Source of the DNA: Gekko japonicus
Lineage: Eukaryota
NCBI RefSeq assembly: GCF_001447785.1
Contig: NW_015165348.1
Coordinates: forward strand, 1 to 64,000
Length of the DNA stretch: 64,000 bases
Direction of reading: 5' to 3'
The notes under the pieces were generated by a model, which saw only the letters and a list, made by a program, of their open reading frames with translations, was not told the DNA's origin and searched no databases. The first letter of the stretch is position 1; every line of letters starts with the position of its first letter. This document shows, piece after piece, positions 1 through 64,000 of the stretch. Position numbers and translations under genes: made by a program.

Positions 1-239
1 CCCCTGAGTTCCTGAGGGCTAAATATGCTACTCGCGCGGAGTGGTTTTGCCTCCAGCGGGGCCGGGGAGGGGATATTTAAAGAGATCTGCCTGGTGGAGC
101 AGGCGCCCCCCCCCCGCAGCCTCCCCCCCGAAAACTTCCCCGGCTCTGCCGGCTGCCCCTTTCCATTGACTCAGAACGATGTAACTCTACATAGGACTGC
201 ACTGGTCAGTATCACTGGTTTTACTACAGCGTAAACAGG

Positions 240-389
240 CATTCAGGACGGCCGCTTAGGGCAAGGAGGAAATTTCCGGAAGCTCCACCCCCTCCCTGGT
301 AAAGCCACGCCCCCTCCAGGCTGTACAGGAACTTGCATTTCTCGGTTTGCATCTCGGTGTTGGGTTTGCGTGTTGACCGGGCTGCTATC
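240..389 (+). promoter_or_regulatory. PRDX6: PRDX6 CpG-rich, TATA-less proximal promoter / 5'UTR
   Basis: CpG-rich. ETS palindrome TTCCGGAA at 274-281 and KLF/Sp GCCACGCCCC at 304-313, just upstream of ATG 390. Confidence 0.6.
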
Positions 390-481
390 ATGCCGGGCCT
401 CCTCCTGGGAGATGAAGCGCCCAACTTCGAAGCAGAGACCACCCACGGCAAGATCCGCTTCCACGAGTTCCTGGGAAACTC
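390..481 (+). CDS. PRDX6: Peroxiredoxin-6 exon 1
   Basis: ATG CCG GGC.. gives MPGLLLGDEAPNFEAETTHGKIRFHEFLGN(S). Donor gtgagt at 482, phase 2. Confidence 0.97.
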
Positions 482-961
482 GTGAGTCGTAGTAATAATA
501 AATAATGGTGGTGACTGTGCGAGGGCCTTCCTTTCCCGCTGCCAACAACTTGATCGATGCCTTGCTTCTTTTCCAGTGGGGGTGGGATGGTGGGCAGGTT
601 TTAGGGTAGCCGTCGTCCCGCTGCAGAAAAGGGACGACCTAAATATCCACGGCATTGGAGTCTCTTACTTACGAGGAGAGGTCGAAGCATATGGCGCCTC
701 TTTCTGTGTTACCTCTTCCCTCCCCCACCCAACCAAGACTAAGAGGGATGTGTGATGGTGGCTTATTAAACGATGCATAGTGTGGGGAAGCGGCTGGAGG
801 AACATCTCGACCAAAACGCAGAATGGATAGACTGTAGATGCAGGGCGGGCATGACTTCCCCACGGTGCATGCTATAGGAATGGCCGCTCGTTAGGTTCAG
901 CTCTGTTTACCTGATGACTTTTGTGAATTTTTCCTGTTTTAGCCTAATTCATAGGACTGTT

Positions 962-1106
962 GAATTCAGGTGGAGTAGCTGTGTTGGTCTGAAGGGGCAC
1001 CTTTAAGACCAACAAAGTTTTATTCAGGGTATCAGCTTCCATGTGCGAGCACGCTGTATTTAAGGAAGTGTGCTTGCACACGAAAGCTTACACCTTGAAT
1101 AAAACT
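962..1106. mobile_element. Penelope-like terminal fragments in inverted arrangement
   Basis: GTAGCTGTGTTGGTCTG..CACCTTTAAGACCAACAAAGTTTTATTC, then the inverted GTGTGCTTGCACACGAAAGCTTACACCTTGAATAAAAC. Same family at 6411, 19795, 21465, 40735/41371 and 45055. Confidence 0.65.
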
Positions 1107-1769
1107 ATGAACAAAGGTTCATGGGATTGTTGTGAGACTAAAATGGTTGATGGGAGAACGATGTGTACTATCCTGAGCTTTTTTTAAAAAAATTTAAAGT
1201 TCTTTTTATTAATTTTCTCATAAACAGTTTTCAGTAACATTACTATTAACAGCTTTTTGGAGGAAGGGTGGGATAAAAATGTGCTTTATTGGAATATAGA
1301 AGAGTATTTGCCTACTTTAAAAGTTCTGCCCCCCCACGCACACTACAAGATCACACAAGCACTTGCTCATAGGATACCTGTATGCTTCAGCGGTTGCATT
1401 AGTATTAATTAGGGGTTACTTTGCTTCAGAAAAGTAGTAAGGCGCCTGAATGTGGAGATCTCAACATCAAAGGAGAATGTACATATTAAGTTTGAATTTG
1501 GAACAAATTCTGCTTGTTCCAAATAGTAACAGTTGTATGGAGTAAAATGCAGCATTGTGGATGTTTTAGTAGTTTACCAATATTGTCAAGTATTGGGCAA
1601 AACAGAAATGGAATGGGCCAGAGAATTCCCCTTTGGATGGATAGGAAAGCTAAGGAATATGAAGTTAACATTGGGTAATTGTGCAAACTATACTTGGGTA
1701 CATTTATGGCAAAATAAAGCCCTGCTGAATTCAATAGGTCACTCGCAGAGAAGTGTTTAATTCATGTAT

Positions 1770-1980
1770 ATTCCACTTTTCTCTGTGCTGGGGACTAAGT
1801 GGTTTATATAGCATTCTCCCCTTCAAGTTTATCCTCACTTCAACACTCTGAGATAGGTTGCAACACTGTATATCTAGCACAAGGTCACCCAACATGGCTT
1901 CCATTGGCAGAGTGGGGATTCGAATCTAGGTCTCTCAGATACTAGTGTGACCCTCTAGCCACTACACTATGCTAGTTCTC
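1770..1980 (-). mobile_element. Degraded MIR/Squam3-type SINE
   Basis: CAAGGTCACCCA..GGGGATTCGAATCTAGGTCTCTCAGA..CCACTACACT (tRNA-like head on -). Confidence 0.6.
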
Positions 1981-2935
1981 TTATGGTGTTGATAAGACTT
2001 CCTCTTTTTAAAAAATGAATGCACGGCCCTTAGTTTTGCAAATGATGTATTCTGTTACGGATTGCCTCTCCGTATCCAACTCTATGAAGGTTGGGGGAGA
2101 TTTCAACTAAGGTGTGCTCATGGATACTTAATGCGACCAAAGTCTCCAGTGTGCGTTAACCACCTTGTTGCACACAGCCTGACTGCATGTAGCAAAGGTA
2201 AGGAAGGAATACCAGAGAACCACCAATTTAATTTTTAATCTGCATCCACGTCCCTCTGCAGGATGCCATTGCTAGCCCATCTACAGGCTATTTAATTATA
2301 CCTGATCTGTTGTATGATCTGTATCCATGCAGACCATGCCAGTTTTAGAATTGCCTGGGGAGGGCGGGGTATAAGTATGAATAAATAAATAAATAAATAA
2401 ATTGCTTTATTACCAAGAAAAAGTCTACTGAGATGAAATTGTGTCACGTGACAGAATGGCCCCTGCAGGAGCCTCTCTTCTGCTGCAGGGTGTGTGAGAT
2501 TTACTCAGCTGGATCAGGTCCCAAGTTGCTAGCTCTCAATGAGAAGTTAACCTCTTCAGCCTTGCTCCACCACTTCCAAAAAGGAATAAGAACTTTTACC
2601 GCATGCTGCCAAGAGAGGCGTATAGGGGTATGATAGTGGTCTCTGGCAGCAAACCCATAGTGTATGCATGTCTCTTTTTGAAGACTCTTTAGGTTAAGGA
2701 CTCCAGGTTTTTCCTGCTCTGTTGTGTAACCTAGAGGGACCAAATGTAAGACATTTTAAGGTGTGGGCACAGAATGATCACAACCGCACTAAAAATTAAC
2801 TTCTTGGTTACAGAAGGGAAGAATCATGTAGAGCAAAGAGAAATTAAAATGAATGCTAAAAGCAGTCTTTTATCCCCAGGTCTAAAACTTATACCTCTCT
2901 GATACGTAGATGGAATAATCTTAATTGCCCGATTT

Positions 2936-3219
2936 GTACGGAGCTCCGGAAGAGAACCTCTAGGGGGCAGGGCGGTCACGTGGTGAAGCCCCGCCCCCTT
3001 CTTTACCCCGCCCTCTGCTTCGATCCTCATTCCGTTTGGGAATGAGGATGAAGCAGGAGGGTAAGTAGCCGGGCCTTCTGACACACTTCCGGTGATGTCA
3101 GGGGGTGTGGCCTTCTGTCACTTCCGGTGATGTCAGGGGGCGTGGCATATGCAAATAAGTTATGCTAATGAGTTATGCTAATGAGCTCCGGCAGCTCTTT
3201 TTCTACAACAAGACCCCTG
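2936..3219. mobile_element. One-ended hAT-like MITE fragment flanked by 37-bp direct repeats
   Basis: Ends in ..GACCCCTG (a CAGGGGTC TIR). Flanks 2899-2935 and 3220-3256 are identical except for 1 nt. Confidence 0.6.
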
Positions 3220-3516
3220 CTGATACGTAGATGGAATAATCTTAATTGCTCGATTTCAGTTTCCATTTCTTTGCATTGGTTGTCTTGAAGCTATCTTTCC
3301 ATCTTTTCAACCAGCTTTTGGCCTCTGTCAGAATGCTTCTTCAGAAACTCTGAGGATATTCTCCTGGAATTTCTCACATTCCAAGCAAACCCCAAACGCA
3401 GGGTAGGGCTACCCCCCTTTAAGCATCAGCAGCTTCTCCCCTGCTGTCGGTGGTTCAATGCCTGGCCACCAAAGCGACTTTAAAGAGTTTAGCCATCTAA
3501 AATGGTTCGAGTCCAC

Positions 3517-3722
3517 CAAGGCTCCCTCTAAGCTGTGGAATCCTGTGAGCAAAAATTCTACTTGGTGAGCTCCTGGCATTAAAGCTGTGAGCGAGTGATT
3601 TGGCTGCTGCATGAATTAGTTTGCTCTGAAGCCCTCCTTCCTGAGCTAAGACAAAAATATGTGAGTCGGAGGCTAAAAAACTGTGAGCTAGCTCACACTA
3701 ACTCAGCTTAGAGGGAACACTG
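3517..3722 (-). mobile_element. hAT MITE family A, copy 1
   Basis: TIR CAGTGTTCCCTCTAAGCTG. Perfect 8-bp TSD GAGTCCAC (3509-3516 / 3723-3730). Homologous to the copies at 18099 and 63513. Confidence 0.9.
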
Positions 3723-4376
3723 GAGTCCACTACTGGACCGTGCAATCCTGTCCCCCATGTGTTTTTAAGTGCTGGGGGGGGAGAGATTGCGGGCTTGCAC
3801 TGCACCATGGGCTTGGTCAGGATTGGGCCCTTGCCGCATTTTTAAATGGCCAGATTCTTCTTTAAAATGGCATCCGTGGCCATAGGTTGGGCTCATGACC
3901 GTCATGATGTCTAGTTTGGCTCCCAGTCTGCTGCTGACATGGTTGCCCTGATTCTGTAACAAAACTGACTGTTCAGTTTGGCTGTTTAACATTAACGTCT
4001 GAATTGCTGTCTTCCCACACAGAAAGCTATATTTATCCAGCTAGGAAAATGGCGTGGCGGTAAACTAGCCTCTGAGCACTAGCAGGATACTGATTAAAAA
4101 TTATTCTTCCAAGTGTATAGCTTTTACATAAGTGCCTTGAGGGGGGAGGTGTCAGTTCACCACACTTGGTAGGCACGTGGCAAATATTGGTAAAGAGACC
4201 ATAAGAGTTACTTTGTTGGAATCCATTCTTGCAAAAGACTAATAAATTAGTAATAAAATATGAAAGTGTTCAGTTTATGCCTGTAGCAGATCTCAAGATG
4301 AACCTCTAACAACTAAATCTCCCAGGGCAGTACATGGTTAATTCTGATCATTTAACTCCAGCCAAGTGTGTATACC

Positions 4377-5008
4377 TAGAGATGTAAAATTTCCGGAAAT
4401 TTTGAAGCTCTGAAAAAAACACCCGTTTTTTCCGGGAAAAAACAGAAATTTTCGGAAAAATTGAAAAAAGGCTAGATTAGCATTTCTTTTGTCTTTTCTA
4501 GATTGAAAGTCATTCTGTTACTTTAGGAACATAAAATATGACTATGGACATTTTTACTTGGCATGAAATTATCACAACTAGCATATTAAAAATATAGTGT
4601 GTCCAAACAATTATTACAAACAGACTACCCACCCACATGCAAAAACAAAACGTTTTTATTTTCTTCTGACAATCGCACCTCCTAAAGGAAGAAATGCATC
4701 TTGTTCTTGCATTGGAGAGTTCAGTTTGTACCCTAGGACTTGCTTGTCCTCAGTGCACAGAAATTAGATCAATCTGATACCATATATATATATATTAGAA
4801 ATGATTTGGAAAATATTTGAACACCTTGTCTTAAAATATTTTATTCATCATGTTAAAATAAAATGTCCCATAATCAATTTTTTTTCTTTTCTTTTTTCAA
4901 TTTTTCCAATTTTTCGGAAAAAAACAAAAAGGCTTCAGGAAAAAAATGGGAAAAAACCCGTTTTCCCCTCGAATTTTTCCGGGATTTTTCCGGGCCTTCA
5001 CATCTCTA
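4377..5008. mobile_element. Non-autonomous hAT element, 632 bp
   Basis: TIRs TAGAGATGTAAA / TTCACATCTCTA. Perfect 8-bp TSD TGTATACC. Subterminal TTTCCGG(A/G)AAA repeats. Confidence 0.88.
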
Positions 5009-5304
5009 TGTATACCCTGTTCTTATGAAACTGTTCTTTGGAGCCTTTATAGTTAGCAACTTGTACTTATGTCATCCAACATGTTAGCAACTTGTAGTTA
5101 CGTCCTCCACACCCAGTGACTGCAGAAATGTATTTGCGGTGCGTATTCCTACACTCACAAGTGGCATGATGAAGTCCAGTACCCCTCACCCATTTCTAAG
5201 TGGTACATTAACATTAGAGTAGAATTCCACCCAAGCTCAACATGAATAAAGTAGAATGTGTGCTGTTCTAAAGGATTCTTTGAAGTGCCTGTGATTGGGA
5301 GGCT

Positions 5305-5517
5305 ACAAGGTATAGATAGGAACTCTCAGTCTGGGGCAAGTGATGCTCTGTATTCTTGATGCTTGGGGGGCAACAGTGGGAGGGCTTCTAGTCTCCTGGC
5401 CCCGCTGGTGGACCTCCTGATGGCACCTGGTAATTTTGGCCACTGTGTGACAGAGTGTTGGACTGGATGGGCCATTGGCCCGATCCAACACTGGCTTCCT
5501 CTTATGTTCTTATGTTC
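5305..5517 (+). mobile_element. CR1-type 3' end
   Basis: ..GTTGGACTGGATGGGCCATTGGCCCGATCCAAC.. ending in a CTTATGTTCTTATG tail. Inverted homolog at 20528-20735. Confidence 0.75.
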
Positions 5518-6410
5518 ACTGCATCTTCAAGAACATTTGCTCCAAACTCATTATTCTCTTTAAACTTGGATTTAGAACAAAGCAGGAGGGTACATATAAC
5601 TTAAGAGTGGGCTTCTCCCCTCCTTGCTTTCCAGCAAGGCTGCATAACAGCAGTTCTAGAGGGCTTTGGGGCAGCCTGAACCTGGGCAGAAGGGGAATAC
5701 CTGTGGGTGGGTAGCATAAAGTGATTTTAGACTGGTTTTTAATACCTTGTTTTATGCAGTTGTTTTTACATTGTAGTTACCTGTCTTGGGTCATGAGATG
5801 CTCAGAAGAAAGGCAGGCTTATGTTTTAAATAACTCAGAGAAGTGCTAGGTAAATTATAGTGGCTTCCTGTGAAGGTGCTAAACAGACATGTGACAGGCT
5901 TCAAATTCATTAAAAAAACAATGGAGCTTTCGCGACAGTAGCTTGCCTGCAAGCCAACAAAGTGTTTTTTAAACAAGTTACCCCCCAAGCTTACATAGAT
6001 TAGACTTTTCTCTCTTACTGTTTCATAAACCTGGAGACTTGAACATGTTCCAGAGGAAACTTGCAACACCACTTGCAAAACTTGCCAGCAGCACTGCTGT
6101 CTGTGGCTTGGCTCAGTATGCTGAACTAGGATATACCCCAGAATCACCAAGTCTGTCCTTCTGCCTTCAGGCAGGCTCTTTTATACCTTACAGGTTCATC
6201 TGTGCAGTTGCTCCAGATGGCTCAGGTAGGGTGAGCCAAGCTGCTGTTGAAGGCATCCCTCAAAACAATCAGGGTCACTAGCCAATCTGACCTGAGGGAA
6301 ATTCCTTCCAGCCCTACATATTTGTTGTTGACAATGTTGACATTGGTAAGCAGCTGGATTCTGTGAATAGCCCTTTTCAGTCTCTTTTTTTAAAACCTTG
6401 TTGGTATATC

Positions 6411-6965
6411 AAGGTGGGTAGTAGTCGTGTTGGTCTGAAGCAACAGAACAAAGTTAGAGTCCAACAAAGTTTTATTCAAGGTGTGAGCTTTTGTGTGTAT
6501 GCATACTTTGTCAGATGATGAAATGGAATTACATATCATAGTTGTATATACAGAAGTGTTTTGTTAAAGTTGCGTGCAAAATAGTGAGGACAAGGAAAAC
6601 ACTCTATACAGCCAAGATGCTGTAAAATTCACCTCCATGCTTGAAGAGAGATGGATGGGGCCTAAGGATGGGATTCTCACAAATTGGAACACATCAATCT
6701 CCAGTTCTGACATATTTATTACCTATGTTTTTTCCTCCCAGTTGAGCCGAAGCAGGTGATAACCAGGAATTAAGGTTGTCATTCTTTTGATCTGGTAAAA
6801 AATGTGTCCTCACCATTTTGCATGCTAATTTAACAAACTATATATATACAACTATGGTACATAATTCCATTTCATCATCTGACAAAGTGTGCATGCACAT
6901 GAAAGCTCACACCTTGAATAAAACTTCGTTGGTCTTAAAGGTGCCATTGGACTCTAACTGTTCTT
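6411..6965. mobile_element. Penelope-like element remnant with long inverted arms
   Basis: ~6460-6592 is the imperfect reverse complement of ~6804-6935. Contains a CTGACAA-stem-GAAA hammerhead-like core. Confidence 0.7.
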
Positions 6966-7668
6966 TTGTAGGTATATGTTAATCTCAGTTTAATGATAGC
7001 CCCATATACCCTAGAGTAAGGGACTGTAGGACAAATACCCAAATTCTTGGGTCAGGATTGAATACATCCATGGGGCCACAATTAAAACATTAGGTTAAAT
7101 TCATAGAGATACATGACTCGTTTGTTGAAACAACTGAAATTCTCTGCTTCCACAAATGTTCTAGTGAGGCTGATAGTTTTACACCATCAGGTCTCCAGCT
7201 GACATTTATAAATGACCAGCTTCATGTCATTAGGTCATGTGAATATGTGAAGCCGTCAAGGTCAGTGATGTCTGCTCTGACCAGCAGCAGTTCTGTGCGG
7301 TTTTGGATCAAGGTCTTCAGCATCATCTGCTATGTGATCCTTGATGCTGGAGATGGAATTTGGCACCTTCTGCATGCAAACAGGTGTTCTACCATCGAGC
7401 CATGTCCCCCTCCAGATCTTGTAATCCAGCATTGTCTTCAGGTTCAGAATGGATCGGAGTCACTTTGTGACCTTTACTTGTAATGTCAAGCATCAGGCAA
7501 TGAGTTTATAATTTTTTTTAAGACACCACCTTTAGTGCAAACAGTGTATGAAGGAGGTTTATACACTGTTCCAGCAAGCAGCCCTTGGGCTTGGTTAGCA
7601 ACGCCATAACGCTTCTTCAAGGGTTGTAGAGAATTCTAATCGGAGCCAATGTACTTATGATTCAGAAC

Positions 7669-7679
7669 TGCTGAGTCAC
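7669..7679 (-). promoter_or_regulatory. Consensus antioxidant response element (NRF2/sMAF, AP-1) in PRDX6 intron 1
   Basis: + strand TGCTGAGTCAC = GTGACTCAGCA on -, an exact RTGACTCAGCA in non-repeat sequence. Confidence 0.5.
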
Positions 7680-10600
7680 TAGCAACCAAGCCGTTTACGG
7701 GGATTTTAAAAAGTCAATAATTTCTCAGCTTACGATAAGGAAACATGTGACAGTGGCTTTTGTAATGTCTTAAAGCTCCAGTTTCTCAGGAAGAAAACCA
7801 TTAAAACACAAACTTCTTGGACTGAGTACAAAGAACATAGCTGTTCGAAAAAGGGCAGCCCGCCTGAGAAGATGTGAAAGTATTTTATTTCCTGATTTTT
7901 TGTTCAGCCTTGTTTGTTCGTTTTGAATTGCAGTTACTAACTGGCTTACTAAATATTTGCTTTCTTTTATGGCCGAGGAGTGACTCCATAGGTTTGTAGT
8001 TAAGCATTAAAGCACATTTCCAAGGCAATCAACTGTTGCAAAGCCGTGACAGTCAAAGAGCAAAGGGCAGGGTTCTGTTGGCTGGCATACCTCCGAGGTG
8101 GGGCTCAAAGCATAATGGACTTCCTACAGGTGGCCACTTAGGTCAGGATTGCAGAAAGGTAAATGACAACACTTGGCAAGTATGTCTGTCACTCTGGTGT
8201 AGTGGTTGGAGTGTTGGTTTAGGATATGGGAGACCCAGGTTCAGGTGCCATGAAACTCACTGGCTGACCTCTTGGACCCTGCATTCTCAGCCCGACCCCT
8301 CTCAAAATGTCATGATGGGGTTACAATAGGACTGAACCAGGTATGCCTCCTCCGTGAGCTTCTTGGAGGAAGCATTTATAGATCCGCTGAGAAGAGCTCT
8401 AAATATGCAGTGTACTTTTTACTTTTTGATAGTATTTACTGGATTGCTCTATGGTAAGTCCGGAGCGGTTAGGGTATGCACTGCCCAGCAATTGTCATTT
8501 TAATGCCACTAATGGAATAACATCTGAGTTGGGGGAATTAATACTATATTTTTAAAAAAATTGCAAGCGACTTGGAGAACTTCATGGTGGAAAAGCGGGA
8601 TCCAAATTCCAGTAATGCAAGCACCTGCCAGGCCTGGAGCACAAAAACAGCCCTGCAGTGCTGTGAAATGCAACTTGAAGCCAAGGGCTGCAATCAGACA
8701 TCACGATCACCCACACCGTTTGTAAACCATAATTTGGATGAAGTTTGGTGTGCTGTGGCATCAGAATGCAGGCCACCCAACCAGCCACAGTTTGTTGATG
8801 GGAACTAAATCTAGATTCTAAACCATGGATTGTACCTGGCTTGTTAACAAGTTGAGTGCTGTGGTGATGTGTGATTAGAGAAATCCCGGTTTCTTCAGCG
8901 GCACTGCTCCTCCAAGCCTCCAAATAGGGTGTATTAAACAGTGAGGTTTTGCTAGCATCCTGGCAACTCAAGGGAGCTTAGGATAGCCCCTGGGGATTCT
9001 GCTTGGAGGAAAGGAGGCAAGCTGCAGACTAATTAGATTTACAAACATGATATGGCCATTTACATGTGTTTGGTGCGTTAATGAGGGTTTGTGCAATGAA
9101 CTTGGGGGCTCAAAGTAGCACTTTTTCCTATCTTCACCCTTTTTTATCGCTCCATCCTAGGCAATAAGCGGACGATGTTTTCTGGGTTCCAGTGTGGTGC
9201 TGAAACTCTTTGTGTTGACCCTCTTTTGCCTCGCTGCAGCATTGCAAAAACTGCAGAGAGCCCAGAAGATACAGCCTCTGTGACATTTCACAACTATGTG
9301 CAACTATGCAGACAACCCATGGATACACACTGCAGTTAGAGGGTAGCCATACATTAAGGGGAAAATATATTGCTTAGGATAGTAATGGTGGCATCATAGG
9401 GCAGCTGGTGCTCTTGGGCCCACAGTAAATAGTTATTTTAGGAGAGTGGACTTGTGGGAGGAGATTCTTCTTTAGTGTGGAGCTTTCGTACTGTTCTTGT
9501 GTAAGGGAGCAGGTATTCAAGATATTACCACCAAAATAGAAGATGTGTTGCAACTCCCAAGTGAGCAGAGTTGCTCTTCTCTGTTGCTGGCATCTATCTT
9601 CTGTGCTGTCTTTCCTGCACAGAGAGTGGAAACAACCTGAATATTGCTTATTTGCTGGTCATCGCATTTTGTGAACACAGCTGGCCTCCGAGTTACACTC
9701 ACCTATGCTAGGACTGACTTAAAAATCTTCTATGTGCATAAAATCCAATAGTGTTCGGTTTGGGGATTCTTTCAAAACATCTTGGGACTAGCATTTCTTT
9801 CCTAACTTGGGCTGTAAAGCCAGGACCCTGCAAAATACATCTGATGATGGGGGAGATCTCTGCCAGTGGATTAGATGTTTCTCTAACAACAATAGCCCAG
9901 AATGCCTGCTGAAATGCTGTCCCTGGGGAAACGGGATCCTCAGGGACAGCATTGCAGGGGGAGAATAGGTAGAAATCCCCCTCCCCTTTCCTACTGTGGA
10001 AACCAAACCAATTGCTGGTAAATATTTGTTAGAATTCACAGAACCATGTCTAAGAGGGCCATTCCTTGTGGGGGGAAATGACAATAGCAGGGTGTGCATT
10101 TGATGGTCCAAGTTTTCAGCCTTAAGCTTTTAAGATTAAGACAGGGAGTCTCCAAAGGTGCATAATATAATACTGATTTGATTACTTGCCTAAATATAGT
10201 AATCCAGTCTTCAGGGTGACAGAGGCTATTGAAGTTAACTGTACCGTAAAAGCTGGGATTAAGCATTGCTGGTTTGTGATGTGTCGGCAAACAGGAGCTG
10301 TCATTTTGCACAAAAGGCACTGGGAGGATCCATGCTATTGGGGAAAGTGGGTTTGAATGGTATGCGAGTGCCTCTGAAAGACAGAGAATGCAGAGAGACT
10401 AGTTTTGAAGGCTGGAGGCAATGCTGGCCAAAGGCCTTAATTTCATCTCTCTCGGCATGGTGTGATACAAGATCAGAAGGTTAATGTCCAGAGATTGAAC
10501 ACTAAAGTTAGTTTTTAGTTAACTCTATTCTGGCATCCACCCACCTGAAAATCTCTCCCTCTCATGTCAGAATAAAGTTAACTAAAAAGTACAGGAGGCA

Positions 10601-10860
10601 ATTTTCTAAATGTAAGGAGAAATTTAAACTGTTCAGTTGGATCAGCTTAGAGTGCCATGTTATCTTCCTTCGCATTTTGTCCTCAACTGCCCTGTGAAGT
10701 AGGTTCGACTGGCCTGTGACTTTCATGGCAGTGAGGATTTGAACCCATGTCCGTCCACTCCAATTCCACCACACCGGTTCTTCAGTTCTTTAATAAGATG
10801 ATTACAATAGACTGTGTTTCACTGCCATGACAATGTCATATTAGTTTGTTTTTCTTTTAG

Positions 10861-11017
10861 ATGGGGCATTCTCTTTTCTCATCCACGGGACTTCACTCCA
10901 GTCTGTACCACAGAGCTTGGCCGAGCAGCAAAGCTGGCACCGGAATTTGCCAAGCGTAACATTAAAATGATAGCCCTCTCCATAGATGACGTCAATGACC
11001 ATCTCTCCTGGTGCAAG
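10861..11017 (+). CDS. PRDX6: Peroxiredoxin-6 exon 2 (peroxidatic Cys, FTPVCTTE)
   Basis: ttttag| [52 protein letters not shown] |gtatta. 157 nt, frame-compatible with exon 1. Confidence 0.98.
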
Positions 11018-13734
11018 GTATTATGGGGCTGAAACGGTGGCACAGTGAACAAAAAGGGTGCCTGCCTGTTACCTGTTCTGACTGGATTCTGATCTTCTGA
11101 ATCGCCAACATAACTAAAACAACAGTTTAATGGCGAGCGTTCTTAGCCTGTGCAAGGTTCTTGGTTAGGGGTGTTGAAAGAACTGGATGTGCTTTAATGC
11201 TTACAGAATGTTGTCCCTGTATAAAATTTTAGTGGAACTACTGAGTGCAGTCTGCGGCTTCTGTGGTTTTCTCCTGCATTTTGAGGCAGAACAGTGCAGG
11301 ATACAATCCTTTAATGGGAGTGGCAAATGAACAACAGCACTGATTGGCTGGACTGTTCAATATCTGCCATCTTTTCTGTAGCTCCAGAAGAGAAGCTGTT
11401 CAGATCTTCTGGCAATAAAGTGATGACAGCAGCGGCTCCATTCGAACATCACACCAAACCCTGTTGGCTGCTAGCAGTAGGCTATTGAGGGCAGAGGAAT
11501 TAATGGCGAACATTTACTTTAGAGAACATCCCTGCTGTGCCGCAAAGGTGGAAAGCTTGTTTAGGTGTGCAAACCATATTTAAAGAGTTGCAAGGCGGCG
11601 TGAAATATTTATTAATAAAATTATTGCCTTCAAATAAAGTCCTTACCAGCTTTATAAGTTGGTTTTAAAGTGGAGTTGAAAACCAAATGATGACTCGTTA
11701 GCATCTTTTACTTGTCATTCTGTTGAGTGTGCCTCTACAATCAGGCTGACTAGAAATGTGATTTTTCCCCCCCCCCAGTGAGTAATTCAGCAAGAGGTCA
11801 CCTTGCTACAGAGCTGCATCTGCATTCCAAGCAGTATTCAATTGTCCACTATATGGAATCACACACCTTCAGAGTAATTTTCAAAACTGCATAGTCTTCA
11901 TTTATGACATTTTGCTCCCCCTTTATGCAATATACCTTGGCACAGTTAAGTTCAGTAGGTAGACAGACTCTGTCTGTGGTCCTGTTACGCATTGTGAACC
12001 CCTTCCTTCCCCCCAGCAGGCCATGCACATATCCTTTCATTAGCTGTAGTAAGAGGTTGGGGCACTGGAGAAGAGAATTGCAGCATTCCTATGCAATGTT
12101 ACAAGCAGTTAAAACAAAAAAAAGGTACTCGGTCATGGTAAAATATAACCGATGTCCTCGTAAATATTTGCCACATCCTGGTTTGTCCTTGGACACTCAG
12201 CCGCTGACTGCTTCAATTTTGCCGTTCTTGCTGAAGCAGATAATAAAGACTGGCATTCTGGAGCTTCACTTGTAGCCTTAAAGGTTCACTTACCTGGAAG
12301 ATTTCAAGCTTTTCTGCTGACAACGGAGTCTTGCACACCTGCATTAACCATGAAACATATTAGTCTTGAAATGTAACATGTGAAAGGGAGCATGTGCTAC
12401 TTTTTGAGTATACCTGGTTTGATAGAAGTATAATAAATATTCATATAATGCTTCTGATCAGCTTGCTTCATATTCATAGGCTTGGGTCCTGCTATCCAGC
12501 TCCACTCTCAACAGAGCTTTCCTATGGGAGAAGAATCCTCTTGCCGGTGGAAAGCTCTGTTATCAGTGGAAACTGAGCCATAAGGATCCAAAACATTACC
12601 TTTGTGCAATCCTAACAAGCCTGTAAATTAGACTGGTGATATCGTCATAGTGTGGCAGATTTTTTTGGGGGGGGGGAGAGAGCCAAACTATGCCTTCTTT
12701 TCGACAAAGGCAAAATCTGAACCGGGGCCTCCTGGATCACAGCTTCTTCTGTTAGCTTCTGTGGTGAATTATTGTAGTTTGGACACCACAGAGTTCAATG
12801 GGACTCACTCCCAAGTTCAGATCTAGTTCTCATTGAGATGGTAAACCTGTGTCTGGGCTGTAGATCATCAGGTGAGCCTCACACAACTGAATTGCTCTTT
12901 CTTTCCTTTAAAAAAGGAATACTGCTGACACCTGTATTCCTTTAGGCTCATTTCTTCAGGGAACATGTTTTCCTTGACTGTCAGGGAGCCCTTAACCATT
13001 GCAGAGGACTTCAGGGGTATCTGGAGACATGCACTTGACCCAGTCTAGGTATTAGTTAGGCCTGCTGAGCTTCACCATCATTCTGTGTGAACAGGAAAGA
13101 AAAGATGGGCTGTTACTCTATAGGCACTGAATCTAATGTGGAGAGTCAATATGAGCAGTAAAAGCAATTCTGTGTGCAAGAGAACTTTGTGGTCAGTGTG
13201 TTATCTTAATGAGTGAGGCAAGAGTTTTCTGGACCACTGAATATCTGTTGGCCAGCAGTATCAGTCTCTTCACCTCACAGTTCTTACCTGCCCATTACCC
13301 TTTTTTGTAAATTTTGGTTGCTGTCCACATTCTCTTGAGATCTATGGCCAACCTTTTATGCATATGCGATGTCTATATAGGGAACTGTTGCATGCCATTA
13401 CAGCCTTATGATGTGAAATGAGTACATGTAGGACTTTTCTGGGCTGATCTAGCTATTACTGGAACAAATGATACCCTGTTGGGTATAAGTGATGCATACT
13501 GGTCTGTTTTCTGAGGTTCTTCCTACTGGAGGAGAGTAGTTGGGAAAAACTATTTTGTAAAGGTACTCGTTCCTTTCAGACCGGATGGAGAAGGCAATAT
13601 TCCACAAAAGTCAAATCTTGCCCTATTCTTTTGCAACAATGGATACCACATTATCGAGATACTTAAGGTAAATAGTGTAACTTAGCATATTAGTAACAAA
13701 GACTTGATGATTTCTCCCCCTCCCCCATCTATAG

Positions 13735-13881
13735 GACATCAATGCCTACAATAAAGATCAGCCCACAGAGAAGCTCCCCTTTCCAATAATTGCAGACTCC
13801 AAGCGAGAGCTGGCGGTTCAGTTGGGGATGCTGGATCCAGATGAGAGAGACAAAGACGGCATGCCTCTGACTGCTCGTGTT
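13735..13881 (+). CDS. PRDX6: Peroxiredoxin-6 exon 3
   Basis: atag| DINAYNKDQPTEKLPFPIIADSKRELAVQLGMLDPDERDKDGMPLTARV |gtaagt. 147 nt. Confidence 0.98.
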
Positions 13882-15107
13882 GTAAGTATCGGTGCTTCTC
13901 AAGCATTGTATTTCTGCAGGTTGAAACCAAGGTTCTGTGTATTCATGGTTCTCCTTATATCTTTCCCATGGTCTATTGCCACTTAATCAGTGGCAGTTTA
14001 GCATTGCCTTAGTAGAGAGAGATGCCAGAGTGAAACAGTATTGATATCCCTATGAAGTAGAGTAAATGGCTACTCAGTCCGGTAGTGGACCAATCAGACT
14101 TGCTTGTAGACTGAGAGTAGTATCTCTCTCTCCTCCCTGGTTTTAGGTGACCAGCTTTTCAGATAACAGCTTAGTTGTGGCCTCCTGGAAAACAATTCAG
14201 CAATACACTGTCTGTTTCCTTGCTTGTAAAATGTAAATAAGTACTTTGATGGCTTGCAAGGATGAATAGGGGAATGTCATGGCATACCTATCACTTCTCA
14301 GGAATCAGGCAGGCTATAAATCTTTAAAAAACAAGAAAAGAAAAACCAGAGAAGAGTAACTCTGTCCAGCATCCAAAGCCTTACAAAGTAGATTATACTA
14401 GAAACTGGGAGAGAGAGAGACTGAGATTAATTCAAGCTGGTAGCGGATAAAAACTCCATTCTAGTGTAACAAGACTGACCAAATGAGTCAATGGACAGAT
14501 TGCAATGGAACTTTCCTGGTCACTTAGAGACAATGACTAGAAGGCTATTATAGTAAAACAAGATTTCTTTGTCTGTGACTTGCTAATCTGGTCCTCTGTG
14601 TTTTGTGGGTGCTCAAGACAAGAGATACAGTTTGCTAAGACATTTGCGCAAGCACCACTGAAATGAACAGAGGAGGTATTGCTAATGGATTTTCAGTTTT
14701 TATTGAAGTATCTTTTGCAGGGAACAACTGGTGCCTTTCAGGGATGGCTATAGTCCCTTTGAGATACTTTTCTGCTCCAGTTATCTTAAGATGTTTCTCT
14801 ACTCTGATGCTGAAGCTTATCAGTAAAAGAATCTTGTTGTCTTCTTGCCAAATTGGGACCACAAACACAGGGCAGAGAATTCCACAGGACTCTTAAGGTG
14901 GAAGCCTGAACAGCAGTTACTGTAGAGTACCTGCATTAGAAAAGAAAAACGGTGCCCAAAATGTGCTTGTTCTTTGACCTGGAAAAACAACTGTGCCAAA
15001 GAGACAGACTTAAAACTCTAAAGGAAGATTACTGGACAGGACTGATCATAAAAGGAGCCATTATGGCATGACATGCTGGGTTTTCATTGTGTGGCTTTGC
15101 TTTTTAG

Positions 15108-15254
15108 GTATTCGTATTTGGTCCAGACAAGAAACTCAAACTCTCTATCCTCTATCCAGCGACCACTGGAAGAAACTTTGATGAGATTCTAAGAGTCATT
15201 GATTCCCTGCAGCTAACAGCTGCTAAGAAAGTTGCCACCCCAGTTGACTGGAAG
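15108..15254 (+). CDS. PRDX6: Peroxiredoxin-6 exon 4
   Basis: tttag| [49 protein letters not shown] |gtagat. 147 nt. Confidence 0.98.
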
Positions 15255-16018
15255 GTAGATACTGTGGCTGATTCTGCATTGGCTTTTCCCTCTGTTGTTC
15301 TGTTCCACGTTGGAACAGAAATTCCCCTCTGCACTGCATGCTGCTTTCACTTCCGTTGATCATTGGATTTTATGGTAGCCTCCAGACTGCATGCCGCTTT
15401 GACTTTCTTTGATTATCGGATTTTATGGTACCTTCTGCATAGGTTTATGGCCATTTTATGGCCATTCAGGGGTGACTTTGCAGTCAGTACGGCATTGCCC
15501 AGTGTGGTTTTGAGCTGCACTCTCCCCCCCCCCCCCCACCCCACGCCGCGCAATGAACCGGTCCACTTCAGCCTCTTCTGCATCAGTGGTTGGGGCATAC
15601 ACTTGAATTACTGTGATGTTGAATGGTTTGCCTTGGGTTCTTTAAGGCTACTAACAGTGCAAGCCTAAACAGATTTAAACTCTTCTTAATCTGTAGGGTG
15701 TAACACTGTTTAGGATTTTACAGTTAATCTCTTTTTACAGTTAATTCTTCAGTTTGCTCAAATAAAATTCTTGTCAAAGAACAGCATGGTCCGAAATGTA
15801 TGCACTGTGGAAAGTGAGTACATTTTAGTTTCTGATTCTGAGACGTAGCCTCCAGGTCAGATAGAATAAACTACACCAAGTAAAGCAAGGAGGTTAGCTG
15901 TCAGTCTCATGACTGTTATGCAGTTACGTGGTGCAACTGCCCTGGGGGCTGACTCCATCACTGGTGTCAGTGAAGGACGGTTACTAGCCCTTGCATTGAG
16001 AAAATGAAGATTAAAATG

Positions 16019-16292
16019 AGAGCCAGTTTGGTGTAGTGGTTAGGAGCATGGTAGTCTGGGAGAACCGAGTTTGATTCCCCACTTCTCCGCATACAGCTGC
16101 TGGTGTGATCTTGGGTCAGTCATAAATTCAGAGCTGTTCTCTCAAGGGCAGTTCTCTCAGAGCTCTCTCAGCCCCACCTACCCCACAGGGTGCCTGTTGT
16201 GGGAAGGGAAAGGGATTGTAAGCCTCTCAGAGACTCCTTCAGGTAGTGAAGGGTGGGGTATAAATCCAATCTCTTCTATTCTTCTTCTCTTC
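16019..16292 (+). mobile_element. Squam3-type (MIR/Ther1-derived) tRNA SINE
   Basis: GAGCCAGTTTGGTGTAGTGGTTA head (A box), GTTTGATTCCCC B box, core, (CTT)n-like tail. Homologs at 18876, 38557 and 58946. Confidence 0.8.
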
Positions 16293-16533
16293 TAAAAACA
16301 TGACCATATGCAATTTGGAGGATTTTCAGCTGCAGAGGCTTCCATATGGGTATGCTGAAGCAATCAATGTGAAAACTTGTAGTTGGGAGGATGATGCTTT
16401 GCCTTTCAGAAAAAGTAACATCCATTCATGGACTAAAGGTTCTAGACTTTCACTGTAAAATATGGAATGGACTATTAAGTCTTGCTGCTTAGTAAAGTTT
16501 TTTTCCTCTCTTCCACCTTCTCTTCTTTTTTAG

Positions 16534-16665
16534 CCTGGGGATGAAGTCATGGTAATTCCAAGCCTGTCGGATGAAGAAGCCAAAAAGCTGTTTCCAGGTG
16601 GAATTTGCACTAAGGAACTCCCATCAGGCAAGAAATACCTTCGCTACACTGCTCATCCAAAATAA
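16534..16665 (+). CDS. PRDX6: Peroxiredoxin-6 exon 5 (to stop)
   Basis: tttag| PGDEVMVIPSLSDEEAKKLFPGGICTKELPSGKKYLRYTAHPK*. Spliced total 224 aa. Confidence 0.97.
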   Translation, partial: PGDEVMVIPSLSDEEAKKLFPGGICTKELPSGKKYLRYTAHPK

Positions 16666-17411
16666 AAAATAATAACTTTGAAGAAGGGTTGAACAGACCA
16701 GAAAGTTGGTCACTGGAGCTTTTTAGAACAAGTGATATAGCTGCCTTGTGTGAAGATGTGTTTGGAGAAATTGTTAAAGATGGAATAGTTGAAAGCATTT
16801 TGTTTAGCTTCTCCTTGGAATGTGATGCCTGAATGTCTTTGGCCTGGTGTAGTTTCAGCTACTTCTCAAGTCAAAGCTGCTTCTCTTCTTCTTTGTGATC
16901 AGACGTCTGGGTTTTGGTTGTGAGCAGAGTCTGCAATAATGTACTAATGGACAGTTAATTATTTACTTTTAACCCTTCAGTTTTCTGTTCTTTGGTCACA
17001 TAATCTCTTGTGTCCACGGTATTAAAAACTTGTGAATGGAAGCTAAATTCTCTTGCTGCCAAATGTTTCCTGGTTGAGCAGAGAAGAATCTCAATATTGT
17101 TCCAATATAGCCATGCACTTTATTTTCTTTTTTAAAAAAGAAGGATGTGAGGGTTCACCAGCGAAAAATTAAGCTGCATTTTTTTTCCACAGTGGGAAGT
17201 TTGTTCCATTAACCATGTGCCTTTATTGCAAAGAAATTAACCTTACTACAAAGAAGTGAACCGACTGTATTAGTTAAAATCTGTCATGGAAAGCTTGTGT
17301 TCGTTATACCAGTGTTGAATGAGAGATGTGAAGAAGATAAGCTTTACTGAACAAACATTTATCAACTGTTCCAGTATCTTTAACTTTTTGGTCATACTCC
17401 TTCAATCAGAA

Positions 17412-17417
17412 AATAAA
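17412..17417 (+). terminator. PRDX6: Candidate PRDX6 polyadenylation signal
   Basis: AATAAA ~750 nt after the stop, followed by a GT/T-rich tract at ~17438-17470. An ATTAAA also lies at 17021. Confidence 0.55.
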
Positions 17418-17608
17418 GTTAGCCTCTAACATGCCTGCTGTTCCTGTGTCTTCTGTTTGTTCATGTATATGAATGAGCCATTGTGCATCTTAAATTGCAT
17501 ATTTGTGTACAGTTGCTTAGGTTAAGGGGACAAAGTACAAGGTGGAAATCCTACAGGTCATCTAATTGAAAAAAGTGCCCTAGGAATTTGAAAAGCATCA
17601 GTATGAGT

Positions 17609-18020
17609 TGGGGTATGCAAAACCCCCCAACAACCATGGTATTTTTCAGGTTTGGGTATATTGAACCCCCAAAATATCAGTATTTCCTGATATCGCTGAA
17701 TCCCAATACCGGTATGGTATTTGGATTTGGGAAAACCTGAAAAAAAAATTTGGCTCTATTATACTCTATGGGGACCATTATGTATTTATTACTTCTTATT
17801 GTTTTTGCAACCAGAGTCATAAACAGCAAATGGGGACCATTATATTCAATGGTCTCCATAGGATATAACAGAGAATCTTGATCGGGAATATCTGGGGCTC
17901 TTGGGAGGGGCTGTTTTTTGAGAATTAGACATTATTTAAAAAAGATTGGACCAGGGGTCCAATTCTATGGGGCCCCATTCTTCATTGATTGTAATGGACA
18001 GGGAAAAGGCATTTAAAGGC
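17609..18020. mobile_element. Degraded hAT-like DNA transposon fragment
   Basis: (T)GGGGTATGCA start and TACCGGTATGGTATTTGGAT, shared with 34701-34830 (TAGGGGTGTGCA start). Confidence 0.45.
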
Positions 18021-18098
18021 AATGTGGCACCACCAGGACCCACTTTAACCATGTGTCCTGGTATGATACTGAACTGTTTGGGTGGGATGAGTGGAGAT

Positions 18099-18304
18099 CA
18101 GTGTTCCCTCTAAGCTGAGTTAGTGTGAGCTAGCTCACAGTTTTTTAGCCTCCAGCTCACAAATTTTTGTCGTAGCTCAGGAAGGATGGCTCCAGAGCAA
18201 ACTAATTTATGCAGTAGCCAAATCACTCACTCACAACTTTAATGCTGGTAGGTCACAACGTAGAATTTTTGCTCATTAGACTCCACAGCTTAGAGGGAAC
18301 ATTG
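18099..18304 (+). mobile_element. hAT MITE family A, copy 2
   Basis: CAGTGTTCCCTCTAAGCTG..CAGCTTAGAGGGAACATTG. Perfect TSD GTGGAGAT. Confidence 0.92.
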
Positions 18305-18359
18305 GTGGAGATAATGTCTAATTCTCATATTCAACACTGCCTGTGCTTTAAACCTTACC

Positions 18360-18598
18360 CATGAAGCTGCCTGCTACTGAATCAGACCCTTGGTCCATCA
18401 AAGTCAATGCTGTCTACTGCAACTTGCAGTGGTTCTCCAGGGTCTCAAGCAGAGGGCAACTTGCAGTGGCTCTCCAGGGTCTCAAGCAGAGGTCTGTCAC
18501 ATCACTCACTGCCTGATTCTTTCCACTCGAGGTGCTGGGGATTGAACCAGGGATCTTCTGCATGCAAAGCAGATGTTCTACCATTGAGCCTCACCCCC
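18360..18598 (-). mobile_element. tRNA-head SINE with CR1-like tail and an internal 37-bp tandem duplication
   Basis: - strand head GGCTCAATGGTAGAACATCTGCTTTGCATGCAGAAGATCCCTGGTTCAATCCCC. Duplication at 18419-18455 / 18456-18492. Relative at ~24820-25010. Confidence 0.7.
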
Positions 18599-18875
18599 TT
18601 CTCTTAAGCTGTATGCCAGTAGGTTAGATTTATCAAATACCATTTTGCTCATTTGCAGATAGTACTGGTAGCTGAGTACCAAAGGAGATCTGCGATGGTA
18701 TTTCTACTGCCACCATCCTTGGGGGGGGGGGTACTTCAGCCACACAGAGCCACGAAAGTGCTTGGGGTACTGAACCAGTCTTCCCCTTGGTGGGAAAGCA
18801 GCAATTTAGATCAGGGGAAATACCAAAGCACAGCTTCCTGATCAAATTAGCAACCTCATGCCTGGTCCACTGAAG

Positions 18876-19085
18876 AAGAGGTTTTTATACCCCACTTTTC
18901 TCTACCATAAGGAATCTACAAGTGGCTTACAATCGCCTTTCCCTCCCCACAACAAGCACCTTGTGAGGTAGGTGGGGCTGAGAGAGTTCTGACAGAGCTG
19001 TGACAGGCCTAAGGTCACCCAGCAGGCTTCAAATCCCGTTCTCCACATTAGAGTCCGCTGTCCTTAACCTGATACCATACTGGCT
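18876..19085 (-). mobile_element. Squam3-type SINE
   Basis: TTTATACCCCAC..GTGAGGTAGGTGGGGCTGAGAGAG..AAGGTCACCCAGC, the reverse complement of the 16019 family. Confidence 0.7.
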
Positions 19086-20133
19086 GAAGTGTGCGTGAAG
19101 GGGATGTAATCTATAGGTCTAACCATAGGTCTGCCACATGTTGCATCTAGGGAAGGAGTGGTTGAGGCAGGGAGCTAGTGTATTGGGAATGGGGGCAGGA
19201 AGGAGGAATGTTTTTAATTCTGCAAGCTGCTATGAAGACCCTGTGGTCAAAGTGACAGAGATCAAATAAAATAGCTAACCTCTAACTTTCTTTGCAAAAG
19301 CAGAAAGCATATTTCAGAATCAGCAATTACATGGGTAACTTGGGAAGCATGATATGAGCTGGGTATAGCAGTGTAAACTGGGTAAGAAATCCAGAGGGTT
19401 TGGTAATCTGTGCAATCTCAGTATACAACTACCTGCATTAATTCACAGGCATACATTAAGGTATAAACAGATACCTCTTTTTAGCATTTGTATGTTTTGC
19501 GAGCTGTTGGGGCAAAATGAAATTCCTAATTGCGAATTTGTTTTCTAGAGGGAGAAGTTGGGAAAGGTCAGTATCTCAGACTTCCAGATAACTGTGGGGT
19601 AACAGCTTCTTCAGAGAGTTGAAGAATACTTGATGGATCATGATTCTTATGTGATTTACATTGGCTTCTATACAGCAAGCGTTGGGTTTGTTTGTTGTTG
19701 TTGGGGTTTTGGTCCCTCATTCTCAAGAAGGAAAAATCACAAGGTCAGCCAATTGGAAAATGTGGAAGAACAAGACTTGCGTCCAATGGAACCTTACCAA
19801 CAAGACTTCCAGGGCATAAGCTTTCAAGAGTCAAAGCTCACATCTGGAAAGCTTGTTGGTCTTTCAGGCGCTACTAGACTCTATTATTGTACTGCAGACC
19901 AACATGGCTACCCACCATAAATTATTTTCATGGAGAATGTGGATAAAATGGATTAAGCCACATTTCCTGTATTTTTCTCTTTTATAAATCCTTTGCTTTG
20001 TTGGATCCTCTCCTTGGTTTTTATGTCGCCTGGGCCACAGCCAGCAAAGAGCACTTAACCATTCAAACCCCACTTAAATATTCCAGCATGCAATGGAGGG
20101 GTTTGGGGATTAGCGCAAAGGTATGCACATAAC

Positions 20134-20484
20134 GCTGCGGTGGCTCAAGTGGTTAAGACGCTGAACTGCAGGCTGTGGAAGGTCAGTAGTTCAGCAGTTC
20201 GAGATCCGGGTGCCGCATGACGGAGTGAGCTCCCGTCTCTAGTTCCAGCTCCTGCCAACCTAGCAGTTCGAAAGCAAGAAATTGCAAGTAGATAAATAGG
20301 TACCACTTCGGTGGGAAGGTAACAGCATTCCATGCGCCTTGGTGTTTAGTCATGCTGGCCACATGACCACGGAAACATCTTCGGACAGCGCTGGCTCTTC
20401 GGCTTTGAAACGGAGATGAGCACCGCAACCCTAGAGTCGGATTCGACTGGCTTTCGAGCAACGGAACCTTTACCTTTTACCTAG
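20134..20484 (+). mobile_element. Sauria SINE, near full length
   Basis: tRNA-like head GCTGCGGTGGCTCAAGTGGTTAAG, core CCTGCCAACCTAGCAGTTCGAAAGCA, (ACCTTT)n tail. 9-bp TSD GCACATAAC. Confidence 0.92.
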
Positions 20485-20527
20485 GCACATAACAGATAAG
20501 CTGGTTTGTTTTTCTGTAACATCTCAC

Positions 20528-20735
20528 ACATAAGAACATAAGAGATGCCAATGTTGGATCAGGCCAAAGGCCCATCCAGTCCAACACTCTGTATCACAGA
20601 GTGGCCAGAAATACCAGTGCCATCAGGATGTCCACCAGTGGGGCCAGGACATTAGAAGCCATCCCACTGTTGACCCCCCAAAGCACCAAGATGACAGAGC
20701 ATCACTTGCCCCAGAGTCCCTATCTATACCTTGTG
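20528..20735 (-). mobile_element. CR1-type 3' end
   Basis: CATAAGAACATAAGA tail on +. Reverse complement of 5305-5517. Confidence 0.75.
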
Positions 20736-22650
20736 GCAACATTTTAATGATTTGTTTACATTGGCAGCAATTCCTTGCTCACATTAAACAATTCAGACAC
20801 CGTGTTCTTTTTACCTTTTTACATTGCATGACAAACATTTCAACTATGGGAATGTCAAATGCACGTCTATAATGGAAAGAGATGGCACCTGTGATGTAAT
20901 GCCCCTTTAACGGGAGCAGTCTCCCAGCACAGGTGTAAGCTGTAATGCCTAAAGTACTTATTATCCTGGATTTGGTGGGAGCCAGCATGTTGCTGATATC
21001 TGGCTCTGGTTCTGAGTTTAGCCCCTCTAGCAGGGGCTCATTCGAGATGTTAATACACTAAGTTGCTTGTTCCTTTTGACGCCTGACTATTATTTGGGTA
21101 CTATCTACGGTTAATACTGAATGTTACAGTAACTGTGCAGGACATTCAAATCAGTCCAGTGCCAGCGTTGAGGTGTAGTTCTGTGATCCCTTTTAGGACA
21201 GTTTACAGAGTGTGGCTTTTGAGCCTGCGATTTAAGGGGAGGATCAGCACAGGCAGACTAGGTATTTTAACTCTTTCCCCTGCTAAAAATAGTTCCCTTC
21301 GAGTTGTTTTTGATCCCTACTGGAGAAAGCTTAAGTGTAAGAGTTCCCTGTTGGGTTAAATGTTCCCACTCACTGTACCAGCCTGTCCTTGTAAACTGCA
21401 ACCCTGGTAGCTTCATATTATAAAATAAAATGGGTTGGATCCTATGGAGTGCCAGTTGTTGATTCTAGATTCAGGTGGGTAGCTGTGTTGGGCTGAAGCA
21501 ATAGAACAAAGTTTGAGTCCAGTGGCACCTGTAAGACCAACAAAGTTTGTTCGGTTGTTGATTCTGGCAGAGTTGGAGCTCTCCTGTCTACTTTCCTCTA
21601 GCAGCTGCCTATGTGTTAAAAAGGCCATGGCAGGGACTGGTGGACCTGCAGGGAATGAAAGCCATGCAGAACTGGCTACTTCAGTAAAGAGAAAGTGGTC
21701 AAAACCACTACTAACCAGCGGATCATCTTCTACTAACAGAATGCCCTTTTGCCATTGGAAAGGAGGCATAGGATCCAACGCAGTGTCAGCAAAAAGGACT
21801 GGAAGCTACACTTCGGACCCAATCTGCTATGAATTTTTAAGTTAGTCTCTAGTGCTTTTCTAGCTGGGAGACTATTAATTTCCATAGAGACTTTCAGAAT
21901 CAATAGAACATGGAAAAGGAGAGATGATCCAATACAGTGGTACAGTCTTACACTGTTCCTATTGCATTGTTAAATTTTGTAATCCACCTTGTATCTCAGT
22001 GGGAAAGGTGGACTATAAGTAAATTAAATTAATTAATGAACTGTAATACATGGCCCATGTTTACACTGCTCTGCCAAAGAAGAAAACTGCAGGCAAATGG
22101 GCTCTGAAAGGCAAGGCTTATTTGCTGCTTCAGCTCCTTATTTTCTTTCATCCATGGAACTCAAGGCAGAGCACATAGACCCTACAAAGCAGGGCAGAAT
22201 GCGTTTTTGTGGGGTTTTTTGTCAAATTGTGTGGTACTTACAGGACTGTAAGATTATGATACCTTTCAGTGAAGTTTACAGAATGTATTTCCCAAAGTAT
22301 GGGGAAATGTGAACTTCCCCCCCAAAAAAATTAGTTTAGAAGTTTAAAGGGGCATATGTGGCATTATAGACTGCTTCCAAAATCTTGGTTTATTTAGGAT
22401 TTGGATTCAAGGGAGACATCATGACAACTGATGACCACAAGCTCTTTACTGCGTAAAACAATTTAATTCTGATAGGATAGAGAAGTTCTTCACTTAAGTG
22501 GAAGTCCCGTGGATATGATACTGTCGCCTGCTGTAGGTGAAAAAGATTGGTTTTTTCTAGGAAAATCCCCTCCCTGCAAATTAGCTGGATAATTTCCAGA
22601 AGGTTGCCTTCTACGGCCATAATGAAAAAGGGACCCATGACACCTTAAAA

Positions 22651-23080
22651 CAGGGGTGTCGAACTCATTTGTTATGAGGGCCAGATCTGACATAAATGAG
22701 ACCTTTTTGGGCCAGGTCATGTGTGTCATAAGATGTAATGCCAGGTAGCGGAGATATAAATTTTATAAAGGACACAAGCAAAAAGGGGTTTTTGTACTTA
22801 AAATAAAACCATGCCTAAAACATTAGCACTCTTGCAATATTTTGTTTATTTTACTGTGTCTGATAACTGACACCTCTTGCTCTGAATTATTGCATCAAAA
22901 TGTCTGTGCTGTTGCAATCTTGAGTATGCTGTTCAGGTGTGTATCTGTAAGCTACAAACCTACAATGATGCAGCAGGACTGGAAGAAGCAGCAGAAGACA
23001 GCCAGTTCCACTGCGGGCCTGATAGAAGCCCTCCGCCGGGGGCCTGATCCGGCCTCCGGGCCGCATGTTTGACACCCCTG
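22651..23080. mobile_element. hAT (Charlie-like) MITE
   Basis: TIRs CAGGGGTGTCGAAC / GTTTGACACCCCTG. TSD CCTTAAAA / CCTTAAAG (7 of 8 match). Confidence 0.85.
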
Positions 23081-23652
23081 CCTTAAAGGCTATCACATTT
23101 ATTGTGGCATAACCCCCTGTGAATCAGAGCCCACTTCATCAGATGCGCTGTTACATTCAGGTGAGCTGGGGCTGCACCCAAAAGGCAGCTATTCTCAGTG
23201 TTGAATTTGTAGTGGCAAATGGGGCATCCACACAATCAGCTGAGCAGCACTTTCCCTTCCCACCCCACTGCAACAGTCCTGCAACTTCCCTTGCCCATTC
23301 CTTTCCAAGTAACCTAAACATAAATGACATGCACCCTCCCCTTTATACAAGCTGGAGGAGTTTTTTTAATAATCCAAAAGCTTTAGAAATTAAGCACATT
23401 GATTAGATAATGTGAAGATAGTATACTTTTAAGACATGGGCTCCATGAACAATGGATTAATACTTGTTTTCAAAGTTATTTCATTAAATATGTGAATTAC
23501 CGTTATCTCTATAAATAATTTTTTAAAAAACATTGATTTAATATAGATTAGGAATTCTCAGTTTGTCCCTACCACTGTTAATAAATGTGGAGCAAAACTA
23601 GCAGTTCTGCTGATATGTTTCCTTCTCTTCTTTAATCCTGGTCAGGAAACAG

Positions 23653-23657
23653 TCAAG
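23653..23657 (-). CDS. ANKRD45: Candidate ANKRD45 terminal coding exon (gives ..ATPP*)
   Basis: - strand ttttgctccttctttcttttag|CTTGA is the strongest acceptor downstream of the 24519 donor. An alternative AG 20 nt further on gives a longer basic tail. Confidence 0.35.
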
Positions 23658-23715
23658 CTAAAAGAAAGAAGGAGCAAAACGATGTAGGTTTGCGGCAAAA
23701 TGAAAGGTTCATGGT

Positions 23716-23934
23716 TAAAGTTGCCAACTCCAGGTTGGCAAAGTCCTGGATGTTTGGGGGCGGAGCCTGTGGAGACCAGGATTTGAGGAGGAGAGAGACC
23801 TCAGCAGGGTATAATGCCATAGAGTCCATCCTCCGAAGTGGCCCTTTTCTCCAGGGGAATTGATCTTTGTAATCCGGACATCAGCTGTAATGCTAGGAGA
23901 TTCCCCAGCCCCGACCGGGGGGTTGGCTACCCTC
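23716..23934. mobile_element. hAT-like MITE, (T)AGGGTTGCCA TIR family, degraded
   Basis: GTTGCCAACTCCAGG..TTCTCCAGGGGAATTGATCT..GGTTGGCTACCCT. Shorter relative at 61985-62137. Confidence 0.6.
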
Positions 23935-24518
23935 TTCATGGTGGAAGGACTCAAAAGAAGCGACTAGTTTGCCTCGTTGAGCTCCTATAACTCCTATGAA
24001 TGTTCAAACATCAGCATCTCCTGGAATCCAGTAAAACAAGTACATGAAAACATGAGCTGTGTTCTAGAAAGAGTTCTGTGCTTCCCGTAGTGAGTGCCAG
24101 TGTCTCCATAAAGCCTGCCCTACAGTGTGGATGTTTGGGTACAAAAGCAAAATTTTAAACCACCTTCCAGGGAACTCCAGAGTTTCTTGGAATAGAAGAT
24201 TATTAAGGGATTCCTCAGGGAGAAGGTCAGTATTGGCAGACGAGCTTTCCTCAAAGAAGCTTCTCTGCCATCTCACTGTGCAATGTGCAACAGCAGAGGG
24301 CCTTGACTCTCTTGGGCATGCTCTAGAATTGCACTTCCTGTTCACACGGGAGGAATGGTGAGGCCATACTTCAGAAGCTCCTACAGTGGGCTGAGGTTTC
24401 ATATCCAATGCTAAGAGCGCATTCTTGATAGACTTTGTTAGCTAGGAATCGTTCCTTGAAAGTAATACATTTGAAAAAACACTGAGACAATAGCTTCTTC
24501 CAAACAGAAAGTACTCAC

Positions 24519-24657
24519 GGGGAGTAGCCAGTTTTGTAAAGATGGGGAGCATGATGTCCTCTAGCTGCTGCTTTTGATCCAGGAAGTCTTGCATGGTAGG
24601 TTCCTTAGTATTTTCAAGCCAGTCTGTCTTGGCCTGGCAGGCCTTGTGAGTTATGCT
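24519..24657 (-). CDS. ANKRD45: ANKRD45 coding exon 4
   Basis: gcag| SITHKACQAKTDWLENTKEPTMQDFLDQKQQLEDIMLPIFTKLATP |gtgagt. Matches human ACRAKNEWLE..QQLEDIVTPIFTK as recalled. 139 nt. Confidence 0.93.
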
Positions 24658-25134
24658 CTGCACAGACAACATCAGAGGAGAGAATGAGAGAGTGACGTCT
24701 ATACAATAAATTACAGTGTTGGCTTCATAGCCAGTCAGAATGTACGGGACAAAAGCATGAGGAGGTCCACACACTTCAGATTTTCCTGCAGTCTGCCTTG
24801 TACCTACCAGGGTCCTCAAAACTGAATCAGACCACTGGTCCATCTAGCTCAGCATTTAATTTAACTGGTAGTGGTTCTACAGGGTCGCAGGTGAGAAAGG
24901 CATTACCCAACATTTGCTACCTGAGATCCTTGTAACTGGAGATGGTAGAGATTGAACCTGGAACCTTCCATATGCAAAACATGTGCTCTTCGACTGAGCT
25001 ACAGCCCCTTCCCATTTAATAGACGACATCTAAAACAGAACTGCTCCATCAGTGCCCCAAAGGTCTCGTGAAACGTGGGGGTTCTCAAAAGTCAGCTTCT
25101 TGAAAATCCCTATAGTCCATATAATGCTCTAGGG

Positions 25135-25516
25135 CAGGGTGCCCAACATGGTGCTCACGGGGCCTGCCATGTGCTTCAGGAAAGTAGGTGAAGCCATTGT
25201 GAAGGTAGAACCAGTAAATGGATTTTTCACTTGGATCCTCCCCACTGGATACAGGAGCCTCTTAACAGGGCCCATAGGGTTGAGACCCATGGGTCCACCA
25301 TAAGGCAGTGGGAGCTAGGGAGCACCAGAGCAGTTCTCAAACCTCCTCCTGGTCTTTTCTCTATGTTCATGTTATCCCCCCCCCTTGCGGTTCTTATTCT
25401 GTGTTTATATGTGTGCTTGACTTCGCCTTCTGCGGCAGCTATTTTGTAGTATTGTTCACCATCCTGCCTCAAAATTCCAAACGTGCCCGCAGGCTCAAAA
25501 AGGTTGAGGGCCACTG
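25135..25516. mobile_element. hAT (Charlie-like) MITE
   Basis: CAGGGTGCCCAAC..AGGTTGAGGGCCACTG. Perfect 8-bp TSD CTCTAGGG. Confidence 0.8.
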
Positions 25517-26251
25517 CTCTAGGGCCACACTGTTTGGGGTTTAAAAGATCAAACCAGCACCTTGAATTCTGTCTGGAAGCTCACCAGTAACCTCCAGTGC
25601 TAGAAATAAGCACCCTGCAGATCATCTACATTCTTGGACCAGATGAAACTTCTGAACAGCAAAGAACAGCCCCTGTACACCATATTGCAATAATCACACC
25701 GTGAGGTTATAAATGTCAGATGACAGCCCTCTGTGTGCTGCTGACATACGGAGTGTTAATTTAGCACAACAGAGGACAATTTAAAGCCTCAAAGTCAGTT
25801 TTTTCTACCCTGGCCTGAAGATAAACTAATATGAAACCAAATTTTACATTTAAGTTGCATTTAATATGAAAACAGTATTAAAAACTATCCTGATTCCATT
25901 TACAATTTTACTTACTTTAATTTCTCCTGACCCTTTCCCATCCTAACCTTTTCTGAACGGAAAAATTCTAACCTCTGATGCATCCTTTTGATCCCCTTCT
26001 TTCCCACACATTGGATAGAATCCTACATCTTTTTCTACTTGTGCACTCCAGGTTGTGTGAGATTTCCATTTTTCCATTAGATTTTATGGCATGCATTGCC
26101 CAGCTTGACATAGTGACATTTATGTCATATACGGCCCTTGTAACAAATGAGTTTAACACCTCTGGCACAGACAGTGCATCAAAACAGAGAGAGAGAGAAA
26201 TTGCACAGGATATGTAAGAGGAGAAGTAGAGCAGGCAAGAGGGGTAGTGAG

Positions 26252-26649
26252 TGTAATGTATTCAATAGCTGCCATTGAATACATGATGTATGTGAAACAT
26301 CTAATTGACTTGCCATGTTGAGCTTCGTCCTGGGCTAGGATCCAAATCCATCCAATCGCATTGCTAGCCCAGGAAGCACCTAGCCAATCATCTTACAGCA
26401 AGCTCCCTGAGCGGGAACGTCCGTGATTGGTCCTTATATGAACAACCGTATTGGTTGGTATTTGTACAGTGGGTGTGGCTACATTAGCCGGGAGAGTTTA
26501 AAAGCAGGACAACTGCAATGTAAAAGCTGAACTGTTCTGTTCTGGCTATCAGATGTTGATCCGTGTTGGAGTTGTGTTCAAGTTGACGAATAAAGTTGTG
26601 TTCTTGCTGAATCACTCTCCGACTTCTTTGTTAAGCGATCGACTTAACA
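26252..26649 (+). mobile_element. Solo LTR, 398 bp (Copia/Gypsy type)
   Basis: TGTAA..TTAACA termini, 5-bp TSD GTGAG, several CCAAT/ATTGG boxes, TTTAAAAG at ~26497, AATAAA at 26589. Confidence 0.85.
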
Positions 26650-27759
26650 GTGAGTAGGTTCAATGGCCAAGTAGAAGGGTAAGGGGACTGGGGGGAAAAA
26701 CAGAAAATAAATTGGGAGGGAGGTGTGTGATGTCCAAGTGCTTTCTCAGCTCCCACCCACCCAGTTACACCTTCCAGCAGCAAAGTTGATTCTCGTTACA
26801 GCTTGGGTTACAAGTAGCCAGTAAGGTACTGCTAACAAATAACTGTGCAGGATTACGTGCTGCTTATATAATGGAAGCCTGGGGAGGTAGAATAGGAATA
26901 TGAGGTAATTTCTACTCCTCCCCCCCCTTCTTCTTCAGTGATTCACACTAACACCTTCCTTTCACAACACACAAAATAAGGTTATTGTCTTTTCTTTAGA
27001 AGGGCTCAGTGCTTGGTGGTTTGGTGAATAAGATAAGGAATGTAAAAAGTTATTGGTCATTCCAGCAGGGGGAAGCAGAACTCTGCTTTAAAATAGTTAT
27101 AGATACCAATAGAATACATATCTGAGTTCTTTTCCTTCACTAGGCAAAGCCTAACTACTTGACTATTCTCCTGGTAGTTTCCCCGTGTTTCTCTGTTGCT
27201 TCCCCAAGCCCTATCTAATGAGGGTTTTCCCACACATCTTATTTTTGTTGTTTGTGTGCCCATACTGCATCAGGGTTTTTTACACCGCTAGTGCTTGTGA
27301 ATAAACTGGCGACACTATAATGAAATATCAAAGCAACCACTAGAGGGAGCAAAACACATGCAGAAAAGGCAGGGAAATGACGCAATGCAGGCATACATGC
27401 AAGGAAATAACAGGAGAGGAAAAGCCCTGAGATGATAGGATTTTCCTCCACTTGACTCCCCCCCCCCCCGCGGTTTCCATAGCTTCTCATTGGCTGATGC
27501 TGCTTAGCATCTGCCTTCTCCCCCTCTAGGCAGGGATTTGCTGGGGGAAGAGCATAGGGGAAGCAAAAGGAAGCAGAGGAAGAGAATGAATGAACTTCTG
27601 GATAGTTTAAATGGGCAGAGCAGAGCAGATATAGAATTTACAAACAATTTTACTGAATATTCATTTCTGCAGTAAATCAACCAGGATCAGGAAGAATAAA
27701 ACAAAGTGAGTTCAATTATAAGGAATTTTAAAAAGGCCTCTGCTTCTGATCCTGTTGTA

Positions 27760-28570
27760 GTATCTTACACAGAGTACTACTGAATATTTCATAAAGGCTT
27801 CAATAGCTTTTTTCCTGGACACAGCTCTCACACATATAAATCCTTCATGAAGGCTGACAATTTCTTTGGCGAAATTACTGAAGAGGGAAATCTTAATTAT
27901 GGCCTTTGGATGGGTTGTTGTATCCCAGATCTGACCCAAGGACCTGTGAGCCCTCTCTAGAATAAGATCATAATCTTCTGGCAGGGACAGGCTGTCTCTT
28001 AAAATACACTGAACAAAGGCCACCATGTCTGTCCCTTCTAGGCATTCTCTGACCTCCATGAAGCGAATATTATTACAGCGGTTTCTGCTTTCTAGGTTTA
28101 AGAGTTTGCATTTTAAAGCTGTTACTTTAGACTGATGTTGTTAGATGGAAGCAGACGTAGAAACAGAAGAGTCTTCTAGGTCCGAGATCCTGCTATGGGC
28201 ATTTGTTAGCTGTTCAGCTGCCTGCTTCTCAGACAGCAGTCTCTCCTGCTGTCTCTCCTGCCTTTGGTGTCCTCGAGGTTTCCTCTTAAGAGGGCCGCAA
28301 TCAGTGGACCATCTGTGGCCACAGTAGGGAGCGCAACCTCATTGTTATGTTCAGCTGCAGCGGCCGTTTTGGATTTCGCCTGCGCAGCCGTCTTGCTGTG
28401 ACTTCTTGGACTGTTCAAGGACTGTCGCCTAATCTGCCCAAGAGCAAAATATACTCAATGGTGCTGTGTTGAATCCAGTAGAGATGAGGGCCAGATGTCA
28501 GTGGATTGGACCCGTACAGGCCTGGAGCTCACTCAGGTGTGCTGTGTACAGCTTGAAGGCTCCGCCCCAC
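27760..28570 (-). mobile_element. L1-clade LINE 5' fragment (5'UTR plus degraded ORF1)
   Basis: - strand LLNLESRNRCNNIRFMEVRECLEGTDMVAFVQ..LILERAHRSL matches the ORF1p motifs LENRSRRNNIR..ERAHR. Confidence 0.85.
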
Positions 28571-29136
28571 TCCCTATATTGTCTCACATTGTAAGCCATT
28601 TTATGCATTCTTCTAACACACCCTCTCAACAAAATAAACTCATGCAGCTCAGCACTGACAGGGCAGGAAACAAAACAAAAAGATAAATAGCTCTGAACCA
28701 TGGCTTGCCTTGGGTCATTTTGAAGTCCAAAGCATGGTTGGTGTAAATCATATTATACAGTAAAGTTATGGATAGACCTATATACATCAGCACATTCATA
28801 ATGTTTGGGGAACCTGGATGGCTCTCTTTCTAGCTCAAGGAAAAAACATTTACCGGTGGTCAGTCTGAGGAAGACATTGCTTCTTTGCTATTCTTCCAAA
28901 TTAGCCTGCCTATGAAGGCTGGATTTTGAAGGTTGAACTGTGACCACTGTGAGCAATTTCGGAATTTTCAGTGACCCCACAAAAATATATATACTTGGAG
29001 ATTATCCATCTCTTCTTTTATGTCTGCATAAAGTATGCCACTAAATCCTACTGCCTGGCACAGTTAACAGCCACATTAATTTCTATATATTAAAAGAAGA
29101 AAGTTTTTCACTGTTAACAGGCATTCTGTACTATAC

Positions 29137-29231
29137 CTTGTCTTCTTTATTAAGTCTTCCCTGAACCTTCTCAGGATCTGTAATTGTTGCCTGGATTTGG
29201 ACGATAAGCAGCCTTAAGTTTTGTTTGGCTT
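29137..29231 (-). CDS. ANKRD45: ANKRD45 coding exon 3
   Basis: tttcag| (E)AKQNLRLLIVQIQATITDPEKVQGRLNKEDK |gtatag. 95 nt, phase 1 to 0. Confidence 0.93.
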
Positions 29232-30027
29232 CTGAAAATAAAAGAGAGACAGAAAATAGCTGAAATATTTAGAAAAGTGACTGCGATAGCAATCCTAAAC
29301 AGGTCTAAACAGAAGTAAACCTAGTTTTATTCAATGGGGCTTATTCCTAGGACAGGGCTCTTAGGAGTGGACCATAAACAAACTCTATAGCAGAAAGCTA
29401 CAATAACGTACATCAGAGGTGGATTAAATTACCAGTTGGCTTTTGCCCATATGCACACATTTTTATAGAATAGTTGCTGCAGAGCAAGGTGAGTAAATAA
29501 TGATGTTGGGAACTGGTTGTGTGTAGCACTAAAATTTAGCATAAGCAACCTGGGAGAAAGGAAAAACTACCACAACCCCAGGAAAACCACAACAAAGAAA
29601 TCTAAGAACACAGGCTCTGGAGCAGAGGAAAGTTAAAGGACAAAAACAAGGTATAATCTTTCTGTCTAAGATTTAATATGTGCCATACATCTATTAAACT
29701 AATTGTTCAGTATATTTGGATACCTTTTATTTTTAAAATATTAGAGCTGTCCATCCTATTGTTCACTACCAAGTTAAAATCTCCACCCAGAATTACAGCA
29801 CCATCTACAAAGAGCTAAAGCATCCAACACTTTATAGAACACACTGTTTATTTTTGGAGTATATATATTAACTAATGTCATTCTCCGGTGTCCCAAAGTC
29901 CTTTTAATGCCTAAAATGCTCTGTATTTTTTTCCTGCCTTCTACATTACACTTTGCTTCTTGAGAAATGTCTTGCAGGCCTTAACGACATCACAGAAGAT
30001 TTCTTACGATGATCTGGAGCTTCTTTA

Positions 30028-30035
30028 TGACGTCA
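30028..30035. promoter_or_regulatory. Full CRE palindrome upstream of the TEX50-like gene
   Basis: TGACGTCA ends 214 nt upstream of ATG 30249. The CpG is retained in a CpG-poor intron. Confidence 0.55.
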
Positions 30036-30248
30036 CACAATCCTCCTTCAGTCAGTGGGCTCATGGCATTGCCTGCATTCAGGCCTCACCAGCGCTCAAG
30101 CTGGGAGCTTGTTCATAATGGAAGGATTTATTTGACTAGGATACCTTCAAGATAATCAGAATAGATTTCAAAAGGCCACTTGCAGCCGTACCTACCCAAG
30201 GACAACCAATGAACGGGAGATATTTCTTGCCGAAAAGTCATCGAAGCC

Positions 30249-30569
30249 ATGTTTCTGCGAAGCCCTTTGCAGGTTTTTCTCTTGTGGACTGCCCTCTTGT
30301 TCCAAGATGTTGTTGATGCCTGTGAACGGCCAGCTTGGACAAGAGTTGGTTGGGATATGACTCTGCAGGATCTGATGCAAATGTCTGAAGAACAATCCAA
30401 TGGCATACACAGCTCGGTGTGTCAGATCTGCCGCAAGTTTACCGGCATAGGGCTATCCAAAGAGTGCCTACAGGTTTTAAATGCAAGCTGTAAGATGGCA
30501 CTCTTTATAGCTGTGGTTTTATCTTTATTCTATCTTTTACCCAAACTGAAAATAGCAACAAGGAGAAAG
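30249..30569 (+). CDS. TEX50: TEX50-like exon 1 (signal peptide, Cys ectodomain, TM helix)
   Basis: gccATG. MFLRSPLQVFLLWTALLFQDVVDACERPAWTRVGWD.. resembles human CDGTVWTKVGWE as recalled. TM ALFIAVVLSLFYLL then KLKIATRRK. Donor AAG|gtaaga. Syntenic position inside ANKRD45. Confidence 0.85.
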
Positions 30570-31254
30570 GTAAGATGTATAGCGGTTGTGTAGTGAAGAA
30601 AACAGTCCACTCTCAGCTGGTCCATTTCACGGCACCTAACTTTCACTGGAGAGAAAACAATGTATGTGTTTTTTAAACTCTTCTGGTGCCTCATAGGATG
30701 GACCCTGCTGGGGTGGGGGTGGGGGTGGGGAGGAAACACTCTCAAAATAGGAATATGAATTTGAGACAGAGGCTAGAGCTGTTCTACCATGAGAATAAGC
30801 CCTGAGTAACATATATCTAGGACAGTGTGGGCATATCTACACTACAAATGTAGGTGGTTGTTATTCCTCCCAACCCCAAAGTATTCTGGTAATCATAGTT
30901 TTCCTGCACTTCTGAAAATTCTGTTAATCCTTTGCCAGGTCTTTTCATTTCCCTTAAAGAATTATGGGAATTATACTTTGATATTGAGAACTCTATTGGA
31001 ACTCTTGTTCTATCAGCAGAGCTCTATTGACAGTACTTTGGATCCAATCCAAAGAATAAAACAGTGAAAGCCCCTTCCTTCTTATCTGTGTGCCAGAAAA
31101 AAGCTTTGCTGACTTAATTACCACCGATCAAGCAACTGTTAAAAAAAACTAGTATAAAAAGGAACTCTGCTTAATCTCTCTGTTGAGTGTCCTTATTCTT
31201 GGGGGTGGTGGTGGAAGAGTTAACTCATTTTGCCTTTTTTTCTCTCCTGGTCAG

Positions 31255-31524
31255 GAAATGATCCAATCACCGGTACTTTCAGCCACTTTCAAAATGAGTC
31301 CTGAACACACCCACAACACAGAAAAGATGCTCTTCAGATTGGTGGCTAACACCTCCAAAATGATGAAGTACATGAAACACGTCGCCCATCATTACAGGAA
31401 AGAAATTAGACATCATAGACTGAGCAAAAAGAAAAAAGCCGAGGACATGGACGATGAACAGCTCTTCTCTGTTTGTTCCCACCATCACAGCTCCAGTGGG
31501 GACAGTGCCATGCATGGATTCTAA
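31255..31524 (+). CDS. TEX50: TEX50-like exon 2 (cytoplasmic tail)
   Basis: Polypyrimidine tract + tcag| EMIQSP..HNTEKMLFRLVANTSKMMKYMKHVAHHYRKEIRHHRLSKKKK..*. Resembles human [38 protein letters not shown]. Spliced 196 aa. ATTAAA at 31667 and 31719. Confidence 0.82.
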   Translation, partial: EMIQSPVLSATFKMSPEHTHNTEKMLFRLVANTSKMMKYMKHVAHHYRKEIRHHRLSKKKKAEDMDDEQLFSVCSHHHSSSGDSAMHGF

Positions 31525-31767
31525 ACAATAACGAATGAAAGGACTCTTGCTTCTTTGCATACAATCCTTGCAATGCTGCCCTTAAGCCAACCAACAGGAA
31601 GGTAGATGACAAAAGCCAGGAGGTGCTCAGCATGGTCCAAAATGGAAGGGGCATGAAAGAAGGGCAATTAAATTTTTTTAAAGTCAAGCCAAAGCAATTT
31701 GCATTTAAAATATCAATAATTAAAAGACTATATTTGGTGGACCCACCAGTAAAATGTGGCATGGCCT

Positions 31768-34380
31768 ATGTGTGTGTTAACTGCCGTCAAGTCGCTTCTG
31801 ACCTGTGGTGAACCTATGAATGAATGACCTCCAAAATGTCCTATCGTTAACAGCCTTGCTCAGGTCTTGCAGACTGAGGCCCCTGGGGCTTCCTTGACTG
31901 AATCGATCTATCTCATGTTGGGGCTTCCCTTTTTCATGCTGCCTTCAACTTTTCTTAGCATTATTGTCTTTTCCAGTGACTCTTGTCGTCTCATAATGTG
32001 ACCAAACTATAATAATGTGACCAAATATTTGTGTTGTTAGCAGCCCACAGTATCTGTAAAACTCTCCTCCAACACCACATTTCAAATTAATCAACATTCT
32101 TCTTGTCACCTTTCTTCAATGTTCAACTTTCATACCGATACATAGTAAAGGGGAATACTATGGCATGAATTATCTTAATCTTGGTCACCAGCAACACATC
32201 CTTATCCTTAAGAATCTTTTCTGGCTCCTTCATGGCTACCCTTTACAGTCTCAGTCTCCTTCTGGTTTCTTGGTTTCAGTCTCCCTTTTGGAAGATGATA
32301 GAGCCAAGAATATCTCAAATTGGTAATGTTCCTTCCCCCAATTTTCACTCCACCCTCATCTAAATCTAATCCAGCCTTCCTTACTGATAAAATTCATCCT
32401 TGTCTGACACTGTAGCACCTTTGACTTTGGAGGATTTAGAGATGAAGATCTCACTTTCCTCTACTTTTCTTATAACTGGGTTTCCGCTGGCACCAGAGGC
32501 CTCACCAACTCTGACTCTATCCCTCTTAATAAATCAACAGAGTGTTTATCTACTTCTGTTCTGGCAGTGGAGTGACAGACCGGGCAGCATGTAAGTAAGG
32601 TTAGAGGAATGATGCTAAAGATGCGTTTCTAAAATAGAGATACATTTTTAAACTAAATAAACAAGTGCTTTTTTTCTTCTTTTTCCCCTTGTACTGTATG
32701 GTGGATTTTTTTTATAGACAGATACTGTTCTAAAGTTTTGGTTAATGTTTTGCCAACTATTTCAGCTATGAAATACCTAGGGTAGTAGGTGAGCTGTAAG
32801 TTAGTCAATCCACTCAGAATTCTACTTCTCACTCACACACACACACCACAATTCACACAGCCTACTAGGATTTTGTTTTTGTGCACTTGGATGAGTTGCA
32901 TACTCAGGGACTCCGCTATATTCCACACAGGAACATATATTTTTCTACCAAACCAACAACTTCCTCAGACTTTTTCTCAAAACCTTTCTCTCACCCCACC
33001 TTTCCAAGAAACTCTTTTTTTCATCCTATCAGCAGTCTCTCTCTCCACAACCAATCAGCATGCACAATGCCAGCCCCTACCTCTTTCTTTTTTCTTTCCT
33101 CTAGGACTACAACTTTAGTAATATAACCACTGTACACGTAATTTACGAAAACATTGAATTATGAACTCATAAACACTCCAGAAGTCAATAATCACGATAG
33201 ACACCTTCGCCAATTGGAAACCATTCTGTTTCTCCATATTCTGTCCTAACAGTAGCCTCTTGTCCAGAGTGCAGGTTGTGCATCAAAACAATCAGATGTT
33301 GTGTCATACCCATTTCTTTTGAAAGCAGCTATAACTTTTCATGATCCACACAGTCAAAGGTTTTGCTGTAATCTATGAATCACAAGCTAATTTTCTTCTC
33401 AAATTCTCTTGTATGCTCCAGCAACTAACATAAAATTGCAATATGATCTCCAGTGCCTCTTCCATTTCTGAAACCAGCTTAACATCTGGAATTTCTCATT
33501 CCATATATGGTAAGAGTCTTTGTTGTAAGATGCAAGCATCACTTTACTCATGTGAGAAGTTAATGTGATGGTCTAATAGTTGCTGCAGTCTTTGACATCT
33601 TTTTTTGGAATTTGAATATAAATTGACTGTTCCCAGTATGTGGGCCATTGTTTTGTTTTCCATATTTATTGGCATATTCTTGTTAAGATCTTGATGGACC
33701 CTGTTTCTGTGGCTTAAAATAGTGCTACTGATATCCCATCTGTCTCTGGTGATTTGTTTCTCCCAAAAGCTCTCAATGCAGCTTTCACTTCACTTTCTAA
33801 AACTGTAGGTTCTTCAAAAATTTATTCTTGGGAGAAATCCTTTCATCTCTTCTGTATAGTTCTTCAGTGTATTGTTCCCATCTTTTCTTTATTTTGTCCT
33901 GTTCAGCTAATGTATTTCTATGTTGATCTTTCAGCATGCCTAACCAGGCTTTAAAGTTCACTTTGATTTCTTGGATTGCGTGGAACAGATCTTCCTTTTC
34001 CTGTTCTTCTCTTCTATTTCTTTACATTCATCATTGTAATAGTTCTCTTTGTAAGTGCAAGTCACTGGAATGCTGCATTTAGACTTCTGATTCCATTTCT
34101 GTCACCTTTTACTTTTGATTCTTATGAATCTTTAGCGATTTTAAGAGTTTCATCAGTCATCCATCAAGGCTTTTAATTTCATTTTGTTATAAGAATTGTG
34201 CATTCTTCCCTGATGATATCTTTGGTTTCAACCCATAGTTCTTCTGGATCACATTTATTTTAAATTAGTAACGCAAATCTGTTCTTCACATAGTCTTTAA
34301 ACTCTTCAAGAATGTTGTTTAGAATATATTTTAGCACTATGAATGTTTTGGTGTTTTTCTTCAGTGTTATTCTATTTTTC
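31768..34380 (-). mobile_element. Degraded RTE-clade LINE, interrupted at ~32330-33190
   Basis: - strand RT motif FIDYSKTFDCVDHEKL at ~33330-33380. RTE-type 3' end at 31768-32320. Many stops. Confidence 0.8.
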
Positions 34381-35359
34381 AACAGTAACCTTTCCTTTGT
34401 CCAATAAAAGCTCTATAACTTAATGCCTTGAGCAGTATAACAATCTGAAATTTCATGTATAATCTCTGTTTATTTCCCAAAAGATAAAAGGAATAACAAA
34501 ATTGCAACATCCAAGGTTACATTAGAATTTTGATCTGAGAGTAGAGAGTGATCTGCTTGAATTAAAATCATTGAAATTCACCAGCCTCAGAAGGATAAAA
34601 TGGCATCTTGGATTAGAATATAGAGGGCATTCCAATAAAATATGAGAGTATGTCAGAGCAGGGAAGATGCAAAAAGCAGCCTCTCGTAACCACTGTTGAA
34701 TAGGGGTGTGCAATGTTTTTTACCAGTATTTTTTGGTTCAGGTCTACCGGTATGGTATTTGGATCCAGGATTTTTTTGGAAATCCCCAAAATTTTCAGGT
34801 CCAATAGACCAGAACCAAAAAAATGCAGGTAGAAAAATACCAGCCTGATCCTGGTGCTGGCTTGGCTTCTCCTGATCCTCAGGCTGACTTCTGCAGTCCC
34901 TTTATAGTTTAAAAGGACTCCATAAGCCCACCTGACAAACAGCTGAGAGGTGGGAGCAATCTGTAAGGATCTCTGTAAACCAATAAGAGTGCGGGATAAC
35001 AAGACTGCATTGTCTGCATACAGCAGAATAGGAATGTTATGATGTGCTAGACAAGGAGGATGACAGGATTGATCAAAATGGCTTGACAGATCCTTTAAAT
35101 ATAAATGAAACAGATATGGAGCCAGTAGACAACCTTGTCTGACACCACACTTTATTTATTTATTTAAATTTGTATCCCGCCCTCCCCGCCAAGGCAGGCT
35201 CAGGATGGCTTCCATTAAAAGTTAAAATACATTAAAAACAAATTCATTAAACACAATACACATCATAAAAACTCATAACATACAAATAACTAGTAACAGT
35301 GAGTTCAGTTAAAGTGCTAGTGGCGGTATAGCATGATTTCAGTAGGCCATGGTGTAGCC

Positions 35360-35862
35360 AATGTACTTTTAAAGCCCTATATGGCCAGGGGCCAGCATAC
35401 TTATGAGACTGCCTCACCCCATATGAGCCCTGATGGGCACTGATTTCCACAAACCAACATCTTTTGGTGGTCCCCAGCCCCAGGGACATCCAATTGGCCT
35501 CCGCATGGTGGAATGAGCTACCCATGAGTTCAGGGCCCTGCGGGAATTATTGCAGTTCCGCAGGACCTGCAAGACGGAGCTCTTCCACCGGGCATTCGGT
35601 TGAGGCAGCAGACGTCCCCCGCCCCCATCTTTTTTGCCCAATCATCCATCAGTGGCCTGGTCCTGACTGGACATCTAATTAGATATCGGACTGCTTGACA
35701 TCTGATCTCTCTGTTTAACATGGTATTTTATGATATGATATTATTATGTGCAAATTGGTATTTTAACATTATTTTAGCTGTATTATTTTAATTGTCGTAC
35801 ACCGCCCTGAGCCCATTTGGGGAGGGCAGCATATAAATCTAACGAAATAAATAAATAAATAA
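35360..35862 (+). mobile_element. L2-type LINE 3' fragment
   Basis: FKALYGQGPAYL*DCL.. and 3' end CCGCCCTGAGCC..GGGAGGGC..(TAAA)n. Confidence 0.75.
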
Positions 35863-36119
35863 AATATTATTATCAATAATTGAAAAGATAAGGAAATAAA
35901 AGCCTGGAGAAAGACTCAAGTGTCTGTGGCCAAAATGGAAGGAATTCAACCTCAGGCTCCTTGGATTCAGCTCCAGCATCAATTAATTACTGTATATTGA
36001 AAGGATCTTCAGGTGGGTCAAATTTTTTATTGTGTGTGTTGACACCTGTTCAGGATCTGGCTTATCATGAGTTAGATCAGAACGATGTTTCAAAGAAACT
36101 CAGGAGTTACAGATCTTAC

Positions 36120-36287
36120 CTGCCCAGTCCAGGAATTCAACACACTCCGTCTGCTCATACCGGTAGGCAATATCTCTAGCCTTTTCACCCCGAAAGGTTG
36201 TTGCAAATATGTCAGCGTCCAGTTCTACAAGAGTTTTCAAAGTTTCCAGTTGGCCCCAGGCAGCGGCACAATGGAGGAGAGTATAAC
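36120..36287 (-). CDS. ANKRD45: ANKRD45 coding exon 2 (ankyrin repeat)
   Basis: catag| (G)YTLLHCAAAWGQLETLKTLVELDADIFATTFRGEKARDIAYRYEQTECVEFLDWA |gtaaga. 168 nt. Not in the ORF track. Confidence 0.96.
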
Positions 36288-36564
36288 CTATGAGGGGTGA
36301 ACCAAATCACTATATAAATCTTTAAATGTAACCACCTCGCCTATCTAGCCCAAGGTGGCTTACAAACATGACCACAAGGTCCAGCAAGATGACTAAAAAC
36401 AGAATGAAACTTAAAATACAGAGCCACAGGCTCCCCAAAAAGAACCACCAGCAGCACAATTGGTAGTCAGAAAAAGTATGATTACTATCCAGATTAGGAC
36501 ATATGCCATCAAGACATTTATTTACTTATTTAAATCAGGCCTTTACACATTTTCTTTGGCTCTA

Positions 36565-36860
36565 GTAAAAGGTAAAGGTTTCCTTGCTCGAAAGCCAGTC
36601 GAGTCCGACTCTAGGATTGCAGTGCTCATCTCCGTTTCAAAGCCGAAGAGCCAGCGCTGTCCGAAGACGTTTCCGTGGTCATGTGGCCGGCATGACTAAA
36701 CACCAAGGCGCACGGAATGCTGTTACCTTCTCACCAAAGTGGTACCTATTTATCTACTTGCAATTTCTTGCTTTCTAACTGCTAGGTTGGCAGGAGCTGG
36801 GGCCAGAGACGGGAGCTCACTCCGTCTCGAACAGGTGAACTACCGACCTTCCACAGCCAG
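36565..36860 (-). mobile_element. Sauria SINE, head partly deleted
   Basis: (AAAGGT)n on +. Highly similar to the 20134 and 42888 copies. Confidence 0.88.
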
Positions 36861-37747
36861 CTTAAAAATTTAGGAACCAGAGTAATAGTTCAGCCTTATG
36901 TTATGAATGACCATATTTTCTAACTATTGCTACCACAAAAAAATACTAAGGACAATGAAATTTCCAGGCACCATGGTGACCTGGTGCCTGGGATTTGTCA
37001 AACCCCGATTTAAATCACTTCTCACCAGCCTTTCTTCTTATATCAAAGCTCTAAGATGGCTCACAGAATGTAGTAACAATAAATATATTTCAAAAGACCA
37101 CTTCAACAATGACAGATCATCTCTTATAGTACTAAAATTATTAACCCAGCTAGAAAAACTGCCGTGCCAAATAACTAAATGCCCTCAAAAGCTCTTCTGA
37201 GTAATCTAGCTTTACACCTCTTTCTGAGCACCAAGGCAGAGAAAGCTTTCCTCGCTGACTCCAGCAGACTATTCTGTATACTATCAGGGAGGGCACCAGA
37301 AAAGCCTGCAGCCAGGCTATGGCAGTCCTCACAACGTTTCAGCACAGCACTGACAGAAAACCTTGCTGTCATGAGTATAACTACCGCACTGGCTCATATG
37401 AGGAGAGATGGGTTGGCAGGTCACAGCCTGTTGTGGAGGACAACAGAGGCCAATACCAGCAGCTCAGATTAAACATGGAAACACTCAGGCAGCCAGTGCA
37501 AAGGTTTTAACATACAGGCCATATGGACGAAATGATTAGCCCCTGACAACAACCAAGCGGCCACAGGTTAAACCACAGCCTATACAAAAGCCAACAGAGA
37601 TGAGAGCCTGGAGATTGTATGTGAAACAGTTCCGTGACACAAGTGCAATGATTTAAAAAATAGGATGGAGACAGAAAGCATCACACAATGGGAGTGAAAG
37701 AAGTAACTGTGGGGGAAACACTGTTGGCACATGGATTGATACACAAA

Positions 37748-38483
37748 GGGTGCGTTCAGATGCGCCATTTGATCTGGTGTCGGCACGCTTCAGCAACGGA
37801 TTTTATATGCACGATCACACAGTCAACATCTGCCTCCCGTCCCCAGCTGTTGGTTTCTGGCTCAAAACCACTTTAACCCGGAGTATTTTGTTACCAGGTC
37901 CCAAAATGATGTTTTCCCAACTCTCCCATTTAAAGCCGCATTTCCCCCCTGTGTGATCACTCCTCCGATGTCAAGCCACTTCCGGTTTAAACCCCCTCCC
38001 CGCTCGAAAGCTGCCCGAGGCTTCCACTTTTTGCCCACCATTTTTTTAATGCGCTGGCGGTGTGCGCATAGGCAGAGCTCCGCTACTGTGTTTAGAAAAC
38101 CGACATTTAAACGGTCACTTGTTTTAGCGTTTAGATGAGTTCGGGATCTCACGGAGGCCATTTTCGGGTCAAACTTTTAAAGGGAAGTCTTTTGTTGGAG
38201 GGGTTGGATTGATTCGCCCTGGTAGTTCTGCGCATGCGCCATGATAGTTTCCCCCCATTCTATGGAGAGGCGCCTATGCACATGCGCAAACTGAGAAAAA
38301 AAATTTAAAACCCTGCCAACACACGCTCCCTTGTGTCGGTACTGTAGATGCTGGGGAGCAACGTGACTGTGCGGTGAGGCGAGATAAGGGAGGTAAGTGT
38401 GATTGCGATTATCCAGATCAAATATAATCCGGTCAGAACCGGAACAGTTTAACCTGCTCTCAGCACGCCATCTAACCGCACCC
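37748..38483. mobile_element. CpG-rich TIR element (PIF/Harbinger-like MITE)
   Basis: GGGTGCGTTCAGATG..CATCTAACCGCACCC (15-bp TIR, 2 mismatches). No clear TSD. Confidence 0.6.
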
Positions 38484-38554
38484 ATTGTGGTGTAGCAGAA
38501 GCGGTTCTGCTTCTCCATATAATTTCCCTTTACCCCACCTTAATGACTTCCTTT

Positions 38555-38798
38555 TTTGGTGTAGTGGTTAAGAGCGTGGACTCTAATCTGGGAGAACAGT
38601 GTTTCATTGCCCACTCCTCCACATGCAGCTGCTGGTGTGACCTTGGGTCAGTCTTTCAGAGCTGTTCTCTCAAGAGCAGTCCTCAGAAGAGCTTTCTCAG
38701 CCCCACCTCCCTCACAGGGTATCTGCTGGGGGGGGGAAGGGAAGGAGACTGTAGTGAAGGGCGAGGTATAAATCGAATCTCCTCCTCCTTCTTCTTCC
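38555..38798 (+). mobile_element. Squam3-type SINE
   Basis: TTTGGTGTAGTGGTTAAGAGCGTGGACTCTAATCTGGGAGAAC.. with (CTT)n tail. Confidence 0.8.
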
Positions 38799-39633
38799 TA
38801 GCAGGTTCTCTCACATTCATGAATCAATTGTAAATTATCAGGTCAGGTGTGTGTGTGGGGGGGTCTTCAGTAATACTGTTCATTTGATAGACAGTCATTG
38901 CTCATACTTTTAAAATTTTTACTGTCCATATTTGTAATAGTGCATTACAGAACAATGATTATAAACATAAAGTTCTAAAATGATTCAGTTTGGGCTGGCT
39001 AGAAATTGAAAATCAGTCATTAGCCCCTCCCATTCCCCCAAAGAACTGATTATTCACAATTAATTCATGAATGTGAGAGAACTGGCTGGCTGGCAGAAAA
39101 ACATGACAATTAGGAAGGAGAAGAGGAACATTTCAATGGATAGTAGCTGTGAGTATGATGCTGCAATTGCTTTAAGTTTTTAAAAAGTCACCACAAATCA
39201 CATGGGGGGGGAATAAGAGCAATATATAAAAACAGTGGAGTGCAATAGACTGACAAAGACATCTAGATTCTCTGTAAAACGGATGAATGCATGCAACAAG
39301 GGAGGTTTACAACCAGGTGTTGAAATTTTAAAGTCTCCCTTCCCTTTGTTAGAGAAAAAAATTAGCTAGCAGTATAGTTAAAAATGTTGTTGACTTATCT
39401 TTGCAAGACTGGGGAAGAATCCTAAACACAAACTCAGAACAGTGATTAAACCTAACAAGGAGATTGCTAAAAAGTTGTCTGAGGACCCAAGGAGCAGTAC
39501 AGTAGGACAGAAAAATCCAGCGCACATAGTTGGGAAAGATTAATGTAGTGACAGGCTTCACGATATCTTTAGAGGGACTGACAGATATCTTTTGGCCAAC
39601 AACCCTGCTCTAGAAATGCTGTCAATTACATAC

Positions 39634-39943
39634 CTCTGGCTGTCTTATCCTTTAGGTCCACCCCATATTTTGCCAGTGTCCGAATAACATCGCTCTTCCC
39701 AGCCATGCAAGTTGCATAGAGCAGATCCCTCCCTACAATATCCTTTTCCATCAGTAGCTCAGTGGCCTTTTCACGATCAGGATCTTCCGGGTCATCAAAA
39801 ATCTGTTGTACCCCTTCTGTGTTCCCAGTCAGAGCAGCCCTCAGGAGAGGATTGAAAGTTACTGGTTCCTCTTGAGGCCCCAAATCTTCAAGTGTGCTTA
39901 CTTCCACTGAGCCTGACGATTCTTTCTCTTCTACCAGTTCCAT
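39634..39943 (-). CDS. ANKRD45: ANKRD45 first coding exon (exon spans 39634-39958)
   Basis: ttctcag| then ATG at 39943: MELVEEKESS..NPLLRAALTGNTEGVQQIFDDPEDP..LMEKDIVGRDLLYATCMAGKSDVIRTLAKYGVDLKDKTAR(G) |gtatgt. Matches human NPLLQPALTGDVEGLQKIFEDP..DIVGRNLLYAACMAGQSDVIRALAKYG. Confidence 0.96.
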
Positions 39944-40771
39944 TTCTTTCCAAACAACCTGAGAAGACAGAAGGAACATGGAGTCTCTATAAGCAGACTC
40001 CAGATTGAGTGATTTGTATGTAAAGTCTGTCTACCTGAACTTTATACCTCTTTTGCCAAGGCCCTCTTCTGTGATCTGGAGGTCCCTTAAATGTCCTTTC
40101 CTTTCTACTGAGCAAGGGAGGAGAATGAAACCCACCCATCCCCAGAAGGACTGTTCTGTTCATCAAAGGAGCATCTGTTCAGATCCCACTTCTGAACTCT
40201 GCCTATTCTTAGCTACATTTGGGGTGGAAAGAGGGCACCATGATCCATCCTGTTTCCATTATCCAAGTTTGCCATTCCGTTTACCTGCAACTTCTGGCAG
40301 TGAGTATAGAATAGGACAGTCAACTTAGGGAAAATGCTGTCTTGTATAGACTTACTATGATAGGCACTCTACTTTCCTGATAGCATTATTTGAAAGCATT
40401 ACTGGAGTAATAATTGTTCTACAAAATACTTTTGGAAGTGGCCAAAGAATAAAAGGGAAGTCTTGATTATTCACAGTTGACTGTCTGGGAACCAATCAAC
40501 TGAGAAAATAAAATATAATGCCATTTGCATTCTCCGACACCTACGTAAAGTTCCAACATGTGACTTTTCTACCATGACAATTTACTTCCCTTCCAGTTTA
40601 GTTCAAATATACCCTCTTATCATGAGAAAAATCCAGATTAAGAACAACAGGTTTAAGGGGTTTTTTAAACTAAGATTTTTATTGTTTTCCACAGTGTCTC
40701 ATTGGCTGATACTGCTTAGTATCTGCCTATGCCCCTCATGAAAGCTTATACCCAGAATTAAACTTTGTTGG

Positions 40772-41370
40772 TGTCGTGGGTCTTGGCTCTGCTGAGGCTG
40801 ACTATTTCTCAGATGAGGAAGAGGCATGGAGCAACCCAGCCTCCTCTGGAGTCAGTCCAGAAGAGGAACCTTTACCAGCACCTGAGGGAGAAGAGGCCCC
40901 AGCATTTGCACAGGAGGGGCAGCAAGGCGAAGAGACTGAGGTGCAGTCAGAGGGAGAGACTGGTCCAGAGCCTGGCCCAGCAACCCCAGTTGGAGACACC
41001 TCGAGACCAGAATCCCCATCTAGCTCACCTGAATGTCCCAGAATCAAGGCACGTCAGCATCTGAATGTGCAAGAGAGGAGGAGGAGTGCTAGACTTCAGC
41101 TGTTGCAAAGGCAACATGAGGGGCTGTGAGTCTTTGCAGATTGCTTCCCAGGGAAGAGAGGCTCCGGTCATAGGCAACCATGCTCACCTGCCTTGGCATG
41201 GAAGCAACCGTGCGTTCTCGGACCTTGTACCTGCTGTCAGCCTCCGCTCCTTGCTTCTGAGAACTCTGACTGATTTCCCAGCATTCTGACCTTCAGCTCT
41301 GTTTCTTGGCTTGCTTTTGGACTGTGCTTTCAGTGAAAGGTATCCGTGGCGACCAGCCAGACCCAGCACA
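40772..41370 (+). mobile_element. Solo LTR, 599 bp (Gypsy-like), inserted into a Penelope terminal fragment
   Basis: TGTCGTGGGTCTTGGCT..AGCCAGACCCAGCACA imperfect inverted termini, 5-bp TSD GTTGG. Removing it restores AAACTTTGTTGGTCTTAAAGGTGCCAC. Confidence 0.88.
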
Positions 41371-42887
41371 GTTGGTCTTAAAGGTGCCACTGAACTCAAA
41401 CTTTGTTCTGTTGCTTTAGACCAACATGGCTACCCACCTGAATCTAGAAGAATGATGTTCCTGATCATGGCAAACTAGGAAGACATGGCAAAATGGCATG
41501 TTCCTGTGCACTTACCCCAAGGACAAAAAAAGGATAGCAGCTATTAATCACTGGCCCATTTGTTATTTTTGTGAACATTTCATATGTTGGAAATTCTGTC
41601 CGTAATAAAACATTTACCATAAATTGTTTGCCTGTGTTTTTCAAAACCAGAATTATTATCCAACCTAGTTTAAATCAATTTGGATTAAAAATGTACATTC
41701 AAAGGGGAAAGTGCTTCTGTGGGATGCAAACAATAGCAGCAAATATGCTCTATATCTCCAAAGGGTTAACAAATAAAGATATTTTCCCTACCAAAATGCA
41801 GCATGAATTTTGTCATATTTCCTCTGAAAACTGAAATCGCTATGTAAAACAACTGAGGGCTATAACGACTATCGGACATTAGTTAACTGTTTTCTACCTT
41901 TCTATTTACTAATTGGAATTCTTCTCTTACAGGATTAAAACCAACCGAGGGATGGGTTCATTTTCTGCCAGTGAAACTGCACACAGGAGAAGGGCTGGGC
42001 CTCCTCTTCTCCTGCACTGTAACCCTGGTGCCGATTGACAGTGTTACACCTTTCTAAGACCATTGAATATAATGGACTTACAAGGATGTAACTCTGCTCA
42101 GGATGGCATGGTGAGTCTCCCAAGTAGCTATTATTGTTATTTTTAAATTACTTAGAAGATTGAAACCCCCATGAAAGTTTCTTTTAGTAGAGATCAGTGT
42201 CATTATGATTTCAAACGTTTTGCAGTGCCTTTATCCTGATTTTTATTATAGTTAGTTACTTGCAGGTTTTAGTTTGTAATCCACCTTGGGTCCCTTTGGG
42301 GAGAAAGGTAGAGTGGAAGTAAAGTTAAAAAAAAAGTAACAGTGTGATTGCATATCTAGGATTAGCAAAACAAATAAATAAAAAATCCTAGCAGCTCAGA
42401 GAGCTGTCAAGCGTGCGGCATGGGAGGTGAAGGGTGGGCCTGGTTAGGGGTGGCCAGATGTCCTTATTTTTGGAGAGCTGTTCTCTGAAATGTCCACGTT
42501 CTGCTTCTGTTCAGTGCAATCAGTTGAAGTGGCTAACAGTTATAATCCTAAAAACACTTTAAGGAGAGTAAATCCCATGGCGTCGACTTCAGTAGGATTC
42601 TGAGCAGACCTGTTTAAGATGAAATAGCACTGTTGATTACTGCACAGTTACAGGCTACCCTGAGCAACCTATAATAGGAAGAGGGCCTGCTAAAGTTAAG
42701 GCTTTTGAGGGCAACTGATGTGAATAAGCCACAAGAAAGGAGAGCTGGCAGGAGGGGCCTTGAAAAGTCCCCCAAAAGTAGTCAGCACTTGGATAGCAGA
42801 GAGAGGGTGAGATGCATTTTTATTCAAACTATAGTTTAAATCTACATCTGTGAACGTAAATTAGCATATGCAATTATCTTGCAAATA

Positions 42888-43238
42888 AGGTAAAGGTAAA
42901 GGTTCCCTTGCTCGAAAGCCAGTCGAATCCGACTCTAGGGTTGCGGTGCTCATCTCCGTTTCAAAGCCGAAGAGCCAGCGCTGTCCGAAGACGTTTCCGT
43001 GGTCATGTGGCCGGCATGACTAAACACCAAGGCGCACGGAACGCTGTTACCTTCCCACCGAAGTGGTCCCTATTTATCTACTTGCAATTTCTTGCTTTCG
43101 AACTGCTAGGTTGGCAGGAGCTGGAACTAGAGACAGGAGCTCACCCCGTCTTGCAGCACCCGGGTCTTGAACTGCTGAACTACTGACCTTCCACAGCCTG
43201 CAGTTCAGCGTCTTAACCACTTGAGCCACCGCAGCTCC
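42888..43238 (-). mobile_element. Sauria SINE, full length
   Basis: 13-bp TSD TATCTTGCAAATA (42875-42887 / 43239-43251). (ACCTTT)n tail. Confidence 0.93.
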
Positions 43239-43989
43239 TATCTTGCAAATACTGTTCTCTTTTTTGGTCACCCTAGGCCTGGTTAGGCTCCCACAGTGGA
43301 CTGATATGTCAGGAAGGAAAGTTGTAGTCCAGGAAAATTATGCAAGTTGTAAGCTAGGCAAGTGCATATTTATTTATTTAGTACATTTTTACCCGGCACA
43401 TCTTCCAAGGAGCTCAGGGCATCAAACATGGTTCCCTCCCTCCCCTCCTCCATTGTGTCAGCCCCTTGAAGTAGGCTAGGCTGAAAGAATAACTAGTTTG
43501 CTGAGATCACCCAGAGAGTCATGGTGAGCAGGTGAGTGTGGACTTGAACCCGAGTCTCTTAAATTGTAGAGATTGTGCACCCCTCTCAACTGCCGGTGTG
43601 TGTATGCCAGTAACAAGTATGCATGAATAGGAGTCACTGAGACACAGGTTGTTTTGTTCTGCTACCAAAAACATTTCAAGCTATCTGCTTCCCAGCAGTA
43701 GAGTACTTGGCTAGGGAAAAGGCAGTACCAAAGAATTTGTATTATCCTGACCTGTTACTCCTTTAAGTTTGTCTAATTATTGGAATAGGCTGGTGGTGTT
43801 ACGTTAATGATGATTGAATGTAAAGGCTTGCTTTGAACGTGCAACTAATTGTTCATCTTGAGAAGCTCTCATCAGTATTCTGAATGTTAATATGATAAAA
43901 AAAATGACGTTAAATAAAGAATTTGATTTAAAAACAAAAATAAAAAAAACAACCACAACAATAATATCGGTTGGGGAGGGGGGATACCT

Positions 43990-44530
43990 TATAGGAAGAG
44001 AGTAGGATTTCAGTCGTCCTTTCCCCTACCTTCCCCCCGCTCCGAGTCTCTCGCTTCTAGCTACAGGGCCACAGGCGATGCTGTCGCCATAGTAACGGCA
44101 CAGAGTTGCCAAAGGTGGAACTCGGGCGTATGCGTACGAAGTTCCTCCACGGATCGCTAACAGGAACGGACGAGTTCCGGCTGACGGAGAACACAGGTGG
44201 GGGGGAGGGTGTGAACGGGCTACGGGCAGTTTCCGGGGCTTATAGGAGCTGCGGGTGCGCTAGGAGAAGCCAGGAAACAGCGGATCTTCTCCCTTTTCCT
44301 CTCCCCACCTCTTCCGTCAGTGGTAGAGCCGGTGGTGGGCACCTTCGGTCCTCGGCAACACCAAGGCGGATGTTTCTGTAGACATAAACTCCCATTCTCA
44401 GCTAGAAGGTCCGTTCCGGGGTGGTGTCGGAGTGAACAGGGTGGGAATATAAAGGGATGTAAAATGGGGAGGGGTTACGTTATAAGAGCCTTGCTGGATC
44501 GTCGTGCCAAATTCTGTTTCCAACCGTAGA
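43990..44530. promoter_or_regulatory. CpG island / bidirectional promoter of ANKRD45 and KLHL20
   Basis: High CpG density between the divergent genes. X-box GTCGCCATAGTAAC at 44083-44096, ETS TTCCGG at 44175 and 44231. Candidate donors at 44029 (-) and 44197 (+). Confidence 0.75.
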
Positions 44531-46086
44531 TAAGGGGGGAATACTTCAGGAAAGCCCTCGAGCAAGATACCAAGGCAATGGCGTTTTCCAGCAACTCTGA
44601 TTCAGAGGTATACTGCCGTTGTACGTGAAGGTTCCATTTCTAAATAGCCGATGACGGATCCATTAACGAAAAGAGCTGCCTAAGCCAATGGCTGTTATCG
44701 TGTGGCATTGTATGTGTTAAGTGCCACAGACTTTAGGAGGGTGTGGTGGTGGTGATGATGAAGCAAGGAAGGTAGTGAAAGGAAATCTAGTGGATTGGGG
44801 AAAATAGTCAGAAGAGATGCTCAGATTTAAGTGCTATTGGGGGTGAGATTACTGTGTGAACGGTATTTGGCAAAAGAAACATGCTCTAGCATGACGGTTG
44901 GAAATAAATAACTGGGGTTATGGTCAGACTCTTTGGATACATTAATTTTACACTTTTAAGAAGTCTTTTGCATATTTATTGCTTTTTGTTGGGTAGGCAG
45001 GGCTGAAACATTACTACCAGTGAATATCTCTTCCATGACTGAGATGGTGTATAACAAAATATGAGTCCAGTAGCACCTTAAAGACCAATAGATTTCTCCA
45101 GGGTATAAGCTTTCATGTGTCACTTTGTCAGATACCCTCATTAGGTGGCATATGAGTGTGCCCTTTTTCCCTGCATATTGACCAGAAGTGCAGTCCCATG
45201 CAGAGTTAATCCAGTCTAAGGTCATTGAGTTAGATTGGAGTAACTAAGCAAAGGACTGCAGTGGAGGTATCCAATGTTTTCATCTCACATGGATCAGTGT
45301 TCCATCTAGGTGCTTGCTTATATAAACTAAATTTTATTCCAACACTGGAGAAAGTCCTCATATTCTAAGCACAAGTGTTTTATTTGAGAGATACTTTTTG
45401 AGTTTAAGGTGATAAAAACTCTTTCAGACTCTTAAGTGATATAATCTAATTTTTAGGTTTACCTGCAACCATTAGTCATTAGGATTCCTTTTTTTTTTAG
45501 CACATGGATAAGATGAGTTGAAGTCAGGAATTTTTTATTTACCAGGGCTTGTGACTCACCTCCACTCCATCACCTGGTGAGTAACTGTCATTTTGTTTAC
45601 CCACCTTTCTCTACTTTGATTTCTTTATATCCCATTTATAATTAAACTGAATCTTGAGCATTCTGTAACCATAATGAGATATGGGAGTTGTGCTTGGAAG
45701 TTATTAATGAGCATACAGTGAAATGTCTGGAGTGTGTACTACTAAGCTTTCACCATGGAAGGATTTTAAAAAATGTTTTTGATAGTGTTTTATTGTGTAT
45801 ATATAATGTACTTAAATTTGCAGCCTTAAATGCATATATGTCTTATAGATGGCAGTGATGTAGGTGGCAGGGATAAATCACATTGGAAGTAGAATTCAGC
45901 ACTTGAAAAATAACTGAAACTCCACAGCATTCAATTAAGCGCTTGTTTTGCTGTCCTGGCAGATCTTTGGATCTGTCAGTTACGTAAATATAAACTGTTA
46001 ATGATTGGCAAGGTTATTACACACTGCTTTTTCCTCCCTTCAGGTCTGGCATAGACGCGTAGGGCAAAAACTTCTCTTTGCAGTGC

Positions 46087-46109
46087 ATGGACGGAAAGCC
46101 AATGCGCAG
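46087..46109 (+). CDS. KLHL20: KLHL20 first coding exon (exon ~46044-46109)
   Basis: ATG GAC GGA AAG CCA ATG CGC AG|gtaaga = MDGKPMR(R), versus human MEGKPMRR. In frame with the next exon. Confidence 0.92.
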
Positions 46110-46254
46110 GTAAGATGCAAAATGAGAAATTATCTGAGCAGACATTGGTTCTGCTCAGCCAGTACTGTAAGCTGAAATCCTTTGCACTGGAAGGTAGACA
46201 GAAAGCTAATTCCATTTGATACAGAAAGTAATTGCAGTGGCTGCATTTGGAAGG

Positions 46255-46466
46255 TGGTGATGAAAAGTACCATCAAGTTGCAACTGACTTATGGCGACCC
46301 CTCATGGGGTTTTCAAGGCAAGAGACGAACAGAGGTGGTTTGCCATTGTCTTCCTCTGCATAGCAGCCTTGGTGGTCGCCTATTCAGGTACTAACCAGAG
46401 CCGACCCTGCTTAGCTTCCGAGATCTGACAAGATCAGGCTAGCCTGGGCCATCCAGGTCAGGGTGA
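46255..46466 (-). mobile_element. 5S rRNA-derived SINE (SINE3) with RTE-like tail
   Basis: - strand GATCTTGTCAGATCTCGGAAGCTAAGCAGGGTCGGCTCTGGTTAGTAC matches the 5S internal control region, followed by a non-5S tail. Confidence 0.8.
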
Positions 46467-47003
46467 ATTAGAAAGATACTCTCAACCAGTTAGGAGTTCC
46501 TAGAGCTGTGCTATTGGTTCCCAATGACCAATTGGGATATTTTCTGGCTAGTGCTGTGTGATGATCTAGAAGCTAGTTGACCATGGCTGTGGTAGCAGTA
46601 AGAGCTCTTGCCCTTTGAAAGAGAGGACACAGATTGTGTTCCCTTTCCGTGAGGTGCAGAGGTCCCATCCCCATTCCTAGAAAACTTGAGAGGGATCCGT
46701 TTTCATTTTAGCTGGATGGGTGGGAGAAGAACTTGCCATCTTGCCCCGATGAACGACTTGAGAACTCTGTGGAGTACCCTTGCATGCTCCCAGGGGTTCA
46801 TGGAGACCTGTCTGAGAAACTGTTTTATCTTACAACATAGGCTACCTGGCAAGGCATAGTCTTGTATGCAAGATTGTGAGCTGCTATCAAAAGATATTGG
46901 CAGGTGAACACAAAACAATCTGGTGGAAGCCTGCATAGAATCCATTACGATATCCTGTCTGAGCCTTACGAAGTCTAGGAACCAACTGTATGAGCTCTGG
47001 TGA

Positions 47004-47925
47004 ATTTATTTTTTATTTATTATCAAATTTATACCCCGCCCTCCCCGCAAAGCAGGCTCAGGGCGGCTTCCAAATGCCATAAATACAGGCTTAAAACATA
47101 CAATAATTAAAACACAACAGTTAAAAACGATACAAAGCAAAGTGCTGGCAGCAGTTAAAGATTCACTTAGACGGAATGCTTTCAAATGGATTTCCAACTA
47201 TCTGAAAGTGCTTAGATGTTCTTCTGCTCGTCGACTTTTATGGCAGCTGCTCAATGGTAAAGTTACGGGCCGGGTGCTACAGCAGTGGTGGCCCCTAATT
47301 AAATGCCTGGTGGAAGAGCTCCATCCTGCAGGCCCTGTGGAACTGTGAGAGGTCCCGCAGGGCCCTAATCTCCTCTGGGAGCTAATTCCACCAGGTAGGG
47401 GCCACCACCAAAAAGTTCCCGGCCCTGGTAGCAGTTAACCTGGCCTCCCTCGGGCCAGGGAGGGTCAGCCGGTTTTGAGACCCAGACCATAGTGCTCTCT
47501 GGGGTATATATGGGGAAAGGCGGTCCCGTAGGTATATTGGACCCCGGCCATATAGGGCTTTAAAGGTAAGAACCAGCACCTTGAAGCAGATTCGGTATGC
47601 TATTGGCAGCCAGTGCAGTGTCCTCAGCACAGGCCGGATGTGCTCCCATCTAGGGAGACCCATCAGCAGCCTGGCCGTGGCATTCTGCACTAGCTGTAGC
47701 TTCTAAATCCACGACAAAGGCAGCCCCATGTAGAGAGCGTTACAGTAGTCTAGTCTCGAGGTGACCATCGCATGGATCACTGTAGCCAGGTCAGGATGGT
47801 CAAGGAAGGGAACTAACTGCTTAATCAACCTAAGATGATAAAAGGCCGACTTAGCAGTGGCCGCTACCTGGACCTCCATGGTAAGGGAGGGATCCAGGAG
47901 CACTCCCAAACTCCGAACCTCCGAC
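47004..47925 (-). mobile_element. L2-type LINE 3' fragment (RT C-terminus)
   Basis: GVLLDPSLTM..SRLDYCNALYMGLP..QNATARLL..LHWLP..FKVLVLTFKAL, with (TAAA)-like tail. Confidence 0.88.
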
Positions 47926-49206
47926 GCTGGGCATGCCCCATTTTGTCAGAAGTCTGTATGGCGCAATATGAGTGTTCTGCTACCAGTAATCAGCTGAACT
48001 TCCCAGTTTTTTCTGTTGTGTTAATTTGAGGGTAGAAGAGGTGTAGGCTTTTTCTTTGCCTTGTGAGCAGAAATTGTTGTTAGAAACAGCAAACATTCCT
48101 AGGAGTTCTCATGAGCTTTGTCATTTTTAAGATAATTAGTAATCCTTTTACAAAAATACATTCGAAGCTATGGGAAAGCAGGCATACAAATTAGCTGTTC
48201 CATTCTTTTCACTTTCTTAAATGAACTGCTTTTGCAAGAACAGCTGACAAGATAGGAAGGCAAATGTATATATATATACACACATATATACATATAGAAC
48301 TGGTTTTGATTATTGGGGAGCAATCTTTCATTAAATATTGCCCAAATTAAAAGGTTTCAAATATATCTGATACGTGACGTCACTAAGAATGCCATTATAT
48401 GCTAGCAAGTGAATCATGGGCTTATTAAATGCTTAACTGTTGTCATTCGTACTAGACAAAAGGCATGGTTTTTGAAACTGGCAACATGCCCATCAAAATA
48501 TCATGTGGAAATACAACGCTGTCTGGGAGGCAGACAGGTTAACCAATATCACCTGAGCAGTGGTCTGTTATCTGATACATGCTGCAATCCTCAGCACGCG
48601 TACCTGGGAGTAAACCCTATTGATCATCGCGGGATTTGCTTCTAAGCAGACATGCATAGGATTGGGTGCTGATGAAGCACTGTTGAAACTGTTTCAGCCA
48701 GAGATAAAGCAGTATGAAACTGAACATGTTCTATCGCTGGCATCTCACACTGCTGACAATGAGTCATTTGTACATTTTTGTCACAAAATGCGCTAGAGGA
48801 GCTGTGATTGCTCTGGCACACTGTTGGATGTGGTAGCTTTTTCATTCCGTTTCTAATTTGTAGGCAAAGTCACTGGACATAAGCAAAATCACTGGACAGG
48901 TAGTGTAGCGTGAGGGCTGGCTTTATGAAGCATTTTTTGCTGATGTTCTAAAACGCCTAGCTTGTAAGGGTTTTGGAAGTTACTCTCTCATCATCAGTTC
49001 TCTTAGCATCAGCTAAAACTGCTAACCTTCCTATTGGTTCATTTTGGTTTCTTAGGGTCTGGGATATAGCAGTAATGGTGAAATTGGCATTTCAGATTTT
49101 GTCTCATGGGATTAGCTAAACACCAGATATTCTTTGCTGAATGGCATCTTTCTTGCAAAGGAAACTGCCTCTCAGCAGGGAGCAGTTGAATGTACTTCCT
49201 TCTGAG

Positions 49207-49328
49207 TTAGAATCATAGAAGTGGAAGGGGTCATACAGGCCATCTAGTCTCATCCCCTGCTCAATGCAGGATCATCCTAAAGGATCCCTGACCAGTGTTC
49301 ATCCAAACACTGCTTGAAGACTGCCCTT
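49207..49328 (-). mobile_element. CR1 3' end fragment
   Basis: TAGAATCATAGAA..GGAAGGG..GGCCATCTAGTC. Relative at 61606-61675. Confidence 0.65.
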
Positions 49329-51107
49329 GTGACTATGACAGTGACATAGTTGTGTGACTATGATTTTATCTCCAATTTTCATCTCATTTGTCAAAAGTAT
49401 AATGCCATTTTTCCCCCCCAAGGTGGGTTTTATTGCCAGTTTTTCTTGCACTGTTATCCATTTGGTATTTTACCCCTTGGCATATTAAACAATATTTAAT
49501 TTAGAACAAATTCTAGGAGTTATGCTGAGGAGTTAAGCCCCTTTCCACATAGGTAACAACGGTCCATATGAAATTGCTTCACAATAAGACTCTCCCAGAT
49601 CAAGAACAACTTTGTGCCTGAGACTACCTGAACTTAATAACCTTAACTTCAGAGTCTGGTGGATTCTTGAGCTGTTAGCTGAGACATTCATGTGCTTCCT
49701 TTCTCTCAGAATATGGGCATTGCTTCAGAAAAAAGAGAAGCCCCTTTGGTTGCTGTGGAAAGGAAATGGCAGAATCCTTCCATCTCCCCTGATAGTCATA
49801 GATTAGCTATGGTCTTGTCTGTGGTGCTCTTCCTGGACTAGCAGGGACACTTGGTTTTGTTAGATGCATAGGAGTGCAAGGCTCCTGTATTTCTGATAGT
49901 TGCATAGACAAGGGAATTTTGGAAGGTGCAGCGCATCATGTTATTACGGCGAGAAAAGCTGCACTGAACCCGATGCATCTTGTCATCCTGTGGTCATCTG
50001 TTTCTAAATTGTAGGGTGATGTCAGTACAAACACAGCAGAGAGAGAGAGAGAAAGGTGTTTTTGTGACGACAACCCGTTCCTGACGTATGCATTACTCAG
50101 ATGCACCACTTCTGACCCGTGCGGTGATTTTAATCAGAGCCTTGTAAAAATGCTGCCTGCATTGCTCAGATGGCTGCCTCTTCGATGCTTGTGATAACGG
50201 GCAGGGAGCGTGCATAGCCAAGTGCAGCACTGCATAGGATGCATATGATTTGGGGCTTTGCGGTGGGTGGGTGTTTCAAATTCCCACTGCCCTTTTTTCC
50301 AGTGCCTGGCCTCCGTTTTTCATGCCTGTTCTCCATCCATGCATTTAAGGATGGGCTGTAATCCCAGAGTGTCTGAGTAACTGAGTGAGTCTCTCTCTCT
50401 TTCTCTCTCTCTCTCTCTGCATATATAATTTCTCTCCAGTCTCCCACTTGGCTCTCAGGAGCCACTTGTCTGCAAATGGGGGGGGGGGGGGGGGGTTACC
50501 CACAGCTTAGCAAGTCAAAGTCCAAGGCTGGAAATCTTGTGCACTTACAGAATTCTGTGTGCTTAATATGGACAGGTGCCGTTAACTTAGCCATCACTGC
50601 GATTGACAGTATCTTCTTAAATTTGTGTTTCTGAATTCTCAGTCTCCAGTATGTAAAAGTCAATTAGCTGCTCCTTTTCCGTTCTGGAGAGATGGGCCTA
50701 TAAGGAGTTGTTCCCAACAGGATGAGTCAGGCTCTGCACATGAAGTGGAATTTTCCTACTTTCCTCCTCCTGCTGCACACACTGCTGCACCCTCCACGGG
50801 TGTATTTGTATAGGGCTACATGCAATGTGGGGGGTATGCAATGGCAGAGGGAAGCAGTGGAAACTCCCCTCTTGCTGGTGGAAAACAAGCACTGAATAAA
50901 TCCCAGTGCTGTTAAAATCTGTCATATTAGTCCTTCTGAAAGACCTTGGTACAGACTAAAATGCAATATGCCGAGCTACCATCTCTTCCATCATGGCCTG
51001 TACCCAAAGTTGTCCCCCAGTCAGAATGGCTTTTGGCCCAACCAGAGCATGCTTATTTGGAGGTTAAGTGCGACTGAGTTCTATGGGACTCATTCCACAT
51101 TCGATAT

Positions 51108-51132
51108 TGTTGTTGTTGTTGTTGTTGTTGTT
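51108..51132. repeat. (GTT)n microsatellite
   Basis: Read directly. Other simple repeats: (TAAA)n ~2379-2401, (TC)n ~50390-50418, poly-G ~50477-50495. Confidence 0.9.
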
Positions 51133-52081
51133 ATTTAAAATTGCTAATTGCCCTGTCCCAGTTTATGTTGGGCTCCGGGCAATGTACAAGGGGGCGTAAT
51201 GCCCTTAAAATATACAAAACAGTAAAATTCAATCTACAATTTGATAAAAGCTAAGAGAACCAGAATAAAAAGATCCGGTATGGCATCCTGTAAATTTTCT
51301 GTCCCAATTCTGGACTCCCTGGCCATTTTCTGGGGAGAGGGAACTCAAAGCACAAAAATGTGTATGGGGGGTGGGGTGGAAGGGTGCCAGCCAAGTAAAG
51401 ATTGCAGCTTTGTTTTCAGGGCTGCATGTACTTCTGTACCCATGCAATCCAGCTTCTATGCTAAGAAGTATGGAGTTCTGCAACCCACGTACATCTTGAA
51501 AAACAGTCTGTTTGCATAGTTTTGTTTTATTGGGTGTTTATATATCTGGTACTGTTGGTCAGGGGGAGCTATGCCGGACATGGCCTTGCCCCAGCTGCTG
51601 GAAATCTTACTCAGTTGCTGAACTGGCACTCAGATTTAGAGCACTTCTTCAGAGCCATAAGAAATGTAGTTTGGAGAAAGAAAATCTGATTCTCAGGGCT
51701 CTGGATTCTGTGCTTTTGCAGAACTGCAACACTCAGGCTTACTGATTGTATTGCTACCTTTGGCTTTGTTTAGGAACACAGTGTCAGTGGTTAAGGGGAC
51801 ATGTTTTGAGTTCCTTGCATGTCCTTCCTTTAACCACTAAAAGTACTTTACCGTGCAAGGAGACATGGATTAGCTGATCACTGTTAGTGGAGATCTGAAA
51901 GTGTGTGATTTTCAGCTGCAGCGGAGGGTATAAAATATAATTTATGTAGCACTTCTGTTTACAAAATTTGTATGCCACCTTTTCTCCCCAATCAGGGCCA
52001 TCAAGGTGGCTAACAGTTAAAATAGTATCACAGTACCATAAAAACAGTTGAAACACAACTAAAATATACATAGAAAGCAGA

Positions 52082-52840
52082 TAATTTATTTATTTTTGTT
52101 TATTTATTTATTTCTATTTCTATCCCGCCTTGCCTGACGAGCAGGCTCAAGGCGGTTAAAACAGTTAATTAAAACTTGGGGCAAGGAGGAGAGATCCAGG
52201 GAATGCCAGATGAAAACAAAAACGCTTTCACTTACTGGTGGAAGACCGTGACAGAATGGGGCAGATGAATATCCCTGGAGGAAGAGTGCCATAATTTTGG
52301 TGCTACAAGTGAGAAGGTCCTTTCTTGGGTTGCTGCCCGGCTAATCTCAGAAGATCGGCACACCCCAAGGAGGGGACTTGGAAGGTGACCTTCAGATATG
52401 CCTCAGCCACATAGTGCATTAAAAGTCAACACCAGCACCTTGAGTTGGACTCTGAAACTGATCCAGGATCAGTGGGACAAGACTGGAGCGATGTGGCCCC
52501 TATGACCCACTCCGGCCAATATCCTAGCTGCAGTGTTCTGTACCAGTTGAAGTTTCTGAGCGCTTTTCAAGGGCAGCCCACATACAGCACACTGCAGTAA
52601 TCTAATCTAGATATTACCAGGGCATGCTCCACAGCGGCCAGATGTTTTCTGTCCAGGAAACCGCAGCTGGCTTGAGAAAAGGCACTCCTAGCCATAGTTG
52701 CCAGCAGCAGCAGACCTGGGTCCTGATGGGCTCCCCAGCTATGCACCTGTTCTTTCAAGGAAAGTGCAACCCTATCCAGAACAGGTGAAATCTTAAATTC
52801 TGGGGGAGGCCTTCTGTTCACCAGTAGCACTTCCATCTGT
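52082..52840 (-). mobile_element. Older L2-type LINE fragment
   Basis: HALVISRLDYCSVLYVG motif. (TTTA)n tail on +. Confidence 0.75.
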
Positions 52841-53724
52841 TAAAGATTACGTAGACAATAGAAGACAACAACAGGCACTCTTATCCATGTGCTTGTTAAC
52901 CTTCTCCCAAAAAAACCCAACAACACCCAAACCCTCCAAAAGGCTGGTGAGGCAGCATTTCTCTTTGCAGAAGCCATGCTGATTTCCCCCTCCTGTGGAG
53001 AGAGGGAGGCATTCTAAATCAACAGCCTTTCACATTGTATAGCACAGAGCATGGATTCTTCTGAGCCTTATTACAGGTTCCCACTACTAGTGATTAGTAA
53101 TGGCAATGTTCAACTACTACTGTTCTTTCCCAGTATTCAGCAATTGCAGGGACTTGCTGGGGATATTCTATGTTGCACTTAACTTAGAGTGAGAGGGAGG
53201 CTTGTAGGCCAGAGGCTAGGTCTTTGCTTCAACACAGAGCATACCCCAGACTCCCCCCCCCCCAATGTGCTGGAGTTGTGTGGTACTAATCAGGGTGGTA
53301 AGAGTCCCCTGAGCATAGAAAATAGGAAAAACTCTTTGTTGCTCTGAAAAGGGAGCATGAATGGGTGGGAAATGTGCCTTTTTCATGGACTTTCTTAAGA
53401 CAGCTACTATGGTGACTAGAGTGTTTTACTAGAACTGGGAACATGTAGGCTCAAATCCCCAGTCTGCCATGAAGCTTTCTTGGTGGCCTTGGGCTAGTCA
53501 CTCTTTCTTTCAGCCGAACTACCCTGACATGATTATTGTGTGGGTAAACTGGAGGAAGGGAGAAACCATGTATGCCGCTCTGAGCTCTTCTGGGTAAGAG
53601 CAGGATAAAAACGTAACAGAGAGCAGGCTCTCTTATCTGTTTAAAATATTTGTATGCCCACATTTCTGACAAAAGCAAGCAAGAAATTCCTGTTAAGACC
53701 TTTACAAAACATAAACTAAAATAA

Positions 53725-54151
53725 TAACCATGCATGAACATAATGTGTGCGTATTAAAACATTTCCTAGTCCTAGAAATAACAAAGCTGACCATTTGAGA
53801 AGGTTCACTAATTGTAATTCTCAGGATGTAATATGCCCCTGCATTTCCTTAGATAGAGGTCAGACCTCTAGATCATTAAGAATGAGAATTATTGAGCACA
53901 TGTGTCAAATCTGCAGAGGTATTCATGGGACTCCTTTAACAGAACATTTCCAAAACAAATCTTAATTCTGTTTTGGATATAAATTTCTTTGATCTTGAGG
54001 AAGTTTCATTTAACCTCCTGAAATATTTATAAATAAATATACACAAACAACACAGACACTTCTATGATGGGAGGTGTTTTGGATTTATACTCTTGATATA
54101 GTGTGTCCAAGAGGTCTTAATGACAAATCGGAATGGTCAGTGTTTTTATAA
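53725..54151 (+). mobile_element. Penelope-like retroelement GIY-YIG endonuclease relic
   Basis: FTNCNSQDVICPC..GQTSRSLRMRIIEH..PLTEHF, then EVFWIYTLDIVCPRGLNDKSEWSVFL*, the typical PLE C-terminus (E..WI..L....P.GLN). Confidence 0.85.
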
Positions 54152-56640
54152 ATAATTAGCTACTATTTTTTCTTAGTAGGGTTTCTTTAAGATCATGATT
54201 TAAAATACTGTTGCCTGCAACAGCTGTAAGTCATTAGCACCAACACTTTATCTAGTCATGGGATTGTTTTCACTCATCACCATTTTATGCATTGCTATCT
54301 ACAGCAGCGAATGTCTTTGTTCAGTCAAGGTAATTTTTTTTCCCCATTTCAAAAAGGTATTATTGAAGTTAAAGTCATAATGCAATCACCAAAGATGTAA
54401 CAAAGCATCAGAAATCCCTAAGGCAAAGGATCCATATCCACTGTAGAATACAAAAGTCAGCAGGTATTGTCTGTTAACTTGAAGTTTTCTGACAAGCCAT
54501 TCTAGCAGGAGTAAGATATAATAAAATAAATGAATAAATCCACTAAAATGTGTTAAAGAGTTGGTTGGTTAATTGATTATTATTTATATTCTTCCTTATA
54601 TTAATTATATGCATAAATGTTTCATAAGATTGGATTTTGATACATGATTGTATCTAGTAGAATTTTAGTTTTTACTGTTGCACACAACATGTAATGTTAT
54701 CTTCTTCTCAGATTTGTGTGGCAAAATATGAACCACATATTTGATCTCCAGTTAATGTGAAGGTTTAAAATGAACTGAAGAAGATCACTTTTCAAAACCA
54801 GTAGTTCCCAGGAACTTGTCCTTTGCATCTTATGTAACCTTCAAAGGTTTATTTAAGAGGTGTTTTGGATATTGTCACATACTACTTACAGCATTGTTAC
54901 TTTGGATTTCTGCGTTCATCACATGAAAAATATATATACACATTATGTTTATGTGTGGTTATTGTTTTAGTTTACATTTTGTAGTTTACATCTTAGCTGT
55001 GTAGTTTCTGTCTTGCTTCCTTTTTTACTGGGACCTCTCTTTCTCCTCTTCTGTTTTTGCATTTCTCACAGACCAGTTGGGAGCCAAGGCAAGCAACAGC
55101 AAGAATTAAACAATTTTATTTCATTGACTAAATAAACTCACCTCCTGGGTCTCAGATCAAAATCTCTTGGGAGCCGAACAGATTGGCTGCCCTGTTGGAC
55201 AATTAGAACAAAATCCACAGAATTGTCAAGAAAAAACCCCAATTAAAGTTCACCAAGGAGCATGTGAGGTTTCAAGTTGTAGGGAACTGTTACTCAGACA
55301 GATGCTTGGGTGGGGGGGAGGTCAAAGTATCGCTGAAGGGTGGGGTGACAAAATCTCTCTTCCCTGACTTGTTTCACTCTCTTAAGATGGAAATAGGGGA
55401 GGTTCCTGCAGGCTGAATAAGATAAACAGCCAAGCAGCTGTATTAAAACAACTGGCTTTTTCAGTGCCATGCCAGTATATAGTCTGAAAATTCTCTGTGT
55501 TATAAAACCTAACAGATTTGTCCTATCTGCATGAAATTTGGTAGGGTGAATGCAAGGATCACACTGTCCGCAGCTTGTTTTCCTGGCTGGTTAAATCTCA
55601 GTCATCAGTTTCTTTTGTTGCCATCCCATTTTATGTTGAAAATTCAGTGACGTTCTAAAGATGGGGGTCTGTCCTTCACCTCTGGTTTGGCGAAAAACCT
55701 CTTGCGTTTTTCGAAAATGGTGAGGTTTTAGAATTTCGTTTAAAGCGCGTAGTCATCTGTTTGCAAATTGTGCAACGCTTGTTGAATAGGGCGTCTGGAG
55801 TTAGGAACAAGAAGGGGACGGTTGCTGGCAAATGCAGCCGGTGTCTGACTGGCAAATTTAGCCTTCAAGGCAGACCCTCACCCCGAAAGTAAAATGGCTG
55901 TTGCTGGACTGCGCAGCCTTTCAGAAACCAGTCAGTGAGGGGAAAGAGGCAGCGGTTGGATTGCTTTGTGGAAGGGAAGGGAAAGGTTGGGCGCTGTTGT
56001 GTGAATCCTTTTTCTGCCAGCGCTGGAGCTGGGGACCTTGGACATACAGGTTTGCGGACAAGAGGAGACTTGCTGTGAGCAAAGGGGGCTGCGAATATTG
56101 GAGACCGGTCTGAGGATGTGTTTGAGCCAGCAGAAGAGCTGTTTACAAGAAGGCGTTGAGCAAGGGCCACGGATAGGCAGACACTGCAACAGCTAATGAC
56201 TCTTGCAGCAGGCCTTGCGGCCACATCCTTCCAGCTGTGAGAGGCCCCAGTTCTGGAAGCAGTCAGGGCAGAATATCTTCAGCAGAGTTTGGGGAAAGGA
56301 GTCTCCTTACTGTCAAGTGAGTGCTGTGCCTTCTAAAGGCAGCCTCAGTTTAGGTTCACCACGGTTGCTGTTCCCGGGCCCAGGGGTGGTTACGTCCAGG
56401 CTTCGGTCTGTTCCTCATAAGGCAGATAATGCCTATCAGAGTGCCTGGATTCAGGAGGGACCAAAGACAGAGGAGATTCAGAGGAGGTTCATGCTCCATA
56501 TCTTCTGTTCCAGAGTCCTCACTGGGGCTGCCCAGTCCTTCTGGCCCCGCATGGACTCTTGGTTTCCCTGGCGTGAGTGCAAGACATAGATGCTGCCACT
56601 GCTGTATGCATTTGTGTGATGACAGGAGTATGGTGTGTAT

Positions 56641-57123
56641 GGGTGTGTGTGAGAAAAAGAGACAGTTCATATCAATCAAATCCTATCTTCCACCAGAAAC
56701 TACACCCGAGAATACATGGTCAAGATTTTACCAATAGTTTGCAGATTATACCAAGCAATCAACATAATCATCTAGAGTTTGTTAAGGGGCTTTTATTGTA
56801 TAAATATGATATACTTGCAAGCGGCATTGGTAAAGTTATAAGGTGAATCACACAAATTTATGATAAAGTAGGCATTATTATCGGGTGTGTGTGAGAAAAA
56901 GAGACAATTCACACCAATCAAATCCTGTCTTCCACCAGAAACTACACTCGAGAATACATGGTCAAGGTTTTACCAATAGTTTGCAGATTATACCAAGCAA
57001 TCAACATAATCATCTAGAGTTTGTTAAGGGGCTTTTATTGTATAAATATGATACACTTGCAAGCGGCATTGGTAAAGTTATAAGGTGAATCACACAAATT
57101 TATGATAAAGTAGGCATTATTAT
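56641..57123. repeat. 242-bp tandem duplication (2 copies)
   Basis: 56641-56881 versus 56883-57123, 7 substitutions by my count. Confidence 0.95.
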
Positions 57124-57347
57124 GTTATTCAAGAAACTGAAAGTGAATTTCCCCCCCTTTATGTTTGTTATGTTATGTTGAATTTTTTTTAAAAAACGTT
57201 GGAAAAAATCAGATCATATCTTCCAGCCCTTGTCTGGAAACTGGGAGTCATGTTTCCAGCCTCTCTCTGCCTGTGGCAGACTCCTGTGGCTTTGCACCCA
57301 CCTGTGGTTTTTGTGCTCTGACCGTCAGCCTTGTCCTCCTTCCCCAG

Positions 57348-57921
57348 GTGTGCCAGTAATCGAGCAGGCGAAACCGGAATGGACGTCACAAGCCGCTGCA
57401 CTCTCGGAGATCCCAACAAGCTGCCGGAAGGGGTCCCGCAGCCCGCTCGCATGCCTTACATCTCGGACAAGCACCCGCGGCAGACGCTGGAGGTCATCAA
57501 CCTGCTGCGGAAGCACCGGGAGCTGTGCGATGTGGTGTTGGTCGTGGGGGCCAAGAAGATCTACGCCCACCGGGTGATCCTGTCGGCCTGCAGCCCCTAC
57601 TTCCGAGCCATGTTCACAGGGGAGTTGGCGGAGAGTCGGCAGACCGAGGTGGTGATCAGAGACATTGACGAAAGGGCCATGGAGCTGCTGATTGATTTTG
57701 CATACACTTCTCAGATCACGGTTGAAGAGGGGAATGTCCAGACCTTACTGCCAGCCGCCTGCCTTCTCCAGCTAGCCGAGATCCAGGAAGCCTGTTGTGA
57801 ATTCCTGAAAAGACAGTTGGACCCGTCCAATTGCCTCGGCATCCGGGCATTTGCCGATACCCACTCCTGCCGGGAACTGCTGAGAATCGCTGACAAGTTC
57901 ACGCAGCATAACTTTCAAGAG
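57348..57921 (+). CDS. KLHL20: KLHL20 exon (BTB domain, start of BACK)
   Basis: ccccag| [72 protein letters not shown] |gtgagt. 574 nt. Confidence 0.99.
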
Positions 57922-58945
57922 GTGAGTGGCCCCAATCTGCACGTGCAGCAGAGTGAGGTGGTAGGATTGGACTGAACCATTGCAGATTTCAGGGGTTTTT
58001 TTTGGGGGGGGGGAATTGCTCTTTTGAATGTTCTTCTACGTGGTAGAGCTGTCTGCAAGTATAAAACCAGCACAGCAGGGCTAGAAATTTTCTCAGTGTT
58101 TTGTTTTGATTTTTTCCAGAAAGCTTTTAAAATGTGGCCAACCATTTAAAAACGACGTCTCCCGTCTGCACTCTGAAGTGGTGCAGTCCAGACTCCTTGC
58201 TCTGCCACCTTTTCTGTGCGCTCTGCCACCTCCCCTGTACCATATGATCCTACCTTTGTTCAGACTCATGAAGTTGTGTGCTTTCTGTGCATTACTAAAA
58301 GCTATTAACCGGCTGTGCCCCTGTGCCATAAAATCTTTATTCTACCTGTCTACCAGAGTTATACCACTTCAGTCTCTTGTATGGGTAAACCTTGCAACAA
58401 AGGTTTGTGTTTGTATTTTAGAGAGATCCTGGGGGTGGTTAATCTCTAATTTGCAGAGCAGCCCTTAAGAATTCCTCGAGTGTTAAAAGTTGTATGGGCT
58501 TGACTGGCGTACAGATTGCCTGTGGATTGCTTCCAGCAGTGTAGCTTGATACCTTCAGTTAGGCAGCTTAGCATGGAATCATTCTAACCATGCAGATAAT
58601 ACTTATCTGAAGTTGAAGACCCTCTCCTTGTGCCGGGATTAGCCTGCTGTGAGCAGGGCACACTGCTCCATGTAATGCAGGCCTACCAAACTTGGGTTTT
58701 ACCAAGCCATGTATGGTAGCCCGTCAGATGTTTGACAACCAGTATCAGACAAACAGACCAGAAAAGTAGGATATTTTATCAGGGTGATGAAGGGCCAGAA
58801 TATATGTCTGGTGGACCGCACTTGGCTTGGTGGGTCATAAATATGTGGCCAGTATAATGTTCCAACCCATGCAAAAATAAAACTCGTCTAAACTCTAGAG
58901 GAAAAAGTTTAGACTCAAAATTAATTTATTTTAAAAAAAAAACTT

Positions 58946-59216
58946 AGAAGAGGAGATTGGATTTATACCCCCATCCTTCACTAGGAGTCTCAGAGCGGCT
59001 TACAAACTCCTTTCCCCTCCCCTCCCCACAACAGACACCCCGTGAGGTAGGCGGGCCTGAGAGAGCTCTTTCAAGAACTGCTCTTGAGAGAACAGCTCTG
59101 ACAGAACTATGGCTTGCCCAAGGTCATCCAGCAGCTGCGAGTGGAGGAGTGGGGAATCAAACCTGGTTCTCCCAGATTAGAATCCGTGCGCTTAACCACT
59201 ACACCAAACTGGCTCT
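58946..59216 (-). mobile_element. Squam3-type SINE
   Basis: Reverse complement of the 16019 family, ending CTTAACCACTACACCAAACTGGCTC. Confidence 0.85.
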
Positions 59217-60626
59217 TTTTGTATTAAAATAATACAAAAATCCTTTTTGTATTAAAATATTCCAGTGACAAACCCAAGCACTATGGAGTCTGAATCTGAT
59301 CTTGAGTGCTTAACCATAGATCTTTGCAGGGATCTCCTTGCCCCTCCCTGTCTTGTATCCTCAAATGCACGACTTGTAGAGTGATCTGAGGAGGTGACTT
59401 CAGTGAGTGATTACGATAGCTTCTGCACTCACCCACCCTGCATAAAGTGAAAATTTACTTACAGATGAAGAAGTAACCTGGTTCTTATTCTAGTCTCTCT
59501 TTTTCTGTTGTTATTGCTAGAACTCAGTGATCAATTAGTACTAAAAAACATAACAGCGTTCTGTTCATGGTGTGGAGCAGATATTCTCAAGAAATTCGGT
59601 TGACTATCACGTATTGGTGCGCTGGATTACTTCAGCAGCACCGAAGGGTGTTTTGTTGTGGTCTTAGTTAACAATTATGAGGTTGAACTGTAGTTATATA
59701 ACTGTATCTAAGGGAATCGCCGGCCGCAGCAATTTTGGCTCTGCAGGCACACATTACAGTGTCTCGGCCACCTTTTCCCCCTTTCCCTTTTTTGACAAGT
59801 TGGGAAGACAGAGCTTGCCTGTCGAACAGTCGATTGCCCGCTTGGTTCTAGTTGATTTAGGTGGGATCCAGACCTGCATAACTTGTGACCCGCTAAGTCA
59901 AACTGAGGTCAAATTCTAGCTCACCACCTGCTGGCAGTTTGCTTGTTTTTGCAATCCCAGGCAAAACAGAAAAAGCGACCCGTTGATCAAGCGGTGGGTC
60001 ACACAGTGCCCAGGCCTTGTTGGGGTCTGTCCCGTGGCCTTCCGCAAAACAGCAAGCGACTAGAGAGAGCTCCTGCAGTTCGCCAACCTGCAGTGGGGGA
60101 ATTAGGCAGTGTCTGTTCGGCTGTACCAAGTGTAAGGAGGAGTTTTTCTGGGTCCTCTCAGGCGGTCTGAGAAATGTGCTTTCTATCTGGGGCCTAGGAA
60201 TTATTAACATGTTTGCAAATTGTCAAGGGCTTGTATTTCACAGCCGTCCGGTCCCTGGCGGGTTTTTTTAGAAGTCTCTCGTTTCCTCTGAAGTGAGTTT
60301 GCGCTCCTGCCCTGTGTGTGTATATTTAGAGAGAGTGCAAAAGAGACGGGAGGGGAGGGGTGGGGTGGGAAATCAGAGGAGCCCACCTCCTTGCCCTGAG
60401 ACACTCTGCCTTCTGCTGCAAACCAAGGCCAGGAAGGCTTTTCAGATTTATCCAACAGCGTTTAGGTAACTTTTGAGACTCGTTATGTTCTGGGTTTTAT
60501 TTGCATTGCTAGTAACACTGCTTTATTAGCGGGCGCTGGTCTCTGTTCAGATGTAACGTTCTCCCACCCACCACTTACGAATCTTCCTCGCACCTTGGGA
60601 GAAGGCAAGCGGAAGACTTCAGCGGT

Positions 60627-60704
60627 GCAATCCTAAACAGTCATAGACTTCTAAGTCCATTACAATTGGTGAGCTTAGAAGGGTGTAACTCTGTTTAGGA
60701 TTGC
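60627..60704. repeat. Short palindromic MITE-like repeat
   Basis: GCAATCCTAAACAG..CTGTTTAGGATTGC (14-bp perfect IR). Degraded relatives near 15660, 29290, 42545 and 48584. Confidence 0.7.
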
Positions 60705-60782
60705 CCTGTCAATCACTTGCGGCATTGCCTTCCTCACCCTCGACACCCTGTTAGGCTTAGTGGTCTTTATTTCTGCATTATA

Positions 60783-61029
60783 AAGGTAAAGGTTCCCTTG
60801 CTTGAAAGCCAGTCGAATCCGACTCTAGGGTTGCGGTGCTCATCCCTGTTTCAAAGCCGAAGAGCCAGTGCTGTCCAAAGACGTTTCCGTGGTCATGTGG
60901 CCGGCATGACTAGACACCAAGGCGCACGGAATGCTGTTACCTTCCCATCGAAGTGGTACCTATTTATCTACTTGCAATTTCTTGCTTTCAAACTGCTAGG
61001 TTGGCAGGAGCTGGATTATAGGTTATAGA
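60783..61029 (-). mobile_element. 5'-truncated Sauria SINE
   Basis: 12-bp TSD TTCTGCATTATA (60771-60782 / 61030-61041). Confidence 0.88.
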
Positions 61030-61325
61030 TTCTGCATTATAGACTGGGGGAAATGGAGGCTGCAGTCGTGACCTGCTTGTTGGAACAACGGCCTTTGTTC
61101 TTCCTGCTGGGACAGCCTAGCTTTGATCTGTTCAGTGTGCTGCAAAGCTGCCCAGCGTCCTCAGGCTTCGGCTTGTGAGGTGCCGCTTGTGCCACCCTGC
61201 CTTTGCCAAAGCCCGCGGGAGCGGAGGGCACCCGATGGCTCCATGATGCTGTGCTTCTCTTTCAAGCGCTCCTGGTGGCTCTCAGAGTTCCCCCACAATC
61301 CTGCGTCTCTCGCCTCTCTGCACAG

Positions 61326-61484
61326 GTGATGGAGAGCGAGGAGTTCATGCTGCTTCCGGCCAACCAGCTCATCGACATCATCTCCAGCGACGAGCTGAAC
61401 GTCCGGAGCGAGGAGCAGGTGTTCAACGCCGTGATGGCTTGGGTGAAATACAGCATTCAGGAGAGGCGACCTCAGCTCCCCCAG
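61326..61484 (+). CDS. KLHL20: KLHL20 exon (BACK domain)
   Basis: cacag| [53 protein letters not shown] |gtagcc. 159 nt. Confidence 0.98.
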
Positions 61485-63163
61485 GTAGCCATTCTTTATG
61501 GGAGTCCATGGACAGAGCTGGCTTTACCATGGCACACATCTGTTTAGTTAACTATATCTGTATATGTATGTGTAAATACACGCAGAGGGAGTGCTATCTA
61601 TGTACAGAATCATAGAGTTGGAACTTGGAAGGGACCTCCAGGGTCATCTAGTCCAAGCCCCCCTGCACAATGCATGTACAGTGTACATGGTAATTTTCAT
61701 ATTAACATAAGAAGAGCCCCATCTAAGTTACAGCAGTGGATGAAGGTAACAAAGGAAAAGGGGGTGTTCATTTTTACATTGTACACATGGCTATAGTCAT
61801 GGCGTGGCCAGACACCCTTAACTACATGCCATGAGCCTCCCGAAATGGTCACCTTCTATCCTCCCCAAAATCTCATTTTTTTTGCTTCCACCGTTTGGTT
61901 AAGGAGCTACAACAAATGCGTGCAGGCAGTATTTTGCCTGTAAGAAGAAAACCCACTCCTGTCTTCTGTCCTTGAGAACAAAGAAGGGTTGCTAGCTGGG
62001 TTGGGAAATGTCTGTAGAGCTCAACAGGAAACTCATGCTCCAGAGCTTCCACTTTCTCCAGGGGAACTGATCTCTAGTCTGGAGACTAGTTGTATTTCTG
62101 GGAGAACTCCAGGCCCCATCTAGAGGTTGGGCAGCCTGCTGTAAAGGCATTGGAATGATGTACAAGTGCTGTTCATTAAAAAACATTAAATAGCTGTATG
62201 CTCCCCAAATTACTTCTCTGGGGCTGTAAAGGCAGTCTTCGTTTTGAGATCCATAGGAGGGACCTGTCTCTGAACGACTTTGTTGCTGGAGGGCAGACTG
62301 CACTAGGGCACACCGAAATAGAGGGGGCGGGGAGAGGAACAAAAGGAATGGGTAGAGCAAGATGTGAACTAGCTGGATATGTCCTTCCTTTGCACCTTCT
62401 CCTGAGAGGATGGTCCTCCTTCCCCCACTCAGTCTTGGCTGGTAGGAATGGACGAGAGGGCATTCTTAGTCCACGAAGCTACACTGAGTTTTCTTTGTCG
62501 CTTTCATGGTCTTCTGTAAGCAAGAAGGGGACACCTTCTTCCCTGGTATGCTTTAATATCCAGAATAAACTGGGTTAAATGTACTGGACTACATGAACTT
62601 ACGCACTCAAAAATATCCATCGCCACAGTTCTGTTTTTATGGACTTGAAACGATCTTCACTATGGCTTCCCTGATGGAAATCAGGTGCTTGTTTTAAGAC
62701 ATCATTCTAAAGTGGGCCGGGAAGAACTAAATTTTGGTAGGTATTATCTGGCGTTGACTGTTCTTTGCGGTCAGTAGCCAAATCAGAATCCAAAACCATG
62801 GTCTGAAGCTCATTTTGCAACTCCTGGCTTTTGTTAAGTATCTGTGGCTTGGCACAGATGGACCGTAGTTATGGTCATCGCTCAACCTCCAAAGGCGACA
62901 GTGCAATGAATTCATGGAGAAGTTGAGTGCTGAGAGGACAGAGAACTAAACTGGACAAGCTACTTTAAACCATGGGATTCCTGTTTAACAGATGGGTGTT
63001 GAGTGCCTGTAATGTAATGTAATCAAGCCTGATGCCTTTTGGTACTTTGTAACTACATCTACCTAGAAGGCTGAGAAACCCTCCATAAATGGTGGTGCCT
63101 GCTAGGCCTCCTCGGTGCCCGGGTTGAATCCTCATTTCCTCCTCAGCCATTCTCTGCTTGCAG

Positions 63164-63258
63164 GTGTTGCAACATGTCCGGCTGCCTCTGCTCAGTCCAA
63201 AATTCCTGGTGGGCACAGTTGGCTCAGATCCGCTAATTAAAAGTGATGAAGAATGCAG
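63164..63258 (+). CDS. KLHL20: KLHL20 exon (BACK end); the gene continues beyond the window
   Basis: tgcag| [31 protein letters not shown](R) |gtaagt. 95 nt. Confidence 0.97.
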
Positions 63259-63512
63259 GTAAGTTGCCCTTGGCAAAGAGGAACTTGTTAATGGTGGGGT
63301 TTTTTTGGGGGGGGGTTTTGAAATCTTCTGGAAACCTTCCTTCAGAAGATGGACTGTTCTTCTGTGTGTCATTATCCTGTTCTGAAGATCAAGGTGTGTT
63401 TGCTGCGGTGGGATATATAAGCAGACCAAAGAAGGTTAGAAGTTACCATGGTAGTATATGGATGGGAAATATATATGCAATATCATCTTCCATTGGTGAA
63501 AGCAGATGTATG

Positions 63513-63718
63513 CAGTGTTCCCTCTAAGCTGAGTTAGTGTGAGCTAGCTCATAGTTTTTTAGCCTCCGGTTCACACATTTTTGTCTGAGCTCAGTAAGGA
63601 TGACTCCAGAGCAAACTAATTTATGCAGTAGCCAAATTACTTGCTCACAACTTTAATGCCAATAGCTCACAAAGTAGAATTTTTGCTCACAAGACTCCAC
63701 AGCTTAGAGGGAGCATTG
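63513..63718 (+). mobile_element. hAT MITE family A, copy 3
   Basis: Same TIRs as copies 1 and 2. Perfect TSD GATGTATG. Confidence 0.92.
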
Positions 63719-64000
63719 GATGTATGTGTATTTTACCTGCATGCATAAATGGGTTGATCCAGAGAAAATATCACCTTAAGTCTCCGTGGCCAACACAGCA
63801 AGAACTGTCTGTATGAGCGACTCTGAAGTCCATATATCTTCCATATTTTCCATTTCATTCAGACAGGTTGAGTAATTAGCATTTTTAACATGTTGTGTGA
63901 CTACTTACAGCTGGAATAAATTTGGTCTATGGCTTTTTCTAAGAAAGCTGAGCTACCAGGAGCATGTCAGTTGATCGGTGAAACACTTGTCAGGGTTTAC

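Follow-up and report, generated by a model that had tools for sequence, protein, structure and literature searches.

Mammalian TEX50 is a testis-specific protein of 177 amino acids in human and 189 in mouse, with a signal peptide 23 residues long and, in the mouse protein, a membrane helix at residues 78-100; the mouse gene has two exons (PMC12435281). In mouse, the protein is reported to appear in haploid spermatids, where it rings the margin of the acroplaxome and then moves to the posterior ring, and it co-precipitates with SPEM3, which is described as conserved among mammals only (PMC13711846). Loss of TEX50 leaves male mice infertile, with bent or rounded heads, and the two mouse papers disagree on where the defect begins, the testis or the epididymis (PMC13711846; PMC12435281). 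The mouse protein has been proposed as a contraceptive target (PMC12435281), and conservation of TEX50 from reptiles to mammals is already in print (PMC12435281; PMC13711846).

The genomic setting of the gene is also described. Mouse Tex50 (chr1:161,156,843-161,159,314) lies inside Ankrd45 (161,142,447-161,170,510), between Klhl20 and Prdx6 (PMC13264541), and ANKRD45 and TEX50 have been named as overlapping (PMC10877842). Among the human pairs in Table S1 of a study of nested genes in mammals is one with simple nesting, an outer gene on the minus strand and an inner gene on the plus strand, both expressed most highly in testis. According to the same study, simple nested pairs lie on opposite strands in 74% of cases in human (296 pairs) and 78% in mouse (248 pairs), with an over-representation of testis-specific inner genes in mouse; no squamate genome stands in its list of species (PMC8467205). 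Our literature search, which covered 25 of 64 ANKRD45 entries, found no statement on the nesting of TEX50 in ANKRD45 outside mammals. We take the Ensembl identifiers of the Table S1 pair to be those of ANKRD45 and TEX50.

The nesting bears on how the mouse phenotype is read. The knockout deletes 2,315 bases, all of them within the Ankrd45 span (PMC12435281; PMC13264541), and the human host gene is itself testis-specific (tau 0.98; PMC8467205). Ankrd45 is mentioned nowhere in the main text of either mouse paper (PMC12435281; PMC13711846), and we regard an effect through the host gene as an unstated, probably minor, confound of the Tex50 knockout.

The window analysed here is a stretch of 64,000 nucleotides of the gecko Gekko japonicus (contig NW_015165348.1, forward strand). 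It carries two coding exons on the plus strand, at 30249-30569 (amino acids 1-107, comprising the signal peptide, a small outer domain and the membrane helix) and at 31255-31524 (amino acids 108-196 and the stop, a tail predicted to be cytoplasmic). Between them lies a predicted 685-base GT-AG intron in phase 0 (30570-31254). Translation would start at the ATG at 30249 and end with a TAA whose last base is 31524; the joined exons make 591 bases and encode 196 amino acids without an internal stop. The donor reads AAG/GTAAGA after 30569 and the acceptor CAG/G before 31255, with pyrimidines at 17 of 20 positions. We scored the 64 open in-frame donor/acceptor pairs against a TEX50 profile made from 12 named reptile proteins, with the window sequence left out, and the 30569/31255 pair came out best, at 252.5 bits vs 248.8 for the next, a small margin of 3.7 bits; the four nearest rivals share its acceptor and have poor donor sites. 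A candidate polyadenylation signal, ATTAAA, follows on the plus strand at 31667-31672, with a second copy at 31719. A preliminary description of this DNA had joined two plus-strand open reading frames at these splice sites, in phase 0, into a protein of 196 amino acids, and the GT-AG signals, the open frame and the best-scoring pair bear it out. The observation of an intact two-exon gene is confirmed.

The protein aligns with positions 1-197 of the 199 in the TEX50 profile, and the best of 1000 shuffled sequences reached 9.9 bits. Scored separately, exon 1 (profile positions 1-110) gave an E value of 5e-37 and exon 2 one of 6e-36. The exon 1 score is partly circular, because exon 1 seeded the homologue searches; exon 2 was never a query in them, and it is 53% identical to Varanus TEX50 and 42% to Alligator TEX50. 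When the window was translated in six frames (2201 segments), no window segment other than the two exons stood among the top profile matches, and next in rank were shuffled sequences of at most 9.9 bits. We ran phmmer with exon 1 against 1.84 billion representatives and obtained ten matches, of which nine are real; the tenth, a 603-amino-acid repeat protein (P0010) with 20 matched residues, was rejected as chance. Four of the nine (Varanus, Pelusios, Gopherus and Alligator) are named testis-expressed protein 50, the other five being unnamed or uncharacterised. The profile search gave 18 matches, all from reptiles, and at least one source names 13 of them TEX50 or TEX50-like; such names are present in Varanus, Liasis, Podarcis lilfordi, turtles and alligators. 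The earlier remark that a gene of this kind is easily missed in annotation holds in part, five of the 18 matches having no TEX50 name; squamate TEX50 is already in RefSeq and UniRef.

General searches added little. Pfam returned no family for exon 1, and its SidC_C match to exon 2 (16.3, below the cut-off of 27) was taken as chance. A homologue search among longer proteins yielded none from 45 candidates, and in an Atlas search all scores were below 0.9, the best (0.81, SMIM9) being a lead only. No mammal, bird or amphibian TEX50 was among the search matches, which is not evidence of absence, as the searches may not serve such sequences. Crocodilians and turtles are present among the matches and birds are not, which could mean that birds have lost the gene or that the search was limited. 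The link between reptile and mammalian TEX50 is supported by database names, synteny and the published papers, and we consider orthology to TEX50 to be nearly certain.

A search in the reverse direction agrees with this identity. When TEX50 of the turtle Lepidochelys was run against the whole assembly, three of 13 scored candidates were matches, and all were either the TEX50 exons of the window or a short contig of 945 bases (G000:C63829:1-945). That contig is 98.8% identical to window positions 29791-30734. It differs at one of 321 coding bases of exon 1, with nine substitutions and one gap in some 460 upstream bases. Because the identity extends through intron and upstream DNA, the contig is likely to be a second allele and not a duplicate. 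Other contigs hold two weak matches to exon 1 that contain stops, with E values of 0.02 and 0.09; the turtle protein found neither of them, and we set them aside as noise. With the named reptile proteins, the profile score and this reciprocal search, the TEX50-like identity first proposed from the letters is upheld.

Conservation was measured on 19 relatives drawn from 25 proteins. Left out were P0001 and P0002, which carry exon 1 but end differently, P0006 and P0025, which match over roughly the first half only, a second Crocodylus model (P0024) and the chance repeat protein. Six squamate proteins are 47-57% identical to the gecko protein, the two from Anolis 31-33%, and the 11 from turtles and crocodilians 35-44%. 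A tree of 20 rows places the gecko protein with the eight squamate rows and apart from the 11 turtle and crocodilian rows with support of 100/100, in agreement with the earlier assignment of the DNA to a squamate; the end branch of the gecko protein (0.41) compares with 0.37 for Varanus and 0.40 for Hemicordylus. The two Anolis carolinensis proteins, LOC134295872 and LOC107982358, are unnamed, divergent and TEX50-like. They form a sister pair (100/100) whose branch is long (0.81), and their contigs are equal in length; a duplication within anoles followed by fast change is likely.

The nearest described proteins, squamate TEX50s from Varanus komodoensis (XP_044295120.1), Liasis olivaceus and Podarcis lilfordi, are 53-57% identical to the gecko protein over about its whole length and share the same order of parts: signal peptide, C-x-x-P-x-W, membrane helix, LVANTS helix, a basic run and an acidic, cysteine-containing tail. 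At position 78 the gecko protein has Asn in place of their Tyr, and this gives it a sequon of its own; the remaining divergence is ordinary. Turtle and crocodilian TEX50s, such as those of Alligator sinensis (XP_025052536.1) and Lepidochelys kempii, are mostly about 198 amino acids long with the same tail, but lack both cysteines of the CxxC and differ in a segment of the outer domain. Mouse and human TEX50 share with the gecko gene the two exons, the signal peptide, the single helix at about 78-100 and the nesting on the strand opposite ANKRD45; they differ in length (189 and 177 amino acids vs 196) and in a partner, SPEM3, that is reported from mammals only (PMC12435281; PMC13711846).

Hydropathy peaks at residues 7-25 (1.46) and 79-97 (2.13). 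The first corresponds to a signal peptide (amino acids 1-24, 30249-30320, plus strand) predicted by hydropathy and homology. The second corresponds to a transmembrane helix at about amino acids 80-99 (30486-30545, plus strand), a confident helix in the AlphaFold model of the Varanus protein that we used as a stand-in. The predicted signal peptide and single predicted membrane helix near 78-100 are those expected of TEX50. Basic residues follow directly after the helix, with a net charge of +3 in amino acids 100-108, and the tail then turns acidic. In the Varanus model (pTM 0.24), the only confident helices are the membrane segment and residues of about 131-160, and the end is disordered. The best-conserved segment is the LVANTS helix, amino acids 130-150 (31321-31383, plus strand), with a mean identity of 0.69 over the 19 relatives and a pLDDT of 85-89 in the Varanus model. 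Amino acids 25-45 come second at 0.57, and the acidic end has 0.34.

Cysteines stand at positions 25, 58, 61, 73, 81 and 181, and sequons at N78 (N-A-S) and N139 (N-T-S). P28, W30 and N139 are kept in all 19 relatives, C25 and C181 in 17 and C81 in 16; the full N139-T-S occurs in 16, and both Anolis proteins keep the Asn without the sequon. All of the motifs listed in the preliminary description (signal peptide, cysteines, N-A-S, helix, basic tail and acidic C-terminus) are present in the gecko protein. As shared features, however, the CxxC and the N-A-S fail: N78 is found in none of the 19 relatives, most of which have Tyr there, while C58 and C61 occur in six each and together in four, all squamates. 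With the two cysteines together in just four of 19, there is therefore no conserved redox motif. The N78 sequon abuts the membrane helix, a position that makes its use for N-glycosylation unlikely. The C-terminal tail of acidic, Cys, His and Ser residues (31444-31521, plus strand), predicted to be disordered, had been singled out as an extension; it is indeed present, but nearly all reptile TEX50s have it, so it does not set this genome apart. Its supposed absence from the human protein would fit the shorter lengths of human and mouse TEX50 (177 and 189 amino acids; PMC12435281).

The gene lies antisense within a 6.9-kb intron of its host, between the second and third host exons seen. Four minus-strand exons of the host have compatible phases: 39979-39634, the first coding exon seen, with an ankyrin repeat (Ank_2 E 0.0016, short of the curated threshold); 36287-36120 (168 bases), which keeps phase 1; 29231-29137 (95 bases), with a few RNA reads; and 24657-24519 (139 bases). 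A candidate last coding exon is at 21413-21645, also on the minus strand. The exon ends at 36120 and 29231 that had been given as the borders of the intron are as described. On one side of the host is PRDX6 (390-16665, plus strand; E 2e-18 to peroxiredoxin-6, its span taken from motif positions), and on the other a BTB-BACK coding stretch that belongs to a kelch-like gene, probably KLHL20 (57370-57921, plus strand). An exon scanner that missed known exons was used just as a lead to PRDX6 and to the end of the kelch-like exon. The ANKRD45 and KLHL20 names are our assumption from Pfam domains and gene order. With these names, the nested antisense arrangement reported for human and mouse is reproduced here, and the flanking genes are those of mouse. 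The simplest account of the nesting, we suggest, is a single ancient insertion that has been retained since the time of the amniote ancestor.

Several other observations were made along the locus. The distance from the PRDX6 stop to the likely last host exon (16665-21413) is about 4.7 kb and leaves no room for SLC9C2, a large gene for a sperm Na+/H+ exchanger that we take to lie between PRDX6 and ANKRD45 in human. SLC9C2 was lost here, moved, or inserted later in mammals; in mouse, Slc9c2 has been reported to be a pseudogene, and our search of the literature on SLC9C2 in reptiles and on posterior rings in lizards found nothing usable. A short repeat in two copies of opposite orientation (36570-36850 and 20150-20480) resembles the Sauria SINE known from lepidosaurs. 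Open stretches on the minus strand inside host introns (27712-28140 and 34613-35155) look to us like decayed fragments of LINE ORF1 and reverse transcriptase.

Transcript data came from four of the 14 sequencing runs listed: three raw runs with the same species label, of which about 3%, 12% and 12% were sampled, and one contig set, the tissue being unknown. In these partial runs and the contig set, no read fell on the TEX50 exons or their junction, and the runs gave no depth over 30252-31703 and no intron joint. About one read pair just upstream of the ATG in one run is too little to use. Depth on the host exon at 29137-29231 was near 1, and a repeat beyond 31700 accounted for most mapped reads; this dispersed repeat, at 31780-32400 just downstream of TEX50, attracts nearly all of the mapped RNA reads at 90-95% identity and looks like a Bov-B/RTE LINE fragment. 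For a testis-specific gene, the missing reads neither confirm nor refute.

By analogy with mouse, we consider it very likely that the gecko gene is a TEX50 orthologue with an anchoring role, its conserved helix being the likely docking site. The signal peptide would be cleaved, leaving about 55 residues outside without a compact fold, and the one membrane helix with an inward-facing tail would make a type I membrane protein. Within the tail, the helix at amino acids 130-150 together with the basic run that follows would be the likeliest site for docking partners in the ring or perinuclear theca. If the mouse protein is a guide, expression would fall in haploid spermatids, and the protein would pass from the acroplaxome's marginal ring to the posterior ring, bind SPEM3 and be required for head-tail coupling and fertility.

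The main open rival to this anchoring role keeps the gene and changes its job or partner: reptile TEX50 might work without SPEM3, or at another site in sperm, served by its tail. The description of SPEM3 as conserved among mammals (PMC13711846) speaks for it, as do the disagreement of the two mouse papers over timing and the retention of the tail with Cys181 in 17 of the 19 reptile proteins, most of which exceed human TEX50 in length. We nevertheless think it somewhat unlikely, since the signal peptide, the position of the helix, the two exons and the locus are the same as in mouse and the tail is poorly conserved (0.34) and predicted to be disordered. A profile of the Spem1 family (PF15670) found no match in this genome, and its controls were also blank. 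The orientation of the protein can also be turned around, with the C-terminal half lumenal and N139-T-S a used glycosylation site, as the retention of N139 in all relatives and of the full sequon in 16 of 19 might suggest; the net +3 just after the helix, which by the positive-inside rule places the tail in the cytoplasm, the loss of the sequon in both Anolis proteins and the annotation of the mammalian protein with a signal peptide (PMC12435281) make this very unlikely.

Two further readings question whether there is a working TEX50 here at all. A recently silenced, untranscribed copy with its frame still open would fit the lack of exon reads in the partial RNA runs and the loss of the Tyr that most relatives keep at position 78. 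It is highly improbable given that the frame is open in both exons and the splice sites are strong, that the end branch is like those of Varanus and Hemicordylus, and that the likely second allele has a single change in coding sequence vs nine and a gap upstream; moreover, mammalian TEX50 is testis-specific, and the tissue from which the runs derive is unknown. That the locus is a TEX50-like paralogue, or two chance antisense frames in an intron, could draw on the lack of a Pfam family for exon 1, the sub-threshold result for exon 2, the Atlas scores below 0.9 and the Anolis pair, which indicates that duplication occurs. The single locus in the genome and its syntenic position leave this with a very small probability, and chance frames are rejected outright by 252.5 bits vs 9.9 for the best shuffle.

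We therefore return to the orthologue with an anchoring role, and to what it adds. The inference that the gene and its nesting predate the mammal-reptile split is supported by named reptile TEX50 proteins and a matching locus; for the gene it is not new, since its conservation is in print. The gene and its age are already known; the locus is real, correctly identified and ordinary. The gecko nesting is a small addition that can be read from annotated genomes: a squamate shares the opposite-strand nesting of human, which places the arrangement in the amniote ancestor provided that it had a single origin. For studies of partner binding by mouse TEX50, the reptile alignment also points to the helix at amino acids 130-150 as the region to mutate. 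We offer, as a speculation that we ourselves think quite unlikely, that TEX50 could be an older core of the posterior ring, nested before the split, and that reptiles may use it without SPEM3, their Cys-bearing tail standing in for this later, mammalian partner. If that were true, reptile sperm would have an undescribed ring marked by TEX50.
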